Below, one piece after another: positions 1 through 64,000 of a stretch of 64,000 bases of DNA. The DNA lies in the sequence record PQ352032.1, one strand, 5' to 3'. Below the pieces are notes generated by a model, which saw nothing but the letters and a program-made list of their open reading frames with translations, did not search any database and was not told where the DNA came from. The stretch's first letter is position 1. The number at the start of each line of letters is the position of its first letter. The position numbers were made by a program, and so were the translations under genes. The stretch is from Enterobacter phage phiT5282EW.

Positions 1-598
1 CCTCGCTGCGCATGATCACGCCGCGCATCATCTTCCGGGTATTGTCCGCCAGATTGACCACGTTCTCAGCCGCGCGAGCGCTGGCAAAGTCCAGCGTGGT
101 CTTTTCGATTTTGGTCAGCGGTACGCCACCGGATTCCTCTTTGGTGTTGGGTAGGGCCATCAGCAGCTTGGCGGCGTCGTTAGCCGTCAGCTCTTTCTCC
201 CAGTTAGCCTGGACTTTTCCCAGCAGCGTGGCTTTGGTTGCCAGCCAGTCGGCCTCCGCGATCAGGACATCCTTCGGCATGTAGGTTTGCACCGTCAGCT
301 CGACGGCGAGAAAATGATCGTCCAGTGTCCACTGGTCGAACGGCAGCACGCGCAGGTACAGATCCACCAGCTCGCGCTCCTCCTCAGTCCAGACCTGCAT
401 CATGCCCACCTGTGGCTTTGGCTGCGGTTTTCCTGCCTTCTGGTTCTTCCCCAGCTCCCACGCCTCAATCGCCTTTCTGACGTTGCCCAGATGCAGCAGG
501 CCGCGCTGGGTGAACAGCTCCACCAGCTTGCGGATAAGCGGGCTTTCGTGCGGACGCCAGATATCGCCATCTTCGCCACCGCGAATGGCTTTGTGCAT
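1..598 (-). CDS. hypothetical virion/morphogenesis protein, truncated by window edge (gene continues below position 1)
   Basis: Uninterrupted minus-strand frame from ~658 down to position 1. First ATG at 598. A strong SD (TAAGGAGA, 670-666) lies upstream with only ATC/ATT codons 7-10 nt after it, so the start may be non-canonical (~655-658). Lies directly downstream of the portal gene. Confidence 0.45.
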   Translation of the reverse strand, partial: MHKAIRGGEDGDIWRPHESPLIRKLVELFTQRGLLHLGNVRKAIEAWELGKNQKAGKPQPKPQVGMMQVWTEEERELVDLYLRVLPFDQWTLDDHFLAVELTVQTYMPKDVLIAEADWLATKATLLGKVQANWEKELTANDAAKLLMALPNTKEESGGVPLTKIEKTTLDFASARAAENVVNLADNTRKMMRGVIMRSE

Positions 599-884
599 GG
601 TCTCCAGCACTTCATTGGTCACGTATGGCGTGAGCGATGTCAGATCGAGCGTAATGATGGCGTAGTCTCCTTAAATTAGGTGCCCCCCTTCTGGGAGGGG
701 CGTGCAACCATTCGGCTACCCTTGCGGGCTGGTTGCTGCGTTCGCTGGCACAGTCACGCAGAGGCCCATCAGCCTCACCCTCAGTCAGCGTGAGGGAGGA
801 TTCCCCGGAGGCTCAACCTCCTCCAAGCCCCGGCGACTAGCGGGGAATGCACAGGTTTGCTTTCGCAATCGGAGCACCAAAAAC

Positions 885-2696
885 TTACAGGTCAGGCAGA
901 CCAAACGATTTGTAGAGCCCTTCCTCGTCGAGGTTCTGCAACGTGTTATGCAGCTCATCGAATTTTTTCTTATTGTCGGCTTGCAGCTGCTCCTGCTCGG
1001 CCTGCTGCTGTGCAGCTGCGTCGGCGTCGTCAGGGTTGGCAGGATCAGCGCCCGGCTCCTCGCCCGGCTGCTGTAGCTCGGCCTGCTGCGCCATCTGCTC
1101 GGCCTGAATATCAGCGTTGACCTTAGCCATATAAGGCTGCATCGAAACGCTGTTAAGCGGGGAGTTAGCCCAGTCTTCTTTGATTTCTTCCCAGTTGCGA
1201 GCGCGGCGTGCTTCGTTGACGGTAAGGAGCGTTTTCTCCTCGTCCCACGCCTGCTTCGGATCCTTCTCATCCAGACCTGTCCAGCGGAACACGTACTTAT
1301 CTGAGAAGTCGGAAATGATGTAATCGGTGAATAAGTCCTCGAAGTGCGACAGCAGCGGTCGCAGGCCCTTATCCTTCGAGTTGATCAGCTTCTCCTCCGT
1401 GTCACTGCCGGACAGCGAACTGGTACCAGCAGTGAAGGATTCGAAGTTGATCTCGTCCGGGGCGATGCCATAAATAGCGCAGATGATCGCGGTTAAGAAC
1501 GTCATCCATTTGGCAAACATGATCTCGTTAACGTCTACGCCAAAGTTTTCAAATTTCGCCGTGGATTCCGAAGTTTTGGAAACCATGACGGGCAATGTCC
1601 ATGCGTTATTGATGCCCTTCACCATGCTATTCCAGTACCGCTTAAAGGAGTTGAGATCCTCGGTAGAATAGTCGCCGGAGAGATGGAGCAGACCTTTCGG
1701 GATGGCGTTCGAGTCGAAATACTTCTGGTTGTACGTCATGGCGTTCAGGAAGCCCGTGACGGTGTTTACCAGCAGCTCAGTTTCGCTCATCCCGTAACCG
1801 CCGTTCAGCACATCGGTGCGGGTGTTGCGCGGAACATAGATCAGGTCGTTGTAGGTGTAAGCGGTGCGGATGTTACCCTGCACCACCTGTAATGCGAAAA
1901 TCTCATCATCGCCCTTATACCCGTCCTCGGTGCAGAGGCGGATCGTGGCACCATCGACGGCATAAAGCCCGTCCATGCCCAGCGAGCGGTTTTTCTTGAA
2001 TTCGGTCTCAATCGGCGCGGAGTCCATCACCAGCGAGTCGCGCACCAGCTTGCTCATGAAGCCTGAGAAGTTATCGCGCTTGAGGCGAGCACGCACGCGG
2101 GGGTTACTCTCCCAGCCGCAGTTTTGCATGAACATTTGCAGCGCGTTGATGGAGTCCTGCTCGGCTTTCGCCAGCTTCTGTGAGCCGTTCTGCTCTTTCA
2201 GACGGATCTGGAAGCCGGGGCCCACGCCCTTCTCACTGGCGCGGCAGAAGCGTTTGATCTGGCGGATGCGGGTCATCACCACCGCCGACAGGATTGGCGT
2301 CTTGTCCACCATGTAGCGCATGGCATCAAAGCCAAAGTTTGTCGGACGCTCGTACCAGTCGCCCAGAATCTGCACCTGACGGTCGTCCAGCCAGACGGAC
2401 TGCATACCTTCTTTCTTGCCCTCGCGGACAGCCTGAGAAGGGTAATCGACCAGTGTATTTTTCTGGAGGGACTTGTAAAATTCCTGATCAGCATATGACT
2501 GGGCGATATGCTGAATCAGCGGGGCCAGATCCGGCACGCTGGAAGGCATTGCAGCTTTCTGCGCTTGCGCCATCGCATCCTGCTGTTCGTCGGCAGGCGC
2601 GGCAGGGTTGTGCGCGGTTTGGATGGCGTTGTCAGACATACGGTTAACCTTTGCAAAGTAGTCCGCAGAGAGTGACATCACGACATCACGACGCAA
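885..2696 (-). CDS. portal protein (putative)
   Basis: 603-aa ORF next to the terminase large subunit in the same orientation. Acidic C-terminus (EEPGADPANPDDADAAA...). Size and position are typical of portals. Track start is TTG at 2696; in-frame ATGs at 2679 and 2639 are alternatives. Confidence 0.55.
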   Translation of the reverse strand: MRRDVVMSLSADYFAKVNRMSDNAIQTAHNPAAPADEQQDAMAQAQKAAMPSSVPDLAPLIQHIAQSYADQEFYKSLQKNTLVDYPSQAVREGKKEGMQSVWLDDRQVQILGDWYERPTNFGFDAMRYMVDKTPILSAVVMTRIRQIKRFCRASEKGVGPGFQIRLKEQNGSQKLAKAEQDSINALQMFMQNCGWESNPRVRARLKRDNFSGFMSKLVRDSLVMDSAPIETEFKKNRSLGMDGLYAVDGATIRLCTEDGYKGDDEIFALQVVQGNIRTAYTYNDLIYVPRNTRTDVLNGGYGMSETELLVNTVTGFLNAMTYNQKYFDSNAIPKGLLHLSGDYSTEDLNSFKRYWNSMVKGINNAWTLPVMVSKTSESTAKFENFGVDVNEIMFAKWMTFLTAIICAIYGIAPDEINFESFTAGTSSLSGSDTEEKLINSKDKGLRPLLSHFEDLFTDYIISDFSDKYVFRWTGLDEKDPKQAWDEEKTLLTVNEARRARNWEEIKEDWANSPLNSVSMQPYMAKVNADIQAEQMAQQAELQQPGEEPGADPANPDDADAAAQQQAEQEQLQADNKKKFDELHNTLQNLDEEGLYKSFGLPDL

Positions 2697-3092
2697 AATA
2701 ATTTAAATACCCTCTTGCTATCATCTTTTTTGCGTGCTTTAATCCATCCCGTAGCGCTGATTGGGATGTTTTCCGATATTGAAATTTAACTTAGAAAGTT
2801 AATGTCAGTTATGGGACGGAAAGCATCAACCAATGAGCGCTTGGCTTTGACTACTCAATACGGATTTGTCGTTATTTCGCGTATACGGTTGTCAAGTGCT
2901 CAGCCAAATCCGATAAACCGGGTAGATCGATTCAGACGGCTAAGTGGAGCCTGACGATGAAAGCGCCGGATGAGGATGGCGAATGGCAAGCTACTGGCCT
3001 GACTTAATCTCTTTCAAAGTAAAGAGTAAATCTGGGCGGCGATAGTCCATAGAATCAATATCGCAATCGGGTGAAAATCCCGTTCAAATTCT

Positions 3093-3222
3093 ACCGATTA
3101 GTGACGATGAAAGGGGCCTTCGCGATCCCCAAGTAATTGGCAGGTTGCCTTAGGTCACAAGCCGCAGCGGAGATTGCAAGCGAAGCTGTAGGATAGAGGT
3201 TCGACTCCTCTGATCGGTGCCA
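3093..3222 (+). ncRNA. tRNA-like element 1, with ~50-nt internal insertion
   Basis: Canonical T-arm (AGAGG TTCGACT CCTCT), 7-bp acceptor pairing (ACCGATT with GATCGGT, one G-U), discriminator G and encoded CCA end at 3220-3222. Total length is 130 nt. The internal part has a GTGAC/GTCAC stem and a GGGGCCTTCG..CCCC hairpin instead of normal D/anticodon arms. Confidence 0.45.
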
Positions 3223-3364
3223 TTTTTGCGGTTACACAAGTGTGCAGATAGCGTGACGAGGAAAGGCGTTCCGTGCGACGCTGGAGGCGATGGTAGGGTA
3301 AGCACCCTCTCCTATGACTCACGACTCAACCTCTCCGGGTAACGACCGGAGCCGCAAAACAGAT

Positions 3365-3488
3365 TGAAGCGTAGCTCATTGGCAGAGCAGCACACGGATG
3401 CGGATCCGCGCCAGCACAAGGCTCCTTCGGGGTGTGCCGCTGGCTCCAGAAGTGTATGTAACTGGTTCGATCCCAGTCGCTTCAACCA
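3365..3488 (+). ncRNA. tRNA-like element 2, with ~50-nt internal insertion
   Basis: Perfect 7-bp acceptor stem (TGAAGCG / CGCTTCA). Normal D-arm (GCTC ATTGGCA GAGC) and T-arm (ACTGG TTCGATC CCAGT). Discriminator A and encoded CCA at 3486-3488. 124 nt long. The insert has a GCACAC/GTGTGC stem and a C(UUCG)G tetraloop hairpin. Four T separate it from the following tRNA. Confidence 0.5.
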
Positions 3489-3492
3489 TTTT

Positions 3493-3568
3493 GATTCTGT
3501 AGCTACAGCGGTAGAGCGGCGCACTGTTAATGCGCGGGTCGCTGGTTCGAATCCAGCCAGAATCGCCA
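3493..3568 (+). tRNA. tRNA-Asn (anticodon GTT)
   Basis: 76-nt cloverleaf by hand fold: acceptor GATTCTG/CAGAATC, D-arm GCTA-CAGCGGTA-GAGC, anticodon stem GCGCA/TGCGC with loop CT-GTT-AA, variable GGGTC, T-arm GCTGG TTCGAAT CCAGC, discriminator G, encoded CCA. Anticodon arm resembles E. coli tRNA-Asn. Confidence 0.8.
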
Positions 3569-3734
3569 GAGTAATCATGGGTTGGTTACAAGCCTGTCAG
3601 AAGGCAATCCCGCCCCGGCTCCTCCTCAGGTCGCCGGGGCACCTTCCCAGAATTAAGGGCAGTCCCTTACTTCTGCGTCGGTAAGAGCGGAGAATCAGGA
3701 AATTTCGACCGTAGTACCAAAACATTGCTTCCTT

Positions 3735-3760
3735 GCCGCCCCCGTGGGCGGCTTTTTTTT
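3735..3760 (+). terminator. rho-independent terminator after tRNA cluster
   Basis: GCCGCCC-CCGT-GGGCGGC hairpin followed by T8 on the plus strand. Confidence 0.7.
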
Positions 3761-3777
3761 AGCCTGAGGAGTAACCC

Positions 3778-4305
3778 ATGAATATCTTTCGCCGCATCCT
3801 GAATAAAATCTTTGGCATCCCACCAGCGCCACCAGAGCCGAAGATCGAGCCGCCAAAGTTCGGCGGTGATTTCCCGCGCCCGGTCTCCGTCACCATGAAG
3901 GCTACTCAGACCGTCAAGCAGGATCCGATGGCTGCGGCGGTCGCCCGTGCAAAAAGGGACGCGGAGAAAACTGCCGTAAAAGGCAACGTCAGCAGCGCGA
4001 GCAGCAGCTCCACCACACGCCCTGCATATGATCCACTCATGGATCCACTTAACCCGTTAAGCCCGCTATATGTTGGCGTAACAGTTGAGGAGCCGCGCCA
4101 CCGCGTACAGTATCAGGAGGCGACGACGATCAGCGATACCACGCACCGACACGTTTCCAGCCATTCTGAGCCAGTACGCAGCTACAGCTCGCACAGCAGC
4201 AGCCATTCGAGCCATGACTATGGCAGCAGCCACTCAAGCCACAGCAGCCACGACAGCGTCAGCTATGACCACGGCAGCAGCCACCATAGCGGCAGCGACT
4301 GGTAA
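3778..4305 (+). CDS. small His/Ser-rich protein (SH-repeat C-terminus), function unknown
   Basis: 175-aa ORF with SD GAGGAG 6 nt before the ATG. Plus strand, antisense to the flanking late genes, tail-to-tail with the terminase. C-terminus is low complexity (SHSSSHSSHDYGSSHSSHSSHD...HGSSHHSGSDW). Confidence 0.55.
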   Translation: MNIFRRILNKIFGIPPAPPEPKIEPPKFGGDFPRPVSVTMKATQTVKQDPMAAAVARAKRDAEKTAVKGNVSSASSSSTTRPAYDPLMDPLNPLSPLYVGVTVEEPRHRVQYQEATTISDTTHRHVSSHSEPVRSYSSHSSSHSSHDYGSSHSSHSSHDSVSYDHGSSHHSGSDW

Positions 4306-6921
4306 TTAGTCGTCACCTTTCGAAATAAAGCCGGAGCAGCCAATATCCTCCGGCTTCACCTGCATCATGATCTCATGGCAGGATCTGGTCTCCGGGTCGT
4401 AGTTCACACAGCGCCCGCAAACATCCCCGCGATACTTCACGCTGTTCACCTCCTCCATGTAGCTCACCAGCGTCTGATCAACGCCGATATCCAGCGGGCT
4501 CAGGCGCTCGATCTTCACCTGCGGTGCATCCGGCAGAATAAACGTACTGGTACCATGCGCACGGCTCCATGCCACATCGCACAGCAGGTTTGCGTATGAG
4601 AAGTGTGGATCGATGCCGATTTTCTTCACGCTGCGCTTGTACTGGTTCGTTTCCTCGTCCTTCTCAGCCACCAGCGCCGTTTTGGTGAAGTGCGTGAACA
4701 TTACCGGGGCCACGGCTTCCACGCGCGTGACGCCCTTCTCACGAATCTCCTGCACCAGCCCCTGAGGGTCTGGGATGAGGCAGATTGGCTCGTCGGCAGT
4801 GAAGCGGGCCATGGAGACCTGCATACACTTATACTGGTCAATGCGGACGGTGTAGCGATCCTGTTCGTTCTCGTCGGTGCGCACATCGGACTTGTCCAGC
4901 TTCATGCTGTCATTCCACTGGATCATGCCATCCGCTACAGTACCGAAGCTATTACAGATGAATACCCGGCCTTTGTGACGGTTGGCGAAGCGCTTGGCGT
5001 CGTTGTAGTTCGGGTTGATTTCCACCACGCAGCAAGCCACGCCGTACTGGTTCATCAGCTCGCTACAACGGGCAAACGGATCCTCGCTGTAAATCATTTC
5101 GATGTGGACAATCGCTTGGTGCCCGGAGGGCAGTCGCTCCTTGATAACCACCACGTTAAACTGGCCCATCTGGTCAATACCCATGTAGCAGTTATCTGCG
5201 CGGGACTTCCACTGCACGCCGAAACGCAGACCATGCTTAACGCAATTTGCCAGGTGTTCCAGCGTTACCGGAACCAGCGACGGATCGAGGAACGGCTTGC
5301 CCAGTTTACGGTTATAGAAGTTTTTCATATCCGTAGCGTTGTTGAAGGCGGAAATAATCTCGCCGGGGCTGATTGTCGGTGACAGGAACTGCGGAAAGTG
5401 CGCCGACCGGATGCACATTTCCCCTTCCTCATTCTCCGGCGCATCCGGGATCCATTCCCCGCGCTGCGTGTCCTCAATCCAGCCTCCGCAGCTGTAGCAG
5501 ACATATCGGTGGCGTCTGGTGTCCGGGTCGTACTTAATGCACTGCGGGAAATAGTCATCCAGCGGTTTCTTTTCGAGGCAGTGCGGGCACTCGGTATGGA
5601 AACGGTACTGGGATCCCAGCTTGTACCAGTGGTGGATATCGGAGTCGGGCCAGTTGGCGGTGGAGCCCATCAGGCTGTAACGGATCGGGGATGCAGACAG
5701 ACGCTCACGCGTTTTCTCCATCTGCTCCAGTGACATTTCCTGCACCTCATCGAAGCTCAGGACATCCATCGGGATGGATTCGGTAGTCGCGCGGCCCGAT
5801 GTCCAGCTGAATACAAACATGGCCTCACCGATGCGACGTGTACGCACGTTACCCTCGCCTTTCTTGCGACCGCCGCCTTTCTCATCGTCCTGCACCATGA
5901 GCGCATGTACCTCAGGTACGGTGCGCACAATCGGCATGAAGCGCTCGGAGGACTTGATCCCCGCCAGCGCGGCATCCGGCAAGAACATGCCGATAGTCAT
6001 CGGTTGGAAGCGCAGGCCAAGGTAAATAACAGCGAGCATTTCCATGACGGTAAAGCCCACCTGCGCACACTTCATCAGCACCAGCGTTTTGCGGTATGCC
6101 TCCTCGACGGTGCTGGGGATCTGGTCATAAATCCACGCCATCGCCGGGCGGTTGTCCAGCTTGAACGGGCGACCATCCACTTTGAGGCCGGTTTCGCCCA
6201 GCCGGATGCACCACTCCAGAAAGGTCTCGTTTGGCTTGAGGATTTTCTGGGAAGCGGTCAGTACAAAGGTCGTATCGAGGAATTCAGCATCATAGCGCTG
6301 GCGCTTCTCATCCCCGGTCGTGCTGTCCATTTTCTCCAGGAATGCCGCGTCGAGGTTGTGGCGGTTGGTCTCGGTCGGCACGCGGCGTCGGAACCAGTCA
6401 GGATCCAGCTCGGCTTCCATCCACAGGCGATAAAAGTCGTGATTCTTCCCGTAGGCCCCGGACAGGAACCATGCACTGCCGTGGTACTCGCGCAGGCACT
6501 CAGCCAGCGTGTCACCCCAGATCTGCATGAAGTTGTAAATCTCGCGCACGTCATCAATGATCATCAGGCCATACTGCCCATTAACCTCTTTCAGGCTGTC
6601 AGCCGCGTAAAGGTCAATGTACTGGCCCGACAGCAGCGTGATGCGCCTGCTGGTTGAGCTCTTGATGAGGGGATCGATGGCCTGTACGATCCGCGTGCGC
6701 ACCTCCATGAGGTCTTTGTACGTGGCGCTCATCCACATCGCCGGGGCAGGGTTATTCATGATGCCCTGTTTACCAGCCACCAGCGCCTCTATGCCAAGGG
6801 TTGTTTTTCCTGCCTTCTCGCCCATGGCAATAACGTTAAAACGCGCCGCACGGTCGATACAGACCTGCAACGCGTCATTGAGAATGGGCAGCTTAATTTT
6901 AACGGTCTTTTGGCGTGCCAT
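4306..6921 (-). CDS. terminase large subunit (GpA-like), with C-terminal extension
   Basis: Walker A GEKAGKTT near the N-terminus and a CxxC...C..C zinc-ribbon segment (CPHCLEKK...CYSCGGW). About 871 aa. Start placed at ATG 6921 with AAGGA SD; the track's TTG start is at 6957. Confidence 0.7.
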   Translation of the reverse strand: MARQKTVKIKLPILNDALQVCIDRAARFNVIAMGEKAGKTTLGIEALVAGKQGIMNNPAPAMWMSATYKDLMEVRTRIVQAIDPLIKSSTSRRITLLSGQYIDLYAADSLKEVNGQYGLMIIDDVREIYNFMQIWGDTLAECLREYHGSAWFLSGAYGKNHDFYRLWMEAELDPDWFRRRVPTETNRHNLDAAFLEKMDSTTGDEKRQRYDAEFLDTTFVLTASQKILKPNETFLEWCIRLGETGLKVDGRPFKLDNRPAMAWIYDQIPSTVEEAYRKTLVLMKCAQVGFTVMEMLAVIYLGLRFQPMTIGMFLPDAALAGIKSSERFMPIVRTVPEVHALMVQDDEKGGGRKKGEGNVRTRRIGEAMFVFSWTSGRATTESIPMDVLSFDEVQEMSLEQMEKTRERLSASPIRYSLMGSTANWPDSDIHHWYKLGSQYRFHTECPHCLEKKPLDDYFPQCIKYDPDTRRHRYVCYSCGGWIEDTQRGEWIPDAPENEEGEMCIRSAHFPQFLSPTISPGEIISAFNNATDMKNFYNRKLGKPFLDPSLVPVTLEHLANCVKHGLRFGVQWKSRADNCYMGIDQMGQFNVVVIKERLPSGHQAIVHIEMIYSEDPFARCSELMNQYGVACCVVEINPNYNDAKRFANRHKGRVFICNSFGTVADGMIQWNDSMKLDKSDVRTDENEQDRYTVRIDQYKCMQVSMARFTADEPICLIPDPQGLVQEIREKGVTRVEAVAPVMFTHFTKTALVAEKDEETNQYKRSVKKIGIDPHFSYANLLCDVAWSRAHGTSTFILPDAPQVKIERLSPLDIGVDQTLVSYMEEVNSVKYRGDVCGRCVNYDPETRSCHEIMMQVKPEDIGCSGFISKGDD

Positions 6922-6964
6922 TGTGAATCCTTGGGTAAAATGGCCCCGAAGGGCCAAGAGGGTA

Positions 6965-9805
6965 TTATTTTTTAAGTGCTGCGATGGTAGCTTTCGCTGA
7001 TTCAGGATCGGTTAACGCGAGGTCTACCAGATCAAGAAGCTGCTTAATAGCTTCGGTATGGAAAGCCGCAGTCAGCCCGGAGTAATTGAGGCTTTTAAAA
7101 TCTTTAATCTGCGTCTTCTGGTCGTATGAGGTATGGATTCCGGTACTTACGGCTTCTGGAGCCCATGGTTCAACGTCCTGCGCGATCAGTCCTACCTCGC
7201 GGCTTTCTACATCTTTGCGCTGGTAAGTCACACCACGCCAGTTGATAACTGCTTTTAACGCATTATCCACTCTCTTAATGTCGGACTTAATGCGGATGTC
7301 TGAATCGACAACATACGCCCCGTTACCATGCAGCGTGCCATCTTGGTTTCGGAACTCCCAGCCATAACCCCCGGTATCTTTCAGGCAGTACAATTTCGCG
7401 CAGAAATAGTTACCTTGGTAATCGAGAGGATAAAGCTCGACTCGGCTGGACGCTGAGAGCGATGAGCCAAGGCGCATGACAAGCTGTGTTCCCCTTGCCT
7501 GCTTGTTGTTATCGTAGAACCCTGGTGAATAGCTATTAATGAAATCAATCGCTCCGTTAATAATGCCGCCAGAGCCAAAGGTAATCGAGCGGCAGTCACG
7601 TAAATTCGAAGCCCCAGTGACGTTCAGCCCCACAGAGGTAAGCGTACCGGGCACATTCATGCTGCCGTCGTCGCTCATATCAAAGTTAGCCGTATTATTT
7701 CGCGTCTTATTAGTCACGGTAATGCGCGCTGAATATTTAGCGCCGACCGTACCGACAGCCTGCAACATCGCCTTACATTCAGATACGCCTGCGACCTGAT
7801 AATCAGAAATAATCTGACCACCCTTGATCGAGGTGTTATTGCTCGGCAGCGCAGTATCACCATTGATCACAGACCACGACGTATTCGCGGCAACAAATCC
7901 ACCCGATGCACGAATGACCCAGACCCCAACGAAGCTACGGGGCAATACGTCATCCGTGATATTATCACGACCGTAGACACTATCAGAAATGGACGCATCA
8001 AGGGACAGTCTGTTTGACGAAGACCCTGTTCCGCTAGGAGTATAAACGCTCCCGTTAGCACCATTATAAGTTGTTAAAGAACGCTCACCACCATCTAAAC
8101 CACCTTCACCACCAGCTATTTTAACGCTACCTTTGATGTTTGGTACGGCGGCCTTATACACCAGACCATCCATACCGGAGTTACCACCATCACCACGAGC
8201 GAACAGCGCCTTAATTGAGTTGGACTGAACACCATTACGGTCAGGTACACGGAAGGTGGTAGAACCATTGCCGAGAGAGTATCTACCACGTTTAGTATGG
8301 TCTGCTAACCACTCAGCATCAGTGATGGGCGTGAGCATCTGAGCATACGCCCACAACTCGGGCCAGTCTGCGCGGTTAAGCAACTGACCGTCAGATACAA
8401 CCTCATACGGCTGAATGTATGCACGGCTATCGCGTAAGTGGAAGTCACCCACGCCGTAGTTCATCACGCCATTCATGGATGGCCCGCCAGCACCGCCAGA
8501 AGCCGAACGTAGCTGTCTCATGGTTACGGCGTCATAATCACCAACGGCATCGCCGCCCAGTTTCAGCGGGCCAGATAGCCCGGTCATGGAGGTAATGTCG
8601 TCATTTACCCCTGATTTTGCGCTTTTACGCCAGTCCGTGAATACGCTTCCATCATAGCTTCGTGACGCAATACGCCCGCTTTTGGCAATGTAAATCTGCG
8701 TAACACCACCAGATACCCCGATTGGGAATACAATCAGCTGCCCGGTTTCATCAAACGGGAAGTTATTGGCTGCGACAGCGCCAGCAACACTAGTGAGGGA
8801 TACCACGCCATAATGCGCCGGAAGGATGCGATCATTCAGGTTGATAACCGTTGTAATGACATCCAGCTGGGCGACGGCTTTCACTTCGGATGCCGCAGGC
8901 GGGTTATCGCTGGTATACATCCGGCGAGAGGCGCTCCAGACGTTATTCGTCCGTGTGATGCGATAGAGCCATGTTGGCGTCGCACCCTCGGAAGCGAAAA
9001 TTAATACCATCGAGGTGCGATCCTCATTCACGCTTTCGCAGTGAATGCGCCACGCCACTGCGCCAGCACCAGTAACCCCAGAAGGAAAACCATTCGAGCT
9101 AATAGCATCCGATGCTTTCACGCGCATAGTTTCACCTACGCGCCAGACATGCGAGGTGATCGTGTCTCCGGTGGCAGCGAAGTCGAAGTAAGGCAGTTTG
9201 ATGCCCATAAGGCCAGCATAAGCCGCTGTAAGCACCGCGCCGTCGCGGGTGGTGGTTGGGCTGGCGATCTCCTGATCGGTCAGGGAACGGGCGATATTCA
9301 GCGCTACTCCTCCGGTCGGCTGAGCACCGCTGCTGTGTGTCCAGTCGATTGTTGCACCGTTACCCGCGATCAGTAGGCCAGTCCATTTGCGCGGTGCAGT
9401 GCTCGGCGCGATGTTAAACCAGATCTCATACGTATCAGCTGCGACCTCGACCAGCTTGCCGCCAAGGATGGTCGCTGAATTTACGCCAAGGTTAGTCTGG
9501 GCAGTAACGGTGATGCGTGCCGGATCACCGACAGTGGTCACAGAGCCGTCGCCTGTCTGCATGACAATGTTGGCGAATCCAGTACCAGTCACCACCATCA
9601 GCGTAATGGCAATTTTGCCCTGCGCTAGATTGGAGATCTTGCCCATCTTCTGCCAGCTATCTGACGTGATATCCCAGTCAGTGAGCATCACGGCATTTTT
9701 ATCCAGCATGGTCAGAGCATCGGTCAGCTTGCCCACATCAATTTTTAACGGGTTGGTCAGGTATGGGACAGGAAGCCCAAGCCGGGGAGTAGTTTTGTCC
9801 ACCAT
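6965..9805 (-). CDS. tail fibre/tailspike with C-terminal peptidase S74 intramolecular chaperone domain
   Basis: 946 aa. C-terminal ~120 aa (DSDIRIKSDIKRVDNALKAVINWRGVTYQRKD...REVGLIAQDVEPWAPEAV) matches the self-cleaving chaperone domain of endosialidase/T5 pb1-type fibres. Central Gly/Thr/Ser-rich beta-type region. Confidence 0.8.
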   Translation of the reverse strand: MVDKTTPRLGLPVPYLTNPLKIDVGKLTDALTMLDKNAVMLTDWDITSDSWQKMGKISNLAQGKIAITLMVVTGTGFANIVMQTGDGSVTTVGDPARITVTAQTNLGVNSATILGGKLVEVAADTYEIWFNIAPSTAPRKWTGLLIAGNGATIDWTHSSGAQPTGGVALNIARSLTDQEIASPTTTRDGAVLTAAYAGLMGIKLPYFDFAATGDTITSHVWRVGETMRVKASDAISSNGFPSGVTGAGAVAWRIHCESVNEDRTSMVLIFASEGATPTWLYRITRTNNVWSASRRMYTSDNPPAASEVKAVAQLDVITTVINLNDRILPAHYGVVSLTSVAGAVAANNFPFDETGQLIVFPIGVSGGVTQIYIAKSGRIASRSYDGSVFTDWRKSAKSGVNDDITSMTGLSGPLKLGGDAVGDYDAVTMRQLRSASGGAGGPSMNGVMNYGVGDFHLRDSRAYIQPYEVVSDGQLLNRADWPELWAYAQMLTPITDAEWLADHTKRGRYSLGNGSTTFRVPDRNGVQSNSIKALFARGDGGNSGMDGLVYKAAVPNIKGSVKIAGGEGGLDGGERSLTTYNGANGSVYTPSGTGSSSNRLSLDASISDSVYGRDNITDDVLPRSFVGVWVIRASGGFVAANTSWSVINGDTALPSNNTSIKGGQIISDYQVAGVSECKAMLQAVGTVGAKYSARITVTNKTRNNTANFDMSDDGSMNVPGTLTSVGLNVTGASNLRDCRSITFGSGGIINGAIDFINSYSPGFYDNNKQARGTQLVMRLGSSLSASSRVELYPLDYQGNYFCAKLYCLKDTGGYGWEFRNQDGTLHGNGAYVVDSDIRIKSDIKRVDNALKAVINWRGVTYQRKDVESREVGLIAQDVEPWAPEAVSTGIHTSYDQKTQIKDFKSLNYSGLTAAFHTEAIKQLLDLVDLALTDPESAKATIAALKK

Positions 9806-9893
9806 TTCCGGGATCTCTCTTGTTCAGGAATAGCTGACATTCTGGAATCACTACGGGGAAATAAAAAGCCCGGACGGTGCCGGGCTGGAAGGT

Positions 9894-10148
9894 TTACCAC
9901 TTGAATTGTCGCTGCTCGTCCTCGCAGAGCCCGAACAGCTTATGCACGCCACAGTAAACAGCCCCGGCGACGACGACCACCATCACAAGGCCCATCAGCA
10001 TGGAACCGAAGCCAAGAGCCGCAAGGCCAGAAGTAATGCCTGCTGCACTCAATCCTGAAACCTTCCCCAAAAGGCTGATCAGCAGGATAGGCGTTCCTGC
10101 CGCTGCTGCGCCTGCTGTGACTTGTTTTGCCACTGTGTACCCGTTCAT
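9894..10148 (-). CDS. small membrane protein (2 TM, holin-like?)
   Basis: 84 aa with two hydrophobic Gly/Ala/Leu-rich segments. Confidence 0.45.
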   Translation of the reverse strand: MNGYTVAKQVTAGAAAAGTPILLISLLGKVSGLSAAGITSGLAALGFGSMLMGLVMVVVVAGAVYCGVHKLFGLCEDEQRQFKW

Positions 10149-10579
10149 TACCGCCCCTTTTTATGTGTCGCTGAGCGGTGCTGTCCGCTGTAGCGATGGT
10201 TTCCATATGCCGGATCATCGAACCATGAAGTTTGACGCTGCTTACTTTTACCGGAATAAGCGGAGTAAGGCGGTTTCGGCTGGAGTTTAGCCATCACTTG
10301 CCAAACGTCATAGCAGGCATCATGGAAACGGCGATCCGTTGTCGAGTCCTTGAAATTGCTGTACATCATTTCCGCGACGTACTGCGCCAGCATGGATTGC
10401 AGCTCCTCGCGGTTGACGAACACTCGGAACTGGTAATCGCGGTGATCGTGCGTGACCACTTCTTTGGTCGGGAAGTATTTGTTCAGATGCTCTTTACGGC
10501 GAGCACGTACTTGGATCACTTCCGGGTCTTGTTTGTCTACGACAGCAGACAGAAAGCCATCAGATAAAATCAGCCACAT
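10148..10579 (-). CDS. hypothetical protein
   Basis: 143 aa. ATG with GAGGA SD at -7. Overlaps the downstream gene start by 1 nt. Confidence 0.5.
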   Translation of the reverse strand: MWLILSDGFLSAVVDKQDPEVIQVRARRKEHLNKYFPTKEVVTHDHRDYQFRVFVNREELQSMLAQYVAEMMYSNFKDSTTDRRFHDACYDVWQVMAKLQPKPPYSAYSGKSKQRQTSWFDDPAYGNHRYSGQHRSATHKKGR

Positions 10580-10640
10580 GGCGTATTCCTCAGGTTGGAT
10601 TGGTTAACGGCTGAGATAATACGTCATGCGTGCCGTATGG

Positions 10641-11504
10641 TCAATCTTTTTTCTTACCTAAATACGCGTCAAGCACCATTTGGTCGGGCTTCATGTTCAT
10701 TAGCTCGCGCAGCTTGTTTTTTGGTACCAGCTGGACGGCCTGCGTTTCCCAGCCCATCGCTACCGGGGAACCACCGACGCGCTTCGCCAGATACATGCGA
10801 GAAACGGACGTGGTGCGCTCAAAGTCACCCAGCACGCCAGTGATCTCGATCTGTAGCCCGGACTCCTCCCATGTCTCTTTGATGGCGTTCTGCTGGAGCG
10901 TGAGCCCCGGCTCAGTGCCACCCTTCGGGAAAGTGTTCTGGTAGCCGCCGAAAGCGTTGGTCGGGCTGATAATCCACACGCGACCGTCAGGCTCCTCAAT
11001 GATGACGCCGGACGCTGGACGCTTCCCGGCTGGCACCATTAACGGCTGCTCGGTCATCTGTTTGGTGCCCTTCACAAAGGCCCAGCCAGCGTCGGTTTTC
11101 GGTGCGCCAGTCCACGGCGCGACCGGGACGCCATTCAGCTCCTGCGGTGCTGCACCATTAGGCGTGAAGGTGGCCACCTCGTTGCTCGCGGCCCACGTTG
11201 GCGCTTCGGTCGGTTTGCTCGGATGGTTAACCACGACGCGGTTGCCCTTCTCACCCAGTCGCGGATGGTGGACAATCTTCGTCGGTAGTCCTTTGCTGGC
11301 GGTAGTCCTGTGCGTGCCATACGGCGTCGTGGGCAGCGCTGGCTTGCGGTAATAGGCTTTCTTGGCCTGAGGCTTCGCAGGCGCTTTGGGGGCCGCAGGC
11401 GCATCAGGTTTGGCTGCTGCCTTCCCGTTGTCGTGCGGCTTCACCCATACGCCATCGCTCCGGCGATAGCCCTTCACCTGCGCTTTCAGGAAAAGTTTAG
11501 TCAT
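10641..11504 (-). CDS. NUDIX hydrolase with Lys/Ala/Pro-rich N-terminal region
   Basis: Nudix box GGTEPGLTLQQNAIKETWEESGL (G-x5-E-x7-KE-x2-EE-x-GL). Start set at ATG 11504, which overlaps the upstream gene's stop (ATGACTAA), rather than the track's 11618. The N-terminal 150 aa is basic and low complexity (AAAKPDAPAAPKAPAKPQAKK). Confidence 0.7.
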   Translation of the reverse strand: MTKLFLKAQVKGYRRSDGVWVKPHDNGKAAAKPDAPAAPKAPAKPQAKKAYYRKPALPTTPYGTHRTTASKGLPTKIVHHPRLGEKGNRVVVNHPSKPTEAPTWAASNEVATFTPNGAAPQELNGVPVAPWTGAPKTDAGWAFVKGTKQMTEQPLMVPAGKRPASGVIIEEPDGRVWIISPTNAFGGYQNTFPKGGTEPGLTLQQNAIKETWEESGLQIEITGVLGDFERTTSVSRMYLAKRVGGSPVAMGWETQAVQLVPKNKLRELMNMKPDQMVLDAYLGKKKD

Positions 11505-11979
11505 TGCCTTCCACTCCCAGCATCCATTGCGCCATGGATTCGACGCTGGACTGCACGCGGGCGGCGATTTCTGCATCCTTCCCGCCCTTGTCAAATGCCT
11601 GGTAAATACTGATCGCAAAGCGGGCCATCGCGTGCGCGACGATCAGCGCGGGATCCGTTTCATCCTTCGCCAGCCCCTTCACGTTCTGGATCCAGCGCGG
11701 CAGCGCGAAGTCATTCCAGCCCGGCAGCACGCTAAAGCCTGCGGTGTTACCCACAAAGATGTTAGCGGTGTTCAGCGCCTGCGCACGGTCGGCCTCCAGC
11801 GCTTCTTTCTCAGTCATCTGGTTGGCCTGCACCTTAGCGATGCGTCCCACGATGTCCTTGGCGAAGTTATTCAGGATGGTGCGTGCCACGTTGATATCGC
11901 CCAGATAAACGCTGCCATCAGCAGCGTTCAGACCTTCGATAAACCACGTTGGATCAGTATGTCGGTTCAATTCAGCCAC
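11497..11979 (-). CDS. hypothetical protein (virion module)
   Basis: 160 aa. Packed tightly between the giant ORF and the NUDIX gene. Confidence 0.5.
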   Translation of the reverse strand: MAELNRHTDPTWFIEGLNAADGSVYLGDINVARTILNNFAKDIVGRIAKVQANQMTEKEALEADRAQALNTANIFVGNTAGFSVLPGWNDFALPRWIQNVKGLAKDETDPALIVAHAMARFAISIYQAFDKGGKDAEIAARVQSSVESMAQWMLGVEGND

Positions 11980-11988
11980 AGAGCCCCC

Positions 11989-14900
11989 TTATACGCTCGG
12001 CAGGATGATACATTCCACAACGGTCATGCCGCTGCCGCCAAAGCCATCGGCGTCCTTAGTCCCCGATTCGTTCACCTTAGTGATGAGTAGGCGGGTATTA
12101 GGTGGCAGGATAATTTCTTTTTCCCCGGTATGGTGCGAGATAGATCCACCACTCGGAAGCGAGCCAGCGCCCGCATAGATACCTTTTACGCCGGGGCCTG
12201 CTGTCATTTTGAGGTGAATATTACCACTCCACACGTCTGGACTGATAGACGTGGACATAATTGCAGGCTCCATGATGACCTTGCCGACCGACGCTTTCAG
12301 CTTGGAGAGATCACCGCTGCCCAGACTGAATTTGCGCCCGAACGTGGTACCCGGCGAAATTTCATGGCCCATACCAGACAGCGCCTGCGCTGCTGCTTTC
12401 GCTTCTGCGCTTGGGTTGCCCTTCCACAGTCCGCTGTTCATCTGCTTATAACTGCTACCAGTATACGCCTGCACGGCCTGCTTTTGTGTCATCGGCAGCT
12501 TTTCCCACACTTCCTGTGCTGCTTTGGCATAAGTGTTTGTGGTCAGCGTGCCAGCCTTGAAAGTGGTTTTAGTAATGCCAAGGTCTTCCGGCTCAACAAT
12601 CCCCGGATGGCCCAGCACCAGCAGGTTCCCGATCTTGTCTGCATCGTTACCGCTCCAGTTTTCCGGCTTGTATTCTTCGTGCATCGAATACAGCGGGTGA
12701 TCGCCGCCGATACGGAACTGCTCGGCTTCATGCCCGGTAAGCTGGCTCTTAATCTCGTTAATCGCCTGCATCGCGTAGCCTTTGATGTGCTGCGATGGGT
12801 GATCGAGCACTGGCACCTGTCCGGTAACAGCTCCGGTGTCTTTGTCAAAGGTTGGCGCGGTCAGGCCGCGAATGGCTTCCGGGTCTCCGGTCAGCGCCGC
12901 AGAATAAATGGCCTGCGCCGCGTCGTGGTTCCCTTTGTTCAGGAACTCTTTGGAGGACGGGCCGGATTTGCCAACGCCAGACCAGTTGAGGAAGTCAGGC
13001 GGGGTACTGATTTTCTCCGGCTTGAATTTCTGCATTTTGATGATCTGCTCGGCTTCCGGGTACTTCTCAGCCAGATACTCTTTGCGCTTGATGAGCGTTT
13101 CCACCAGCTCTTTTTTGGCCTTCTCATCGCCCGGCCCATACTGGTTGACCATGTGCGCGATTTTGGCGTCGGAGATAGCCAGCACCTTGGAGACAGACGC
13201 GGCGATATCGGCCTCAGTCATGCCACCGAAGACGGCGGCGCTGTTCGCGTTCATCTTCGGATCCATCAGTGACTCCAGCTCCTTAACTACCGGGCCAAAT
13301 TCTTTCTTCGCACCCTGCGCACGGAACATCAGCGAGCCGCCCGCATCGACGCGGTGAATGGTGCCGTCATCTTTCAGCTGCACGTTGTCTTTCGCCAGCC
13401 CCACGACATCCCAGTTACCCAGCCACGCATCAACGGCAAAGCCTTCCAGCATACCCTTGGCCTTCGCCAGCGCTGCATGGGTTTTGGCCTTCTTGATGTT
13501 CTCCCACTTCGAGGCAATAGCCATTTTCCCGTCCTTGGTGACGATCATGGCGTCCTGCGCGGACAGGCCAGCGGCGCTATACAGTTTCGCTGCCAGCACC
13601 TCAGCCTTGGCGTGCTCCTCGTTATCCGGGAACTTCACATACCATTCCTGCCCATCGGCGTCCTTCATTTTCATGCCTTCATTCGAACCGCCTTGGTTGC
13701 CCCCGGTCACTGTCCACTCATCGACGCTGATCGGCTCTTTCTTCTTCCACTGGTACTTTTTGACCTCCATCGGGCCATCAGCGGCAAGGCCATTCTCTGC
13801 CGGGTTGCTGGTCGCGGCGGTAGCATTCATCAGCTGCGCGACGCCATTCATAGCATAGGTGCCATTCACCTCAGGGTTATAACCGGACTTAACCTTGATC
13901 CCATTAGCCATCAGCATCATCGACGCATATTGCGCCAGCGCCTTTTTACCCGGCGCGGTCGGGCCATACTCCGTTGAGACCTTAATTTTCATCCCAAACT
14001 CGCCATAAATCAGCATCGAACCATCGGCTTTCTGCATGATGACGCCTTTGGTGCCGCCGCCTTTGGTCAGCTTGGCTTTGAGGTTATCTACATATTTCAT
14101 GTAGTGATCCTGCTGCCAAGCGCTCAGGCCAAGCGCAGCGAAGTCAGGTGCCGGGATCTCGTCAGGATTGGCCCTAACCCAGCGCCCGTTTTTCAGGATC
14201 AGCATCCCATTGGCACCCGGCTTCATGTCGCCTTCTTTCGGGCCATCGCCTTCTTTCTGGCCCTCGTCGGCTTTCTTAGCATCTTCTTCGGCTACGGTGT
14301 TTTTGATAGCCGTCAGGATCCCTTCGATAGCCACAGGAGTAAAGTCGTTGATGATAAGCACGCTCTTAATGGTGCTGACCGCATCCACTTTGTCCGGGTT
14401 GGCGTCGTAGTATTCCTTGCACGCCACCGACGCCTTGACGACCTTTTGCAGCCCGGTTTTGGTCTCCGCGATGCTCTTGATGTCGTCCAGCAGTTTCAGG
14501 TCGATATTACCCAGCTCCGGCGCGGCAGGTTCAGGCGCAGGCGCAGGCTCCTCAGCTCCGGTGATCTGATCCTGTACAAAGGTCATGGTGCTGATCGCGT
14601 AATCCGTCATGCTCATCTTGACCACATCGGTGCCCTGATTCGCCATCAGCGCATACGCGGACTCTTTGACGCTGTTCAGCACGGCCTCTTTCATTTCCGG
14701 CGAGTCGGTGTACTTCGCCAGCATCGCCATCGCTGCCAGACCATCCAGCGCATCTGCATCCGCCATGCTATCGCCCTTGTAACTGGCTTTCGGGATCCCC
14801 TGCGGGACGCCGTGCATGTTGATGCTGTCTTTCAGTATGGACTGGAGGACAGGGATATGGGCCACGTTATCGCCTGCGGCCTTCACGATGTCCTGATAGG

Positions 14901-17900
14901 TGGCAGGGTTGTCGCCTTTCTTCGCCACGTATTCCTGCACAGCCATGAGCGTTTCGAGGTTGTCTTTGGCGTTGTTGAAGACCAGCCCAAGGTCATACAT
15001 GTTTTTCGGCTTGCCCGGCGCAGCGGTCAGCTTGTCCAGCACCTCAGCCATGTACTCCTTGTACTTGGTACCGTTGATCGTGGTGCTCGGCGTCACGTTC
15101 TGCTCATATTTCATAGCCTCAATGAGCAGCTTTTTGCTGTTCTCATCCTTCGCCAGTGTTGCAGCGATGGCGTAGCCCTGAAAATCAGTTGCCTCGGTCG
15201 AGTAGAAACCAACGTCCGGCTTAATCGGCAGGTTGAGCGGCTTGCCATGCTTTTTGAAGTAAGCCTGACCGATTTCAGACGCAGCGTAGACGTGCCCGCT
15301 GTTCATTTTCAGGATATTGTCGATAACAGTCGTGTACGCGCCCTTATCGCCATGGTTATCCTTGATGAATTCCAGACCGATGCTGGTCGCATCATCGCCG
15401 TTCGCGCCAGCGAGGGCCTGTTTGAGCGCCACAATCTCGCTGCCCGCGCTGCCATTGGCTGAGGTCTCAGGCATATCCTGCTGTAAGATCCAGTGCCCAT
15501 TATGGAAGACCAGAATACCGCCTTTACCCTGCTTGGTATCACCTTCTTTCGGGCCATCCTCTACCAGCCACTTATTGACCTCCTGCTGGTACAGTTTAAC
15601 CTGCACAGCAGCTGGCTCTGAAAGGTGAAGCTCGCTCAGCTCATTAAAGTGCTTGGCAATCACATCAGGATCTGATTCTTTGCCTTTGTGAACTTCTTCG
15701 GCAATGACGTTATAGAGGGTCTGCACTTTCGTGCCATAGGTTTTCACCGTGTCGCTGGTTGGTGATACCAGCGGTTTTTCTGGCTCAGTCCCGTAAGTCT
15801 CACTCCACCACTTACCATAGGCTTTCTTGCCAGCGATAAAGAACTCATTCGCCAGCTCGTTAAACCCATTGTCCTTCATGGCCTCAGCCAGCACCACCAG
15901 CTGCGGCGCATCATGCCCATTCGCCGTCATCCAGTCGCCAGCAATCGCGTCGGCCTGTTTTTCGTCCTTGGCATCTGTCAGCGCATCAAAGGCGCTTTCC
16001 CACATGGCGTAATCATTCAGGATCGCTTTCTTCTCCTGCTTACGCTCATGTTTGGTGGTAATCTGCTCGGATTTCGCCGCAGCCTGAGATTTCTCAGCCC
16101 ATGAATCGTACAGCTTCCCGACACTGGACTCGGAGAAAGCCAGATCGCTACCGTAATAAGTAGATGCCTGCTCAATGAATGCCTCGCCTTTGGTCTTCGC
16201 CCACTCGTTGAACTCAGCCACATCGTTGAATTCTGGCAGCTGCGGTTCAGGGGTTGGCGCACGCTCCTGCTTGATCTGAGGTGGCGTCGGCAGCGATTTC
16301 ACGGAGATATCGCCCAGCTCTTTCTTGGCGGCGGTCACGGCTTCGATGATCCACGCGGACAGGTCAACCTTCTGGAAGGCATCAATCAGGTTCTGGTCAT
16401 CACGGATCACTGTCACCATGTCGTTGATGTTGTCCACAGCCAGCGCCCAGTTACCCGCGTTGAGGTCATTCTGGATGTCCTCACAGATGCCGTCGATAAA
16501 CGCATCACCAGTCTGCGGAGGATTGGAGAAAGTCTTCGTGCCCGGCTCCGGTGCAGCAGTTTGCAGGCCAAGGGATTCCGCCAGATTTACGGACGGGGTT
16601 TTGCCAGCCATGATCTGCTGGTAGACCTCATTCTGCGTGTTGGAGAAGCCGGAGATATGGCCCCAGTCGCCCTTCTCGTTAACCCACATGCCTGAGCCCG
16701 GATTCTTCGGATCCGCGACGATGACGGCGCTGGTATTGGTCGGGTAAACGCCTGCGTCTGGAGTCGTGGACAGCACGCCATTCCACATGTTCTTGATGAC
16801 GTTTTGCTGCTTCTGGGTCAGGTGATTCGGCTTGCCCAGCTCCACCAGCTCGGTCGGGTACTCGCTATGGTGATAGTCGGAAATGTAGCCCAGATTGTCC
16901 GGGGTTTTGGTGTTGCCACCAAAGCCGATCAGTTTCAGGTACTGTCCCGCTTGGAACGGCTTAGCCAGCGGCTCACCCTTCTTGCTTATAGGCCATGCGG
17001 TCGCGTGCCCCATCAGCACTTTCAGGTACGGCTTACCGTCCTTGTCGTAGGTCTGGATGATTGAGCCTGCGGGCAGGTTCGGCATATCGGAGATCGACAG
17101 CTTCTGGCCCTTTTTGAACTCACCAGCGACAGGCTGATCCTTGAGCGGCTCGCCAGTCTCCTGATTGTGCCAGCGACCGTCTTTGAAAACCTGCATCCCG
17201 TTTTTGCCCATGCGGGTATCACCTTCCTGCGGGCCTTCCTCAGCCCGGACGGTTTTCTGCTGCTCAACCTCTGCGCTGGCCTTCTGATCCTTTTCTGCCT
17301 GGCTAAACTGGCCCAGCATTGGATGCACGGCGTCTTTGCCGATAACCACTTTGATATCCGGGTAGCCCAGCGCTGCCAGCGCGTTATTCGCAGCCTTGGC
17401 GACTTTGAGCCCGTAGGTGTTTTTTCCGTATGTCATCGCCAGAATGCCGTTGATGTTGCCTACTTCGCCAGCGGCCTTGATAGCGGCGATCTGCGCGTTG
17501 TAGCTTTTGGCATTCTTAATGTTCTCCGCGACGGCGAACTGGCTCCAGTCGATAGCGTCCATGGCCTTCTTCGACACGGATGCTTTCGGGGCTGGCTTGC
17601 CTTCGGCGGTGTCCGGCTGCGCCGGGGAGGTAGCGATGATTTCCACTGCGCTCAGTGGGCTCGGTTCCTCGGACTGCACCAGCGGCTTATTCGGGTTCTC
17701 ACCCGTTAGCAGCGCCAGCTTTTGACCGTAGAGGTTCAGCAGCTTTTTGCTATTCGGGGTGATACCCTTCCAGCTTTTCGCCTTGGTCTTGATGGCTTCC
17801 AGCTCCGCCAGACTGGTGGCGTCGATAACCTTCTGAGCCTGCGCCTCATACGCGGTGCGCACGCCAGTGGAGTTTTTGCCGGATTCAAATTTAGGCATGA

Positions 17901-18762
17901 CGATTTCGCCTGGCTTCGGTGCTTCGGCAGCAGGTGTTGAGGCTTTCTGGACTTCTTCTTTAGCTGCGTTTTTTTTCTCAGGTGAAGGAGACGGCCCATC
18001 TTTTGGCATAATAAGGCTTAGTTTTTTTGCGCCACCCGGTTCAGTTTTAAAGTATCCAAACTGCGTACCGTAATTCTCAATCGCGTGCAGCTGGTGCTGT
18101 TTTAAATCACCAATCTCAATAGTGATGACGTTATTTTTTACTTTGTATGCTTCAATCGGTGGCAGACCTAGGTAACTCTCAATTCCAGAAACAATGGCTT
18201 GTTGTTTGGCTGTCAAATTACCTGTAGCTGGTTTTGTTGCTGCCTTTGCCTCTTGCGCTACGGCTTCAACGGCCTGCTCAGCCATCTGATCGACGGTCTC
18301 AGGCTCTCTCTCGTATGTGGCGATGGCAGGGTGCTCACCCGCTTTCTGGCCCGCGCTGACCTTCTCCTGCGAGCCCATTTGCTCCAGCAGATAGTTGGCA
18401 ATCGCCACCAGCTTTTTACCGTGGGTGTTCACGCCATAGGAGGATCCCAGAATCGCCGCGATATCGCCGTTGGCAGCGTGCTGCAACAGGTTCGGGACGT
18501 GCTTCTGGTTGAAATGCTTAATGTCTTTGTTGGTCGCCTCTTTCTCAGCAGGATAGAGCAGCTGGCTCGACTCCTCCTGAGGCATGGCGTAAGGCTTATG
18601 GCCTTTGCCACCAGCTTTAGGGTGCGCGGCTTTCGGAGCGTTCTTGACGCCCTTCATGTCCGGCGTGGTTTTCTTCCAGCGCCCATTGATCAGCGCATAG
18701 CCCGCTTGGTGGGCGAATTTTTGATTAAGTGCTTTTGCGAGGACAAGCATGGTGGCCACCAT
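11989..18762 (-). CDS. giant multidomain virion-associated protein with C-terminal mono-ADP-ribosyltransferase (R-S-E, actin-toxin-like) domain
   Basis: 2257-aa uninterrupted ORF. The C-terminus carries YTGSSYKQMN, FGRKF, IMSTSIS and GEKEIILPP motifs in mART order. Internal kinase-like segment (DAWLGNWD...HRVDAGG). Three copies of a PKEGDTKQGKGGILVFHNGHW-type module. Lys/Ala/Glu-rich. Alternative start at ATG 18750. Confidence 0.75.
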   Translation of the reverse strand: MVATMLVLAKALNQKFAHQAGYALINGRWKKTTPDMKGVKNAPKAAHPKAGGKGHKPYAMPQEESSQLLYPAEKEATNKDIKHFNQKHVPNLLQHAANGDIAAILGSSYGVNTHGKKLVAIANYLLEQMGSQEKVSAGQKAGEHPAIATYEREPETVDQMAEQAVEAVAQEAKAATKPATGNLTAKQQAIVSGIESYLGLPPIEAYKVKNNVITIEIGDLKQHQLHAIENYGTQFGYFKTEPGGAKKLSLIMPKDGPSPSPEKKNAAKEEVQKASTPAAEAPKPGEIVMPKFESGKNSTGVRTAYEAQAQKVIDATSLAELEAIKTKAKSWKGITPNSKKLLNLYGQKLALLTGENPNKPLVQSEEPSPLSAVEIIATSPAQPDTAEGKPAPKASVSKKAMDAIDWSQFAVAENIKNAKSYNAQIAAIKAAGEVGNINGILAMTYGKNTYGLKVAKAANNALAALGYPDIKVVIGKDAVHPMLGQFSQAEKDQKASAEVEQQKTVRAEEGPQEGDTRMGKNGMQVFKDGRWHNQETGEPLKDQPVAGEFKKGQKLSISDMPNLPAGSIIQTYDKDGKPYLKVLMGHATAWPISKKGEPLAKPFQAGQYLKLIGFGGNTKTPDNLGYISDYHHSEYPTELVELGKPNHLTQKQQNVIKNMWNGVLSTTPDAGVYPTNTSAVIVADPKNPGSGMWVNEKGDWGHISGFSNTQNEVYQQIMAGKTPSVNLAESLGLQTAAPEPGTKTFSNPPQTGDAFIDGICEDIQNDLNAGNWALAVDNINDMVTVIRDDQNLIDAFQKVDLSAWIIEAVTAAKKELGDISVKSLPTPPQIKQERAPTPEPQLPEFNDVAEFNEWAKTKGEAFIEQASTYYGSDLAFSESSVGKLYDSWAEKSQAAAKSEQITTKHERKQEKKAILNDYAMWESAFDALTDAKDEKQADAIAGDWMTANGHDAPQLVVLAEAMKDNGFNELANEFFIAGKKAYGKWWSETYGTEPEKPLVSPTSDTVKTYGTKVQTLYNVIAEEVHKGKESDPDVIAKHFNELSELHLSEPAAVQVKLYQQEVNKWLVEDGPKEGDTKQGKGGILVFHNGHWILQQDMPETSANGSAGSEIVALKQALAGANGDDATSIGLEFIKDNHGDKGAYTTVIDNILKMNSGHVYAASEIGQAYFKKHGKPLNLPIKPDVGFYSTEATDFQGYAIAATLAKDENSKKLLIEAMKYEQNVTPSTTINGTKYKEYMAEVLDKLTAAPGKPKNMYDLGLVFNNAKDNLETLMAVQEYVAKKGDNPATYQDIVKAAGDNVAHIPVLQSILKDSINMHGVPQGIPKASYKGDSMADADALDGLAAMAMLAKYTDSPEMKEAVLNSVKESAYALMANQGTDVVKMSMTDYAISTMTFVQDQITGAEEPAPAPEPAAPELGNIDLKLLDDIKSIAETKTGLQKVVKASVACKEYYDANPDKVDAVSTIKSVLIINDFTPVAIEGILTAIKNTVAEEDAKKADEGQKEGDGPKEGDMKPGANGMLILKNGRWVRANPDEIPAPDFAALGLSAWQQDHYMKYVDNLKAKLTKGGGTKGVIMQKADGSMLIYGEFGMKIKVSTEYGPTAPGKKALAQYASMMLMANGIKVKSGYNPEVNGTYAMNGVAQLMNATAATSNPAENGLAADGPMEVKKYQWKKKEPISVDEWTVTGGNQGGSNEGMKMKDADGQEWYVKFPDNEEHAKAEVLAAKLYSAAGLSAQDAMIVTKDGKMAIASKWENIKKAKTHAALAKAKGMLEGFAVDAWLGNWDVVGLAKDNVQLKDDGTIHRVDAGGSLMFRAQGAKKEFGPVVKELESLMDPKMNANSAAVFGGMTEADIAASVSKVLAISDAKIAHMVNQYGPGDEKAKKELVETLIKRKEYLAEKYPEAEQIIKMQKFKPEKISTPPDFLNWSGVGKSGPSSKEFLNKGNHDAAQAIYSAALTGDPEAIRGLTAPTFDKDTGAVTGQVPVLDHPSQHIKGYAMQAINEIKSQLTGHEAEQFRIGGDHPLYSMHEEYKPENWSGNDADKIGNLLVLGHPGIVEPEDLGITKTTFKAGTLTTNTYAKAAQEVWEKLPMTQKQAVQAYTGSSYKQMNSGLWKGNPSAEAKAAAQALSGMGHEISPGTTFGRKFSLGSGDLSKLKASVGKVIMEPAIMSTSISPDVWSGNIHLKMTAGPGVKGIYAGAGSLPSGGSISHHTGEKEIILPPNTRLLITKVNESGTKDADGFGGSGMTVVECIILPSV

Positions 18763-18794
18763 TCAACGAATAATGGCCCAGTGTGGCATCACGA

Positions 18795-19004
18795 CTAATT
18801 AACGTCTTTCACCTTCCGACCAAAGCGCTCCACGCACGCGAGAAACGCCTCCTGTTTCGTGTGGCAGTGCTCCGACAGCATGGTGGAGTGCTTGCCGTCC
18901 GTGAACTGGATTTCCCACTTCGCGGATCCGGTCTTTGGCGGGCCGGGCCAGTCAGCGGCGGCGTCGTATACCGCCTGCTGCTCCGGGGTCATCTGGAAAC
19001 TCAA
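18795..19004 (-). CDS. hypothetical protein
   Basis: 69-aa ORF in the operon. Confidence 0.4.
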   Translation of the reverse strand: MSFQMTPEQQAVYDAAADWPGPPKTGSAKWEIQFTDGKHSTMLSEHCHTKQEAFLACVERFGRKVKDVN

Positions 19005-19441
19005 CGGCCTGCCGCCTTCTTGAGCTCCACGACGATACAGTGGAGCGTGTCCAGCTGTTCATCGGTCGCATGACTCAGCAGCTGGCTCAGGCCAAAGCCA
19101 CCACTCATTTCGTTCTGGATGACGCTGCGCATTGCTGCCTTGCGCTGCTCATAGGCAAAGTCAGCCTCGTCACGGTAAACGTCAAGCGCAGGATATCCGC
19201 CTGTCTTCGGAACATGGTTGTAATTACTCCAGTCCTTAATGGCGATGCGCTCCTGCCAGCACTCCGGCACGCTATTGGTCTCATTGGCGCGGTCAATATC
19301 TGACTGCCGGGCGACGTAAAGCCATTTGGTGCCTTTGCGGACAACAATCATGATCCCGCGCGGGGGGCTGCGCTTATCGCGTGAGCCAATAAACAGGGTG
19401 TCTCCCTTTTTCAGGGCTTTCAGGTCGGCTTCTTTCAGCAT
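19001..19441 (-). CDS. hypothetical protein
   Basis: 146 aa. 4-nt overlap with the downstream gene. Confidence 0.5.
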   Translation of the reverse strand: MLKEADLKALKKGDTLFIGSRDKRSPPRGIMIVVRKGTKWLYVARQSDIDRANETNSVPECWQERIAIKDWSNYNHVPKTGGYPALDVYRDEADFAYEQRKAAMRSVIQNEMSGGFGLSQLLSHATDEQLDTLHCIVVELKKAAGR

Positions 19442-19451
19442 GGGGGAATCC

Positions 19452-19784
19452 TTAAATTTTGATTAAATGGGCTTTGTGAATACGCACGGTGCCGTAACTG
19501 TAGCGGCCTTTCTTGCGGATATTCAGCTCGTAATACTGCCGGAAGTCGATCCCCGGCTCATTCCAGTTAAGGGTCACGAAAACGCCGTGAACGTGCAGGA
19601 CATCCAGCGGGCGATCACTGCCACGGATAAACACGCGGTCGCCGGGCTTGAGCTCCTGCTTAATGGATTCCATCACCTCCAGCGCGAGGTCAGCATTAAC
19701 CTCAGTCGCATGATAGCCAGCGTTGAACGTATACCAGCCATTTGCGCCAGCTGCGCGGATGTGGTTTTTAAGTGAGTTGATCAT
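19452..19784 (-). CDS. hypothetical protein
   Basis: Start moved to ATG 19784 (AGGAA SD); the track start at 19808 has no RBS. Confidence 0.45.
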   Translation of the reverse strand: MINSLKNHIRAAGANGWYTFNAGYHATEVNADLALEVMESIKQELKPGDRVFIRGSDRPLDVLHVHGVFVTLNWNEPGIDFRQYYELNIRKKGRYSYGTVRIHKAHLIKI

Positions 19785-19822
19785 GGGTTGATTCCTTAAA
19801 TGCCGCATCCATGCGGCCTGCG

Positions 19823-20428
19823 TTACGCTGCGATACCGCGCTGCCCGGTTGCGATAGCCAGACGCGCCTTGCGGTCATAGTGCCCGATCAGGCCCATGGT
19901 GATCAGGATCCCCGCCGCCAGAGAAATGATGACGAGCAGAATCACCAGCTGCGCCTGCTTACTGTCTTTGCTGTCTCCGCCCTTGAATAGCTTGCTAACG
20001 CTATCCCACGCGCCGGACACGCCACCATTAGCAGCGTTGTAGATGTTATGGGCGCTGGCGAAGGTGTTCCATGCTGCCGTTCCCATGTTGGCCCAGTTGC
20101 GTTCCCGGTACGCCACGATCCAGCTATGCACAGTGATAAGCAGCCCTGTACCGATAGCCGGGATAATGATGCCCAGATACCAGAGGCTGATTGCCGCCTG
20201 CGCATATTTCTCGTCGAGGTGCCCGGTAAGGTACGCCGCGTATACTTCAATGAAGATAATCACGCTGGAAAAGCCGATTGCGGCCTGAATAGCTCCGCAC
20301 CAGACCAGCACCCGGATCCAGCCGCCAAGGCGTTTGGACTCGGCCCACATCGTCCCGCAGGTCTTGCAGTTGAACCAGCTGATCAGCAGGTTGAGGGCCA
20401 GAATTCCCCACAGCATTAACATTCCCAT
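19823..20428 (-). CDS. multi-pass membrane protein
   Basis: About 200 aa with at least 4 hydrophobic helices. Start at ATG 20428 with AAAGGAAA SD. Confidence 0.5.
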   Translation of the reverse strand: MGMLMLWGILALNLLISWFNCKTCGTMWAESKRLGGWIRVLVWCGAIQAAIGFSSVIIFIEVYAAYLTGHLDEKYAQAAISLWYLGIIIPAIGTGLLITVHSWIVAYRERNWANMGTAAWNTFASAHNIYNAANGGVSGAWDSVSKLFKGGDSKDSKQAQLVILLVIISLAAGILITMGLIGHYDRKARLAIATGQRGIAA

Positions 20429-20471
20429 TTTGTTTCCTTTGAAAAGTGCCGGGAGCCGCCCGGCGCGGTTG

Positions 20472-20690
20472 TTATTTATCTTTCTCGCGGTTGTAGCGCT
20501 CATGGGTTAGCAGATCCCATGTATCGCCATTATCCCGGCTCAGTAAACGCCAGCGGATGCCGACCTTTAACGAGATACCACCGCTGCGCTTGAGGTGGGT
20601 TATTGCTGCCTCTCCGCGCTGCCACATTTCCAGAATCTGCCCGGCTTTTATCAGCGCCTGAGCGGGAATTCCTTTCATTGCCTTGAACAT
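20472..20690 (-). CDS. hypothetical protein
   Basis: 72-aa ORF directly downstream of conserved promoter d. Confidence 0.45.
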   Translation of the reverse strand: MFKAMKGIPAQALIKAGQILEMWQRGEAAITHLKRSGGISLKVGIRWRLLSRDNGDTWDLLTHERYNREKDK

Positions 20691-20720
20691 AAAAAAGCCT
20701 CACCTTGGGTTGGTGAGGCT

Positions 20721-20749
20721 ATATTATTACGTCATGGGTGACGTGTCAA
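20721..20749 (-). promoter_or_regulatory. sigma70-type promoter of the conserved ACGTCA-box family (d)
   Basis: On the minus strand: TTGACA-CGTCACCCATGACGTAA-TAATAT. The -35 overlaps the stop codon of the upstream gene. Confidence 0.6.
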
Positions 20750-21111
20750 CGGGTCGGCACCACTTCTACGCCACCGTTGTAGTAGTCGCAGCGCACCCAC
20801 ATCTGAACATCCGGCCTGAACAGCGTCGGGCGCTGGGTTCGCCATACCTGCCACGCCCCTGACTCACCTTTTGCGTAAATTTCCAGCTGCCCTACTTCGA
20901 CCGTTGGCAGGTCACAGGCACGCATCCAGCGATAGTGCGGCTTGGTGCGACGGATTGATGGCCCGACCGCAGTATGCCAGTGGCGCAGCTGGCCCTGCGT
21001 CAGATGCTTGGGCCATTGAGGAAAGTTTGGGTTAACGTAACCCGGATCCAGCTGGCGCAGGCTCTCGTTATACGCCGCCTCGCCCAGAGTCATCGCTTTA
21101 GCTCGGCTCAT
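20746..21111 (-). CDS. hypothetical protein
   Basis: Start moved to the ATG (MSRAKA...) that abuts the stop of the upstream gene. Confidence 0.45.
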   Translation of the reverse strand: MSRAKAMTLGEAAYNESLRQLDPGYVNPNFPQWPKHLTQGQLRHWHTAVGPSIRRTKPHYRWMRACDLPTVEVGQLEIYAKGESGAWQVWRTQRPTLFRPDVQMWVRCDYYNGGVEVVPTR

Positions 21112-21112
21112 A

Positions 21113-21421
21113 TCAGTACGTCCTGAATCCGTTGCAGTTGCGCAGGAAGTCCACAAAGTCGGCCTTAAATGCTTTGGCCCGGTCGGCTTCGGAACTGAAC
21201 CAGCCCGGCGTCGGCTCCCATGCTTCGATGATGTCAGCCATCTTGCCAGCCGTGCGCGGAGAGACCACCCACGGGTCAGTTGTTTTGCGCTGCTCTACCT
21301 GCGGCAGCTTCGCCATGCCCGGCAGAAATACCAGCGTCCACCATGTACCATTGGCGATGTCATAGCCCGGCAGGCGGTTCTCGTCGCCTTTACGGCGGCG
21401 GTCTTCGATAGAAATGGTCAT
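21113..21421 (-). CDS. hypothetical protein
   Basis: 102-aa ORF. Confidence 0.45.
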   Translation of the reverse strand: MTISIEDRRRKGDENRLPGYDIANGTWWTLVFLPGMAKLPQVEQRKTTDPWVVSPRTAGKMADIIEAWEPTPGWFSSEADRAKAFKADFVDFLRNCNGFRTY

Positions 21422-21681
21422 ACAGATTTACCCCCCGTGTAATCAGCCACTACCTTCCCGTTGTTGTCGTAATACTTGATCTGATACATCGGGTGGCAAT
21501 TGTGTTTGTGTTTCCCATATTTCAGCTGGTTGGCAAAAACCACATCCAGATTGGCGCTGCCGTTCATCCCGGCGATGGTGCCGATATCGCCGGAGACCTC
21601 AACCATCATCCCCAGTTTGGCGAACGTGATCCCACGCGTGCGGGCCATGTCTTCTTCGAACTGCTTCGCCTTACTCACCAT
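21418..21681 (-). CDS. hypothetical protein
   Basis: Start at internal ATG (MVSKAKQFEE). Confidence 0.4.
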   Translation of the reverse strand: MVSKAKQFEEDMARTRGITFAKLGMMVEVSGDIGTIAGMNGSANLDVVFANQLKYGKHKHNCHPMYQIKYYDNNGKVVADYTGGKSV

Positions 21682-22123
21682 CAGCCTGCTCCTTTGCTGG
21701 TTCGCGCAGGACACGGGCGTAATGCTCAGCGCGGGCGCAAATGTTGTTCATGCTGCTGCGCTCTTTGTCGAGCCAGTCAGCCTTGAATGCCGCCTTTTCT
21801 TCCTCAGGCAGGACGCTCAGGGCTTTCTCATATGCCCGGCGCTCAGCCATACTACCGATCAGGAATGACTCGAATACCTCAGCCAGCGCCTCTTTGTCGC
21901 ACTGCTCAAAGGACTCCCCGACCGTTTTACCGAAGGTCTTCTGGAAAAACTCCTCGGTGCCGCCAAACATGAACAGCGGGACTTTGCGAGGCTCAGTCTC
22001 AGTGTCGAGCTCAGTTGCGCCATACTGACCGCCCATGATGCCAACGGCGATAGCCGCGAGCTCATGCGTTGGTGCTTTAAAGGTGATTTTATCTGACAGG
22101 TTGATCAGCTCCCAGAGGCTCAT
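21671..22123 (-). CDS. hypothetical protein
   Basis: Start at ATG 22123 (MSLWELIN), with an ATGA overlap with the upstream gene. Confidence 0.45.
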   Translation of the reverse strand: MSLWELINLSDKITFKAPTHELAAIAVGIMGGQYGATELDTETEPRKVPLFMFGGTEEFFQKTFGKTVGESFEQCDKEALAEVFESFLIGSMAERRAYEKALSVLPEEEKAAFKADWLDKERSSMNNICARAEHYARVLREPAKEQADGE

Positions 22124-22416
22124 GATGCTGGCTCCTCTTTTGGTTTGCCTTCGAACTTCTTGCCGCAGAATGGGCAATAATTCATCGTCATAAACGAACT
22201 GCCATCAGTGCAGCGCTGAGCCAGCGAGCCATCTTTCTTGCGCTTGAGAAAGCGGAAGGTGTAAGGCACGGTGACGCTGGAGTGGTCGCCATCAGCCAGG
22301 ACAAACACGCTGTTTGTCCAGTTGGCTTCTTCGATCTCTCCAATTTGATCGCCAAAGCGCTTGGTCAGGTGCTCTTTGAACTGAGCCCCCAGCTTTTTGA
22401 AACAATCACAGGCCAT
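22120..22416 (-). CDS. zinc-ribbon protein
   Basis: 98 aa with CDC...CPFCG cysteine pairs. Confidence 0.5.
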   Translation of the reverse strand: MACDCFKKLGAQFKEHLTKRFGDQIGEIEEANWTNSVFVLADGDHSSVTVPYTFRFLKRKKDGSLAQRCTDGSSFMTMNYCPFCGKKFEGKPKEEPAS

Positions 22417-22492
22417 CAGGAATCCTTTTAGGGTTGGTTAAATAACCCGTAACGCACCGCGCTACGGGGCTTTATTGCTTGATGCGTGGTTG

Positions 22493-22520
22493 ATGATACG
22501 TTATGCGTGACGTAATGCAA
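22493..22520 (-). promoter_or_regulatory. sigma70-type promoter, ACGTCA-box family (b)
   Basis: Minus strand: TTGCAT-TACGTCACGCATAACG-TATCAT. A second TTGACT...ACGTCAG copy lies just upstream (22525-22556). Confidence 0.55.
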
Positions 22521-22552
22521 GCATTATTTACGCCACTGCTGACGTATGTAGT

Positions 22553-22574
22553 CAAAAAAGGCCCCGTAGGGCCT
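22553..22574 (-). terminator. rho-independent terminator after 473-aa gene
   Basis: GGCCC-CGTA-GGGCC hairpin followed by U6 on the minus strand. Confidence 0.6.
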
Positions 22575-22661
22575 TCGGTTACTTACTGTAAACGGGGCTC
22601 AGACCATGATCTGAGTGCCCGTGTCCTGCTCCCCCGGTCGGGGCATTCCATACCGGGGCTT

Positions 22662-24083
22662 TCACTTTGGGGCAGTGGTAGGCTTCGGCTCCACTGACGC
22701 TGGTTTGCCTGGCTGATTGCGGATCGTGGTAGCCAGTGCGCCCGGTCGCGTCGCAAAGTAGGTATAACGCCATTTTCCGGTCTGGGCCTCCCAGTATTTC
22801 ACGCGCCAGCCTGAGTCCTGATCCTCCCACTCCTCAGAGTAATACGCGGGCTTGGCATCGTTATCAGCATTACGCTGCGCGATAGCTGCGGCCTCTCCGG
22901 TCGGCTTCCAGCCGTGCAGGTTGATCTCATCACCTCCACGGTTCTGGATGTGGCGCTGGTATTCAGCGAGAAGGGTGTCCTCAATCTTCGCCAGCTCAGC
23001 GGTTGCCTTACGGCCTGCTGCCGTGCAGTAGAAGTGTGTCAGCTGCTCATAGCGATCAAAGCCGTTTGTCATGTTCAGGAACACGCGGGCCTTTTTGTCG
23101 TACATCAGCTGGAGGTGCGGCTCCATCCATCCCTGCGTCGGGCGTTCTTTCAGGTGGATGTGATACTCAGCCATTTCTGTCCGGTCATGCGGGATCACAT
23201 CCAGACGGTACAGGTAGCCCTGACGCCAGCAGCGCTTGTCAGTGCGCAGGGTACCATCGCTCAGCTCCTCCTCCGCGAGCTCCAGACGCTTCTCGCTGCC
23301 CGGCTTCACATCTGACAGGCCCAGCGAAACACGGCGGTGGACTTCCGCGATCATGCGCTGCGTCGTGTAATGGGGTTGCAGGGTGATGACCAGACCGCTG
23401 ATTTTGGCACGCAGCGGGGCCAGCGGGTGCAAGCGCTTCACCACGTCCTCAATGGTTTCATCGCGCTGCTGCAAATGCAGCTGCCCGGACTCCAGCGGCT
23501 CGTAATCATCAGGGGCGGCGTGATCCAGCGTCAGCGCATCGACGGTCTTACCTTGCATCATACGCATCCCATGGCCCAGCTGCGGGGCGCGTACCTCCTG
23601 CACCAAATCCATGACTTCTTTCTGGCGTTCTGTCAGCTCAGGCTCCTCAACAGCGCGGGCCATCAGCTTTTGCAGATCTGGCGTTGGGTCTGCTGGCGAG
23701 TTCAGCACTTCCTGAGGCACGACCGGACGCGTACCACGGCCCGCTAATTGCACCCAAGGCTCACCGCCAGCAGGGAATCGGTCATTCAGATTGAGCACGT
23801 ACTCAGCGTGGGCGAAGGCATCAGCCAGAGTCATTACCGGATCGATGTGGATGGTCTTGCCGTCATAAATCAGGTCAATGGGTTGGTTTTCGGCGACGGC
23901 ACGGCCTACGGCATTCAGGAGCGCTTCACCTTCTTCGGCATGGAGTTGAGGCACTTCTTGCTGCTGGGCTTTTACCATTTCCAGACAGGACATAAACGAC
24001 TCAGCTTTTGCCTCAGTAAACTTCTCATTGTGCAGGGCGTTAAATACAGCAACAGCGCGGGCAATAACGGATAATTTCGACAT
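22662..24083 (-). CDS. hypothetical protein (473 aa)
   Basis: Long clean ORF with no recognisable motif. Confidence 0.55.
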   Translation of the reverse strand: MSKLSVIARAVAVFNALHNEKFTEAKAESFMSCLEMVKAQQQEVPQLHAEEGEALLNAVGRAVAENQPIDLIYDGKTIHIDPVMTLADAFAHAEYVLNLNDRFPAGGEPWVQLAGRGTRPVVPQEVLNSPADPTPDLQKLMARAVEEPELTERQKEVMDLVQEVRAPQLGHGMRMMQGKTVDALTLDHAAPDDYEPLESGQLHLQQRDETIEDVVKRLHPLAPLRAKISGLVITLQPHYTTQRMIAEVHRRVSLGLSDVKPGSEKRLELAEEELSDGTLRTDKRCWRQGYLYRLDVIPHDRTEMAEYHIHLKERPTQGWMEPHLQLMYDKKARVFLNMTNGFDRYEQLTHFYCTAAGRKATAELAKIEDTLLAEYQRHIQNRGGDEINLHGWKPTGEAAAIAQRNADNDAKPAYYSEEWEDQDSGWRVKYWEAQTGKWRYTYFATRPGALATTIRNQPGKPASVEPKPTTAPK

Positions 24084-24102
24084 TAAAGCATCCTTTGTTT
24101 AA

Positions 24103-24504
24103 TTAACTTTCTTGAAACAGCTTGTTGATTTCCAGCATTGCGGTACGGATAAAATCGCAGTGCGCTTTATTTCTTACGAGACTTACGTTATTCCGGCGTT
24201 CTAACTTCTTGGCTACCTCCATCACTAATTTCAGGCTCTCCGCGTTTGCATTAATCTCGCATTCGCGTTCTGCGGTGATCTCTGCCCACTTCTGGCCTAC
24301 CGGGCGAACATGACGGCGCTCATAACGGTTTCCGCCCTCATACTCCCCGTTATGTTTGTAAAACTTCACGCCAGCCACAACGAACGTGTTTTTATAGACA
24401 CGATCAACGGTTATTTTGCGGTACACGTTGAATGTGTGTGAGCCGGGAACATCCACGCGCTCAGTAATTAAAACAACATCACCTTTCTTAACATTCTCGA
24501 ACAT
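24103..24504 (-). CDS. hypothetical protein (133 aa)
   Basis: ORF preceded by a leader hairpin that contains its GGAGGA SD. Confidence 0.5.
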   Translation of the reverse strand: MFENVKKGDVVLITERVDVPGSHTFNVYRKITVDRVYKNTFVVAGVKFYKHNGEYEGGNRYERRHVRPVGQKWAEITAERECEINANAESLKLVMEVAKKLERRNNVSLVRNKAHCDFIRTAMLEINKLFQES

Positions 24505-24532
24505 AAAAAAAGTCCTCCGCTTGTGGGGAGGA
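24499..24532 (-). promoter_or_regulatory. 5' leader hairpin plus U-tract (attenuator or SD-sequestering structure)
   Basis: Minus strand: AGUCCUCC-CCACAAGC-GGAGGACU followed by U7, ending at the ATG. The only SD (GGAGGA) is inside the stem. Confidence 0.45.
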
Positions 24533-24562
24533 CTTTAGCGCGTTATCTTTTTTGACGCAAGA

Positions 24563-24591
24563 ATTATTTACGGCATACGTGACGCATCAAA
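24563..24591 (-). promoter_or_regulatory. sigma70-type promoter, ACGTCA-box family (e)
   Basis: Minus strand: TTTGAT-GCGTCACGTATGCCGTA-AATAAT. The -35 overlaps the stop of the methyltransferase gene. Confidence 0.5.
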
Positions 24592-26098
24592 AGGCATCGT
24601 CATCTTCATCAGGATCCGGCAGGTGCCGATCCTCGGTCTCCTCCGGGAATTCCTCTCCGGTGTAGAAGTGGACGGCCTTGCGCCCGGTAAGGTTCTGCCA
24701 GCGACGAATCGCCACATCTGCGAATCCCAGATCCAGCTCCATCACGCGTGCGCATACGCCCATTCGCTCGGCGGCCACCAGTGAAGTACCAGAGCCGGAG
24801 AAGGGATCCACCATGATGTCATTGAGGCGCACGGTGTTCTTCATCATGCGCTCCCACAGCTCCACGGGCTTCTGCGTCGGGTGCAGGTCGCTGCGGTCAG
24901 GACGCGGCACGCTGACCACGCTGCCCAGCATTGACTCCACCTTGGCGTCGCCTTCCACCCGCATGATGAGATCGCCGTACTGGAAATACCAGTTACCCTC
25001 GGCATCCTGTTTGAATGGGCTTGAGTCGCCAAACTCCGCGACGGTCGTTTGCTTCCTGCCACCGTGCCAGCGGTGCTTGGCACCCTTGCGCCAGCCGTAC
25101 AGGATTGGTTCATGGATGCTTTGGAAGTCAGCCATGCCCAGTGTCATGCTGTTCTTCTTCCAGATGACATTCTGGGAGAAGTGGAAACCGACCTTTTCAA
25201 ACGCCCAGCGCAGGCCATGGGCCATCTTGTCGGAGTGGCTGATATAGGTCACGCCGCCCGGCTGCATCGCGTCATAGGCGCAGCTCAGGACATTGACGAG
25301 GAACTGATTAAAGTCCTCCTCGTTTTTCCAGTCGTTAGCGATCCCGCCAGTGCGCGAGCGCTCGCCTCCGATGGCCTTATCCATGCGCTTATTCTTCTTG
25401 CCCACATCGACGTTATACGGGGGATCGGTCAGCATCATGTTGGCCTTCTCGCCCTGCATCAGCGCCAGCCAGCTTTCCGGCTGCTCAGCATCGCCAACAT
25501 ACAGGCGATGAGCGCCCAGCACCCACAAGTCGCCCGGACGGCTCTTTGGCTCATCCGGCAGCGGGGGCGCATCATCAGGATCGCTGTCACCTCCTCCTCC
25601 CTCCATCGGCGGCAGCTTCATGATCTCGTCCAGCTGCTCAGGGTCGAAGCCGATAACATCCAGATCGTAGTCCAGATCAGCCAGGGCATTCATTTCGATG
25701 CGCAGCATGTCCATGTTCCACTCGGACGCCCGGCCCAGCTGGTTATCCGCGATGATGTACGCGCGGCGCTTAGCCTCATCCCAGCCAGTGCAGTCCAGCG
25801 TCGGCACCATGCCAATAGGGATCGGCGTGCCATCCGGGAAAGCGATTTGCTTGCCCTCGCTGTACAGCTTCATCGCTGCCAGCTGGCGTCCATGACCGGC
25901 CACGATCCCCTGCTCATCGACGAGGATGGCGTTAGTCCACCCGAATTCAAGCATTGACGCGGCGACCTTCTGGACGTGCGCCGGGCTATGGTCGTTTGAG
26001 TTGTTCACGTAGGGGATGAGGCTATCAACCGGGCGCAGCCGGATCATCGGGGGGATCACGTCCAGCCCCAGCATCTTGTTAAAATCTTTATCAGCCAC
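24587..26098 (-). CDS. ParB-like nuclease domain fused to DNA (N6-adenine/N4-cytosine) methyltransferase
   Basis: N-terminal ParB-N-like region (ILVDEQGIVAGHGRQLAAMKL). Methyltransferase motif IV MLTDPPYNVDV and motif I VDPFSGSGTS. Confidence 0.8.
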   Translation of the reverse strand: MADKDFNKMLGLDVIPPMIRLRPVDSLIPYVNNSNDHSPAHVQKVAASMLEFGWTNAILVDEQGIVAGHGRQLAAMKLYSEGKQIAFPDGTPIPIGMVPTLDCTGWDEAKRRAYIIADNQLGRASEWNMDMLRIEMNALADLDYDLDVIGFDPEQLDEIMKLPPMEGGGGDSDPDDAPPLPDEPKSRPGDLWVLGAHRLYVGDAEQPESWLALMQGEKANMMLTDPPYNVDVGKKNKRMDKAIGGERSRTGGIANDWKNEEDFNQFLVNVLSCAYDAMQPGGVTYISHSDKMAHGLRWAFEKVGFHFSQNVIWKKNSMTLGMADFQSIHEPILYGWRKGAKHRWHGGRKQTTVAEFGDSSPFKQDAEGNWYFQYGDLIMRVEGDAKVESMLGSVVSVPRPDRSDLHPTQKPVELWERMMKNTVRLNDIMVDPFSGSGTSLVAAERMGVCARVMELDLGFADVAIRRWQNLTGRKAVHFYTGEEFPEETEDRHLPDPDEDDDAF

Positions 26099-26633
26099 GT
26101 TCGATCACCACTCTAATGTTGGTTTCATTGCCATTGCCCTTATCCAGCCCCCACGCCTTACGCTCCCCGTTCTGGGTGTTGGTCAGCGTTTCGGAGGTGA
26201 TTTTGGCGAGTTTAGCCAGATCAAAGTTTTTGTCTTTGATGGCCTGATAGGCGAGGGTGCGCGGGTAGTCCCATTCCTTCTGGTGCTTCTCCAGCAGGTT
26301 GGCGCGAGCCAGCGCAGCGAACTCGGCGGTAATCTCATCCGCCAGCGCGTTGAGCTCGTCCTCAGTGACTACGCCCAGTTTGGCCCGGCGCTTCTTGAAC
26401 TCCTCCAGCGCCTCTTTGCTCATCCCGCTCAGGTTGGGATCCTGCTTGCGCCAGCCCTCCACGCGGACTTTGCCAGAAATGGTGTCAGGCGCTACGTTAA
26501 ATTCCTTGGCGAGAAGCGACGGCGTGGCTTCCGGGTCACTCTCGTAACGGATCCGCAGTGCCGTCCATGCCTCTGCCGACAGCTTGACGCGAGGCTTACG
26601 CCCCGTGGCTTTTGTCTTGCGTGGCGTCACCAT
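26091..26633 (-). CDS. HTH DNA-binding protein, terminase small subunit-like (putative)
   Basis: 180 aa with perfect AGGAGG SD. The N-terminal basic/HTH region (PRKTKATGRKPRVKLSAEAWTALRIRYESD...LLAKEFNV) resembles TerS/Nu1-type proteins, but it lies 20 kb from TerL. Confidence 0.4.
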   Translation of the reverse strand: MVTPRKTKATGRKPRVKLSAEAWTALRIRYESDPEATPSLLAKEFNVAPDTISGKVRVEGWRKQDPNLSGMSKEALEEFKKRRAKLGVVTEDELNALADEITAEFAALARANLLEKHQKEWDYPRTLAYQAIKDKNFDLAKLAKITSETLTNTQNGERKAWGLDKGNGNETNIRVVIERG

Positions 26634-26668
26634 GATTTCCTCCTTTAGCGCCGTCCTTGGCGCGGGTG

Positions 26669-26914
26669 TTAATGACTGGTTTCCTGACGTTTCTTTTCCT
26701 CTGCGGTGCAGAGGTCAAGCAGCGCCTGCGAGTGGGCAGCGAAAGACTGCGCCAGCGTTGAGAGGCTGTCTCTCAGGTTGTGCATGTTGCGGTCATCGGC
26801 CTGCGCGGCTACATGCGTCAGATGAGCAGCGGTGTTTGCACTGTCCTTTGCCAGCTCCAGCAGGTTTGGGATCGGTGTGAACATCGAACAATTCAGCATC
26901 GAGGTTTCGGACAT
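26669..26914 (-). CDS. hypothetical protein
   Basis: 81 aa with AGGAGA SD at -6. Confidence 0.5.
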   Translation of the reverse strand: MSETSMLNCSMFTPIPNLLELAKDSANTAAHLTHVAAQADDRNMHNLRDSLSTLAQSFAAHSQALLDLCTAEEKKRQETSH

Positions 26915-27197
26915 TTGGGGTCTCCTTGCGGACGAATAACTGGTGGAATCGTGCGGGCTGCAACAGGAGCGTGCCGCCTCGCGGTGCGGTAACGAGGTAT
27001 TGTCCGGCCTGCGGGCGCATCAGGGTAGCCCACTCAGGATTCACCACCAGCGGCGCGATATCCTCATGGAACACGATGACCATGCCTGCGGTCGGGTGCA
27101 ATTTCATATCCCGGATGCGGTGCGCTGTCACCATGGGCAGCTGGTAGGGCACGCGGGGGCGATAATGGCTCAGGCCAAACGGGCTATTCTTCTGCAT
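26793..27197 (-). CDS. hypothetical protein (overlaps next gene by ~120 nt)
   Basis: 134-aa ORF in an alternative frame. The long overlap suggests either true overlapping genes or a frameshift. Confidence 0.4.
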   Translation of the reverse strand: MQKNSPFGLSHYRPRVPYQLPMVTAHRIRDMKLHPTAGMVIVFHEDIAPLVVNPEWATLMRPQAGQYLVTAPRGGTLLLQPARFHQLFVRKETPNVRNLDAELFDVHTDPKPAGAGKGQCKHRCSSDACSRAGR

Positions 27198-27585
27198 GAC
27201 TTCCTACCCATCCAAACGGGGTTTTATAAAATCCAGCCTCGATCATGGAGGCTTCGGACAGCTTCTTGAGGCGGGCGTACAGCTCAGGCGCTTTTCCGGT
27301 GCCAGATTCCTGACCTTTCCGGTAGAGCGCAGCCAGCACATCCCACTCATCCAGATACGGAGCAAGGCGCGGGCAGTTGAGTTTCATCAGATCGAAACGG
27401 GATCGCAGCTCCGGCACAGCTTCCATCAGGCGATAACAGCGACCAAAGTCAGACGGGTCATGCGGGATGTCTCCGCCTTTTACCGGGCGAATAGCAGCTT
27501 TCAGCATGGTTTTTGATGATGCGCCAGTATCGTTACCCAGCGACCACTCCAGCAGCTTAAACATCGTATCGACTGGCATACTCAT
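27184..27585 (-). CDS. hypothetical protein
   Basis: 133-aa ORF in the operon. Confidence 0.5.
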   Translation of the reverse strand: MSMPVDTMFKLLEWSLGNDTGASSKTMLKAAIRPVKGGDIPHDPSDFGRCYRLMEAVPELRSRFDLMKLNCPRLAPYLDEWDVLAALYRKGQESGTGKAPELYARLKKLSEASMIEAGFYKTPFGWVGSHAEE

Positions 27586-27878
27586 GCGCCGGGCCCTCCA
27601 GCAACGTGACGCGCCGGGCCATCAGCAGGCCATCCGCCATCAACGGGAGCGGCTGACGGCTTCGGGTATTCGCGGGTGTCATTCACATCGCGCAGGCAGG
27701 TGATAGCGCGGTTGTACGCCGTCCAACAGGTTACGCCCAGCTCGCTGTCATGCACACGGGAGACTACGCCTGTGATTTTGGTTTCCTTCGACGGGTAATT
27801 TGCTGTCTGGTCTGGATCATCGCAGGAGGCGACCAGAAACGGCACCAGTGCGGCGATCAGCAGTTTGGCCTTCATCAT
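27582..27878 (-). CDS. lipoprotein (signal peptide + lipobox LVASC)
   Basis: MMKAKLLIAALVPFLVASC. AAGGA SD. Confidence 0.6.
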   Translation of the reverse strand: MMKAKLLIAALVPFLVASCDDPDQTANYPSKETKITGVVSRVHDSELGVTCWTAYNRAITCLRDVNDTREYPKPSAAPVDGGWPADGPARHVAGGPGA

Positions 27879-27887
27879 TGGGTTGTC

Positions 27888-27925
27888 CTTGTTAAAAAGC
27901 GCTCAGAGAGCGTCTGAGCGCGTTA
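27888..27925 (-). terminator. hairpin/terminator after HNH gene
   Basis: GCGCUCAGA-cgcucuc-UGAGCGC followed by U5 on the minus strand. Confidence 0.45.
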
Positions 27926-27933
27926 TACGGATT

Positions 27934-28524
27934 CTATTCTTTTTTGCGACTACTCGCCAGAGTACGCATCCAATCTGCGATCTGCTGCAATTCATCAGCA
28001 GTCGCATCACGCTTGAGATTATTGCAGCGCCAGCAGAGCAGCGCGATATTCCCGATAACGTACCCTAGCGCCGGAATGATGCGGTCTATTGATGGCGTAT
28101 TATGCTTTGGCCCGGTGTATTTAACATCGGTAAGCTGATAATCCAGCGACTTCCCACAGCACTCGCAGCTCGGCGTGGTCATAAACCATTGAAGGAGGTA
28201 TTCAGCCGTAATAGCTTTCCTGTCAAACGGGATGCCAGACTGTCTGGCCCTTTCATCAATGCTTTTACGTGTTTTCTGAGCTCGGACTCTGAATGGCTCC
28301 CGCTCATAGCGCCTTTTTTCTCTCGCTTTGACTGCTGCGCCATTATCGGCAGCATAGGCTGCGCGGCGTTCAGCCAAAATGCGCTCGCGGTTATCTCGCT
28401 TCCATTGGTTTGATCGCTCATTAGTGCATTGTTGGCAGGTTCCAGTCCTGCCATCTTTGCACTCTTTATTTTTCGTAAACTCCTCCAGAGGCTTAGTTTT
28501 CTGGCACTTCTGGCACGTCTTCAT
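27934..28524 (-). CDS. HNH endonuclease with N-terminal zinc finger
   Basis: CQKCQK...CQQC, then CECCGK...NIALLCWRCNNLK (HNH). Confidence 0.75.
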   Translation of the reverse strand: MKTCQKCQKTKPLEEFTKNKECKDGRTGTCQQCTNERSNQWKRDNRERILAERRAAYAADNGAAVKAREKRRYEREPFRVRAQKTRKSIDERARQSGIPFDRKAITAEYLLQWFMTTPSCECCGKSLDYQLTDVKYTGPKHNTPSIDRIIPALGYVIGNIALLCWRCNNLKRDATADELQQIADWMRTLASSRKKE

Positions 28525-29158
28525 TCAGTTTAAAACTCCCCGGCATCAATTCGACGTGGTTAGTATTGCATTGATTGCCCCATGCGTGCCAGTTTGGGTA
28601 GGCGTCGCGGGCGAATAACTCAATGCGCGGCACATCGCCGTATAGCTCCTCGATACGGTGGAAAATCTCTTTCGGCTTCTGGGAGTGCTCGCCCAGACAG
28701 GAGAAGATGATCTGACGCACGCTGGCGCTCAGGCGCTCGACGCCTTTACCACGCACGGCGATCAGGCAGTCTTCGGAGTTGGCGCGGGTGTAGTTGCCAC
28801 CGTTGATTTTCACCTCATCGTTCAGGAAGTCGAGCATATCCTCCCAGTCGAAGAACTCCGACCGCTCCAGCTTCTTGTTGAATCGGTCAGGTGCGCCCTT
28901 GTTGAACTTCACCCACGTAAAACCCTTCATGGTGCGTACATCGAATCCCCACGCCTCAGCCAGCGCCACAGCCTCCTCGGCGTGCGTGGAGGTGTACCAC
29001 ATAACCAGCACGGCATCATCATCAGCCAGCGTCCAGACCGGGAGGCGCTTAATGTCCTCTTTCTTCATGGTCAGGTAGTGGTTTTCAGCGGCACCGTTGC
29101 TGATTGTGTTGTCATAATGCCAGGGTGGATCGGCTAAAATAATTTTGTACTTACTCAC
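28493..29158 (-). CDS. MT-A70 family N6-adenine DNA methyltransferase (Dam-like)
   Basis: ILADPPWHYD motif. 221 aa, typical size of phage Dam proteins. Confidence 0.8.
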   Translation of the reverse strand: MSKYKIILADPPWHYDNTISNGAAENHYLTMKKEDIKRLPVWTLADDDAVLVMWYTSTHAEEAVALAEAWGFDVRTMKGFTWVKFNKGAPDRFNKKLERSEFFDWEDMLDFLNDEVKINGGNYTRANSEDCLIAVRGKGVERLSASVRQIIFSCLGEHSQKPKEIFHRIEELYGDVPRIELFARDAYPNWHAWGNQCNTNHVELMPGSFKLNEDVPEVPEN

Positions 29159-29345
29159 GGTTGCCCCCTTTGATACGGTCCAGCTTATCGGCGGTATTCT
29201 CGGTCGGCTGATACTTGGCGTTTGGGAATACCTTTGCCAGTACCTCGGAGTTGTTCACCTGATCAATGGCCTCGCACATGCAGGTATAGCCAGCTGGCAG
29301 CGCGTCGAGGTCAGGGATCTTTCCACACTTGCACGGTCTAGCCAT
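29151..29345 (-). CDS. small Cys-rich protein
   Basis: 64 aa, with CKCG...CMC. Confidence 0.4.
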   Translation of the reverse strand: MARPCKCGKIPDLDALPAGYTCMCEAIDQVNNSEVLAKVFPNAKYQPTENTADKLDRIKGGNRE

Positions 29346-29868
29346 GAGGCTTCTCCTGATTGGTGGCGTCCAGCGCGATTTCCAGCGCTGCCATTGCCTC
29401 TTGCTTGGTCATATCCCCGCGTTTCCCGGTGAAGACGGCAAGCACGTTATGCGCAGCCTCGCGCAGGTTATCGACGTATGTCACCAGCGAGCCCCCCTCA
29501 GGGATCTCACACTCCTGCACCAGCTGGTAATAAATATCAGCAGCGGCTCGGTATGCCGGGCCCGGAGTTGACAGCAGCTCATCGCGCAGGCCCAAAATCT
29601 CCAGAGCCTGATTATGGATCATGATTTTGCCTTTGCTCAGCTGGATTTCCTGCTGCTCCAGCAGCGTGGTCAGCTCAGCATTGGCGTCGCGCTGGCTATC
29701 CACCTCTACGGGGCTCGCCATGCCCAGCTGCGTGAGCAGGCCAGCGACCTCGACACGGGTGAGGGCCAGACAGTTGAGGTTGCCATTATGCAGGCGCACC
29801 AGTGATTTGAACTGCTGGAGCAGGGTTTTGTAATCGCCTGCTGGTTTCGGGTTGAACTCGATAGCCAT
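29338..29868 (-). CDS. hypothetical protein
   Basis: 176-aa ORF. Confidence 0.5.
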   Translation of the reverse strand: MAIEFNPKPAGDYKTLLQQFKSLVRLHNGNLNCLALTRVEVAGLLTQLGMASPVEVDSQRDANAELTTLLEQQEIQLSKGKIMIHNQALEILGLRDELLSTPGPAYRAAADIYYQLVQECEIPEGGSLVTYVDNLREAAHNVLAVFTGKRGDMTKQEAMAALEIALDATNQEKPHG

Positions 29869-29870
29869 GG

Positions 29871-30152
29871 TTAATCGCCCTCTTTCGGGGTCGTGGTCTT
29901 CTCGGCACGCAGCACCATGCGGGTGCCATCCTCCAGATCCCAGTGAATCTCACCGCCCTCAGCCATCACCAGCTGATACACCAGCTGAGCGGCCTCGTTG
30001 GTCACATCACGGCCCCGATCATTGCCGACGCGGTGAAGATGACCGTTATCCATCCGCTTCATCTTCGCCAGCTGGATGGTCTTTGTGAGCGGGGAGAATC
30101 CCAGCTCCAGACGCGGGGCGCGTTTGACTTCTACGCCTACTTTGTTAGCCAT
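29871..30152 (-). CDS. hypothetical protein
   Basis: 93-aa ORF. Confidence 0.45.
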   Translation of the reverse strand: MANKVGVEVKRAPRLELGFSPLTKTIQLAKMKRMDNGHLHRVGNDRGRDVTNEAAQLVYQLVMAEGGEIHWDLEDGTRMVLRAEKTTTPKEGD

Positions 30153-30154
30153 GG

Positions 30155-30631
30155 TTAATCCTTGAAAAAAGTTACCCAGTGGGTGTTGGCACGGATGCCG
30201 GATGGATGACCGAAAGCGGGTTTCATTTCCGCCAGTTTGAGCAGCTCGCGGGTTGGCACATGCAGCTCATTCCATTTGAAGATCAGCGTGCCGTGCGGCT
30301 TGAGCACGCGCCATGCCTCAGCGAATCCGGCGCGGATGTCATCGCGCCATGTCTTCTTGTTCAGGATGCCGTACTTCTTGCCCTGCCAGCCGTTTGGCCC
30401 GCACTTGAGCAAATGAGGCGGGTCGAACACGATGAGGCTAAACGTGGCGTCGGCAAACGGCAGCGCCCGGAAGTCAGCCACGATGTCGGGATGGATTTTC
30501 AGCTCCCGGTCATCGCATAAGATATGCTCCTCGTCCCGGATATCCATGAATACTACGCGGGGATCCTCCCGGTCGAACCAAAACATGCGCGAACCGCAGC
30601 ACATGTCGAGAATGGGTTTGTTAGTGGTCAT
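30155..30631 (-). CDS. small SAM-dependent methyltransferase (DNA methyltransferase-like, DPPH motif)
   Basis: Motif I ILDMCCGSRMFWFD and motif IV IVFDPPHL. Confidence 0.6.
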   Translation of the reverse strand: MTTNKPILDMCCGSRMFWFDREDPRVVFMDIRDEEHILCDDRELKIHPDIVADFRALPFADATFSLIVFDPPHLLKCGPNGWQGKKYGILNKKTWRDDIRAGFAEAWRVLKPHGTLIFKWNELHVPTRELLKLAEMKPAFGHPSGIRANTHWVTFFKD

Positions 30632-30876
30632 GCGGCCTTCTTTTTGGTTTTGTGGTACACGGCCCAGCTCAGGGCGTTCAGCTTATCCATCCCTTTGCGG
30701 TCATACATGAAGATGGTCGGCACGCCGCGCTCGGTCAGGCGTCCCTCCTCGTTGCGCGGGTTGGCGTGCTCCTCTTTGACCTGCCGCTCCAGCTCGGCAA
30801 GGTCATCGAAAGAGTGCTGGGCCAGCAGGTGCGCTTTCCAGCCGTAATTACGGACTTTCACGATCCCGCTCCTCAT
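30628..30876 (-). CDS. hypothetical protein
   Basis: 82-aa ORF. Confidence 0.45.
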   Translation of the reverse strand: MRSGIVKVRNYGWKAHLLAQHSFDDLAELERQVKEEHANPRNEEGRLTERGVPTIFMYDRKGMDKLNALSWAVYHKTKKKAA

Positions 30877-31261
30877 GCGCCACGCCTGACTCTTTGAGCA
30901 TATCGGTCGCCGTGTCCAGTGTGACGATCACCCATGAATCTGGGTTCATCATGTCTTCCATCGTGCGCCCGTTGGTTGCCAGCTTGCGGGCCAGCTTCTT
31001 CTCCATCTGGTGATTTTCGTCCTCGATCACCTTGATGAAAGACTCAGGGAAAAAGCTGGTCGCCATCTGCTCCAGCGTCCTGCGCAGGCGCGGGGATTGA
31101 ACAGAGCGCAGGCGGTAGCTGGCACAGCCATTCAGCGCTTTCCGCACGCTGCGCTTGTCATACTTCGCAGCGGCGCGGCACAGGTTCAGGATGTCCAGCG
31201 TGTCCGGGAACTCAGCATACTGGCTGAGGCGGATCATCTGCTGGACGGGGCTCAGTTTCAT
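30848..31261 (-). CDS. hypothetical protein
   Basis: Start moved to ATG 31261 (MKLSPVQQ, AAGGA SD). The track's longer N-terminus overlaps the upstream gene. Confidence 0.45.
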   Translation of the reverse strand: MKLSPVQQMIRLSQYAEFPDTLDILNLCRAAAKYDKRSVRKALNGCASYRLRSVQSPRLRRTLEQMATSFFPESFIKVIEDENHQMEKKLARKLATNGRTMEDMMNPDSWVIVTLDTATDMLKESGVAHEERDRESP

Positions 31262-31283
31262 GGGTCGGTTATCCTTGCGTTGG

Positions 31284-31508
31284 TTATTCTTCGAGCTCAG
31301 CAGCCAGTTTCTTCCTGGCTTCTTTGATTTGTTGCGCGTACATGCAGTCATTGCCACCGTACTCGCGGCGAATGGTGATATCGACAGTCCGCCCGCAGTC
31401 GAGGCGGCGGCGCAGGTAATACCCGCCATACGGGAAATGCTCATCGGCTGGAATGGGCATATTGGTGATTTTCTTAGACATTGCGGGCCTCTCTCTCTTT
31501 GGTGGCAA
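31284..31508 (-). CDS. hypothetical protein
   Basis: 74-aa ORF. Confidence 0.45.
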   Translation of the reverse strand: MPPKRERPAMSKKITNMPIPADEHFPYGGYYLRRRLDCGRTVDITIRREYGGNDCMYAQQIKEARKKLAAELEE

Positions 31509-31731
31509 AATGCAGTTGCATTACACGGTCGTGTAATTCCATTCTGGCATCACGGCCTCGCTTTTTCTCGATGGCATCCAGCAGCGCATAACGGTCGGCC
31601 TTGGTCGGGAGGTTCAGCACGTACCGGGCCTCACATTCCAGTAACCATTCGCGGGAATCGCTTGGCACCTGCTGACCATTCACCAGCTCCACCAGTGGGG
31701 CCTTCCAGCTGCACGCGTTTCTCGTTTCCAT
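31474..31731 (-). CDS. hypothetical protein
   Basis: 85 aa. The leader contains a TTGATGACGTAAGGAG motif. Confidence 0.5.
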   Translation of the reverse strand: METRNACSWKAPLVELVNGQQVPSDSREWLLECEARYVLNLPTKADRYALLDAIEKKRGRDARMELHDRVMQLHFATKEREARNV

Positions 31732-31761
31732 CGTTCACTCCTTACGTCATCAACGCCGTTG

Positions 31762-31789
31762 ATAATACATCATTTAAGCAGCGGCGCAA
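31762..31789 (-). promoter_or_regulatory. sigma70-type promoter
   Basis: Minus strand: TTGCGC-16-TATTAT, immediately after the terminator U-tract. Confidence 0.45.
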
Positions 31790-31790
31790 G

Positions 31791-31816
31791 CAAAAAAGCC
31801 CCGCTCATAGGGGCTT
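31791..31816 (-). terminator. rho-independent terminator
   Basis: GCCCC-gctcata-GGGGC hairpin followed by U6 on the minus strand. Confidence 0.6.
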
Positions 31817-31831
31817 TGCAGTGATCGCTTG

Positions 31832-32143
31832 TTACAGGTGAGTATCAAGCCCGGTCAGGCTGGTAAATACCTCAGCCAGCTCAGGGGCGTGGACGCCATC
31901 GGTAACAGAGATTTCTTTCACGTTCATGCCCCGGATTTTGTAAGCGGTGATTTTGTACTCATCCATTGGGGTGAGGACGATGTGCAGACGGCTGATACCG
32001 TCACGCACGTAATGCGGTGTTTTTGGCAGGTCGAATTGCAGGCCGGATTTGATGGCAACAAAGTTTTTCGCGCCAGTCATGGTGATGAAGCGACGACCAC
32101 CTATCTGGCTCAGGATGGTTTCTGCGATTTCTTTGTTAGTCAT
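31832..32143 (-). CDS. hypothetical protein
   Basis: 103-aa ORF downstream of conserved promoter a. Confidence 0.5.
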   Translation of the reverse strand: MTNKEIAETILSQIGGRRFITMTGAKNFVAIKSGLQFDLPKTPHYVRDGISRLHIVLTPMDEYKITAYKIRGMNVKEISVTDGVHAPELAEVFTSLTGLDTHL

Positions 32144-32188
32144 GGGTTGGTTCCTCAGGTTGCGGGCTACTCGTTAGCCGATGAGGAG

Positions 32189-32217
32189 ATATTACGTCAT
32201 CCGTGACGTAACTGCAA
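32189..32217 (-). promoter_or_regulatory. sigma70-type promoter, ACGTCA-box family (a), with inverted repeat TTACGTCA-N4-TGACGTAA
   Basis: Minus strand: TTGCAG-TTACGTCACGGATGACG-TAATAT. Confidence 0.6.
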
Positions 32218-32224
32218 GCGGTAT

Positions 32225-32758
32225 TTATCCGCGTGATTTGAACGGATTCATGTAGCAGACGTACTGATACGGCCTGCGTCCCTCCCCGTTCCTCAGCTTC
32301 CAGCCAAGGTAAAGCCTGAATGTCCGACCGCAGAATGGTGCGATGATATACAGATTCCAGTAGATGCCTGAGGTAACAAACAGCCAGCCATCAATAACCG
32401 GGTTGGTGTTGTTGATCTTCCGGTTTCCGCGCCAGATGAATGGCTCACCCGGTTCATGCGCAGCCAGCACGCTCAGCGCGAATCCATACACCGGGTTACG
32501 CCAGCACCAGCCAATGCGGCCCACGTAGGTAGCCAGTACCGGGGGCAGCTTAAACCGCCATTGCCAGTGCTCACGCTTCCAGCCACCGTCACCATCCATC
32601 GAATTATCCGGCGTCTGGAACCACCAGAGCCAGTTAGGTAGCCAGCCATCCTTGCTGCAAAACAGCACGACCACCGGGGCCAGCACATACGCTACCAGTA
32701 CGCTGAGTAAATTTAACGGGGCCAGAATTAGCCACCATAAGACGCCGATTAACCACAT
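32225..32758 (-). CDS. Trp-rich membrane protein
   Basis: 177 aa with an N-terminal hydrophobic helix, LLSVLVAYVLAPVVVLF. Confidence 0.5.
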   Translation of the reverse strand: MWLIGVLWWLILAPLNLLSVLVAYVLAPVVVLFCSKDGWLPNWLWWFQTPDNSMDGDGGWKREHWQWRFKLPPVLATYVGRIGWCWRNPVYGFALSVLAAHEPGEPFIWRGNRKINNTNPVIDGWLFVTSGIYWNLYIIAPFCGRTFRLYLGWKLRNGEGRRPYQYVCYMNPFKSRG

Positions 32759-32846
32759 AGGAGATCCTCTTGTAAGTGAGGGTGCAGCGTAAACTCACGA
32801 CGCAAAAAAGGCCCGCATATTGCGAGCCTCATTCAGCAGGCGGGGA

Positions 32847-33332
32847 TTAGCGGACGGTGTGGATGGTCGCGCCTGCGCTGTTCATGACAAACACGGAGTC
32901 GCCGGGGTAGACGAACTGATAAAACACGCCTTTAGTAAACTCGTTATCGTTCAGCGCACCACGCTCCGGGTGCTCAGCATCCAGTACCACAATTCCCAGA
33001 GCCTGCCCGATCCAGAATGCCGGACGGCGATGCTCGGTCATTTCCTCAGGGTAGAGGATTTTGGTCGCTTCGGCGTCCTCATAGAACGGGGGATGATATT
33101 CGAGGTAGTCATACCCGCCCAGCTCTTTCCAGTCTCCGGTCTTCGCGTAGCAGCATTGGCCCACGGATTCCTCGACTGGCAGCGATTTGAGGTAATCATG
33201 CTCGCGGTTGTTGCACTCGACCAGTCGCTCCATCACCTGATCCCATGTTTCGGAACCGGGCAGCGCGATAACTGGCGTCTTGACCTCATGGATCACCACA
33301 ACGTTGTTGATAATGGTCTTGATAGTAAACAT
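32847..33332 (-). CDS. hypothetical protein
   Basis: Start at ATG 33332 (MFTIKT...) with GGAG SD. Confidence 0.5.
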   Translation of the reverse strand: MFTIKTIINNVVVIHEVKTPVIALPGSETWDQVMERLVECNNREHDYLKSLPVEESVGQCCYAKTGDWKELGGYDYLEYHPPFYEDAEATKILYPEEMTEHRRPAFWIGQALGIVVLDAEHPERGALNDNEFTKGVFYQFVYPGDSVFVMNSAGATIHTVR

Positions 33333-33399
33333 GTCTTTCTCCTGATTTCTTCGTCTTCTGGTTAGATTGCCGCATCGCTGCGGCATCAGGAGAATACTG

Positions 33400-33645
33400 T
33401 CACGACGCGGACTTAATCAGCCCCACTTTGGAATCAGCGCCGATCACCAGATCGTGACTACCGCAGAGAATGCGGTCGTGGTTCACAATGCCGATAGCAC
33501 GGCAAAGCAGCTGGCGTCTACGAGCCCGATTGATGCGCTTAGGGAAATTCAGGGGTATGACGCTTATTTGCCCATCGTAGAATGCTGCTTCGGTCTCCTC
33601 GTCCAGCAGTACGATATGCGCGGTCATTACTCTCAGCAGGTTCAT
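33400..33645 (-). CDS. hypothetical protein
   Basis: 81-aa ORF. Confidence 0.4.
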   Translation of the reverse strand: MNLLRVMTAHIVLLDEETEAAFYDGQISVIPLNFPKRINRARRRQLLCRAIGIVNHDRILCGSHDLVIGADSKVGLIKSAS

Positions 33646-33950
33646 TTCGGTCTCCTTGCTAACCAGAGAAGCTCAGCCGCCAGACACAGGCGGTCAGCCG
33701 TAGACTCAGGCATCTTGAGGCAGGGCTGCATAGGCACCTTGCGCGTCCAGATGTCATGGGGCTGCGTAGCCCAGCGCTGAATGGAGTTAAACGGGACGCC
33801 AGTCATTTCGCTGATAGCCTCAACGTCATGCCCGGACTGAAACAGCTTGCGGCAGATAGCGATGACCGCAGACGGGTACTGGTCATGCCGGACGGCACGC
33901 CCTCCGGTCAGCTCCGCGATCCGCTTATAGAGCGGGGCGCGGCGTTTCAT
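33642..33950 (-). CDS. putative HTH DNA-binding protein
   Basis: 102 aa with segment ISEMTGVPFNSIQRWA. Confidence 0.45.
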   Translation of the reverse strand: MKRRAPLYKRIAELTGGRAVRHDQYPSAVIAICRKLFQSGHDVEAISEMTGVPFNSIQRWATQPHDIWTRKVPMQPCLKMPESTADRLCLAAELLWLARRPK

Positions 33951-34138
33951 TCCCCTGCACCTTTGACAACCTCGCGCAACAGCGGGACAAGCGTCTTGAG
34001 GCCGCCCTGCTCGACAATCTTTTTCAGATGGTCGTTATCCAGCCCCTCGCAGATTTTAAGGGCCAGATACTGCCGCTCAGCGATGAATGTCACCACTTCT
34101 TCGGTAACAGGTTGGTCTGTGCCACCTTTAAGCACCAT
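33947..34138 (-). CDS. hypothetical protein
   Basis: Shortened to the internal ATG to limit overlap with the upstream gene. Confidence 0.35.
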   Translation of the reverse strand: MVLKGGTDQPVTEEVVTFIAERQYLALKICEGLDNDHLKKIVEQGGLKTLVPLLREVVKGAGE

Positions 34139-34364
34139 GGGTTGATTCCTTGCGTAATAGCCGGACGTAATAGACCAGCCATGATTTCGGGGTGATGGTG
34201 CCGGGCAACATAGCCGGAAGTTGGGCCACATGCTTATCCAGCACCTCAGTGATTATGGCGTCCCGCGAAGTGGCGGGATTAGCCTCAATGCGTTGCAGCA
34301 TTTCAGCCCGGCATAACCGGGCCCGTTGCCGCAGCGCATTTTTCAGCTCCTGCGGCAGTGCCAT
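34128..34364 (-). CDS. hypothetical protein
   Basis: 78-aa ORF. Confidence 0.4.
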   Translation of the reverse strand: MALPQELKNALRQRARLCRAEMLQRIEANPATSRDAIITEVLDKHVAQLPAMLPGTITPKSWLVYYVRLLRKESTHGA

Positions 34365-34909
34365 TATTGCGCCGGGGCCTGCGCGTCACCATCAAGCGGG
34401 TGCGCAGCAGGATCAGCGGTCGCGCCAGCTCCTACCAGCTCGTTTTCCGGCCCAGCCACTTCCGGCTTTGGGGTGGCAACATCTGCTGGGTTAGCCTGCC
34501 AGCGACGATAGAGATCCATCGCTTTGGCCTGCTCCTCAGCACGCTTCTGGAAATGCTCGCCAAACTCGCGCGGGTAGAACCAGACATCAGCGATCAGGTT
34601 GCCGATGCCAATAATCTGATTCCCCTGAATAGCGATACGGCACGCCTGACCATTCAGCGCTTCCCATGTAGCCACACCAACGGTGTTCAGCACGCGACCG
34701 ATGTACGAGATACCGAAAGCAGTCTCCTGGTCTTCCTGCTCCATTGACTGCGCATCAGCGTGCAGGATGTAGCCGCCAAAGTTAACGCCCAGATTAGCCG
34801 CTTTCAGCTGAATGGACGAATTCATGGTAGAGCCATCCCAGCCCAGCTGGGTGTTAACGATACGGGCGTTGAGCACCTCAACCGGGCGCGGGTCAATACT
34901 TTGTTCCAT
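34364..34909 (-). CDS. hypothetical protein
   Basis: 181-aa ORF. Confidence 0.5.
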   Translation of the reverse strand: MEQSIDPRPVEVLNARIVNTQLGWDGSTMNSSIQLKAANLGVNFGGYILHADAQSMEQEDQETAFGISYIGRVLNTVGVATWEALNGQACRIAIQGNQIIGIGNLIADVWFYPREFGEHFQKRAEEQAKAMDLYRRWQANPADVATPKPEVAGPENELVGAGATADPAAHPLDGDAQAPAQ

Positions 34910-34918
34910 GGTCGATCC

Positions 34919-35281
34919 TTATCTGGTTTGCTTTGAGTGTTCGAGCTCGGCAAGTGCCTCACTCATCTTTTCGAGTGCTTCAATCATCTGCCCGCTGGCT
35001 GACAGTGGGCCACGCGTGCTGGCCTGTTCTGTCAGCAGCTTGCAGGCATCAACAACCTTCCTGATAGCTGGCAGGGAGCCCATAGACAGCATCTGCATGA
35101 AATAGAACTCCCCCGGCATGATGGTTGACAGCATTTCGCCGCTGCCTGCCGGATCTCTGCGGCCCTCCTCCTTGCGCTGGTAATTGCGAAGGGTATGGCC
35201 CAGCAGGTCAGCCATTGCCTGCTGCGTCATGCCTGCGGCAATGCGGGCCTCACGTACTTCTGCCCCGGTGATTTTAATCAT
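34919..35281 (-). CDS. XRE/Cro-type HTH transcriptional regulator
   Basis: TGAEVREARIAAGMTQQAMADLLGHTLRNYQRKEEG helix-turn-helix. Confidence 0.6.
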   Translation of the reverse strand: MIKITGAEVREARIAAGMTQQAMADLLGHTLRNYQRKEEGRRDPAGSGEMLSTIMPGEFYFMQMLSMGSLPAIRKVVDACKLLTEQASTRGPLSASGQMIEALEKMSEALAELEHSKQTR

Positions 35282-35327
35282 TGATGTTTCCTGCTTAGTT
35301 CAAAGGTACGGCAAGTGTAGCACGTCA

Positions 35328-35798
35328 TCACTGACGCAATCCAGCATTCTGGTAATTCGCATACTTGGCGTCGGTTGCCATTTCATCCAGCATCGTCCGC
35401 AGGCCGCTGACGCCGTGACGCATGATCCCGAAATGAAGGGCAGCGTGCAGGAATACATCGGCGTTGTTGTCGCCTTGGCGATTGACGCGGGGGATGATGG
35501 TCTTGCTGTTAGACATCCCGGTATCGACGGGGATGATGACCTGCCCGCCCAGCTGGGGAGCACGCTCGCCCGGCAGCATATCGCGCAGCCAGCGCTTGCA
35601 CGCGATGGCCTGCTCCAGCGCCTTCTCAGCCGTGCGGTGCTCGCTGACGGTGACGGCGTGGCACAGCGCCCCGTTAACCATGCCGGACAGGATGACGCGA
35701 CGGCCTTTAGTCGCCACAATCAGATCCGCGTAACCTTCGGCCTTGGCCTGCTTCACGCACGCGGCGAGGTGGTGTTTGCTTGGTGCGCTCTTAGCCAT
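35328..35798 (-). CDS. hypothetical protein (Rossmann-like?)
   Basis: 156 aa. The stop codon lies inside an ACGTCATCACTGACG motif. Confidence 0.45.
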   Translation of the reverse strand: MAKSAPSKHHLAACVKQAKAEGYADLIVATKGRRVILSGMVNGALCHAVTVSEHRTAEKALEQAIACKRWLRDMLPGERAPQLGGQVIIPVDTGMSNSKTIIPRVNRQGDNNADVFLHAALHFGIMRHGVSGLRTMLDEMATDAKYANYQNAGLRQ

Positions 35799-36078
35799 TC
35801 TCGCGGTCTCCTCGGATTGCCAGAATCATATCGTGTGCGAACTCGGCACCTTCCAGCGTCTTGAGATACTTCTCAGCTTTTTCCTGGTCGAATTCATCAA
35901 ATACCTTATCGCGGTTGCCTTCGCCCACTTCCCCCTCAGGGAATGAGAAACCCATATCCAGCTCAGCATCCTGAGCCATAACAATCAGGGACAGCTTTGG
36001 GCGGTCGTCATCATCGAATGACTTCTTAACGAGCAGCTGGCGACCGTGCGCCTCGAATACTTTTGCAAAACGTTCCAT
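35791..36078 (-). CDS. hypothetical acidic protein
   Basis: Start at ATG 36078 with GAGGAG SD at -7. Confidence 0.5.
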   Translation of the reverse strand: MERFAKVFEAHGRQLLVKKSFDDDDRPKLSLIVMAQDAELDMGFSFPEGEVGEGNRDKVFDEFDQEKAEKYLKTLEGAEFAHDMILAIRGDRENG

Positions 36079-36082
36079 GGGG

Positions 36083-36628
36083 TTACTCCTCAGTTGGGTT
36101 GAACTCTTTAAACAGATCTTTGCGCTTGGCTTCTGCCCATTCGCCAGCCTCAGCCGCTGAGGCAAATCCGTTTTGTCGGTGGCGAACTTTCTCAAATCTT
36201 ACCTCCGCATTCCAGCTACCTCGGCGCTTGTCGAAAGTCACACCTCGGAATCCAGAGGTGTTTTTTGCGTGCGTCTTGGTGTTGGCCCTGTTTTGCGACT
36301 GGGTAGCACGCCGCAGGTTTTCAAAGGCGTTATCGTGGCGAATCCTGTTCTTATGGTCGATATGTAGGAGCCACTCGCCAGTTTTGAAGTACCACGCCAG
36401 CGTATGTCCATATAGGGCCTTTCCTCGGTAGCCGATAGTCACATACCCGGTGACGTTATGGATATGCCCGGCGACCTCGCCTGCCTTCACCTGCCGACGC
36501 TTCTGGTCTACTAACCAAACGAAAACGCCTGAGGTCTCGTCATAGCTCAGGACAGAGGTCAACTCAGATAACGGAAAAGGGGCCGAAGCCCCTTTAGTTT
36601 GGATGGCATTACCATCCATAGGAAACAC
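36083..36628 (-). CDS. HNH homing endonuclease with AP2 DNA-binding domain
   Basis: HIDHKNRIRHDNAFENL (HNH) and SGFRGVTFDKRRGSWNAEVRF (AP2). Confidence 0.7.
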   Translation of the reverse strand: MFPMDGNAIQTKGASAPFPLSELTSVLSYDETSGVFVWLVDQKRRQVKAGEVAGHIHNVTGYVTIGYRGKALYGHTLAWYFKTGEWLLHIDHKNRIRHDNAFENLRRATQSQNRANTKTHAKNTSGFRGVTFDKRRGSWNAEVRFEKVRHRQNGFASAAEAGEWAEAKRKDLFKEFNPTEE

Positions 36629-37946
36629 CTGCCCCGATCACAAAGTTATGCTGGGTGTCGTTTGACACGGACGCCTTAACAACGGTGTTCTGTGAAGCGC
36701 GGGCAGAGAAGCCCACAGCCAGCGCAGACTCGCCATCAGTGTTACCAGCGCCAGCGCCGATAGCAAAGGTCTGGTGCTCCAGTACCTGCGGGATGTTAGC
36801 CATGGCGGCGACGCCTGCGATACCAGCCGACGCACGTTTGCGGTTGTCATCGATCTGCTTGTTCAGGTCGGCAAACTTGCTATTGGTCTGCGATTCCAGC
36901 CCCTGAATGCGCTGCTCATGGTTGGCAATATCGGCGGTGTTCTGGGCTACACGCTTATTGGTCGCATCCAGAGCCTGACGGTTCGCCTCAGAGTGGGCAT
37001 ACGCTGCATCAGCGCGAGACTGCGCATACGCGCCAGTGTCCTGCGCCTGTTTCACGCCAGCGCTCAGCGTGGTGAACTGGCTTGAGCGGGTGGAGGTCTC
37101 AGCCGCCAGAGCGGAATCCTGACGCTGCTGGTCTACAGCAAAATCAGCCTGGTTGACTTTGGTCGCCAGAGAATTGGTGTTGCTGGTAATGCGCAGGTCA
37201 TGGTCAGCCAGTGCCGCATCATGCTGCTGGTCGGCAGCTTTGCGGTCATTGGTCTCATTGGTAAGAGCCACGCCGTTACCCACTACGCCAGCCAGAGCCG
37301 CATCGGATTTGGTGTTGCTTTCAGTGATCGCGGTGTCCTGACGGGCCTGATCCGCTACAAAGTCAGTCGCATTGACTTTGGTCGCCAGACCAGCATCCAG
37401 CTCCGGCTTGGTGGCAAAGGTTCCAGCCTTAGTTTGCAGGTCGATGATGGCAGAGCCATTGGTGGCTACGCCTGCCAGTGCGGCATCCGCTTTATCACTA
37501 TTCGTGGAGATCAGTGCATCCTGATCGTTGTCGCGGACTGACTGCGCGGCCTTATCGGCATCATACGCGGTCTGGTCTACCTTACCAGTCAGACCATTCA
37601 ATGCCGCCTGCGCATCGGTCTTGGCAGAGCCTGCCAGATTCAAAGCAGAGCTCGCTTCCTGCTGTGCGGCGTCCGCTTTCTGGTCAACGGCGATCACACC
37701 CAGCTTGGTGCTTTGCAGGTCGGCATCCACACTGGTGATGCGGTCGCCAAGTTGAGTATCGCGGGTTTCAGAGTCCAGCTTGTTCTGGGTGATTTGGTTC
37801 TGGTGATCGTTGATCAGGTTGCTGGTTGCATTTGCGCGGGCGTCCTGAATGCGGTCATATGCAGACGGGGACGGATTCGGAGAAGCAATCGCTGCGGAGG
37901 TGGTAGCAGTAAAGGTCAGAGCGATAGCCAGCTTGGTCAGTTTCAT
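36609..37946 (-). CDS. trimeric autotransporter adhesin, YadA/Eib-like
   Basis: Signal peptide MKLTKLAIALTFTATTSAAIA. Long coiled-coil stalk with repeats (TKVNATDFVADQARQD / TKVNQADFAVDQQRQD). C-terminal YadA-type beta-barrel anchor ending ...FVIGAGVSYGW. Confidence 0.75.
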   Translation of the reverse strand: MKLTKLAIALTFTATTSAAIASPNPSPSAYDRIQDARANATSNLINDHQNQITQNKLDSETRDTQLGDRITSVDADLQSTKLGVIAVDQKADAAQQEASSALNLAGSAKTDAQAALNGLTGKVDQTAYDADKAAQSVRDNDQDALISTNSDKADAALAGVATNGSAIIDLQTKAGTFATKPELDAGLATKVNATDFVADQARQDTAITESNTKSDAALAGVVGNGVALTNETNDRKAADQQHDAALADHDLRITSNTNSLATKVNQADFAVDQQRQDSALAAETSTRSSQFTTLSAGVKQAQDTGAYAQSRADAAYAHSEANRQALDATNKRVAQNTADIANHEQRIQGLESQTNSKFADLNKQIDDNRKRASAGIAGVAAMANIPQVLEHQTFAIGAGAGNTDGESALAVGFSARASQNTVVKASVSNDTQHNFVIGAGVSYGW

Positions 37947-38000
37947 TTAAAGCCTCATTATTAGGTGGTTTATTGGGTGTTTCCCGTGTTGACGAGGAGA

Positions 38001-38029
38001 ACTATACGGCACGCATGACGCGTCCGCAA
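38001..38029 (-). promoter_or_regulatory. sigma70-type promoter, ACGTCA-box family (h), drives autotransporter gene
   Basis: Minus strand: TTGCGG-ACGCGTCATGCGTGCCG-TATAGT. Confidence 0.5.
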
Positions 38030-38129
38030 TAGCGCAATGATAAATTTTCCGTATTATTTCGCTGGAATGATTCAGGGGACTGATTGGAAAGGATATTTAT
38101 TTTAGCCCCCGTGGGCTGGGGGCTAAAGA

Positions 38130-38345
38130 TTAGCGCGGGATGAATGGCTTCTGGGTGAAGACCTCAGTCTGAGGGAAGTCAAAAGAGACCTCCGGTGCCA
38201 TTGCCTGAGAAGGCAGTGACTTGATGTGCTGAGATCCATCTGGCAGGAATACGCCAGCAAGGTAACGCGGCACCTGAATGACGTTTGCAGCCAGTGCATA
38301 GCCCGGTGGTGCTGCGGGATTAACGGTATCGTCGATTGTAGCCAT
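38130..38345 (-). CDS. hypothetical protein
   Basis: 71-aa ORF. Confidence 0.4.
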   Translation of the reverse strand: MATIDDTVNPAAPPGYALAANVIQVPRYLAGVFLPDGSQHIKSLPSQAMAPEVSFDFPQTEVFTQKPFIPR

Positions 38346-38390
38346 GGGTAAAAAGCCCTCGTTGTGTCTGAGGGCTCCAGTATGCCGTCA

Positions 38391-38612
38391 CTACCTCCGG
38401 CGATTAATCTCATGGTACAGCGCAGCCATAAAAATACCGATGGCGACGGGCCAGCACAGCATGACCATCAGCAGCGTCTGGGGTGGCATCTTCTTCCCGG
38501 CGATCCCCATTTTGTCTGAGATGAAGTCAATCATGATAACTGCTGCGCCTATCAGCAGCGCGACAGCACCGTACACTTGCAGCTTCTCCAGCCAGAATTC
38601 ACTCACTGCCAT
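38391..38612 (-). CDS. small membrane protein
   Basis: 73 aa with 2 TM segments. Confidence 0.45.
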   Translation of the reverse strand: MAVSEFWLEKLQVYGAVALLIGAAVIMIDFISDKMGIAGKKMPPQTLLMVMLCWPVAIGIFMAALYHEINRRR

Positions 38613-38800
38613 GGCTCCTCATACCAGGTGGAAAGCGCCACATATGCGGTGACGGGCCAGAGCGCCGCCTGAATGAGCAGGAAGCCCACGGCCTTACGCT
38701 TCGGGTGCATACGCGGCACCCATTTGCGCAGGCCCAGCAGCAGCACCACTAAAAAGCCAGCCCAGTACAGGGCCAGCGATACGATGATTTCAGTCTGCAT
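38603..38800 (-). CDS. small membrane protein
   Basis: 65 aa with 2 TM segments. Confidence 0.45.
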   Translation of the reverse strand: MQTEIIVSLALYWAGFLVVLLLGLRKWVPRMHPKRKAVGFLLIQAALWPVTAYVALSTWYEEPWQ

Positions 38801-39077
38801 TGTGCAATGCCTTCCCGATCCGCTCGATGCCTTTCAGCGCCTGCTCCAGATTGTCAAAGCCTGCGGCCTTCACCATCTGGTCGATGCGCTCAACGGCGTC
38901 TGTCATCTGGTTGCCCATGTCCAGCAGCAGGATAACCAGCTCAGGCCGGACGATATCGACAAATTGCCGCACCGCAGCACGCCCGGCTAACGTGTCCTGC
39001 CAGTCTCCGTGGATGGATGACAGCACGGTGGCCGCCACGCGCATCTTCACCTCATGCTCCGGCGTGATGTCGGTCAT
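38790..39077 (-). CDS. hypothetical protein
   Basis: Start at ATG 39077 (MTDITPE), with an ATGA overlap. Confidence 0.45.
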   Translation of the reverse strand: MTDITPEHEVKMRVAATVLSSIHGDWQDTLAGRAAVRQFVDIVRPELVILLLDMGNQMTDAVERIDQMVKAAGFDNLEQALKGIERIGKALHNAD

Positions 39078-39571
39078 CGGCGCACGGGGTTCAGCTTTGT
39101 GAATCGGTCGCGCGGCTTCGCGTTGTCCACGATAGCTTTGACGATGGCCTGCGCTTCTTCTCGCGCCGGGGCGCTGTCTTGGTCGTTGGCTCGGTACTGG
39201 CAAAGCAAATCCTCCATGGCTTTCATCACGGCGTCCCGCTGGGCTTCCAGCAGGTCGATTTTGTCTTGTTGTTTTTGGTGGCGCTGGTACGAGTGCCAGT
39301 TACCGCCTTGGCGCATACTCAGCTGGATATCGCGCACCTCATCCGGCGTCAGCACAGTCAGCGGCTGAGCCGGGGTGAGGATCATGCAGTTGTTTTCCCA
39401 GTCCATGCCGCGCATCAGGGCTTGCGCCTCGACGTGCGGGATCGGGCCCATCGTGCTGTCACGCGGGATGACAGGGATGATCAGGCGCTCAGCCGGGTGA
39501 TGGCTGCGGGAATTGTCCGCCAGTGCTTCGAGGGCTTTGGCGGCGGTAATCGGTTCAAGCGGTCGGGCCAT
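39074..39571 (-). CDS. hypothetical protein
   Basis: Start at ATG 39571 with GGAGA SD. Confidence 0.45.
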   Translation of the reverse strand: MARPLEPITAAKALEALADNSRSHHPAERLIIPVIPRDSTMGPIPHVEAQALMRGMDWENNCMILTPAQPLTVLTPDEVRDIQLSMRQGGNWHSYQRHQKQQDKIDLLEAQRDAVMKAMEDLLCQYRANDQDSAPAREEAQAIVKAIVDNAKPRDRFTKLNPVRR

Positions 39572-39938
39572 TAGGTTTCTCCGGTTGATAGATAACTGAT
39601 TCAATCCAGTGGGCATCATCCCCCATGCAGTGACATTTGCTCTCCAGCGGCTCATCCAGTCCCTCAGCCTCGCAGGAGGAGCAGGTGAACAGCTTGCGCG
39701 GGTTGCCTAACGTTGCGTGCTGCATTCTCATGGCGACGCGCATACGCTGGTTTTCTTCCTGCGTCTCTTTCAGCTCATCCAGCAGGGACTTGATGCGCTC
39801 GGCGTTCCATTCCTCATCGGTCTGGTCGTACAGCTTGCACGCGCCCATGTAGTCATTCGGGCTTTCGCGCTTATGCTCGATGATCTCCACGGCGAGGTCA
39901 TACATGCGCTGCTTGTCAGCCTGGCTGATTCTGCTCAT
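39555..39938 (-). CDS. hypothetical protein (Cys/His-containing)
   Basis: 127-aa ORF. Confidence 0.45.
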   Translation of the reverse strand: MSRISQADKQRMYDLAVEIIEHKRESPNDYMGACKLYDQTDEEWNAERIKSLLDELKETQEENQRMRVAMRMQHATLGNPRKLFTCSSCEAEGLDEPLESKCHCMGDDAHWIESVIYQPEKPNGPTA

Positions 39939-40248
39939 CCTGCTCTCCTAGTGCATATTTCAGGTAGTCAGTATCGCCAGTTTCCCGGTGCGCCAGATTG
40001 CCGACGCTGTTTGTGACAAACTGGCCTTTCGGCAGGTAGACGCGCGGGAACAGGTCATGCCATTGTCCCTCGGTGATGGTTTTGCTGCCGTTTTTCAGAT
40101 GCGTCGGCCCGCAGGCGCTGCACAGGCGCTTACCCTCCAGCTCCGGCGCATAGCTCCAGTCAAACGAGCTCGGTGCGTGGTAGAACATACCTACGCCGCA
40201 CGCGGTGTTTTCCGCACAGCCGCAGCGCTCACATTGGAAGATGCTCAT
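39916..40248 (-). CDS. Cys-rich zinc-ribbon protein
   Basis: Start at ATG 40248 (MSIFQCERCGC...), with an ATGA overlap with the upstream membrane protein gene. Confidence 0.5.
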   Translation of the reverse strand: MSIFQCERCGCAENTACGVGMFYHAPSSFDWSYAPELEGKRLCSACGPTHLKNGSKTITEGQWHDLFPRVYLPKGQFVTNSVGNLAHRETGDTDYLKYALGEQDEQNQPG

Positions 40249-40442
40249 CAGTGAACTCCCAGAATCAAAATCGGTCGCAGCTTCGCCAGCACGGCAAAGC
40301 CGATAATCAGGTACGCCAGCAGCCAGACGACATCGCCCCAGCGAACGGTATGGTACCCGGCTACCTGCCAGCGGTGCATCTGCCAGACAGGCAGCGCCAG
40401 AAAGCAGATGATCAGCGCCAGCATGACGCTTTGGCCTGTCAT
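40248..40442 (-). CDS. small membrane protein
   Basis: 64 aa with 2 TM segments. Confidence 0.45.
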   Translation of the reverse strand: MTGQSVMLALIICFLALPVWQMHRWQVAGYHTVRWGDVVWLLAYLIIGFAVLAKLRPILILGVH

Positions 40443-40804
40443 CGCGCTTTCTCCTCCTCAAGAATTTCCTCAATGATGCGCCCGGCTACCCACTTGCTCA
40501 GGTTCTTGCGGGACGGAAGTCGCTTATAGCGTCCTTTGCGCCCGTTACGTTGCCCGCGCTGGGCATTCCAGCGGCGCAGGGTTGGCGCGTTGATTTTGGG
40601 CGGCAGCTTGGTCGGTTGAAGGGCCAGCTGTAATGCGGCGAGATACTGCACGCAGCTCTCATCGACGTTAGCGTCTGGGCCGATGTTAAGCCCGGTCTCG
40701 TTATTGAGCACCTTGCGCACCAGCTCCAGCGGCATGTTGGCGATGCGTGCCGCCAGCTCCGGTTGGTGCTCATTGAGCCATGCGGTCAGGATTGCGCGGC
40801 TCAT
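40439..40804 (-). CDS. hypothetical basic protein
   Basis: 121-aa ORF. Confidence 0.45.
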   Translation of the reverse strand: MSRAILTAWLNEHQPELAARIANMPLELVRKVLNNETGLNIGPDANVDESCVQYLAALQLALQPTKLPPKINAPTLRRWNAQRGQRNGRKGRYKRLPSRKNLSKWVAGRIIEEILEEEKAR

Positions 40805-40878
40805 AAGCCTACTCCAGCAGGAATGGTCATCGTTGGAATCCTTGGGTAATGTGCCGGGCGGTGTGCCCGGCCTTGATG

Positions 40879-40908
40879 AGACAATAGCTGATTGTTTACG
40901 TCATGTAA
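40879..40908 (-). promoter_or_regulatory. possible promoter with TTACGTCA box (f)
   Basis: Minus strand: TTTACA-TGACGTAAACAATCAGC-TATTGT. Weaker match than the other family members. Confidence 0.3.
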
Positions 40909-40915
40909 AGCGTAA

Positions 40916-41455
40916 TTATTTGGCGCGTGTCAAAACTGCGCTGTAAGTGGTCATCGGGTGGATCTCGTAACAGCCATTGCAGAGCAGATGATGGTTGGTC
41001 ATGTGCAGATACCCGCAGCCATTGCAGCGCCATACATCAGCAGTCAGTGCATTGGTGCCACCCTCCCGCAGCCAGAGCGGTACGGCGGCGATCCGGTTGT
41101 GCAGCTCGCCAGCCTCCTCACAGCACTCGTTGTGCGCCATCGCCTCATTGCGCATGTCTTCCTCGGAACCAACGCAGCTCTCGGAGTAGTAAACCTTTCC
41201 GGTGTCCACGTACATCAGGCCCCACGTAAACGGCTCATTGCGGTCGGCAGCAGTGCAACGAGCCGCAAGCGCCTCGGCTTCCTCGGCAATGCGCTCGGCG
41301 TTTTTCAGGTGCTCGGATTTCGCGCGGGGTTTCAGCAGCTCCTCAGCGGCGTCCCGGTCGAAACCGGGCATCGCTGGCAGGCGGGCCACGACATCAGCAG
41401 GCAGGGCATCGATCCAGTCCAGCGCAGCGCGTGCTACATCGGCGGCAGTTTTCAT
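40916..41455 (-). CDS. hypothetical Cys-rich protein
   Basis: Start at ATG 41455 (MKTAADV), overlapping the upstream stop. Confidence 0.45.
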   Translation of the reverse strand: MKTAADVARAALDWIDALPADVVARLPAMPGFDRDAAEELLKPRAKSEHLKNAERIAEEAEALAARCTAADRNEPFTWGLMYVDTGKVYYSESCVGSEEDMRNEAMAHNECCEEAGELHNRIAAVPLWLREGGTNALTADVWRCNGCGYLHMTNHHLLCNGCYEIHPMTTYSAVLTRAK

Positions 41456-42540
41456 TTGGCAGTCCTCAGTTGGTTGATGACCTCCAGCACATCCTCCAGC
41501 GCGATGTGGGAAGTGGTGTACTTCTGCGGCAGCGCCTTGAGGTTGGAGATCAGGCGGTTGACTTCCACCACATCCGACTCCGGCGCGAGGCGACACATCA
41601 CCTCAGGCAGCTTGCAGTTGATCGGCTCGCCTGCGAACAGCGGCAGGACGTATAGCCCGCCAGTCTCGTTGCAGTGCTTCACCGCATCTTCCTCGCTCCA
41701 CAGGAGATAGGTCTGATATCCGTGGACATCCACCCAGAAGCGGGGGCGCGGGCGCAGTGCTTCTGCGATGGCGCGGATCAGACAGATGGCGTTGTCCTCG
41801 GTTGTGTCGCCCATCAGGTTCTGGATGGCTTCGTGAACATCAGCGCGGTCACTGATCCCTTTGTAGTCGTGCCAGCTCAGGCCAGTGTTGATGGGCTGGG
41901 TATCTTTCAGCACATAACGCAGCATTTCTTTCGCAGCGGCATGAGTCAGGAGGTTGGTGCCAGTGCGGTTGGTCGTACCGTCCTGATATTCGTTATCCGG
42001 TACAGGCCAGCGACAGAAGCGACCAGCGAGGGCGTCAAAGTCGAACTCCTTCGCATCCGGGATGGTGTCTGGCTTCGATGTCTTCCAGCCGTGATAGTGC
42101 ATAAACGCGGCATAGGCCATCACATCGCGCGGGTCGCCTTTCTGGATGTGGTGCATCAGCCCGGCGCGGCAATCGTCTTCCCAGTCGTTACGCATCCAGC
42201 CTACCGGGTCGGCCTTGCGCTTGTTCTGCGCGGCGAGCAGCTTATTGCCCAGCGCCTGCGCGGTATCGACGATCAGATACTGCGTCGAGCGGGCCAGCCC
42301 TTCCGGCAGCTTAACGGTGAAGTGTTCCATGCCATCAGAGCCCATGGCTGGCTCGGCTTTGCGGTTGGCATCGCGCAGCTGGTCGATCAGGGTGCGGATC
42401 AGTCCGCCGTAGTTCGGTGCCAGCGCCAACATGGCGTTATCCAGCTCATAGCCTGCGTCGGTGGAGTGCTCGCCAGCGGCCTCAGCTGACACTGCTTTCT
42501 CGTACAGGTCAGCCAGTTGTTGCTCGGTGTAGGTGCTCAT
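41452..42540 (-). CDS. hypothetical protein (362 aa)
   Basis: Long ORF of unknown function. Confidence 0.5.
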   Translation of the reverse strand: MSTYTEQQLADLYEKAVSAEAAGEHSTDAGYELDNAMLALAPNYGGLIRTLIDQLRDANRKAEPAMGSDGMEHFTVKLPEGLARSTQYLIVDTAQALGNKLLAAQNKRKADPVGWMRNDWEDDCRAGLMHHIQKGDPRDVMAYAAFMHYHGWKTSKPDTIPDAKEFDFDALAGRFCRWPVPDNEYQDGTTNRTGTNLLTHAAAKEMLRYVLKDTQPINTGLSWHDYKGISDRADVHEAIQNLMGDTTEDNAICLIRAIAEALRPRPRFWVDVHGYQTYLLWSEEDAVKHCNETGGLYVLPLFAGEPINCKLPEVMCRLAPESDVVEVNRLISNLKALPQKYTTSHIALEDVLEVINQLRTAK

Positions 42541-42842
42541 TCGGTTCGATCCTTGGTCAGTTTGAGAATCATCAGCCCGGTATCAGTCAGGCCCACGTAG
42601 TAGAACTTGGTCGGCTCTTGGCCCCGGTCGATGTTGAACTTAATCAGGCCCAGCCGGAACAGCACGGGGATGCTGGGCGCATTGATTGGCGTCGTGGTTC
42701 GGAATACGTACCCGCGACGATTGCCAAAGTCGGGGCGGTTCTCAATCCCCTTCTTGCGGTCGCCGCGCAGACTGTATCGGGTGCCATTCGCCATGCGGCG
42801 CAAGGTGTAAACCTGCGCCATGGTCAGTTTGGGGGCCTTCAT
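42537..42842 (-). CDS. hypothetical protein
   Basis: 101-aa ORF. Confidence 0.45.
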   Translation of the reverse strand: MKAPKLTMAQVYTLRRMANGTRYSLRGDRKKGIENRPDFGNRRGYVFRTTTPINAPSIPVLFRLGLIKFNIDRGQEPTKFYYVGLTDTGLMILKLTKDRTE

Positions 42843-44497
42843 CAGCTGCGCTCGATGGCGATAAGGTGTGAACGGACAAGGGCACGGACAGCCGCCACAA
42901 GGGGAGCAGCCGGGCGGGACGTGTCGCCCAGTACATCGTCAATCGCGCCGATGATGCTGCGGTCAACAGCTCGCTCGGTCAGCAGGGTGCGCAGCTGCTC
43001 ATCGTGTTTGTGCTGGGCAACGGACAGGCCCTTGAGGAACGTGTACAGCTCGGTCACGTTGTCGCGCCAGTCGTCTTTGACTTCCAGCTCATAGTTGCCG
43101 ATCAGCGTAGCGATGGCATTGCGCGGCGCGTTGAATTTCTCCTCCAGACGGTCAGCCAGCACCTCCCATGGATGGTGGGCGTATGGCTCCACGTTGGTTG
43201 CCGGGCTATCCCACTCTACCAGCTCACAGAGTCGGTCATGCAGGATCATCGCGCCGCCGCGATAGCGGGTCAGCGTATTCACATAGTCACGGATGCCGAT
43301 CAGCAGCTCAGGGAGTGACGGCAGCATGTCAGGGGTGGACGGCTGAATCATGCAGAGCGCCATCACTTCGCGCTTGAATGGGTCAAGTGTGGTCTGCGAT
43401 GACCGGACGCTGGTCAGGTCGTTAGCCAGCTTGGTGATGAGGGCTGGCAGCTCTTTCGGGTGCTCGACGGTGACGCCCAGCACGCGCTGGATCTCTTTGA
43501 GTGCGCGGTGCGCTTCGTCACGCTCGCCGCGAGCCTGCGCCAGCTCCTGATCGGCCTTAGCCAGCTGGCCTGCGGTCTCTTTGTTGGCGTCGCGGGACTG
43601 TTTCAGATTGGCGAACAGCTCCGCCGTAATGGCTGGCAGGTCGCCGTATTCATAATCCGGGTCAACCTCCAGCGAGGTGCGGATGTCGTGCAGGATGGTT
43701 TTATAGTCAGCCAGCGCTACGGTGGCATTTGCCAACGCATTGGTGCGCTCGGTCAGCAGGTCGGCGTTCTCTTTGGCGTTGCGGGTGAGAGTCAGCAGGC
43801 TGTTTGGCGTAGCCTCAGCAGCGCCAAAAATAGCCCGCAGCTCGTTGATGGTTTTGGTGTGTTCATAGGCAATCTTGGCGCTTTCGTCAGCCTTGACCTT
43901 AACCGCCATGATCGCAGCCACCGGGCCGCTGCTGGTCGGGATCATGAAATACTCGCGCAGCTGGCTGATAGCTTCGCTGTGCTCATTCAGTGCGTGATCC
44001 GCCTGGCTGAATTTGGCTTGCAGTTTTTCATGTTCTTGCACGACTACGCTGGCAATCATCTGAGGGTCGGATGACTTGATGCCGAACTTTTTGCCGATGA
44101 CGTTAAGCGCAGCACGCAGGGAATGGCAGGTGTTGCGCAGATCAGCGATATCGTGCGGGCTTGGTGCATCCTCTGCGGGGTGTAAGGCTCGCGGGTCTGT
44201 TTTAACCACTGTTACAGGCTCGCCATCCATCGGGTAGCGCAGCTGGAGGGTCGCGCCTTTGATAAACAGGTCTTCGGTGTCGATGTGGGCGCTCATGTTG
44301 AGCAGTGCGCAGACGCGCCGGGCGATAGTTTCCTCATCGGGCGGCAGGCCGCTGTTTTCATTGATGGTGATGATTGGTTCAATGGTGTCACCACCACCCT
44401 GAGGATGGGGCATACGGATAGTAATATCGTGAGTACCGCCGATGAGGCGCGTGGTGTACATCGGGGCAGATGGGTCGGGTTTGATAAGCATTGCCAT
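42842..44497 (-). CDS. hypothetical coiled-coil protein (551 aa)
   Basis: Long ORF, helical and coiled-coil-like in its central region. Confidence 0.5.
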   Translation of the reverse strand: MAMLIKPDPSAPMYTTRLIGGTHDITIRMPHPQGGGDTIEPIITINENSGLPPDEETIARRVCALLNMSAHIDTEDLFIKGATLQLRYPMDGEPVTVVKTDPRALHPAEDAPSPHDIADLRNTCHSLRAALNVIGKKFGIKSSDPQMIASVVVQEHEKLQAKFSQADHALNEHSEAISQLREYFMIPTSSGPVAAIMAVKVKADESAKIAYEHTKTINELRAIFGAAEATPNSLLTLTRNAKENADLLTERTNALANATVALADYKTILHDIRTSLEVDPDYEYGDLPAITAELFANLKQSRDANKETAGQLAKADQELAQARGERDEAHRALKEIQRVLGVTVEHPKELPALITKLANDLTSVRSSQTTLDPFKREVMALCMIQPSTPDMLPSLPELLIGIRDYVNTLTRYRGGAMILHDRLCELVEWDSPATNVEPYAHHPWEVLADRLEEKFNAPRNAIATLIGNYELEVKDDWRDNVTELYTFLKGLSVAQHKHDEQLRTLLTERAVDRSIIGAIDDVLGDTSRPAAPLVAAVRALVRSHLIAIERS

Positions 44498-44580
44498 GAT
44501 GGGCTCCTTTTGAGTGAGCCCCCACGATACAGCGTCTTACGGTTAATCGCAACGCATTTTTGCGGCAATCAGGACGTAAA

Positions 44581-44922
44581 TCACTTCGGTAGCTCGGTGG
44601 CCACAATCTCAGCCGGGAAGTCAGGCGACGGGTGCGGATTCACCACGCAGCGGATCCCCATGTTGACCGGGGCGGCTGATTTGGCACGGTTGCGGGGCTT
44701 GCCCATGATACCGCAGCAGCAGAGCACGCTGGCGTCGCGTCCGTATGCCACAGCGCCGCAGTGGGTGCAGCGGTAGTTCCGGTCTTTACCCTCTCCCTCA
44801 GAGCTCACGATACGCCCAAAACACTTCTTGCAGATGTGGGGCTCAAGCGCCCACAGGTCTGAGGTCTTTTTTTTATGTTGCGAGTCGGTTAGTGGCTCGC
44901 TGTTTTTGGGTGATGCGCACAT
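44581..44922 (-). CDS. zinc-ribbon protein
   Basis: CKKCFG...CTHCG...CCCG. Confidence 0.45.
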   Translation of the reverse strand: MCASPKNSEPLTDSQHKKKTSDLWALEPHICKKCFGRIVSSEGEGKDRNYRCTHCGAVAYGRDASVLCCCGIMGKPRNRAKSAAPVNMGIRCVVNPHPSPDFPAEIVATELPK

Positions 44923-45467
44923 TAAAACAATTCTCCTTGCACTGGAACGACTCCGTAGCCATCTGGTCTGACCACTCGAAGCCCAAAATATACCTGCCGC
45001 GTGTTGTCCCGTAGTGCCCCGATAATCAGCTCATCGACTGACACAGCGCGTTGCTTACGAACCGTTACCACGGCACCCCCGGTCATGACCGTAACGGCAT
45101 GAGGCACCAGAGGTGGATGGTTGAGGGGCTTACGACCACGGGCATTCTTGCCGATGACGCATTCCCTCTCACGGTTCCAGCAGCTAACGCAGATGTCGTG
45201 ACCGATGAGCCTGAGGCCAGTACGTTGACAGCGTGAACAGATGGGGATTCCGCACAGTGAAGACTGGGCAATGTCACCCTCTCCGGCGTGATGGGCACCG
45301 ATGGGGCATGATTTGCACAGCTGGGAGCATTCAGGAGACTTGTTGTTATTGGTTTGAGACCAAAGGGCGGCACAGGACGAGACCTGCAAGGAGGCGCTGC
45401 GTCTGGCGCAATGAAACATCGGTTTGCCGGGTAACTCAGGCAGTGTGAAGTATTCGATTGGTTCCAT
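44922..45467 (-). CDS. Cys-rich protein
   Basis: 181 aa with many CxxC pairs. First gene after the iteron region. Confidence 0.45.
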   Translation of the reverse strand: MEPIEYFTLPELPGKPMFHCARRSASLQVSSCAALWSQTNNNKSPECSQLCKSCPIGAHHAGEGDIAQSSLCGIPICSRCQRTGLRLIGHDICVSCWNRERECVIGKNARGRKPLNHPPLVPHAVTVMTGGAVVTVRKQRAVSVDELIIGALRDNTRQVYFGLRVVRPDGYGVVPVQGELF

Positions 45468-45529
45468 GAGAAAAATCTCACCCGTTCGGCTTAGTCGAGC
45501 AGAGTATAGCGCTTTTTTGCGGTGATGGA

Positions 45530-45920
45530 AGCCGTGACAGCGTGGTACAGCTTGTTACAGTGCGAAAAATGCAAACTGTCACAGAAAAAAGGCCCGACAG
45601 AGCTACATAAATAAATAAATAAATATAAATAAATTAGTTAGTTATAGTTAGTTAGTAGTATGTGTCATTGTGGTGCTGTGACAGTGTTACAGTTGTGACA
45701 GTAAATCTATACCATTACGCGACTCATTTTATCTCTCTCTTTATACATATATATTCATTATTATAATTGGGCTATTTTTCTTAACTCCTCTATATCCCCC
45801 TCGCATTTTTACTGTCACACTGTCACAGCTACTCTGCAAGCCGCGCCATTACTGGATTTTTGCCGTTACACATGCACTGTAACGCGCTGTGACATGTGAC
45901 AGAAAAACCGTCACACGGGT
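45530..45920. repeat. AT-rich iteron region: >12 copies of GT(G/C/T)ACAG / CTGTNAC plus (AAAT)n and (TAGTTA)n microsatellites
   Basis: Examples: ctgtcacag, ctgtgacag, ttgtgacag, actgtcacactgtcacag, gctgtgacatgtgacag. aaataaataaataaatataaataaa then ttagttagttatagttagttagtagta at 45607-45660. No ORF. Confidence 0.7.
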
Positions 45921-45921
45921 A

Positions 45922-45944
45922 TAAAAAAAGCCGCTTGCGCGGCT
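45922..45944 (-). terminator. rho-independent terminator
   Basis: GCCGC-TTGC-GCGGC hairpin followed by U7 on the minus strand, downstream of the 45963-46412 gene. Confidence 0.6.
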
Positions 45945-45962
45945 TATTGGGTATATACATTA

Positions 45963-46412
45963 TCAGAAATAAGAGTCTTCCGGGTCGTCGGCATTAATTT
46001 CGTTTTTCAGCGCCCGGAGGTGCGATTCCATATCAGTTATTTTATCTGATATGGCGTCGGCTTTAGATTCCCCTACCGCCGCACTCATTTCCATCGCCAG
46101 TTTCCACCCGGCGAAAGCTCCGCGCATCCACTGATCGACATAGCCGCCTTTTTCATCCAGCTGGAAGTTTGGCTCTTTGCCGCTGCCCGCCATCTTGTCG
46201 CGCACCATATCCTCGAACCGCTCACGCGAGGCGTAAGAGGGCCAGTCGGTATGCGGTGGCAGCTTTTTGCTGCTGGTGTAGATGCGGTTGCCGAAAATGG
46301 CTGCGCCCCGGTTAATGAGCGGGTACACGTTCGGCTGCTGAATGCCAATATCGCGGGCAAATGCAGCCTTATTCCCCTGGTAAAACACGTTGATATATTT
46401 CAGCAAATTCAT
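45963..46412 (-). CDS. HTH (Cro/antirepressor-like) DNA-binding protein
   Basis: NKAAFARDIGIQQPNVYPLINRG helix-turn-helix. 149 aa. Confidence 0.5.
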   Translation of the reverse strand: MNLLKYINVFYQGNKAAFARDIGIQQPNVYPLINRGAAIFGNRIYTSSKKLPPHTDWPSYASRERFEDMVRDKMAGSGKEPNFQLDEKGGYVDQWMRGAFAGWKLAMEMSAAVGESKADAISDKITDMESHLRALKNEINADDPEDSYF

Positions 46413-46413
46413 T

Positions 46414-46614
46414 TTACTTCCTCAGGATAAACGCCCGGAACACGGGCCAAAACAGAATGTCGAACAGCAGCCAGAACAGGGCCAGCCCCACACCCAGCCA
46501 CCACAGATCGCGCTGCTGGCTGGCATCGAAAATCATAAACGCCGGGATAAAGAGCAGGCCGAAGCAAATCAGCACGCTCAGCAGCTCACAGGCGCGGTTG
46601 ATTGCCTTAATCAC
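46414..46614 (-). CDS. small membrane protein
   Basis: 66 aa with 2 TM segments. Confidence 0.45.
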   Translation of the reverse strand: MIKAINRACELLSVLICFGLLFIPAFMIFDASQQRDLWWLGVGLALFWLLFDILFWPVFRAFILRK

Positions 46615-47011
46615 CGTATCGCCCCCCGTTATACGTTGCGCCTTTCGGCAGGACGGTGCAGGACTCGGTTTTGTAGCTATGCACGCTGCGGTCGTAATGC
46701 GGAATGCTGGCGGTCAGCTTGGCGCACTCGCGCTCGGCGTCGGCGGGATCCGTGAACACTGCCAGCAGGGTATCGCAGGCATCATCGTTACCGTAGTCCG
46801 TGTGGAAATACAGCGCGGTGGCCGGAATGACTTCTGCCATGATTGCCGGGCGTGCAGCCGCCAGAAGGCGCAGGCAATCCGGGCAGGTCACTTCACCATC
46901 TGCCACCTCATGCTTGGCGCGGAATGACTTCCAGCCGCACAGGGTCACAGTGGTGCCCATGCCCTCGGTGTAGAGGTGATTGAGGTTATTGGTCATCTGG
47001 ATGACTTTCAT
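46607..47011 (-). CDS. zinc-ribbon protein
   Basis: CGW...CPDC. 134 aa. Confidence 0.45.
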   Translation of the reverse strand: MKVIQMTNNLNHLYTEGMGTTVTLCGWKSFRAKHEVADGEVTCPDCLRLLAAARPAIMAEVIPATALYFHTDYGNDDACDTLLAVFTDPADAERECAKLTASIPHYDRSVHSYKTESCTVLPKGATYNGGRYGD

Positions 47012-47262
47012 GATTTCATGCCTTTCAGGTTATCGCGCAGGCCCAGAGCAGCGCCCAGCGTCAGACTAAACAGGACGGCGAACAGAGCGCCGACCATTAC
47101 CATGCCGGGCGCGGAATCGCTGCCATCGTACCCGGTAGCGCCTACCCAGAAGCCGCCCAGAGCCAGCACCGCAAACAACGCAGTAAAGAAGCGGGCCATG
47201 CTGTAAAGCTCACGAATTTTTTCCACGTTATTCTCCTTTATAGAACTCGTTAACCACATCAA
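47008..47262 (-). CDS. small membrane protein
   Basis: 84 aa with 2 TM segments. Confidence 0.45.
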   Translation of the reverse strand: MMWLTSSIKENNVEKIRELYSMARFFTALFAVLALGGFWVGATGYDGSDSAPGMVMVGALFAVLFSLTLGAALGLRDNLKGMKS

Positions 47263-47848
47263 TTTTGCAGTGCTGCTCTACCTCGCGCAGCTGCTGCTTG
47301 TAGCGTGCAGGCATTCCGTCTTTCATGCGGTGCCATTTCAGATCGGTGAGCAGGCTATACCACTGCCCGCCACACTCGACGAATTGCCCGGCATCGCACG
47401 CATAGCGGGTGCCTTCAATCAGGTAATACTGCGGCGTTTTCTCGCCTTTCGCCGGGTCGCCCAGCTTGGTGGCCCGTGCAGGCGATTTGCCGTAGCCGAC
47501 CGCCGCAATGCAGCGTCGGGTCAGGTGATCAGCGGCAGGATACCAGTACCCGTCATCGTGCAGTTTCAGCGGGTGCGCCTGCGGGTCATCCGGGATCAGG
47601 AAAGCATCACCGTGATAGTTGTACATGGTGCCGAAAACGGCAGGCGTGGTTGGCTCGCGGTCGGCAATGAAGCGCTTAACCTTGAAGCCTTCCATCACGT
47701 CAGGCGTAACGCCGTGGCGTGCGCAGATGTCAGCCAGCGCAGCCTCAGCCTCAGCGCGGAACGAATCAAACGCGGCATCCGGCAGGCGAACCATCACCCA
47801 GTCTATTGCCTCAGCAGCCGGGCCAGTGAGCAGAGTGTATTTGGACAT
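47228..47848 (-). CDS. hypothetical protein
   Basis: 206-aa ORF. Confidence 0.5.
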   Translation of the reverse strand: MSKYTLLTGPAAEAIDWVMVRLPDAAFDSFRAEAEAALADICARHGVTPDVMEGFKVKRFIADREPTTPAVFGTMYNYHGDAFLIPDDPQAHPLKLHDDGYWYPAADHLTRRCIAAVGYGKSPARATKLGDPAKGEKTPQYYLIEGTRYACDAGQFVECGGQWYSLLTDLKWHRMKDGMPARYKQQLREVEQHCKIDVVNEFYKGE

Positions 47849-47850
47849 AA

Positions 47851-48126
47851 TTAAAATCCTCCTGGTGCATTAGCAACGCGTTTCAGATGGTCGCGGTATT
47901 GCGCTTTGGTTTCGGTCATCAGCTCAGCCGGGACTTTCTTAATCAGGGTGAATTGTTCCCCGACCGTGTTGTAACAGATGAAGCCGATCCCGTGGGAGCC
48001 GTCACCAAACTGGCGACCTGACACGCGCACGGCGATGCGGTCATTCTTGCCATTGGTGGCTTGCACCATTGCTTTTTTGAGGATATCAGCGAAGGCTTTC
48101 GCCTCCGCACCTGATAAAGTTTTCAT
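47851..48126 (-). CDS. hypothetical protein
   Basis: 91-aa ORF. Confidence 0.45.
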   Translation of the reverse strand: MKTLSGAEAKAFADILKKAMVQATNGKNDRIAVRVSGRQFGDGSHGIGFICYNTVGEQFTLIKKVPAELMTETKAQYRDHLKRVANAPGGF

Positions 48127-48587
48127 TAGCGATCCCCCTCATGGGTAGCATCTTCAATCTCGCGGAGGCTTTTGCCTTCCGCCATCGCTTTGGCCTGCCA
48201 GTAGTCGAGGCACCCCATACGCGCTTCCATTTCGTCTTGCAGCGCCTGATCCTGCCAGCCTGCATTCTCCAGATGGCGCTCATATGCCGCGTCCGGGTTG
48301 CCATGGTCAGCGAACTGCTCATACAGGTGGTCTTCGGTCTCTTTCTTCCACTCGGTAAAAGAGGCCAGCGCCGCGTTGAGCATCACCGGAGAGTTGGAGA
48401 AGAACAGCGCCTTTTTCTCGGTGCGCTCAGCGCTGCCAGTCAGGGCCCAGCGCAGCACAACCACTTTGCCTTCACCGCCGATTTCGACGATCAGGTTATG
48501 CGCCGGGGAAACCATGATCAGCTCGGTTAACAGCAGCTCAAATTCGGCCTTGGTCATGCGCGGTGCGGTGCGTTTTATGTTGTTCAT
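48126..48587 (-). CDS. hypothetical protein
   Basis: Start at ATG 48587 (MNNIKR), downstream of promoter g. The track start lies inside the promoter. Confidence 0.45.
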   Translation of the reverse strand: MNNIKRTAPRMTKAEFELLLTELIMVSPAHNLIVEIGGEGKVVVLRWALTGSAERTEKKALFFSNSPVMLNAALASFTEWKKETEDHLYEQFADHGNPDAAYERHLENAGWQDQALQDEMEARMGCLDYWQAKAMAEGKSLREIEDATHEGDR

Positions 48588-48621
48588 GTCGTTTATCTCG
48601 TTACCTTGGGTTGGTGAAAAG

Positions 48622-48650
48622 ATAATACGACATAGCTGACGTATATGCAA
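48622..48650 (-). promoter_or_regulatory. sigma70-type promoter, ACGTCA-box family (g)
   Basis: Minus strand: TTGCAT-ATACGTCAGCTATGTCG-TATTAT. Confidence 0.55.
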
Positions 48651-48714
48651 TTATATATACGCAAAAAAGAGAAAATATTTTTTAGGGGCTCCAGAGTGAA
48701 GCCCCAAGGAGAGG

Positions 48715-49053
48715 TCAGTTACAGCGAACGGTGCCAAACGAATCGCGTCGGCAGGTGCTGCCATCGCTTCCCCGCGTCGTGCCGAAGCTGTCAGTGCGCC
48801 AGCTGTTTCCGTGGTTGTCACGGGTGGTGCCGAAGCTGTCCGTGCGGTACACGGAGCCATCGCTGCCGCGCGTGGTACCAAACGAATCGGTGCGCCAGCT
48901 ATTGCCATGGTTATCGCGCGTTGTCCCGAAGGAATCCGTGCGGTAGGTAGTGCCGTCATCACAGCGCGTGGTGCCGAAGGAATCAGAGCGGCAGGTCAGC
49001 GCGGAGGCGTTAAAGCTGGCGGCGAGCGCCAGCAGGAGGATCAGTTTTTTCAT
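48715..49053 (-). CDS. secreted tandem-repeat protein (7x ~14-aa RTDSFGTTR units)
   Basis: Signal peptide MKKLILLLALAASFNASA. Repeats of YRTDSFGTTRDNHGNSW / RTDSFGTTRGSDGSV. The DNA-level repeat unit is 42/84 nt. Confidence 0.55.
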   Translation of the reverse strand: MKKLILLLALAASFNASALTCRSDSFGTTRCDDGTTYRTDSFGTTRDNHGNSWRTDSFGTTRGSDGSVYRTDSFGTTRDNHGNSWRTDSFGTTRGSDGSTCRRDSFGTVRCN

Positions 49054-49460
49054 GCTTCGTTTACCTTTGCTACGTAAATTTCGTACCGTTCCGGGTCAAG
49101 CCCGTTAACGACCTTCATGGCGAGATCATGGCGACTGCTCCAGCCGATAGCGTTCCAGCTGTTACGCTTCTGCACCGCTTCCAGATGTGTCGCGTATTCA
49201 TCCTGGTATTGCTCAGCCGTCATGGCGCAGATGCGTTCTATTTCGGCCTTACCCAAGCTGTTTTGCTGCTCAGGGTGCGCCTTGCAGTGCTTTGCCCACG
49301 CGTAATTCGATTTAGCAGCCTTCACGTACTGGTCGCGGACGATCTCCCAGTGCTTAGCCTTGCCGCGAACCACGACAACAAATTTATAGTCGCGGTGAGT
49401 GGTGCGGGTAACAAGCAGACCATCAGGTGTGGTCGCGGTCAGTTTGCGTTTAGCTGGCAT
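49050..49460 (-). CDS. hypothetical protein
   Basis: 136-aa ORF. Confidence 0.5.
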   Translation of the reverse strand: MPAKRKLTATTPDGLLVTRTTHRDYKFVVVVRGKAKHWEIVRDQYVKAAKSNYAWAKHCKAHPEQQNSLGKAEIERICAMTAEQYQDEYATHLEAVQKRNSWNAIGWSSRHDLAMKVVNGLDPERYEIYVAKVNEA

Positions 49461-49533
49461 AATTAAGCCCCCATAGCTCTTTCGGAAACAGCCTAGCGAT
49501 TAAGCTGGGCCATAATATCGTGTTGATGAAATG

Positions 49534-49561
49534 ATTGTACGCCACTAGTGACGTAATGCAA
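49534..49561 (-). promoter_or_regulatory. sigma70-type promoter, ACGTCA-box family (c)
   Basis: Minus strand: TTGCAT-TACGTCACTAGTGGCG-TACAAT. Confidence 0.55.
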
Positions 49562-49571
49562 TGCCCGGACA

Positions 49572-49602
49572 TAAAAAAAGCCCCGATTAGTGGGGCTTTT
49601 TG
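49572..49602. terminator. bidirectional rho-independent terminator
   Basis: A7-GCCCC-gattagt-GGGGC-T6. Lies directly after the stop of the 49603-50121 gene. Confidence 0.65.
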
Positions 49603-50121
49603 CTATTCTGCTTTCAGGTGTTCAATCTGCCGTTTCAGCGCGGCGATCTCCCAGTCCTTTTCCTCAATCGCTTTATTCTTCTCGCCCAGCATCTGACGAC
49701 ACATATCATTCAGTTTCAGGACATCCTGCCGGACGCCTTCGATTCTGGCGTCGCGCTCGGCTACCTTGCAGCGTTCGAGGTGCAGCGCCTCGCAGGTTTT
49801 GCTGTGCGCATCAATCTCAGCTTTATAGGCCAGCTTGGTGATTTGGTGATCTTCCTCTGATTTGGTCAGGGCCAGCCGCAGGCGCATCAATTCCAGCGCG
49901 TCATTACCGCCGAAACTAAACGGATCCTGATAGGTGCGCTGCGTGCGGCGATACTCGCGCCGCTCAGGCTCAGTCTTTGCGCCCGGCACATTGATAGTGC
50001 GCAGGTCGATCCCGGCCTGATTGGCATAAGCCACGGCACGACCGAAAGCCGTTGCGGCTTCCTCTTTGTTCGTGGTGCCGTAGGCCAGTGCCAGCAGCTT
50101 TTCAATTTTCGCCCTACTCAT
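49603..50121 (-). CDS. coiled-coil protein
   Basis: 172 aa. Monocistronic, between a divergent promoter region and a terminator. Confidence 0.5.
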   Translation of the reverse strand: MSRAKIEKLLALAYGTTNKEEAATAFGRAVAYANQAGIDLRTINVPGAKTEPERREYRRTQRTYQDPFSFGGNDALELMRLRLALTKSEEDHQITKLAYKAEIDAHSKTCEALHLERCKVAERDARIEGVRQDVLKLNDMCRQMLGEKNKAIEEKDWEIAALKRQIEHLKAE

Positions 50122-50124
50122 AAA

Positions 50125-50161
50125 AACTTCCTCAGGTTGTATCTTGGGTTGTTGCGCCGGA
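50125..50161 (+). promoter_or_regulatory. promoter for plus-strand island (perfect -10 TATAAT)
   Basis: ggattataatc, followed by the aaaagaggag SD of the first gene. The ATAATCAAAAAAGAGG element is repeated at 50415. Confidence 0.4.
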
Positions 50162-50192
50162 TTATAATCAAAAAAGAGGAGATTGGAAGCAT

Positions 50193-50420
50193 ATGAAAAA
50201 ACATTATTCCGAAATAAACCCCCATGAGGAGGACTTTCTTTATCGTCGCCTCGCTGCTGTCTGCCCGGTCACACAGAACGGCAGAAACATGGATATCGCG
50301 CTCCAGTGTGACGGCGACACGCAGAGCGTTACCAGCGTCGCCTATGGTTATGGCCCGGTGATTGGCAAATGGGACACGCCAGAACTCAGCGACGGACGGG
50401 TGAAGATTCCGCGCTCATAA
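50193..50420 (+). CDS. hypothetical protein
   Basis: 75 aa with GAGGAG SD. Confidence 0.5.
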   Translation: MKKHYSEINPHEEDFLYRRLAAVCPVTQNGRNMDIALQCDGDTQSVTSVAYGYGPVIGKWDTPELSDGRVKIPRS

Positions 50421-50488
50421 TCAAAAAAGAGGTTGCGCCACGTATGCCGTAAGGCTATTATTCAGCCATCTACTAAGAGGGACGGAAT

Positions 50489-50830
50489 ATGAAAAAGGTA
50501 CTCATCGCGGCGCTGCTGGTTTCAGCCAGCGCGGCAGCAACAGAAACACCCGCAATGTCGTTTATCTGCCCGATGAGCGACGGCTCTCAGATGGTGATGC
50601 GCGTCTATGGCAATGACACCATTGACCTCTTTGAGGAGGGCACCGAACCGGGCGACCGTAAGATGCTGGTTAAGGTCAGCGAAACGCCTCAGGATTTGAT
50701 GCTGCAAGTGTTTGACCGCAGATCTCACCAGCTGGTTGGTACCGTCGCGGTTATCAACGGTAAAACCTCCCTGCTGGCTAACGACGCGGACGGCGATTGC
50801 AACATTACTCAGCGCCGGAGCTCACAATGA
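50489..50830 (+). CDS. secreted protein (signal peptide)
   Basis: MKKVLIAALLVSASAAA; GAGGGA SD. Confidence 0.5.
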   Translation: MKKVLIAALLVSASAAATETPAMSFICPMSDGSQMVMRVYGNDTIDLFEEGTEPGDRKMLVKVSETPQDLMLQVFDRRSHQLVGTVAVINGKTSLLANDADGDCNITQRRSSQ

Positions 50831-51198
50831 AAACTGTAGCAGCCATCGCGCTGATCATGCTCTCCGGCGCTGTGCAGGCCAAAAGCACCGCAGGCGAGCA
50901 GCATTACCCGAAAGGGATCTACCATTGCGTTGATGAAAAAGCGGGTAACTACCTGCTGCAAATCGGCCCCGGCAACGTGGCGGCGATGGTTGACGCTGAG
51001 GATATTGGCGAGCTCCGGCTGGCGTACATTACCGCCCGCGACAAGATCAATAACTTCACCGCTACAATGAACGTTGAAGGCGATTACATTGGCAAAGTCA
51101 CCGTAACACCGACGACCGCGCTGATTTCTTTCCCTGATAACACCGTGGCGAAGTGCGATAATAAGCGCCCGGTAAACGCTGAGGAGTACCCGGAATGA
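50827..51198 (+). CDS. secreted protein (signal peptide)
   Basis: Start MKTVAAIALIMLSGAVQA, with an ATGA overlap with the upstream gene. Confidence 0.5.
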   Translation: MKTVAAIALIMLSGAVQAKSTAGEQHYPKGIYHCVDEKAGNYLLQIGPGNVAAMVDAEDIGELRLAYITARDKINNFTATMNVEGDYIGKVTVTPTTALISFPDNTVAKCDNKRPVNAEEYPE

Positions 51199-51377
51199 GA
51201 GTATTGGTAACGCACGATCACCCTAACCCGGCATCAGCTGCGTCGCATTGCTGGACGCTGGTAAACGGTGGTTGGCAGGCTCGCACCGTGCAGCGCGACG
51301 GTAAACATTTCGTTGAAGTGGGAGCATGGGTTGGCTATGCAAAAAACACCCCGGCAGCAGGCCGTGGAAATAGCTGA
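51195..51377 (+). CDS. hypothetical protein
   Basis: 60 aa, ATGA-coupled to the previous gene. Confidence 0.4.
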   Translation: MRVLVTHDHPNPASAASHCWTLVNGGWQARTVQRDGKHFVEVGAWVGYAKNTPAAGRGNS

Positions 51378-51609
51378 GCAGGCGTATGAGGCGCTGTTAG
51401 CCTCCCGGCGCGGTGAAAGCCATCCACGGTTAATAAATTACATGGAGCGCAGCATTAGCGAGCGCCTGCAACGTGCGCAGGCATACGCTGAGGCGAAAGC
51501 TCTCGAACCGCAGCGCGAAGCTGTTAAACCTACCGCCAGCAGTGAGCCGCTTGGCCCGGTCGATGAAACGATCCACCATGGCCCCGGCTGGTCTCGCAGG
51601 AGTGACTAA
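51340..51609 (+). CDS. hypothetical protein
   Basis: Start at ATG 51340 (MQKTPRQQ). The track start is an alternative codon at 51268. Confidence 0.4.
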   Translation, partial: QKTPRQQAVEIAEQAYEALLASRRGESHPRLINYMERSISERLQRAQAYAEAKALEPQREAVKPTASSEPLGPVDETIHHGPGWSRRSD

Positions 51610-51818
51610 TGACTGAAAAAGTAGCTGGAATGACCGCTGAGGAGATCGTGCGTTTCCTCAAAGAGTCCATCGAAAAACGTTGCGGCGAACTGCCGTCATG
51701 TTCGGAAGTGGTCTGGGACTGCGATAACTTCCTGATCAATTCGCATCAGGTTGTTGGCGATATCTGCGAGAAGTTTGGCCTGTACTCCAAGCCAGACGAG
51801 GACTGGAAAGACGAATAA
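51609..51818 (+). CDS. hypothetical protein
   Basis: 69 aa with a TAATG overlap. Confidence 0.45.
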   Translation: MTEKVAGMTAEEIVRFLKESIEKRCGELPSCSEVVWDCDNFLINSHQVVGDICEKFGLYSKPDEDWKDE

Positions 51819-52174
51819 TGGCAATGCGTGTCACTGAACCAAACACCAACGGGCGCGGAGGTAAACGCGCTCAGTATAACAAGCTGGAATCGCGGCAGCG
51901 TGCCATTGAGAATGGCGATAATACCTACTGGTCGCCGTACCCGTGCAAGCGGGCGGGCCATATTGGCCTGCGTCGCACCAGCAGCGGAAAATGTATTGAG
52001 TGTGAGCGTGCGCGTACCAAAGAGCGCAAGAAGAAGCGCCACGATGATTTCAGAGCCAATATCACCCCAGCACCGCGCAGCCTTGGCGCTTATGCCCTTA
52101 TGCGCGGTACCGACTTAACCCCGAACACCAAAAAAATGGAGCCGCAATGTCAGCCAAAGACGAAAAACAAGTGA
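51818..52174 (+). CDS. zinc-finger protein
   Basis: CKRAG...CIECERAR. Basic. TAATG overlap. Confidence 0.5.
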   Translation: MAMRVTEPNTNGRGGKRAQYNKLESRQRAIENGDNTYWSPYPCKRAGHIGLRRTSSGKCIECERARTKERKKKRHDDFRANITPAPRSLGAYALMRGTDLTPNTKKMEPQCQPKTKNK

Positions 52175-52434
52175 TTACCCAAGGGGCCGAAGGTCAGATC
52201 AATCCGGTCACAGGCCAGAAGGTGAAATTATTCATTGACGGTCAGGAGATTCAGTCGCTTCCCGCCGATGGCCTCAGCGTCGAGCTCAGCGCAGAACCAG
52301 CCAAGCCGACCGATCCGCAGCCGGGCGAGACCAAAAGTAAGCATTTTATCCGCCTGTTCCGTGGCGCGTTCTTCGGGCCAAACGCCATGCGTAACCACTC
52401 CGGCCTCAAAGTGAAGAAAGGGAAGCGCAAATGA
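52147..52434 (+). CDS. hypothetical protein
   Basis: 95-aa ORF. Confidence 0.4.
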   Translation: MSAKDEKQVITQGAEGQINPVTGQKVKLFIDGQEIQSLPADGLSVELSAEPAKPTDPQPGETKSKHFIRLFRGAFFGPNAMRNHSGLKVKKGKRK

Positions 52435-52709
52435 GCGACAAATGCCAGGTAAACGGGAAGCACCTGACGCCCTGCGATCCTCTCGCAAAGTCTTTGATGG
52501 GCCGCAATCCTACCGGGCGATCAATGGGCCTGTTTATGCCGTCCCGCGTTAACCTGACCACCCACGAGCCCGGAACGGATATCGTTCAGCTGCACTCAGG
52601 CCAGTATCTTGGTCGTGGCGTCGCGCTGAACTTCTGCCCGTTTTGCGGGGCGAGCATCAAAACGTGGGAGGCGCAGGACAGCGCGGTGAAGGTGAACTAT
52701 GAAGATTGA
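52431..52709 (+). CDS. zinc-ribbon protein
   Basis: CQVNGKHLTPC...CPFCG. Confidence 0.45.
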   Translation: MSDKCQVNGKHLTPCDPLAKSLMGRNPTGRSMGLFMPSRVNLTTHEPGTDIVQLHSGQYLGRGVALNFCPFCGASIKTWEAQDSAVKVNYED

Positions 52710-53256
52710 AGACACCCAGACGCGCACCATCAAGATCTGGGATCTGCCGGAATACTTCGACATCATCCTGGTGAATATCAGCAACACTTATCCCGGTGCC
52801 GGGCGTCTGACGCTTACCGCCGACAGCGACAGCTGGAGCCACTACTGGAGTGCTATGGGTGAGGATCGCCCGCTGGAGCAATTCCTGCTGGACACCAACG
52901 TGGATTACATCGTCATGAAGCTGGGGAACGGCATCAGCAGCACGCTGGATGAGCGCGACGATGAGCAGTGCGCCAAAGCCATCCAGCGCGCGATCCTCAA
53001 AGCTCGTCGGCGTGGAGACATCACGGCGGCAGAAGCGCATCAGGCTTACTTCGACATCGAAGGTTGCGAGAATATTTATAACCGCTGGGTGTATACCGAT
53101 GATTTTTATGCCTGCGGTCGCGTTGACGATGACGATATCAAATGGCCTGAGCCACCATCTAACCCGGCATATGAGCGTCTGGAGTATGCCGTCACCAAAA
53201 TGCGCGAAGCGCTTACCCAGTTGAAGGAGAAAACCGATGCCACTGCCACCGTTTAA
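52699..53256 (+). CDS. hypothetical protein
   Basis: 185-aa ORF. Confidence 0.5.
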   Translation: MKIEDTQTRTIKIWDLPEYFDIILVNISNTYPGAGRLTLTADSDSWSHYWSAMGEDRPLEQFLLDTNVDYIVMKLGNGISSTLDERDDEQCAKAIQRAILKARRRGDITAAEAHQAYFDIEGCENIYNRWVYTDDFYACGRVDDDDIKWPEPPSNPAYERLEYAVTKMREALTQLKEKTDATATV

Positions 53257-53656
53257 TGACACATTCCCTCGCGTATCAGTTGAGGTCAGCGAACTGAATC
53301 AGCTGCGGGCCATCAGGGACGCCGCCATGCAGCTGCTGCGCTGCAAAGGTCGCTACCACTCCGAACTCAATTACAAAGCGCTGGCTGAGGCGCTGGGCGT
53401 TACCTCAATCCCTGACGTTAGCCCGTGGCATGACCGAAATAAAACCCAGCCTATCCTGCCGGAATCACAGGTGGCCGGAGGTGACATTCTTGATGCGGTT
53501 CCGGTACTGACGCGCTGGAAAGGGCAGCAGCATCCCTCCGTCGGCTACTATATTGGCAATAACCAATTCCAGCACGCTGACGGAACAATAGAGGGATCCG
53601 TTGGCTGGGGTGGCAAGGTTTACCAGTGTGTTGAGTGGCTGGAGTTGCCAGAATGA
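53237..53656 (+). CDS. hypothetical protein
   Basis: 139-aa ORF. Confidence 0.5.
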   Translation: MPLPPFNDTFPRVSVEVSELNQLRAIRDAAMQLLRCKGRYHSELNYKALAEALGVTSIPDVSPWHDRNKTQPILPESQVAGGDILDAVPVLTRWKGQQHPSVGYYIGNNQFQHADGTIEGSVGWGGKVYQCVEWLELPE

Positions 53657-53892
53657 CCGCGCGTGCGTACATGGGGCCGAAACGCCGGGATCAGTTTGTC
53701 GATCCCATACCGGGCGCAATCATGAAGGCACGCCAGATGAACATGGATGATCCTAACCACGCGCATTTCTGCGTCGTGCAGTGCCGTGGTGAGGTGCAGG
53801 TGTTACGGCATATCGACACCAGCTGGCGAGTGCTCTACAGCACGCGGCATGACGAGGAAAAGAAGACGTTCCTCAGGCAAAAGTACCATTAA
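53653..53892 (+). CDS. hypothetical protein
   Basis: Start at ATG 53653, with an ATGA overlap. Confidence 0.4.
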   Translation: MTARAYMGPKRRDQFVDPIPGAIMKARQMNMDDPNHAHFCVVQCRGEVQVLRHIDTSWRVLYSTRHDEEKKTFLRQKYH

Positions 53893-53920
53893 AAATAAAG
53901 CCCCTCACGGGGCTTTTTTT
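53892..53920. terminator. bidirectional rho-independent terminator between convergent operons
   Basis: AAGCCCC-tcac-GGGGCTT followed by T8, with an A-run on the other side. Confidence 0.7.
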
Positions 53921-56825
53921 ATAGCGGTAAATCGTCCTGCTCACCTTCGAGGTTGATACAGGCACTGATAGGGATCGTGGTGCAGCGGTACTGTCTGTTA
54001 TCGGCACCGACGCGCAGTTGCACGCTCTTTTCAGCGCCTTTGATACGGGACAGCTGCCCGCGCAGGTTGGTGGCAAATGACGTGTCAGAGATCAGCTTCT
54101 TCATTTCCGGCATTGGCGTCGAGGTGAAGCCTACGCGCTTGGTCTGCATATCGTACTTGATGCCCAGATTCGCCAGCAGGTCGCGTGACTCATTCGGCAG
54201 CAGCCCGGCAGGAATGTTAAAGCTGCTCAGGCGACCGTGTTCACGCGCGTAGACATCCACCAGCAGGGTTTTAATCTGGAACATAATGCCGCCGCCGCTA
54301 CGGATCTGGCTGTCCAGAACGTAGTTGAGCGCCTGCGTGGCATCCTCATCGTCTTTGTTCGGCTGGTTGTCAGTCCAGTCAAATTGATTGAGGTAGTCCA
54401 GCGCCTGCTCCGGCGTAGGGGCCTCATCGTGATCCAGCATGTAGTCACCAGCCATGAGTGTACCCAGCTGGTCAGTGTTACGCTGATTAACGAATGCCTT
54501 AACGCCGACGCGACGGAACACTGCGACGGCTTTCAGGATCTCCGGCATCAGCATAACGCTGCGGGACACCCAGCGATCAGGGAATGATTCATCATCCTGA
54601 TACTCGCGCATGATGGCGTCGGTCTTCTCCCAGTCATCCTTTGTGGACTCCTCGCCGTCGCCAGCGAGCAGATCCAGAATGGTGAAACGGTCAGAGTCGG
54701 CGCGTTTATCAATCGCCACGTTGATGGAGCCCATACAGAACATGGACGGCACCAGATAGCTTTGCTCGTCGCCATTTGCTGAGCCGCGTGCTGTTTTCGC
54801 GCCGGAGTCACTGGACGCCTGACGGGCCATAGCCATGATGGCCTCATTCTTCTGGCGCTCGCGCTTGTCGTTACTCTCAAATTCATCGACCACCACAGGC
54901 AGCGCGGAGGACTTGAGCGACTGGCGGATCCCCGCCTCGGAGGAGTTACCAAGGAAGAACAGACCAGCGCCGTCCAGCAGCCAGTCAGCGAAGAATTTCA
55001 GGATAGTTGATTTACCTGAGCCAGCCGGGCCAGTTACCCACAGGTGAGGTCTCCATGGCAGCACGCCGCAGATAGGAGCGAGGAAATACCAGCCCGCGAG
55101 CAGGTTAGCGAAGTGAGGACGCTCCCAGCGCAAGCGCTGCGCCAGAGCACGGATTCCGCCAGCCTGATCGACGGTTAGCGGCGTCATCATCTGCACCAGC
55201 TGAGGCGCGATCTGGTAAACGTATTTCCCCTGGATAAAGCGCAACGGCGTTACCTGTCCGTTCACCAGCGCCTCGGTGCCAAAGTGGTAAATCAGGTTCT
55301 TCCCGTCGCGCCATGCGCCCGGCGCACGTACCATAGATTCATCATACGGGCCGATAGCCGCAGCGGTCTCAAAGATGTTGCTGACAGCCATTGCTTTATC
55401 GAATCCGGCCTTACCTGACACCGGATAAGTCTGCTCCCAGTACGATAGCGGGGCCAGCGAGCACATCATTGCCTCAGAGAAGCGATGAATAGGGATCGAG
55501 GACACGATGCGCTTTGCGTTGATGTAGAAATAGTAACTATCACCACGATAGCCCAGCGTGCGGAAATACTGGTTTTTGGCGATGTGAGTTTTGCGGTAGA
55601 GCTCGCGCTCCTGCTCCTCTTTGCGGGCTTCCTGAGACCAGAAAGGCTCGGCTTCGGCCTTGGTCTCAGAATCGGCCTGAGGCGCGGCAGATTCATCAGA
55701 ATCATCCCACATATCCGGCTCAGGCTCGACCTTTGGGTTAAAGTAGGCGTCGAACTGCGCGGCTACTACTTCCAGCCCTTCCCGGCAGTGCAGATCGTTG
55801 AAGTCGGTCGGGTTGCCTTCGAGATCAGCGAAGTCCGGCAGGATGAAGTCACAGCCCAGAATGCCAGCCGCTTCGTTGGCTTTGCGGTTGCCAGCGTTCG
55901 ACGGCACGCCGTTGATGATGGTGAACTGGTCATTGTCCCCGGCGATAAGGAAGCGCGGATTTTTGCCTGATTTCTTCGTCTTATCGCGCAGCGCCTTGGC
56001 TACGTTGACGAGGTTGCCGGAGTCAAAAGTGACAATGACTGCGTGCCCGGTCGCTTCGTGGATGGATGCACCAGTGGCGTAGCCCTCGCACAGGATGAAG
56101 ACCGCCCGACCGTTGATAATCTGCGGCTTACCGATCATGAAGTAGCGCCCGATCTTGGCTCCGCCCGGCAGGAATAATTTGTTTGTCTTGCCCGCTGGTA
56201 CCGCTGACGGCGGCACGATGGCCTGAATAGACCAGACCTTATTCGGGTTGAACACGTCCACCAGCTTAATGAGCAGCGCCGTATCGGTCAGCTTCTCCCA
56301 GTGTCCCTTCTCCTCGTTTTCGGTTGGGTGTACCCATACCGACCATGGCCCGCAGCGCAGGCCATAGGCTTTCACCTGCTTGGCTTTCAGGTAGTCGTGG
56401 TCTGCTGGCACGTCTTCGCTGGCAGCATCCCAGATATTCGTTGCGATAACCGATTTCTTTTCTTCGCGCTCCAGACGCTCTTTCTCACGGATCGCGTCGC
56501 GCTCGGCGCAGGCTGCTTTAAACGCGGCCTTTTCCTCAGGAGTCAGCGGGGCAAAGTTGCCGTCCATCTGCCACTGGATGCCTTTTTCGTCGGTCGTGCG
56601 GAAGTCTCCGAACACACCAGCCGGGCGATCATCGTAATAAAGTTTGTACCAGCCCGGTTCACCATGTTTGGCACTCTCAGGGCGGAAGCGTTGAGGCGGG
56701 GAGCCGGGCAGCGACGGGACGATCTCGCCGTGGTATTCGATACCAGCGTCGAACATGGCTGCGCGGAATGTTTCGATTACTTCTTGTAAGGATGGTCTCG
56801 CAGTGTATTGAGGTTCGTTAGCCAT
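53919..56825 (-). CDS. DNA primase/helicase (TOPRIM + D5/P4-alpha-like P-loop NTPase)
   Basis: Toprim motifs (ILCEGYATGASI, AGDNDQ). P-loop VTGPAGSGKST. 968 aa. Confidence 0.8.
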   Translation of the reverse strand: MANEPQYTARPSLQEVIETFRAAMFDAGIEYHGEIVPSLPGSPPQRFRPESAKHGEPGWYKLYYDDRPAGVFGDFRTTDEKGIQWQMDGNFAPLTPEEKAAFKAACAERDAIREKERLEREEKKSVIATNIWDAASEDVPADHDYLKAKQVKAYGLRCGPWSVWVHPTENEEKGHWEKLTDTALLIKLVDVFNPNKVWSIQAIVPPSAVPAGKTNKLFLPGGAKIGRYFMIGKPQIINGRAVFILCEGYATGASIHEATGHAVIVTFDSGNLVNVAKALRDKTKKSGKNPRFLIAGDNDQFTIINGVPSNAGNRKANEAAGILGCDFILPDFADLEGNPTDFNDLHCREGLEVVAAQFDAYFNPKVEPEPDMWDDSDESAAPQADSETKAEAEPFWSQEARKEEQERELYRKTHIAKNQYFRTLGYRGDSYYFYINAKRIVSSIPIHRFSEAMMCSLAPLSYWEQTYPVSGKAGFDKAMAVSNIFETAAAIGPYDESMVRAPGAWRDGKNLIYHFGTEALVNGQVTPLRFIQGKYVYQIAPQLVQMMTPLTVDQAGGIRALAQRLRWERPHFANLLAGWYFLAPICGVLPWRPHLWVTGPAGSGKSTILKFFADWLLDGAGLFFLGNSSEAGIRQSLKSSALPVVVDEFESNDKRERQKNEAIMAMARQASSDSGAKTARGSANGDEQSYLVPSMFCMGSINVAIDKRADSDRFTILDLLAGDGEESTKDDWEKTDAIMREYQDDESFPDRWVSRSVMLMPEILKAVAVFRRVGVKAFVNQRNTDQLGTLMAGDYMLDHDEAPTPEQALDYLNQFDWTDNQPNKDDEDATQALNYVLDSQIRSGGGIMFQIKTLLVDVYAREHGRLSSFNIPAGLLPNESRDLLANLGIKYDMQTKRVGFTSTPMPEMKKLISDTSFATNLRGQLSRIKGAEKSVQLRVGADNRQYRCTTIPISACINLEGEQDDLPL

Positions 56826-56990
56826 TATTGTTCCTTAACAAAAATCTGACCTTATCCGCTCCATTGTGAAGATGCCGGGGGAAGGGTAAAGGAACGGAAA
56901 CCCCGCTACCCGGTAGCTAATCGGGCAGTCCCCCGGCAAATGTCATATCTGACGGGTGCTAATTTAAGCCGCTTCGCTCGGAGTGTCTAA
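56826..56990 (-). promoter_or_regulatory. structured non-coding leader upstream of primase gene (nested inverted repeats)
   Basis: GCCGGGGGA...TCCCCCGGC 9-bp stem enclosing a GCTACC-G-GGTAGC palindrome. No ORF. Confidence 0.35.
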
Positions 56991-57440
56991 TCATTTTTGC
57001 ACTTTTTTCTTATTGACGAACCACTGCTTAACGACTAACTCAGCCTCCTCCGGGCTGTTAGCGAAACCAGCGATGCCTCCGGCAGCATTCACCCGATCAA
57101 TGGTCTCCTGCTGCTCTTTTGTCCGCTTCCCACCCTCGGAGCGTTTGGCATCAAAGACGCTGTAAACTGCGATTTTGCTGCCCACCATTTCCGGCGTGAT
57201 TTCTACAGTGATATACCCGTTGAGGTCAAGCGTGCCTGTAACAGATTCGCCTGAGGTCGTGGAGAAGCCCAGAGCGATGCTGCGGGGCTGTTTGATTAGC
57301 ATCCCCTGCGGCGTCTTCGTGCAGCCGCGAGGGCCCAGCGAGGAGAGCCATGCACGCCCGGTGTTGATGCGGAAGAATCGCCCGCCAAGTTTCGACAGCT
57401 TGGCCCAGATCTGTTTTTGCGTTTCATTTTCTAATGCCAT
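56991..57440 (-). CDS. VRR-NUC-like PD-(D/E)xK nuclease (putative)
   Basis: 149 aa with LDLNGYITVEITPEMVGSK..FDAK, consistent with a D-x(n)-E-x-K pattern. Confidence 0.4.
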   Translation of the reverse strand: MALENETQKQIWAKLSKLGGRFFRINTGRAWLSSLGPRGCTKTPQGMLIKQPRSIALGFSTTSGESVTGTLDLNGYITVEITPEMVGSKIAVYSVFDAKRSEGGKRTKEQQETIDRVNAAGGIAGFANSPEEAELVVKQWFVNKKKVQK

Positions 57441-57507
57441 GGGATTGTCCTCTTGTAAAAAAGCGCCGGAGGTCGGCGCTTTGGAGTTTTATGCTGTGAA
57501 GGCCAGA

Positions 57508-58029
57508 TTAGAACGGGATATCATCGTCGAAGTCCATCGGAGGCTCAGAGCCTTGTCCGCCCTGCGTCTGGTTTTGTGGTGGACGTTGCTGCTGGCGTTG
57601 CTGCTGATTGCCCTGAGGCTGCTGCGGCTGGCCCCAGCCCCCTTGTTGCTGGCCTCCACCTTGGCCTTGTCCGCCCTGCTGGCCTTTGCTGTTCGGGCCT
57701 TTCTCGCCAAACTGGAAGGAGTTAGCGCGGATCTCAGTGATGTACTTGGTCACACCATCCTGCTCCCAGCTGCGCGTCTGGAGTTGGCCCTGCACCATGA
57801 TTTCATCGCCTTTGCGCATGTACTCGCCCACGACCTCGGCAGGCTTATTCCACAGCACAACGCGATGCCATTCGGTCTTTTCTTTCTGCTCCCCGGTCTG
57901 CTTGTCTCTCCAGCGCTCAGAAGTCGCTACGCTGAGGGTACAGGTTGCGGTGCCGTTCGGCAGGTACTTAACCTCAGGATCACCACCCAGTCGGCCCTGT
58001 ACAATAACCATGTTAATTGATGCGCCCAT
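57508..58029 (-). CDS. ssb: single-stranded DNA-binding protein
   Basis: OB-fold N-terminus ([19 protein letters not shown]...WHRVVLW), Gly/Gln-rich linker and acidic tail DFDDDIPF. Confidence 0.85.
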
Positions 58030-58042
58030 TTATCGTTCCTCG

Positions 58043-59773
58043 TTAGAAATATTGCGGCTCATCGCCGTTTTGTTGCGGTTTGAAATAATCCAGCACGCTG
58101 GCACCATTTTTGATAGCAGAATAGACAACGCGCATGGCGCTGATATCGTCCATAGTGAAGTTTCCTACCGGGATCCCCATGTGGGCTTCCAGCTGTTCCT
58201 CGTTGACGCCAAAGGCAGCAAACGCAGCGATCAAGCGCTCGCAGCGGTCTTTGAGCATCTGCTGCTCCTGCTCGATCTGGAGATAAACTTTCTTCATGCG
58301 GGCTTCCAGCATACGCTGAGCCCACTGCGGCTTATAACCACGCTCAGCAGCCAGCGCCAGCAGCTCGTCAAGTGTCTCAGCTCGCGCGGTCTCTTTGCGC
58401 TTCTGCGCGGACACGCGACGGGCTTCCTCCTTGGCGGCTTCCTTCTGGCGCTTCTTCATCATTTCCGGCGTCAGCTCCAGCATGTTCTCGTCGGAGTGAT
58501 CCAGCTTGAGGGCGACCGCACGCTCAATCTCCGCGCCGCAGTCCGGGCAGACCATATCGACGCCGGACGCCGGGTTATTGAGGCGGTGGATGCGCCCGGC
58601 TTCTTTGCCCTCGCCGCGATAGAAGACATAGAAGCATTTACCGCACTGCACCAGCGCACTGCTCGCGGTGCTTTTCTTCTCGGTAAAGTCCATATCGCTG
58701 TCCAGCGACCATTCGCGCTCCATTTCAGCCGGGCCGTGCTCGAAGATCATCCCGGCATGGTCGAGGACGTAGCAGCATTCTTTTCCCGGTGCCGGGCGCA
58801 GCCCGCGTCCGATAACCTGCAAATAGCTGGAGAGGGACATGGAGAGGCGCAGGAGGATAATCACCTCGATCTCCGGCACATCCACGCCCTCGATCAGGAT
58901 GCCGACGAAAGCGACCATCAGCAGCTCACGCCGGGCCAGTCTGCCCAGCACGTCAGCGCGGCGCTCGTCATCATCCTCACCGCAGAGCACTTCTGCCGGA
59001 ATGCCTGCCCGGCTGAATTCATCCGCTACGTGAGTGGCGTGCGCGATGGTGACGCACCATGCGATCCCCGGCTTGCCATAGCACTTCGCCCGGTACTGCT
59101 TAACGGCGTCGCCGTTGAGCGCTGGCGTGTCCATGGCCTCCTCAACCTGCTGCTGGTTGTAGTCACCCATCTTCGTGGTGAACTGCGAGGTATTGACGCG
59201 GGTCTCACCGACGAAATAGCGCGGACGTACCAGGAATCCGCGACGAATCAGCTCACCAATAGAGATAACCTGAATCAGGCGATCAAAGTGCCCGCCATAC
59301 TCGCGGCCCAGCGGCTTGTTATCCAGACGGCAAGGGGAGCCAGTAACGCCCAGCACTTTGGCGTTAGGCCAGTGGGCCAGAATTTTATGGTAGGTCGCTG
59401 CCGCCGACAGATGCGATTCGTCGATAACGATGATGTCAGGCGTGAAGGGGCATTTTTTGAGGCGGCGAGCCAGCGACTGAATAGACGCCACCTGCACCAG
59501 ATGATGATACTGCTCACGGTTCCCAGCCATGATAATGCCGTGGGGAATACCGAAAGCGGACATTTTAGCCGACGCCTGCTTGATCAACAGATCGCGGTGC
59601 GCCAGCACCAGCACGCGTCGGCCTTTTAATGCCGCGTTTTTGGCTATCTCGCAGAAAACAACGGTCTTACCTGCACCCGTTGCCATGACCAAAAGCACAC
59701 CGCGAACCTCGCGGAAGGCGACGCGTGTCGCGCTGACAGCATCGCCCTGATAATCACGCAGCTCAAAAGCCAT
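58043..59773 (-). CDS. SF2 DEAD/DEAH-box DNA helicase with C-terminal zinc ribbon
   Basis: Motif I MATGAGKT, motif II DESH, motif VI QVIGRGLR. CGKC...CPDCG. Confidence 0.8.
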   Translation of the reverse strand: MAFELRDYQGDAVSATRVAFREVRGVLLVMATGAGKTVVFCEIAKNAALKGRRVLVLAHRDLLIKQASAKMSAFGIPHGIIMAGNREQYHHLVQVASIQSLARRLKKCPFTPDIIVIDESHLSAAATYHKILAHWPNAKVLGVTGSPCRLDNKPLGREYGGHFDRLIQVISIGELIRRGFLVRPRYFVGETRVNTSQFTTKMGDYNQQQVEEAMDTPALNGDAVKQYRAKCYGKPGIAWCVTIAHATHVADEFSRAGIPAEVLCGEDDDERRADVLGRLARRELLMVAFVGILIEGVDVPEIEVIILLRLSMSLSSYLQVIGRGLRPAPGKECCYVLDHAGMIFEHGPAEMEREWSLDSDMDFTEKKSTASSALVQCGKCFYVFYRGEGKEAGRIHRLNNPASGVDMVCPDCGAEIERAVALKLDHSDENMLELTPEMMKKRQKEAAKEEARRVSAQKRKETARAETLDELLALAAERGYKPQWAQRMLEARMKKVYLQIEQEQQMLKDRCERLIAAFAAFGVNEEQLEAHMGIPVGNFTMDDISAMRVVYSAIKNGASVLDYFKPQQNGDEPQYF

Positions 59774-59827
59774 CTTTCTCTCCGTGAACGAGTGCGGAAT
59801 AAAGGGGGAAGGGGCCGCACCCGTGAA

Positions 59828-60169
59828 TTATTTTGCTTTCTTTTCTTCTCGCTCTTGGCGCAGGAATTCCCCGCGCTGTTCGTCGGTCATGCTTTCCAGC
59901 ATATCCCGGCGCTCCTGCTGAGCGGCTTCTACTTTTACCAGCTCGTCGATAAAGAGATCAACGACCATGATGGATTTCGGGATGCGCTCGAACCAGCGAT
60001 CCGGTGTAGAGCGGCTAACGCCCGCTCGACGGCAGAGCTCAGCAATAGAGATACCGCAGGCATCAGCACGTTTGCGGATGTCTTTAATCCTCAGGTCGAA
60101 GTCCTCAGAAAACGAGCGTTCGAACTCAGGCGCTTTAACTGGGGGCTTAATGCCTTTTCGTGGTGCCAT
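59828..60169 (-). CDS. HTH transcriptional regulator
   Basis: ISIAELCRRAGVSRSTPDRWFER helix-turn-helix. Divergent from the recombination operon. Confidence 0.55.
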   Translation of the reverse strand: MAPRKGIKPPVKAPEFERSFSEDFDLRIKDIRKRADACGISIAELCRRAGVSRSTPDRWFERIPKSIMVVDLFIDELVKVEAAQQERRDMLESMTDEQRGEFLRQEREEKKAK

Positions 60170-60237
60170 TTTATACTCCGTTTACAAATCGGCTCGATGT
60201 TATCTAATTTGCAGCGATTACGCCACAGGATTATCAC

Positions 60238-60266
60238 TTGCAGCGTCCAAAATTTGCGTATAGAAT
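60238..60266 (+). promoter_or_regulatory. sigma70-type promoter of recombination operon
   Basis: TTGCAG-CGTCCAAAATTTGCGTA-TAGAAT, with a CGTC box after the -35 as in the minus-strand family. Confidence 0.5.
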
Positions 60267-60285
60267 CGCCGTCACACCCCAAACG

Positions 60286-61185
60286 ATGGACGCTAACATG
60301 AAAACTATCGGATATTCAGAGCACCCGTTAGGCTTCGTTGATATTGATAACGACGCCTATCACGCAGGGCCGGGGGTCAGTAAATCACACCTTGACCTGA
60401 TTCGTCGTAAGTCACCGAAACATTACTGGCACCGTTACCTTAACCCAGAGCGCGAGCCTGAGGAGAAGACCGTACCCATGATCGTTGGGCAGGCAACGCA
60501 CTTTGCGATCCTCCAGCCTGAGCTCTTTGAGTCTCGCGTGGTCAAAGGGCTGGAACATGCCCGCCGTTCAAACGCAGAGAAGCAGGCATGGTCTGAGTTT
60601 GAGGCCGCTAATAAAGGCAATTACATCGTAAGCGCCGACATGTACGACCGGATCCGCTATATCCGCGACGCCGTTTGGTCAGAGCCTGAGTGCGCTGGCT
60701 TGCTGGCGGGGATCATCCCTGAGCAATCCGTATATGGTTTGATGGATATCCCGACGCTGGAAGGTGACGAGCTCGTTACCGATGAAAATGGTGTGGTGAT
60801 GCAGGGGCTGGTTAAGTGCCAGTTTGACGGCATCGCGCCGGACTTCTCTTATGCGCTCGACCTGAAAAGCACGGAAGATGCCAGCGAGGAGGGCTTTGCC
60901 CGCTCCATGGCTAACTACCGTTATGACGTGCAGGATGCCTGGTATGAAATGGTCAGCGAATCGGCCTTTAACCGCCACCCTGAGGAATTCATTTTCCTGT
61001 GTTATGAGAAAGAGCCGCCTTACGTGTCCGGGATCTACTGGTGTACTAAGACTGACCGTATGCTGGCATCACAGGCCGCACGCCGCGACTTTGCGAAAAT
61101 TGAGCATCATCGCCGCCTTGGGGTATGGCCTCAGTACAGCGCCACACCTCGCACTATCAGCCTGCCCGGCTGGTATCGTCGTTAA
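60286..61185 (+). CDS. PD-(D/E)XK family exonuclease (phage recombination exonuclease)
   Basis: QFDG...ALDLKST catalytic pattern. First ATG downstream of the promoter; an alternative ATG is at 60298. The track start is TTG at 60238. Confidence 0.6.
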   Translation: MDANMKTIGYSEHPLGFVDIDNDAYHAGPGVSKSHLDLIRRKSPKHYWHRYLNPEREPEEKTVPMIVGQATHFAILQPELFESRVVKGLEHARRSNAEKQAWSEFEAANKGNYIVSADMYDRIRYIRDAVWSEPECAGLLAGIIPEQSVYGLMDIPTLEGDELVTDENGVVMQGLVKCQFDGIAPDFSYALDLKSTEDASEEGFARSMANYRYDVQDAWYEMVSESAFNRHPEEFIFLCYEKEPPYVSGIYWCTKTDRMLASQAARRDFAKIEHHRRLGVWPQYSATPRTISLPGWYRR

Positions 61186-61203
61186 TTTAAAAGGAAGCCC
61201 ATC

Positions 61204-62538
61204 ATGTATGTTACTCGCGTAAAAATTACCAACGTTCTCGGCATTGAGCACCTCGACTTTGAGCCGGGCAAAATCACTGAGATCTCCGGCCCTAACGGCT
61301 CCGGTAAAACTTCCGTGCTGGAAACCATTCAGGCTGTGTTGAAAGGCGGTAACGATGCCACCCTGCTGCGTAAGGGTGCCGCCAAAGGTGAAGCCGTTCT
61401 GGTACTGGATGACGGCACGGAGATCACCCGCGCCATTACCGCGACCACCAGCACGACGACCGTCCGCGACGCCGAAGGTAAAAAGCAGGCTCGCCCTTCT
61501 GACATCCTGCGTAACCTGACCGACCTTTACAGCGCTAACCCGGTTGAATTCCTCAGGGCACCGAAAAAAGACCGTGTGCGCGTGTTGCTGGAGACTATGC
61601 CGCTCAAAGTGGATGCCGCAGCCATTGAGGAGATTACCGGGGAGCCGTGCAGCGCGACCGAAAACGCCCATGCGGTAGACGTGATCAACGGTCTGCATAA
61701 GGGCTACTACGACGAGCGCACTGGCGTTAACCGCGTCATTGACGAGAAGAAGAAAAGCATCAAGCAGCTGAAAGAGGCGGTGCCTGAGGCTCCGGCTGGC
61801 GTTGAGGGCAGCGAGGACGAGATCCGCATTGCCATTAAGACTGCCGACGATGCCCGCGACGCGGAAGAAAAGCGCATCAGCGAGAAGCTGAGCACCATTA
61901 AGACGCAGATGGCAGAAGAAGCCGGGAAGATTGATACCGCGCTGGCTGAGGCCATTGCCAAGCTCCAGCAGGAGGCAGAAGCCAACAAACAGGCGCTGCG
62001 TGACAAGCTGGCAGGCATTCAGGTTGCCGCTGAGAAGCAGCGCACCAAAAACATCACCACTCACAGCGAGACCACGGCACCGCTGATCGCGGCCCTCAAT
62101 CTGATTGTGGCTAACCGTGACGCGCACGCCAAGCGCGAGCAGACGCTGAAAAACATTACCCAGCTGGAAACCGACCTCGAAAAATTCCAGGATGATGCGC
62201 TGCGTCTGGATAAGATCATGGCTGGTCTGGAGGCGTACAAAGCGACGCTGCTGGCATCCCTGCCGATCCCCGGTCTGGAAGTCCGCGCGGGAGAAATTTT
62301 CCGTGATGATGTAGCCTTTGACCGCCTGAACACGGCGCAGCAGGTGAGCATCGCGGTGGAGATCGCCAAGCTGCGCACGGGTGAGCTCGGCTGCTGCTGC
62401 GTGGATGGTCTGGAGTTGCTGGATCCTGCTGCGTATGAGGCATTCAAAGCGCAGGCCGTAGAATCGGGCCTCCAGATGTTTATTTCTAAGGTGACGGGCG
62501 AAGATTTTACTATTAATCCGCAGGGCACTGTAGCATAA
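61204..62538 (+). CDS. SbcC/RecF-like AAA ATPase with coiled-coil
   Basis: N-terminal Walker A EISGPNGSGKTS. Long coiled-coil middle. C-terminal ABC-signature/Walker B-like region (LGCCCVDGLELLD). Confidence 0.6.
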   Translation: MYVTRVKITNVLGIEHLDFEPGKITEISGPNGSGKTSVLETIQAVLKGGNDATLLRKGAAKGEAVLVLDDGTEITRAITATTSTTTVRDAEGKKQARPSDILRNLTDLYSANPVEFLRAPKKDRVRVLLETMPLKVDAAAIEEITGEPCSATENAHAVDVINGLHKGYYDERTGVNRVIDEKKKSIKQLKEAVPEAPAGVEGSEDEIRIAIKTADDARDAEEKRISEKLSTIKTQMAEEAGKIDTALAEAIAKLQQEAEANKQALRDKLAGIQVAAEKQRTKNITTHSETTAPLIAALNLIVANRDAHAKREQTLKNITQLETDLEKFQDDALRLDKIMAGLEAYKATLLASLPIPGLEVRAGEIFRDDVAFDRLNTAQQVSIAVEIAKLRTGELGCCCVDGLELLDPAAYEAFKAQAVESGLQMFISKVTGEDFTINPQGTVA

Positions 62539-62586
62539 TCATTTTTGCTTAAAGGCGGGGCGCAAGCCCCCTAACGGAGTCATATA

Positions 62587-63885
62587 ATGAGTAACCAACC
62601 TGTAAACCATACGCCGATTGTGCGCCAGCAGGATTCCGGCAATTTCAATATGACATCTGGCCCCGGTCTCCCGGCTGACCAGATGAATAGCAGCGTCGTT
62701 TCCATTGAGCAACAGCGTGCCATCGCAGAAGCTCAGGGCCAGCTGGTACTGGCGAAGCGCTTCCCGCGTAACTTCGCTCAGGCCATGGAGGAGATCATGA
62801 CCTCCTGCGCCTACATGGAGTTTGCGGAAGAAGCCTTTTACGCCCTTCCGCGTGGCGGTCAGACCGTGCGCGGCCCGTCCATCCGTCTGGCTGAGGAGAT
62901 CGCCCGCTGTTACGGTAACTTCCAGTACGGGCACCGTGAGCTCGCCCGTAATGAAGGCGAGAGCGTGGTGGAAGTGTACGCGTGGGACGTGGAAAAAAAT
63001 AACCGCAGCACCCGCCAGATCACGATCCCTCATATCATGGACACGCGCAGCGGTGGCAAGAAGCTGACCGGACAGAAAGAGATCACCGACTACATTGCCA
63101 ACGTGGCATCCAAGCAGATGCGTTCCCGTATTCTGGCCCTGCTGCCTAAGCCTCTGGTCGCCGCCGCCGTCAGACGTTGCGAGCAGACGCTGGCTGGCAC
63201 AGGTGAGCAGACCATCCAGCAGCGTCTGGAGAAAATGCAGGGCATGTTCATCAAGTACGGCGTGACCGTGAAGATGCTGGAAAGCTATCTCAATCACCCC
63301 CTGAGCGAGACCACCACTGACGAGATCACCGACCTGATCGCGGTATACACCGCCATTAAAGACGGTGGCAACGCCAAAGACTTCTTTACCGTGTCCAGCG
63401 ATCCGGTCGATGACGAGAGCAGCAAAAACGTCAAAGACATTATCGCCAAAAACAACGCCGCAGCCGCTGGCGCTGGTACTGGCAATAAGCCTAACGTCAA
63501 TACCCAGCCGACCGGGCAGCGACTGGTTAAGCCTGAGCCACAGCCTCAGGATAACGCACAGGCTGGCAATGACGCGCAGGCAGCAGCTCAGGAGACTAAG
63601 ACTGCTACCAAAAGCGATAAGAAGAATGCAAGCGCTGGCACTGGCAAGAAAACAGCTGCAAACGCCAAAACCGAAGCCGCAGCAGCCCAGCAGCCTGAGG
63701 ATAAAACTGGTGTAGATACTGCTGGCGCTACCGTTGATGGTCAGAGCGCTGGTGCTAATACGCCGCTGCCGGATTCTCACCCTGAGGAACCGCTGCCGCC
63801 GCAGGAAGAAGACGCGCCAAACGTTGACCTGACGCCGCCGCCGATGGATATCCCACCGCCAGAAAGCGAAGACGATTATTTCTAA
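62587..63885 (+). CDS. RecT-like single-strand annealing protein with long low-complexity C-terminus and acidic tail
   Basis: AFYALPRGG...RGPSIRLAEEIARCYGN resembles the RecT core (AYLLPFG...GYRGMIDLARRSG). The C-terminal 200 aa is Ala/Lys/Thr/Gln-rich and ends ESEDDYF. Confidence 0.5.
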   Translation: MSNQPVNHTPIVRQQDSGNFNMTSGPGLPADQMNSSVVSIEQQRAIAEAQGQLVLAKRFPRNFAQAMEEIMTSCAYMEFAEEAFYALPRGGQTVRGPSIRLAEEIARCYGNFQYGHRELARNEGESVVEVYAWDVEKNNRSTRQITIPHIMDTRSGGKKLTGQKEITDYIANVASKQMRSRILALLPKPLVAAAVRRCEQTLAGTGEQTIQQRLEKMQGMFIKYGVTVKMLESYLNHPLSETTTDEITDLIAVYTAIKDGGNAKDFFTVSSDPVDDESSKNVKDIIAKNNAAAAGAGTGNKPNVNTQPTGQRLVKPEPQPQDNAQAGNDAQAAAQETKTATKSDKKNASAGTGKKTAANAKTEAAAAQQPEDKTGVDTAGATVDGQSAGANTPLPDSHPEEPLPPQEEDAPNVDLTPPPMDIPPPESEDDYF

Positions 63886-63921
63886 CAATCGGGCCTCCGG
63901 GCCCTTAACTGGAGCATTACC

Positions 63922-64000
63922 ATGCTGACTAAAGCACAAATCGTGGAACACATCGCCAAAGAGCAGAATATCACCAAGTCACAGGCTGAGCGCTTTTACA
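63922..64000 (+). CDS. HU/IHF-like DNA-binding protein, N-terminal fragment (runs off window)
   Basis: GGAG SD, then MLTKAQIVEHIAKEQNITKSQAERF, which fits the HU family N-terminal helix pattern. Confidence 0.5.
   Translation, partial: MLTKAQIVEHIAKEQNITKSQAERFY

What the first reader, a model, noticed from the sequence alone, without database searches (positions are those of the whole stretch)
3093..3568. tRNA cluster antisense inside the late operon: one canonical tRNA-Asn plus two tRNA-like RNAs with ~50-nt insertions
Between portal and terminase, on the opposite strand, three elements each end in a textbook T-arm, a 7-bp acceptor stem and an encoded CCA. Only the third folds as a normal 76-nt tRNA (Asn, GTT). 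The first two are 130 and 124 nt. Acceptor, T-arm and (in element 2) D-arm are conventional, but the anticodon region is replaced by extra helices (GTGAC/GTCAC with a GGGGCC-UUCG hairpin; GCACAC/GUGUGC with a C(UUCG)G tetraloop). Two perfect acceptor pairings by chance are very unlikely. They may be intron-containing or anticodon-less tRNA-like RNAs, comparable to the stable species 1/2 RNAs in the T4 tRNA region. A lone phage tRNA-Asn could also counteract an anticodon nuclease targeting QUN-anticodon tRNAs. Late transcripts must traverse this cluster antisense.
Basis: seen in the sequence. Interest (0 to 1): 0.7.

Follow-up and report, generated by a model that had tools for sequence, protein, structure and literature searches.

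The report
Swappable array of tRNA-shaped phage RNAs
Between its portal and terminase genes this E. coli phage carries a swappable array of small RNA genes that have the ends and elbow of a tRNA but a folded insert where the anticodon should be, and because they cannot decode yet are better conserved than the phage's structural genes, the tRNA shape appears to serve as a natural carrier for other functional RNAs.

Summary
E1 (3093-3222) and E2 (3365-3488) each have a 7-bp acceptor stem, a canonical T-arm and an encoded NCCA, but no anticodon loop. Element 3 is a normal tRNA-Asn(GTT).

M carries a conserved pseudoknotted core that also occurs in Ackermannviridae and other phages.

Relatives reached through the neighbouring ORF175 gene show that the island is a combinatorial array. 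The modules E1, M, E2, a new module E3, a 68-nt mini-tRNA-like element and tRNA-Asn occur in at least 8 different orders. They are always packed 0-6 nt apart, and some islands contain no true tRNA.

In diverged relatives portal and TerL are 84-89% identical and neighbouring non-coding DNA 68-75%, but E1, M and E2 are 94-98.5%. Compensatory changes preserve the E2 acceptor stem, M helix a and the E3 T-stem. The 62-nt payload of E3 stays constant while its scaffold varies.

The best reading is that these are non-decoding stable RNAs, matured like tRNAs, in which the tRNA body acts as a processing and stability scaffold for structured payloads. This is the natural counterpart of the engineered E. 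coli "tRNA scaffold". They are accessory genes, and what the payloads do is unknown. Intron, tmRNA and pseudogene readings are not supported.

The parts
2697..4305 (+). The whole opposite-strand accessory island between portal and TerL: a non-coding RNA array followed by ORF175.
   Evidence: PHROGs identify portal at 885-2696(-) and TerL at 4306-6957(-). In relatives L017 and L041 the TerL homolog (52% identity) abuts the portal gene with no island. ECML-606-1 has no CDS annotated across the RNA part.
3025..3489 (+). Presence/absence cassette (lead + E1 + M + E2).
   Evidence: In L005 and L298, which have a 100% identical portal protein, this stretch is replaced by an unrelated 96-nt hairpin. 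It is identical in L299 and 99.7% identical in ECML-606-1.
3064..3092 (+). Conserved 'lead' hairpin (CGCAAUCGGGUGAAAAUCCCGUUCAAAUUCU) that directly precedes the first module in most arrays.
   Evidence: It is 89-100% conserved in L004, L301-L306, L309 and L311, while the upstream 'pre' DNA falls to 68-75%. Its role is unknown, and no sigma-70 promoter was found there.
3093..3222 (+). E1, a 130-nt tRNA-shaped RNA. Acceptor stem 3093-3099/3212-3218, T-arm 3195-3211 (AGAGG-UUCGACU-CCUCU), discriminator G3219, CCA 3220-3222. The interior is a long GUAA-capped hairpin (about 3115-3156) plus a stem (3162-3169/3185-3192) that closes a variable 16-nt loop.
   Evidence: Scanner result. The tRNA-like four-way fold costs only 1.8 kcal/mol over the minimum-energy fold. 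Identity is 98.5% in L306 and 96.9% in L311, and all 6 changes fall in the loop or are wobble-compatible. There is no Rfam tRNA hit.
3224..3359 (+). M, a 136-nt tRNA-like structured RNA. 8-bp closing helix UUUUGCGG/CCGCAAAA, small D-like hairpin, conserved pseudoknotted core 3248-3335, T-arm-like hairpin 3333-3351 (CUCCGG-GUAACGA-CCGGAG). No CCA.
   Evidence: Fold. Homologs occur in Vi01 and KpS110 (with a canonical T-arm there), L027, L047 and L050. Pseudoknot covariation: 94.6% of cells paired against 28-46% for slid partners, 6 pairs with changes on both sides, 0/500 shuffles. Model R1 scores it at 101 bits. A further compensatory C-G to U-A change is seen in L303 and L305.
3365..3488 (+). 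E2, a 124-nt tRNA-shaped RNA. Acceptor stem 3365-3371/3478-3484, D-arm 3374-3388, 4-bp anticodon-stem stub 3390-3393/3452-3455, hairpin b 3395-3408, helix c 3410-3415/3439-3444 with a variable tip hairpin (UUCG), variable loop AUGUA 3456-3460, T-arm 3461-3477, discriminator A3485, CCA 3486-3488.
   Evidence: The unconstrained minimum-energy fold is the cloverleaf. Variants in L302, L303, L305 and L311 show a compensatory G-C to A-U change at acceptor pair 5-116, while the D-arm, T-arm, helix c and hairpin b are invariant and the changes cluster in the tip hairpin. It occurs in 5 different array contexts.
3493..3568 (+). A genuine tRNA-Asn (anticodon GTT) with encoded CCA.
   Evidence: ARAGORN; Rfam tRNA 61.5 bits. 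In sibling islands it is replaced by a mini tRNA-like element or is absent.
3569..3760 (+). Structured 'post' trailer ending in a strong intrinsic terminator (stem 3735-3752, then T8).
   Evidence: Terminator scan; fold z-score -2.1. It is 99-99.5% conserved in close relatives and 85-86% in distant ones. Its loop CUCCUCAGG (3622-3630) is complementary to the ORF175 ribosome-binding site (3763-3771), as read.
3778..4305 (+). ORF175, a Ser/His-rich, fast-evolving protein of unknown function that always follows the RNA array.
   Evidence: Translation. No Pfam or PHROG family. 15 homolog clusters, all in the same synteny.

Best explanation
E1, M and E2 are independent genes for stable RNAs that do not decode. 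They are transcribed together with tRNA-Asn as a tRNA-operon-like precursor. Each unit carries tRNA ends: an acceptor-type closing helix stacked on a T-arm, and in E1 and E2 an encoded CCA. The host tRNA-maturation machinery (RNase P at the 5' end, exonucleases and the CCA enzyme at the 3' end) can therefore cut the units out precisely and leave them stable. The tRNA body acts as a scaffold. A folded payload (hairpins, multi-helix junctions, or a pseudoknot in M) occupies the anticodon or D region and is the working part, presumably by binding a host or phage factor. The units are exchangeable cassettes in an accessory hotspot, so the function is dispensable for basic growth and is probably host-interaction or anti-defence. 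What is shown: the anatomy, the lack of decoding capacity, modularity, strong purifying constraint, structural covariation, and dispensability. What is inferred: transcription, RNase P processing, stability, and what the payload does.
For: (1) tRNA-type ends occur far above chance: 3 adjacent hits against 0.1 per window expected. Spacers of 0-6 nt are kept in every one of at least 8 arrangements, which is the packing of a tRNA operon.
(2) No anticodon loop exists. ARAGORN and Rfam tRNA reject E1 and E2.
(3) Constraint: in L303, L305 and L306 portal is 86-87% and TerL 84-89% identical, and 'pre' non-coding DNA 68-75%, but E1 is 98.5%, M 95.6-97.1% and E2 94.4-95.2%. Against ECML-606-1 the values are 100, 99.3 and 100%, with flanks at 79-85%.
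(4) Structure is preserved by compensatory changes in the E2 acceptor stem, M helices a and c and the E3 T-stem and payload hairpins.
(5) Scaffold versus payload: the 62-nt payload of E3 is invariant between L306 and L308, while the T-stem, T-loop, D-loop and acceptor stem differ. The M core occurs with a canonical T-arm (Ackermannviridae), with a degenerate T-arm (this window), and with none (L047, L027, L050).
(7) Accessory status: natural siblings with an identical portal protein lack the cassette (L005, L298), and some relatives have no island at all.
Against: There are no expression data, no mapped RNA ends, and no convincing promoter. The only sigma-70-like site is a weak one at 2672-2699. 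E1 and E2 are known only from one phage clade and at 94% identity or more, so covariation for them amounts to a single double change (E2 pair 5-116) plus wobble-compatible changes. In E2 the most variable part is the tip of the insert, while the tRNA body is invariant. In E1 the variable part is the 16-nt loop. That pattern fits a model in which the tRNA-likeness itself is the functional part at least as well as it fits the scaffold model. High identity across diverged phages could partly reflect recent horizontal exchange of cassettes rather than selection. The target of the payloads is unknown.
Confidence: 0.55

Rival explanations
1. tRNA-mimic decoys. Here the tRNA shape itself is the functional part. 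The RNAs bind a host factor that recognises tRNA bodies, such as an anticodon nuclease, an acceptor-end-modifying toxin, or a processing or modification enzyme. Because the cleavable anticodon loop is replaced by a stable structure, they act as uncleavable competitive inhibitors or sponges.
For: E2 and E3 keep every tRNA feature except the anticodon loop: acceptor stem, D-arm with GG, 5-nt variable loop, T-arm and CCA. In E2 the body is invariant and the tip of the insert is the variable part. The island is hypervariable, accessory and in the opposite orientation to its neighbours, like many anti-defence loci. Different modules resemble different tRNAs; the 5' half of E2 aligns with tRNA-Asn.
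Against: The M core exists without any tRNA features in L047, and with only a closing helix in L027 and L050. E1 lacks a D-arm. E3 shows the opposite pattern, with an invariant payload and a drifting scaffold. No defence gene or target was identified.
Confidence: 0.2
2. Interrupted tRNA genes. The roughly 50-nt inserts are introns that are removed to give decoding tRNAs; for E2 the product would be a CCA-anticodon (Trp-like) tRNA.
For: Removing 3396-3445 from E2 leaves exactly a 17-nt arm, GCACA-CUCCAGA-AGUGU, with U33 and a purine at position 37 (read from the sequence). Many insertion-bearing tRNA genes that do keep an anticodon loop exist in other phages and bacteria.
Against: The inserts are far too short for group I introns, and no intron family is hit. 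E. coli has no tRNA splicing endonuclease (established knowledge). The hypothetical arm would have an A-A mismatch, and A73 does not fit bacterial Trp identity. A U33/R37 pattern arises by chance about once in 8. E1 and M leave no anticodon loop under any deletion. The E2 insert forms well-ordered helices that are conserved.
Confidence: 0.05
3. Decaying relics of tRNA genes (pseudogenes scrambled by insertions or recombination) with no function of their own.
For: The 5' half of E2 resembles the neighbouring tRNA-Asn (p=0.027), and its helix c has the same sequence as the tRNA-Asn T-stem. tRNA clusters in phages are known to turn over (established knowledge). The cassette is dispensable.
Against: E1, M and E2 are more conserved than portal and TerL, and far more conserved than the adjacent non-coding DNA. 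Acceptor stems and T-arms are perfect and are maintained by compensatory change. The inserts are capped by UUCG or GNRA tetraloops. The same module recurs intact in many array contexts with exact boundaries.
Confidence: 0.04
4. A cis-acting structured leader. The array is a long 5' regulatory or processing region that controls expression of ORF175, or insulates it from antisense late transcription, rather than a set of trans-acting RNAs.
For: The array is always followed by the 'post' trailer, a terminator and ORF175. A post loop is a perfect 9-nt complement of the ORF175 ribosome-binding site.
Against: Islands with one module or with four precede the same ORF175. The M and E3 modules occur in unrelated phages that have no ORF175. 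Encoded CCA ends and tRNA-operon spacing are not needed for a leader.
Confidence: 0.04
5. Mini tmRNA-like molecules that act in trans-translation. E1 contains the short frame AUG AAA GGG GCC UUC GCG AUC CCC AAG UAA.
For: E1 has a tRNA-like acceptor stem and T-arm with CCA, and a 9-codon frame at 3108-3137.
Against: ARAGORN and the Rfam tmRNA models find nothing. There is no G3-U70 pair for alanylation (position 3-70 is C-G). At 130 nt E1 is about half the size of the smallest known tmRNAs. The predicted tag lacks the usual C-terminal hydrophobic motif.
Confidence: 0.01

Closest known systems
Engineered 'tRNA scaffold' for recombinant RNA in E. coli (Ponchon and Dardel; PMC3753655)
   Same: The design is the same as E2 and E3: an acceptor stem with T- and D-arms is kept, and the anticodon stem-loop is replaced by a structured insert. 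In the same host this design gives precise processing and protection from degradation.
   Different: The scaffold is man-made, whereas these elements are natural, phage-encoded, arranged in tandem arrays and evolutionarily conserved. E1 lacks a D-arm and M has a degenerate T-loop.
Phage T4 stable RNAs species 1 (rnaC, 139 nt) and species 2 (rnaD, 119 nt)
   Same: They are small RNAs of similar size encoded head-to-tail with tRNA genes. rnaC ends in a canonical T-arm (CCGGG-UUCGAAU-CCCGG) with a short terminal helix. Their function is unknown (record annotation and my own knowledge).
   Different: There is no detectable sequence similarity; E1 and E2 searched against 50,697 phage records, including T4, match only ECML-606-1. 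rnaC and rnaD lack the 7-bp acceptor stem with encoded CCA, and rnaD shows no obvious tRNA features.
tRNA (Rfam RF00005), including tRNA genes that carry insertions
   Same: Acceptor stem, T-arm, discriminator and CCA are present. E2 also has a D-arm and a 5-nt variable loop. The sibling module E3 scores 46.1 bits as a tRNA with a 62-nt insertion in the anticodon loop.
   Different: E1 and E2 have no anticodon loop and are not matched by the model even at E<=10, so they cannot decode.
tRNA-like domains of tmRNA and of bacterial Y-RNA-like YrlA
   Same: These are non-decoding RNAs that mimic the acceptor/T-arm part of tRNA and attach other functional RNA domains to it.
   Different: For tmRNA there is no ARAGORN or Rfam hit, no G3-U70 pair and no tag reading frame with pseudoknots. 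For YrlA there are only weak hits of 28.3 and 21.3 bits against a gathering score of 69. These hits each run across a junction between two adjacent modules (E3/E2 and E1/E3) and reflect generic T-arm and D-arm motifs. In YrlA the tRNA-like part is apical, and the ends form the Ro-binding stem (PMC4201824 abstract; my own knowledge).
tRNA-like processing signals attached to other RNAs (MALAT1 mascRNA; murine gammaherpesvirus-68 tRNA-miRNA units)
   Same: A tRNA-like fold recruits RNase P or RNase Z to cut out and mature a linked non-coding RNA (PMC8457004 abstract; my own knowledge for MHV68).
   Different: Those systems are eukaryotic, and the linked RNA lies beside the tRNA-like unit. Here the cargo is embedded inside the tRNA body and the host is bacterial.

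Membership tests
tRNA (RF00005) | 7-bp acceptor stem, T-arm with a TΨC-type loop, and a discriminator followed by CCA. | tested here: met
   E1 is ACCGAUU/GAUCGGU-G-CCA with AGAGG-UUCGACU-CCUCU. E2 is UGAAGCG/CGCUUCA-A-CCA with ACUGG-UUCGAUC-CCAGU.
tRNA (RF00005) | Anticodon arm: a 5-bp stem closing a 7-nt loop with U33 and an anticodon. | tested here: not met
   E2 has a 4-bp stub that opens into two hairpins. E1 has a stem that closes a 16-nt loop. ARAGORN calls neither.
tRNA (RF00005) | Covariance-model score at or above the gathering score of 29 bits. | tested here: not met
   There is no hit for E1 or E2 even at E<=10, in the window or in L309. tRNA-Asn scores 61.5 bits and E3 46.1 bits.
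tmRNA | Detection by ARAGORN or the Rfam tmRNA models, a G3-U70 alanine identity pair, and a tag reading frame flanked by pseudoknots. | tested here: not met
   There are no tmRNA calls. Position 3-70 is C-G in E1 and A-U in E2 (sequence).
YrlA / bacterial Y RNA (RF02553) | Covariance-model score at or above the gathering score of 69 bits, and a Ro-binding terminal stem. | tested here: not met
   The best hit is 28.3 bits and spans the junction between E3 and E2 in L309. There is no hit in the window.
Group I intron-containing tRNA | A self-splicing group I intron (over 200 nt with a P3-P9 core) in the anticodon loop. | tested here: not met
   The inserts are about 50 nt, and no Intron_gpI hit appears at E<=10.
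Protein-spliced (bulge-helix-bulge) tRNA intron | A bulge-helix-bulge motif at the exon-intron junctions, and a splicing endonuclease in the host. | not testable with these tools
   By inspection the E2 junctions lie in a multiloop, not in a bulge-helix-bulge motif. Bacteria lack the endonuclease (established knowledge). No splice-junction data are available.
T4 rnaC / rnaD | Sequence homology to T4 species 1 or species 2 RNA. | tested here: not met
   blastn of E1 and E2 against the phage collection, which holds T4, at E<=1 finds only ECML-606-1.
M-core pseudoknot RNA (new family, model R1) | The conserved core AUAG-[a]-CGAGGnnA-[GGCGU hairpin]-[c]-GAU-[hairpin]-CCUnnGAC-[a']-nCUCA-[c'], with crossing helices a and c. 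| tested here: met
   Window 3248-3335 scores 101 bits. Covariation supports both crossing helices. E1 shares only GUGACGAnGAAAGG (p=0.009) and is NOT hit by R1.
Natural tRNA-scaffolded RNA module (class proposed here) | Precise tRNA-type ends, a payload in place of the anticodon or D region, and the same module recurring intact in different array contexts. | tested here: met
   Module maps of 14 islands with spacers of 0-6 nt. E2 occurs in 5 contexts, E1 in 4 and M in 3.
Natural tRNA-scaffolded RNA module (class proposed here) | Expression as discrete stable RNAs processed by RNase P. | not testable with these tools
   No transcriptome data are available. This feature is inferred from the anatomy and from PMC3753655.

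The most novel reading that the evidence does not exclude
Phages use the tRNA body as a natural, exchangeable expression cassette for diverse structured RNA payloads. Some payload families (the M core and the E3 four-way junction) are shared between unrelated phage families: Ackermannviridae, N4-like Schitoviridae and this 95-kb group. The arrays form a hypervariable RNA 'arsenal' whose payloads neutralise host defence or toxin proteins, for example tRNA- or RNA-directed nucleases, in the way that RNA antitoxins and RNA anti-CRISPRs do. This would be a new class of accessory phage genes that current tRNA finders and protein-centred annotation cannot see.
Probability: 0.3. Interest if true: 0.85.

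Novelty: new variant of a known kind. Interest (0 to 1): 0.72.

Why it matters
If these RNAs are expressed, they show that nature already uses the 'tRNA scaffold' trick that biotechnologists devised for making stable RNAs in E. coli. They also show that phages shuffle such RNA cassettes the way they shuffle protein-coding accessory genes. That opens an unannotated layer of phage biology. These loci are recorded as empty or 'hypothetical' in ECML-606-1, Vi01-like phages, Jgk1 and Littlefix. The work yields three defined structured-RNA families (M, E3 and E2) that have covariation support and no Rfam entry. It may also shed light on the function of the T4 species 1 and 2 RNAs, which is still unknown. 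Finally, it offers natural cassette-plus and cassette-minus sibling phages for direct testing. The generic scan also suggests that insertion-bearing tRNA-like genes are common in viral and bacterial sequence data and are missed by default tRNA finders.

Tried and rejected
1. E1 'kissing' or pseudoknot helix CUUCGC(3118-3123)/GCGAAG(3180-3185). It was not significant alone, and two uncompensated changes in L311 break it. Rejected.

2. E2 pseudoknot, with helix a GCACAC/GUGUGC crossing helix c. Such a pair arises in 2.35% of shuffles. In L303, G26U and C31G remove both terminal pairs of helix a without compensation, while helix c is invariant. The nested cloverleaf, which is the minimum-energy fold, is preferred. 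The pseudoknot remains unresolved.

3. E1 as a diverged M. The two share 13 of 14 nt (p=0.009), but the M covariance model does not hit E1. E1 is not a member.

4. tmRNA or mini-ORF reading of E1. Rejected because there is no G3-U70 pair and no model hit.

5. Intron reading. See the rival explanations.

6. Direct searches for relatives of E1 and E2 were empty or gave only chance hits: cultured phages, E. coli genomes, and a scan for the E1 motif followed by a T-loop.

7. M-core pattern scans gave only 1 new contig in metagenomes and 0 in GTDB genomes. L048 was a chance hit in coding sequence.

8. ARAGORN with free intron placement 'calls' nearly every insertion-bearing candidate, at scattered positions. 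For E2 it reads Arg from the UUCG tetraloop. It is not informative.

9. My first alignment of the ACCCAAG group used wrong minus-strand coordinates and was discarded.

10. No sigma-70 promoter was found for the array.

11. No Pfam or PHROG family was found for ORF175 or for ORFs that overlap the RNAs.

12. Literature searches found no description of such arrays. The T4 genome review (PMC150520) is not held in the library.
Full report
**1. What is in the sequence.**
The finding lies on the + strand, between two - strand genes that PHROGs identify as portal (885-2696) and large terminase (4306-6957). ARAGORN and Rfam call a single gene in the whole window, tRNA-Asn(GTT) at 3493-3568, at 61.5 bits.

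I wrote a scanner for a 5-bp T-stem with a TTYRANN loop, followed directly by a 7-nt strand that pairs 60-220 nt upstream. On both strands of the 64 kb it finds E1 (3093-3218, followed by GCCA), E2 (3365-3484, followed by ACCA), tRNA-Asn and one weak hit in coding DNA. Shuffled sequence gives 0.1 hits per window.

E2's unconstrained minimum-energy fold is already a cloverleaf. It has a 7-bp acceptor stem, a canonical D-arm, a 4-bp stub at the anticodon-stem position that opens into two hairpins, a 5-nt variable loop (AUGUA) and a T-arm. E1 reaches a tRNA-like four-way junction for 1.8 kcal/mol above its minimum. That fold has a long GUAA-capped hairpin in place of the D-arm and a stem that closes a 16-nt loop. 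Neither element has an anticodon loop. Rfam's tRNA model does not match either, even at E<=10.

**2. A third element was overlooked.**
The stretch between E1 and E2 (M, 3224-3359) is closed by an 8-bp helix, UUUUGCGG/CCGCAAAA, that abuts a T-arm-like hairpin. Its central 90 nt match unannotated DNA in Vi01-like Ackermannviridae. There the same element has a canonical T-arm (GUCGG-UUCGAUU-CCGAC), an 8-bp acceptor-like helix and a 6-bp D-like hairpin.

Further copies lie just upstream of tRNA-Tyr (L027) and tRNA-Arg (L050), and one lies in L047. The L047 copy has no tRNA-like parts at all.

Across seven distinct sequences, the two crossing helices and a hairpin of the core pair in 94.6% of cells, against 28-46% when the partners are slid. 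Six pairs change on both sides, and no shuffle out of 500 reaches the observed score. M is therefore a real pseudoknotted RNA family that is absent from Rfam. A covariance model of the core scores the window copy at 101 bits and finds nothing else, E1 included.

**3. The island is an accessory, modular array.**
A contig with a 100% identical portal protein (L005) keeps the flanks and tRNA-Asn, but an unrelated 96-nt hairpin replaces 3025-3489. Two metagenome contigs with the identical portal protein repeat this polymorphism: L299 has the cassette and L298 lacks it. In more distant relatives TerL abuts the portal gene, with no island.

Homologs of ORF175, the island's own protein gene, led to 12 more loci; 11 of them share the same gene order, while L310, the most distant (36% identity), lies in a different gene context. 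Mapping the modules gave the following arrangements:

| Loci | Order of modules |
|---|---|
| window, ECML-606-1, L299, L311 | lead, E1, M, E2, Asn, post |
| L309 | lead, E1, E3, E2, Asn, post |
| L302 | lead, E1, E3, E2, mini, post |
| L301 | lead, E2, Asn', post |
| L303, L304, L305 | lead, M, E2, post |
| L306, L307 | lead, X, E1, M, E3, post |
| L308 | another tRNA-like element, E3, post |
| L005, L298, L300 | Asn, post |
| L004 | lead, X1, X2, mini', post |

Spacers between modules are 0-6 nt in every arrangement. Several arrays contain no true tRNA at all.

E3 is a new 131-nt module. It has a complete tRNA body and a 5-bp anticodon stem, and a 62-nt payload (a closing helix and three small hairpins) sits in place of the anticodon loop. 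Rfam scores it as a tRNA at 46.1 bits with a 62-nt insertion. The 'mini' element consists of an acceptor stem, one hairpin, a T-arm and CCA. It recurs in L302 and L004 with entirely different but still complementary acceptor strands.

**4. Constraint and covariation.**
Against ECML-606-1, portal and TerL are about 98% identical, flanking non-coding DNA is 79-84% and ORF175 is 85%. E1 and E2 are 100%, and M is 99.3%. The table below gives identity to the window in the diverged loci L303, L305 and L306.

| Segment | Identity to the window |
|---|---|
| portal | 86-87% |
| TerL | 84-89% |
| 'pre' non-coding DNA | 68-75% |
| 'post' trailer | 85-86% |
| ORF175 | 65-75% |
| E1 | 98.5% |
| M | 95.6-97.1% |
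| E2 | 94.4-95.2% |

The modules are thus better conserved than the essential genes next to them. This excludes decaying pseudogenes. It points to purifying selection, possibly combined with horizontal exchange.

The few changes respect the structures:
- **E2:** acceptor pair 5-116 changes from G-C to A-U in L305. The D-arm, T-arm, helix c and hairpin b never vary, and changes cluster in the tip hairpin.
- **E1:** the six changes are A1G (giving a G-U pair), two C-to-U changes opposite G, and three changes in the 16-nt loop.
- **M:** pair 30-101 changes from C-G to U-A.
- **E3:** the payload is identical between L306 and L308, while the T-stem (A-U to U-A), T-loop, D-loop and acceptor stem differ.

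E3 also has relatives in Escherichia phage Jgk1 and in the N4-like Pseudomonas phage Littlefix. With these included, 98.6% of cells pair, five pairs change on both sides, and no shuffle out of 500 reaches the score. One hairpin swaps a UUCG loop for a GUAA loop.

**5. How it most likely works.**
The common denominator of all modules, M included, is a tRNA-type terminal helix stacked on a T-arm, usually with an encoded CCA, packed head to tail like a tRNA operon. Such ends are what RNase P and the 3' trimming and CCA enzymes recognise (established knowledge).

[quoted passage not shown] I therefore propose that the array is transcribed as one precursor that ends at the strong terminator (stem 3735-3752), and that it is diced into stable RNAs. 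In these RNAs the tRNA body is the scaffold and the inserted fold is the working part.

The E3 pattern (invariant payload, drifting scaffold) supports this division of labour. So does the optional tRNA dressing of the M core.

The function of the payloads is unknown. The island is dispensable, hypervariable and inverted relative to its neighbours, so I favour a host-interaction or anti-defence role. The main rival is that the tRNA shape itself acts as a decoy. The E2 pattern, with an invariant body and a variable tip, fits that rival at least as well.

**6. What it is not.**
- **Decoding tRNAs:** excluded, because there is no anticodon loop and no model hit.
- **tmRNA:** excluded, because there is no model hit and no G3-U70 pair.
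- **YrlA:** excluded. The best hit is 28 bits against a gathering score of 69, and it spans the junction between two modules.
- **Group I intron hosts:** excluded. The inserts are about 50 nt and no intron family is hit.
- **Homologs of T4 rnaC or rnaD:** excluded at the sequence level. T4 rnaC is still a fair analogue, because it ends in a T-arm inside a tRNA operon.

Removing 3396-3445 from E2 would leave a 17-nt arm with the loop CUCCAGA. I regard this as coincidence, and only RNA data can exclude splicing. The tRNA-Asn has a standard anticodon loop, Asn codon use is ordinary, and sibling islands do without it. Nothing here supports an anti-nuclease role for it.

**7. Wider context.**
A generic scan looked for a standard D-arm, then 50-80 nt, then a T-loop. 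It reached its 120-locus limit both in IMG/VR and in GTDB genomes. About 70% of the matches have a perfect 7-bp acceptor pairing in tRNA register.

The set is mixed. Some are archaeal and giant-virus tRNAs with ordinary introns. There are also several recurrent bacterial and phage families that I could not find described in the searched literature. Default ARAGORN of the 99 IMG/VR candidates. tRNA-shaped genes with structured insertions thus appear to be common and largely unannotated.

**8. Verdict.**
The element is a new variant of a known kind: tRNA-like stable RNAs in phage tRNA operons, and tRNA scaffolds. It has an unexpected modular, exchangeable organisation and at least two payload families that are shared across unrelated phages. 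All functional steps remain inferred, and expression data for the cultured phage ECML-606-1 would be decisive.

Noticed in passing
About 70% have a perfect 7-bp acceptor stem in tRNA register, and default ARAGORN of the 99 IMG/VR candidates. Besides archaeal and giant-virus intron tRNAs, there are recurrent bacterial and phage insertion families: 'AAAAA-hairpin-ACAGCAA' (for example three in tandem in L054, each scoring 47-53 bits as tRNA), a cyanobacterial 'AAAACAUCCUU...GGGUUAUCG' family, and two Flavobacteriia families. In several members (L068, L097, L128) the insertion splits the 5' strand of the anticodon stem and an intact anticodon loop remains. I found no description of these in the literature I searched.
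   Followed up: partly
L061, L067, L084, L096, L107, L118, L131, L169 (ACCCAAG...CTTGGGT-GCCA) and L080, L114, L162: A solitary tRNA-like gene with A1-U72, G73 and an encoded CCA, with no ordinary tRNA nearby and no Rfam tRNA hit. It has an H-type pseudoknot in place of the anticodon arm (AGACC/GGUCU plus CCAG/CUGG). Both helices are compensated in the diverged subgroup (UGGUCU/AGACCA plus CCGC/GCGG). Only two effective lineages are available.
   Followed up: partly
window 3622-3630 and 3763-3771: A loop of the conserved 'post' trailer (CUCCUCAGG) is a perfect 9-nt complement of the ORF175 ribosome-binding region (CCUGAGGAG), which lies just beyond the terminator. On read-through this could mask the ribosome-binding site. 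L004 keeps only about 5 nt of the complementarity.
   Followed up: no
window 3778-4305: ORF175 is a Ser/His-rich, low-complexity protein with no Pfam or PHROG family. It evolves fast (65-88% nucleotide identity where TerL is 84-98%). In the 11 homolog loci that share this gene order it directly follows the RNA array.
   Followed up: partly
L003 (Klebsiella phage KpS110) 2046-4282; L002 (Vi01): In Ackermannviridae the M homolog opens an unannotated, ORF-poor stretch of about 2.2 kb upstream of the tRNA cluster. In KpS110 this stretch contains an Rfam STnc100 match (48.7 bits against a gathering score of 47, at 3767-3980) and weak permuted-tmRNA hits. It may hold further structured RNAs.
   Followed up: no
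L312 (Escherichia phage Jgk1, PV292302.1, about 37.9 kb) and L313 (Pseudomonas phage Littlefix, MG775260.1, 7470-7588): E3-family tRNA-scaffolded RNAs occur in unannotated DNA of unrelated cultured phages. In Littlefix the element lies about 210 nt downstream of tRNA-Arg(TCT) and next to the virion RNA polymerase gene.
   Followed up: partly
L308 locus about 2010-2170 (island positions about 583-745): Another apparent tRNA-like element lies upstream of E3. It has a GAGG-UUCGAUU-CCUC T-arm followed by a strand that pairs with an upstream GCCGG. It was not characterised. An 83-nt element X in L306 and hairpins X1 and X2 in L004 are likewise uncharacterised array members.
   Followed up: no
L005 5577-5672 (reverse strand): In phages that lack the cassette, the E1-M-E2 block is replaced by a 96-nt segment with a long inverted repeat (AUAUAUCAAUCUGCUGG...CCAGCAGAUUGAUAU).
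   Followed up: no
window 3493-3568: The nearest E. coli relatives of the phage tRNA-Asn (79-83% identity) are tRNA-Asn genes on plasmids of about 110 kb (292 of 300 matching places), not the chromosomal asn tRNA genes.
   Followed up: no
L028 6696-7096: ARAGORN calls a permuted tmRNA (tag ANDSSFLMAANA) downstream of tRNA-Met in a distant relative of this phage group.
   Followed up: no
window 6965-9805: The tail-fibre gene next to TerL is only 70.8% identical to that of ECML-606-1, while portal and TerL are about 98%. This is the usual mosaicism of host-range genes.
   Followed up: no

Follow-up and report, generated by a model that had tools for sequence, protein, structure and literature searches.

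A giant protein with kinase-like and ADP-ribosyltransferase domains is a candidate Alt-like virion effector of an ECML-606-1-like coliphage

What might be the role of the largest protein encoded in the 64,000-nt stretch of Enterobacter phage phiT5282EW analysed here (PQ352032.1; hereafter the window)? Its open reading frame, on the minus strand, runs uninterrupted for 2257 codons from the first ATG, and the runner-up in size encodes 968 aa. The first-pass annotation had singled it out as the largest gene, leaving the strand unstated, and every motif string that it quoted was located in the protein (M1 numbering). Residues are numbered from the first ATG (M1) unless M5 is stated; translation probably begins at the second ATG (M5, nt 18750), which gives 2253 aa, because the orthologues and the annotation of Escherichia phage ECML-606-1 begin MLVLAKA.... 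The window is 99% identical to ECML-606-1, and it comes from a coliphage of the ECML-606-1 type. Phages of this unclassified group have genomes of ~86-95 kb, and Mecenats66, the sole member with a reported morphology that we found, is a myovirus. We consider it fairly probable that this giant protein, one of a family of 21 members (1177-2413 aa), is a polyvalent, Alt-like virion effector delivered to the host. Its layout is as follows.

11989..18762, minus strand: whole giant open reading frame, 2257 codons from the first ATG, stop included
18667..18750, minus strand: N-terminal motif MLVLAKA...AGYALINGRWKK, LFLKA-type plus beta-hairpin, recognised by sequence conservation
18232..18750, minus strand: N-terminal region (aa 5-177), conserved, with 78.6% identity to Yersinia phage fHe-Yen8-01
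17401..17607, minus strand: second SYGxNTxGKK module (aa 386-454); orthologue segments match both copies
17167..17232, minus strand: hairpin module 1, PQEGDTRMGKNGMQVFKDGRWH (aa 511-532), by motif and orthologue conservation
15553..17166, minus strand: cassette B (aa 533-1070), no recognised fold, only in long (>1500 aa) family members
15490..15552, minus strand: hairpin module 2, PKEGDTKQGKGGILVFHNGHW (aa 1071-1091), by motif and orthologue conservation
14242..15489, minus strand: cassette C (aa 1092-1507), no recognised fold, arginine-free
14176..14241, minus strand: hairpin module 3, PKEGDMKPGANGMLILKNGRWV (aa 1508-1529), by motif and orthologue conservation
13054..13728, minus strand: protein-kinase-like domain (aa 1679-1903), by residues, homologues and fold; key residues G-loop G1692-S-N-x-G1696, K1710, E1721, D1778, N1783, D1785, R1804 and D1806
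12547..13020, minus strand: conserved pre-ART region (aa 1915-2072), helical with small beta elements
11995..12540, minus strand: R-S-E mono-ADP-ribosyltransferase (ART) domain (aa 2075-2256); key residues Y2100, R2143, S2170-T-S2172 and E2214-K-E2216

At the level of profile, conserved residues and predicted fold, the C-terminus of the giant is confirmed as an R-S-E ART. Pfam PF03496 (ADPrib_exo_Tox) matched it with 42.8 bits (gathering score 23.4; E 4.7e-11), aligning over profile positions 6-179 of 196, and with 36.3 bits when the whole giant was scanned; PHROG 802, 'Alt-like RNA polymerase ADP-ribosyltransferase', matched with E 5e-7. Single-sequence PDB matches of the domain were SpvB (best), VsdC and Lmo0066, and those of the family profile Vip2 (1e-13), CDTa (3e-11) and iota Ia (8e-9). 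The AF2 model of the region (pLDDT 83) yielded 146 Foldseek matches in the PDB at E<=1e-3, headed by Plx2a, Certhrax, Lmo0066, CDTa, C3bot1 and VIP2 with probability 1.0. The first-pass annotation had staked its ART call on profile searches and on an ART fold in a predicted structure, and both came out in its favour. The R-S-E signature that it read, in the correct order, is likewise conserved among homologues: YTGSSYKQMN lies at 2100-2109, FGRKF at 2141-2145, IMSTSIS at 2168-2174 and GEKEIILPP at 2213-2221. Among the ART homologues aligned in A3, little or no variation is seen at the R, at the third-position S of STS or at either E of ExE (columns R229, S258, E300 and E302), and in alignment A4 E2210/E2212 (M5 numbering) are invariant. 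The pre-ART region, which is family-specific, invariably accompanies the ART in the giant family.

What the domain modifies is a separate matter. Its description as 'actin-toxin type' captures a real likeness of sequence and fold, but this likeness is common to T4 Alt (EME-VILP) and C3-like enzymes and is therefore silent on target. An ExE rather than a QxE motif goes with arginine specificity and sets C2, iota, VIP2 and Alt apart from C3; on this motif the ART of the giant is predicted to be arginine-specific.

The kinase-like segment proposed upstream was borne out by the predicted fold, which is bilobal. Kinase hallmarks occur in order (GGSNEG 1691-1696, beta3 K1710, alphaC E1721, D1778...N1783 and D1806-A-G; the longer motifs DAWLGNWD and HRVDAGGSLMF span 1778-1785 and 1803-1813), and all are invariant in A4, their roles being assigned by motif order and not by residue-level superposition. 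Homologues of the region were found at E 1e-30 to 1e-92. Pfam and NCBIfam scans of the giant matched no kinase family (Pkinase, HipA_C, CotH, PI3_PI4_kinase), nor did the domain profile match any PDB sequence; the domain thus forms an uncurated family of its own inside the kinase fold. Its nearest known folds are the atypical kinases CtkA (Helicobacter pylori, 3akj), CotH, PI4K type II, MavQ and HipA, and what sets the phage domain apart from these is its setting, either inside virion giants or in fusions with Nudix, WGR or ART. It recurs in giants adjoining portal/maturation-protease genes (Gordonia phage GodonK, Actinomycetia phage DSL-LC01), within a 'portal protein' fusion in BFVD, and in Nudix+kinase fusion proteins. 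Kinase folds can also perform other chemistry, for example AMPylation or glutamylation (SelO, SidJ), which counts against the favoured reading of the domain as a kinase.

Beyond these enzymes, 70% of the giant is without assignable function, which counts against the virion-effector reading; Pfam scans of the whole giant and of five segments returned PF03496 only. Within the N-terminal region, aa 97-157 make up the first of the helical SYGxNTxGKK modules. The three repeated modules noted in the first pass are present as EGD...NG[RH]W hairpins, and a fourth, of EGD..G..NGRW type, lies at the N-terminus. Hairpin modules are conserved at equivalent positions in five orthologous phage proteins, flanking two cassettes that are missing from ~1200-aa orthologues. 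The LFLKA+hairpin motif, kept in all giant-family members and in a Nudix protein encoded nearby, is a candidate capsid-targeting signal; its sharing between the giant and this co-packaged protein appears to be a new feature.

Composition sets the family apart as well. The giant is Lys/Ala/Glu-rich, as the first pass had it (A 11.9%, K 10.1%, G 8.8%, E 6.9%), and arginine falls to 0.5-1.6% across its family versus a 5-7% background, reaching zero in cassette C. Arginine is not depleted in kinase-bearing giants without an ART and is normal in T4 Alt (4.7% versus 4.1% background). This family-wide arginine purge of ART-bearing giants appears to be a second new feature.

The genomic surroundings bear on whether such a protein travels in the particle. 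Along the minus strand the giant is followed by the 160-aa gene, the Nudix gene, two small genes and then the genes for tail fibre, large terminase and portal, and the proximity of the terminase and portal genes (<=10 kb downstream of the giant) argues for a virion effector.

20696..20749, minus strand: promoter-like site, then hairpin and T-run; upstream unit boundary (consensus match only)
11497..11979, minus strand: conserved 160-aa partner gene, between giant and Nudix gene in 7/7 loci examined
10641..11504, minus strand: gene for a 287-aa Nudix hydrolase that carries the N-terminal LFLKA+hairpin motif of the giant
9867..9886, minus strand: terminator-like hairpin at the end of the unit, ahead of the tail-fibre gene (consensus match only)

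The 160-aa partner gave no family or structure match; the Nudix protein shares 41% identity with the N-half of the Nudix+kinase fusions. The cassette of giant, 160-aa and Nudix genes is kept in six phages and one metagenome contig, and this conserved linkage of ART, kinase and Nudix also appears to be new. The giant had been placed in a late operon just upstream of the tail fibre: the position stands, but the late operon is conjectural, a terminator-like hairpin intervening. Small hypothetical genes appear to be transcribed in one unit with the giant, and the terminator-like site sets it apart from the tail-fibre gene, which counts against the virion-effector reading.

Virion association, suggested earlier from the sequence, finds indirect support in fHe-Yen8-01, whose orthologue (53.5% identical at 95% coverage) bears a note by its depositor that reads 'phage particle associated protein'. 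The 160-aa and Nudix neighbours in fHe-Yen8-01 are flagged likewise in the database annotation, and a literature search found no publication behind the note.

Two known systems provide the closest parallels. T4 Alt is an internal-head, injected, Arg-specific ADP-ribosyltransferase in the Alt/VIP2 clade of R-S-E ARTs. It shares with the giant, in addition to the PHROG 802 match, the R / S-T-S / E-x-E residues with E-x-E-[VI]-[IL]-L-P and a Y-x-G-S-x-Y...N motif; both it and, going by the annotated orthologue, the giant are virion-associated, T4 being a myovirus like Mecenats66 (PMC9503643, PMC9503650). In contrast to Alt, the giant is 3.3 times longer, with a different N-terminus, an extra kinase-like domain and unassigned cassettes. 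A blastp comparison of the two aligned no more than 20 residues, at the NAD helix (E 0.13), with nothing outside the ART motifs and no homology over the non-catalytic part of Alt, including the T4 capsid-targeting sequence.

The second parallel is the polyvalent-protein class defined by Iyer, Burroughs, Anand, de Souza and Aravind in 2017 (PMC5512222): large polypeptides of phages and conjugative elements with several effector domains, encoded near packaging genes, with predicted co-delivery with DNA, and with ARTs and kinases both among their protein-modifying domains (PMC5512222). The giant has the at least two unrelated effector domains of this class (kinase-like and ART), plus at least three further cassettes. 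Typical polyvalent-protein ARTs, however, are of the H-Y-D type (Tox-ART-HYD2), whereas that of the giant is R-S-E (Alt/VIP2 type); their kinases, from Verrucomicrobia, Chlamydia and Bacteroidetes elements, are without a C-terminal subdomain (PMC5512222), whereas the kinase-like domain here is CtkA-like with a helical C-lobe and occurs in gammaproteobacterial and actinobacterial phages. Pfam found no MuF, zincin-like peptidase, LPD1-40 or HYD2-type ART in the giant, which counts against a virion effector.

The giant might instead be a cytoplasmic enzyme of the ModA/ModB type, made after infection and not injected, its detection in particles being incidental carry-over. Its place after a run of small hypothetical genes, the promoter- and terminator-like consensus matches that bracket it apart from the tail-fibre and terminase genes, and the lack of any known head-targeting domain in Pfam fit this account. 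We nevertheless think it unlikely: the orthologue and both downstream neighbours are flagged as particle-associated, 1,200-2,400 aa with non-enzymatic cassettes would be superfluous for a cytoplasmic enzyme, the kinase-like domain also occurs in head-module giants and a portal fusion, and the common N-terminal motif is limited to the giant and the Nudix protein.

A mainly structural role, as an internal head or ejection-conduit protein with accessory or inactive enzyme domains, would accommodate the very long Lys/Ala-rich polypeptide with few recognisable enzymes, as well as the annotated particle association in fHe-Yen8-01. It is distinctly unlikely in our view, as the two-fold length spread of the family among 86-95 kb phages, which proceeds via whole-cassette gain and loss, is unlike a ruler or fixed structural element, and the enzyme domains are the most conserved parts of the giant, with catalytic residues intact in 21/21 members.

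C3-like and binary-toxin ARTs (VIP2, CDTa, iota Ia, C2I, C3bot, Plx2a, Certhrax, SpvB) are the best profile and fold matches and share the ExE ARTT motif, but identity is only 14-22%; the giant differs from them in having one ART domain with no adaptor domain, in placing it at the C-terminus of a putative virion protein of 2,250 aa, and in its bacterial host. Assignment to the binary actin toxins (C2I, iota Ia, VIP2, CDTa) was considered and rejected: a single ART-fold domain aligns, over ~200-245 columns. That the giant is a phage-borne, actin-ADP-ribosylating exotoxin against eukaryotic cells (C2, iota, VIP2), a case of phage conversion, is highly improbable: the enzymatic components of binary actin toxins lead the PDB matches of the family profile and SpvB those of the single sequence, but an ART-like adaptor domain is lacking (TM of 0.33-0.38 when normalised to toxins of ~400 aa), neither a secretion signal was noticed nor a B-component-like gene among the neighbours scanned, the family resides in phages whose hosts are soil Pseudomonas, insect-gut Morganella, Aeromonas and Yersinia, the orthologue annotation makes the giant particle-associated, and ExE-[VI]-[IL]-L-P is also found in T4 Alt.

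For the favoured virion effector, what we infer about the packaging signal and injection, and about the activity, arginine specificity and targets of the enzymes, runs as follows. The giant would be made alongside particle proteins and loaded into the head, a step that the N-terminal LFLKA+hairpin motif may serve, its ~1,650 N-terminal residues consisting of cassettes without recognised fold spaced by conserved beta-hairpin modules. It would then be delivered into the host together with the DNA, where its two C-terminal enzymes, an atypical CtkA/CotH/PI4K/HipA-like kinase domain and an Alt/VIP2/C3-type R-S-E ART of ExE-predicted arginine specificity, would act on host proteins, working with the co-packaged Nudix hydrolase and the 160-aa partner encoded directly downstream.

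Collectively, an Alt-like polyvalent virion effector would be of a known kind, and particle carriage with host delivery a known strategy, within the published framework of polyvalent proteins and head-packaged ARTs (PMC5512222, PMC9503650) and of a phage kinase that counters defences broadly (PMC13645617). For the phage, the result would be takeover of the host, the disarming of its defences, or both.

The giant is an uninterrupted minus-strand ORF of 2257 codons (11989..18762, counted from the first ATG), and the first-pass annotation was right to call it the largest gene in the window (the runner-up encodes 968 aa). Judging from sequence comparison, its true start is more likely the second ATG (M5, nt 18750), because the annotation of Escherichia phage ECML-606-1 (OL631484, 94,968 bp), whose copy of the gene shows 99.0% DNA identity to this one, starts at M5 and all relatives open with M-[LPI]-[VI]-L-[AF]-L-K-A; residues are numbered here from M1. 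A consensus scan returned a promoter-like site and a terminator-like hairpin, and the putative unit between them comprises four small genes, the giant, a 160-aa gene, a Nudix gene and two further small genes. The features of this region are as follows.

20749-20696, minus strand: promoter-like site with hairpin (consensus scan, pattern match only)
11989-18762, minus strand: giant ORF
18667-18750, minus strand: [LIV]-L-F/A-L-K-A motif followed by a basic beta-hairpin, in the giant
11497-11979, minus strand: 160-aa gene, flanked by the giant and Nudix genes in seven loci
10641-11504, minus strand: Nudix gene (PF00293, E 2.6e-12)
11430-11504, minus strand: the same motif and hairpin, in the Nudix protein
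9886-9867, minus strand: terminator-like hairpin (consensus scan, pattern match only)
6965-9805, minus strand: tail-fibre gene, after the putative unit
4306-6957, minus strand: large terminase gene, after the putative unit
885-2696, minus strand: portal gene, after the putative unit

At 871-883 aa, the large terminase has an unusual length (its terminase match spans aa ~243-804), and the position of the tail-fibre gene immediately upstream of it is an unusual gene order. Within the putative unit, a 146-aa ORF (19001-19441, minus strand) matches the phage ProQ C-terminal-like domain (PF24203) at 25.8 bits, below the cut-off of 27.

Profile searches and structure prediction agree that the giant ends in an ADP-ribosyltransferase (ART) domain, as had been proposed from its R-S-E signature (Arg, S-T-S, E-x-E). 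The motif strings on which that proposal was built lie at aa 2100-2109 (YTGSSYKQMN), 2141-2145 (FGRKF), 2168-2174 (IMSTSIS) and 2213-2221 (GEKEIILPP). Pfam ADPrib_exo_Tox (PF03496) matched aa ~2080-2233 with 42.8 bits (cut-off 23.4; E 4.7e-11), PHROGs returned 'Alt-like RNA polymerase ADP-ribosyltransferase', and NCBIfam gave a below-threshold match to SpvB. A single-sequence search of the PDB recovered SpvB, VsdC and Lmo0066; a profile of 16 family members recovered Vip2 (1e-13), CDTa (3e-11), Lmo0066 (4.5e-10) and iota Ia (8e-9), together with C3-like enzymes, Vis, Plx2a, C2I and Certhrax. The AlphaFold2 model of aa 1915-2257, built with 16 homologues, has a mean pLDDT of 83, exceeding 88 across nearly the whole ART core, and all 146 Foldseek matches to it in the PDB at E<=1e-3 were ARTs of the C3/VIP2 group (probability 1.0). 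The catalytic arginine, the S-T-S serine and both E-x-E glutamates are kept in the alignments.

The description of this domain as 'actin-toxin type' stands for its closest solved relatives but is not diagnostic of the target, because T4 Alt shares the E-x-E-[VI]-[IL]-L-P motif and the two-domain architecture of the binary actin toxins is absent from the giant, judging by the mere ~200-245 columns that align in Foldseek. In this ART clade, E-x-E pairs with an arginine acceptor, unlike Q-x-E. Our analysis points to a bacterial, not a eukaryotic, target.

The segment flagged earlier as kinase-like (DAWLGNWD, aa 1778-1785; HRVDAGGSLMF, aa 1803-1813) was borne out by its predicted fold and catalytic residues. 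Sequence searches of Pfam, NCBIfam and the PDB yielded no match to this domain, a PDB profile search was also empty, and the fold search alone identified it. Its AF2 model has a pLDDT of 88 and a pTM of 0.84, and G1692-S-N-x-G1696, K1710, E1721, D1778, N1783, D1785, R1804 and D1806 do not vary among 16 family members. The modelled domain is predicted to be a genuine protein-kinase-like fold in which the catalytic set is complete, and it represents an uncurated family. A homologue search with aa 1591-1930 found 20 proteins (E 1e-30 to 1e-92), among which the domain is joined to PF03496 ARTs, NUDIX domains or a WGR domain; the alignment displays a Gly-rich loop, the Lys in 'WYVK', the Glu in 'AKxEVLAAKLY', 'DAWLxNWD' and 'RVDxGG'.

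This kinase-like domain occurs in only 19 of 50,697 phage records. Predicted viral structures containing it comprise 770-1,480-aa Gordonia phage proteins, a 1,201-aa 'portal protein' fusion, 1,220-1,340-aa 'ADP-ribosyltransferase' proteins and Nudix proteins. In GodonK it resides in gp67, encoded directly after the portal gene. Actinomycetia phage DSL-LC01 carries it at aa 1667-1891 of a 3,289-aa ORF (1979-11848) two genes upstream of the capsid maturation protease, the rest of which has no Pfam annotation; this protein is another head-module giant.

A tblastn survey of the same 50,697 phage records revealed orthologues of the giant, full-length or partial, in six other phages: Yersinia phage fHe-Yen8-01 (53.5% identity across 95% of the length), Pseudomonas phages Dolphis, Jeremy and Touem01, Morganella phage Mecenats66 and Aeromonas phage ST4. 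Mecenats66 is a myovirus related to Dolphis, and the paper describing it does not discuss the orthologue (PMC9503643). The ECML-606-1 record labels every gene 'hypothetical protein'; 'ADP-ribosyltransferase' is already the label on several of the six-phage orthologues. The giant is already annotated as an ART in some databases, and its added interest comes chiefly from two features described below, the ART-kinase-Nudix module and the arginine purge.

In fHe-Yen8-01, the orthologue goes under the name 'ADP-ribosyltransferase toxin' and bears the depositor's note 'phage particle associated protein', a flag also carried by the next two genes (the 160-aa protein and the Nudix protein) and by upstream DNA methyltransferases. 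Our literature search found no publication for this phage, and we therefore treat the note as the depositor's statement of virion proteomics. The first-pass observation on the giant is confirmed and its interpretation, a candidate injected multi-effector protein, is supported. Elsewhere in the window, a minus-strand gene (24587-26098) fuses a ParB-like N-terminal domain to a DNA methyltransferase (PHROG 498, E 1e-129); because its fHe-Yen8-01 orthologue is annotated as particle-associated, this methyltransferase, too, may be carried in the virion.

Comparison of the orthologues with the giant by blastp revealed a cassette organization. The ~1,200-aa versions (Dolphis, Touem01, Mecenats66 and ST4) consist of the N-terminal ~450 residues, one hairpin module and the counterpart of aa ~1506-2257, and the ECML-606-1 and fHe-Yen8-01 versions have ~1,000 additional residues, cassettes B (aa 533-1070) and C (aa 1092-1507), in which sequence searches recognized no fold. 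Both cassettes are bordered by hairpin modules, the EGD..G..G....NG[RH]W repeats of which three copies had been noted and are present at aa 511-532, 1071-1091 and 1508-1529; a fourth, partial copy lies at the N-terminus (AGYALINGRWKK), and the giant has two copies (aa 97-157 and 386-454) of a helical module of ~50 aa (..SYGxNTxGKK..). When cassettes B and C were searched exhaustively by HMMER against 1.84 billion representatives, only 15 proteins of 1,550-2,413 aa came back, all of them giants of this family ending in kinase, pre-ART region (aa 1915-2072 of the giant) and ART, and the cassettes are therefore family-specific.

The N-terminal 1,650 residues matched nothing in Pfam (whole and as five segments, E<=10), NCBIfam, PHROGs or PADLOC, nor in the PDB by single sequence or family profile, and a homologue search with the N-terminal 171 aa gave one short match. 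Cytochrome-b562 matches to this part (E~0.5) were discarded as helical noise. A tape-measure role was ruled out, because length varies by whole cassettes.

All six phages preserve the order giant, ~160-aa gene, Nudix gene, as does a metagenomic contig of 74 kb (L008, Ga0395915_0000192), giving seven loci. The 160-aa protein, which has no match in PHROGs, Pfam, PADLOC or the PDB, might act as a chaperone or inhibit the ART. The window's Nudix protein is, over its full length, 41% identical to the N-terminal half of a 565-aa protein (P0013) that continues beyond its Nudix half into a kinase-like domain of the giant's type. Such Nudix-kinase fusions suggest that Nudix, kinase and ART are functionally tied together. 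At the L008 locus, the kinase-like domain appears twice, in the giant and in a Nudix fusion, and the 1,476-aa giant relative (5046-9476) bears a WGR domain (PF05406, E 5.7e-14) between a hairpin module and the kinase-like domain.

The Nudix protein begins with MTKLFLKAQVKGYRRSDGVWVKPH, the same design as the giant's MLVLAKA...AGYALINGRWKK. Within the 64-kb window, this LFLKA motif with its hairpin is found on these two ORFs only, and in L008 on three neighboring proteins (a 366-aa protein, the giant and the Nudix-kinase protein). Since both motif-bearing proteins are flagged as particle-associated in fHe-Yen8-01, we infer that the motif could be a capsid-loading signal, which makes it a candidate tag for cargo loading into phage heads.

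The giant contains 18 arginines in 2257 residues (0.8%) and 10.1% lysine, compared with 6.2% arginine and 5.0% lysine for the pool of 24 other long ORFs on the window's minus strand (binomial p ~7e-40 for the giant's arginine); between aa 908 and 1526 there is none. Arginine is low in all 21 family members (0.46-1.6%), including L002-L006 and P0031-P0045, against local backgrounds of 5.1-7.0% in phages of 47-64% GC. Family-wide, five columns keep their arginine, each of them in the kinase or the ART domain: three belong to the kinase (R1804, R1814, R1893), and the others are R2224 and the catalytic R2143. The remaining arginines of the giant are variable, several being located in hairpin modules, and across the family the arginine of the hairpin 'NGRW' is often replaced by histidine.

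Depletion is not seen in two giants that have the kinase-like domain but lack a detectable ART, namely GodonK gp67 (5.6% versus 7.0%) and the DSL-LC01 protein (5.9% versus 5.3%). T4 Alt is likewise undepleted (4.7% versus 4.1% background), unlike the giant family. The L008 giant with the WGR domain, considered as an ART-free control, was rejected as such and counted as a further family member, because it has the kinase together with an ART-like domain of the ExE kind and is arginine-depleted (1.29%).

This depletion is most simply read as the result of selection that removes acceptor arginines from a polypeptide to which a predicted arginine-specific ART is tethered. Avoidance of proteases is an alternative account. 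A constraint imposed by translocation or DNA binding is another, against which stands the normal arginine content of the co-packaged Nudix protein; the 160-aa neighbor is not depleted either. A compositional cause is ruled out, because the GC content of the gene (55.3%) matches that of the genome (56.2%) and the depletion persists across phages of 47-64% GC. Our literature search found nothing on arginine depletion in ARTs. Building on selection against acceptor arginines, we advance tentatively, and with more doubt than confidence, a joint reading in which arginine loss is self-protection, the LFLKA motif a portable capsid-loading signal, and ART, kinase and Nudix one coordinated, injected NAD/ADP-ribose-based takeover or anti-defense module.

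Large multi-effector 'polyvalent' proteins, packed in the head and delivered with the DNA, are a published concept, with ARTs as their commonest protein-modifying domain and T4 Alt as the model (PMC5512222, PMC9503650). In T7, a phage kinase is reported to disarm defenses broadly (PMC13645617). The giant fits the polyvalent kind, yet its ART is of the R-S-E (Alt/VIP2) rather than the H-Y-D type, its kinase family is CtkA-like and other than the one described in polyvalent proteins, and no MuF, peptidase or LPD domains were detected in it. It is further set apart by its arginine purge, by the hairpins that punctuate it and by the N-terminal motif that it shares with the Nudix protein.

Virion-delivered enzymes work ahead of all phage gene expression and therefore decide whether an infection passes host defenses; to our knowledge, T4 Alt is the sole well-studied injected ART. 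As a simple mark in the sequence, the arginine purge would point to the residue specificity of a tethered modifying enzyme and to its self-protection. Biocontrol use is under consideration for some of these phages, and the 'toxin' annotation is relevant when therapeutic phages are assessed for safety. The family would add a two-enzyme injected effector, kinase plus ART, with a dedicated Nudix partner, which would span phages of E. coli, Yersinia, Pseudomonas, Morganella and Aeromonas.
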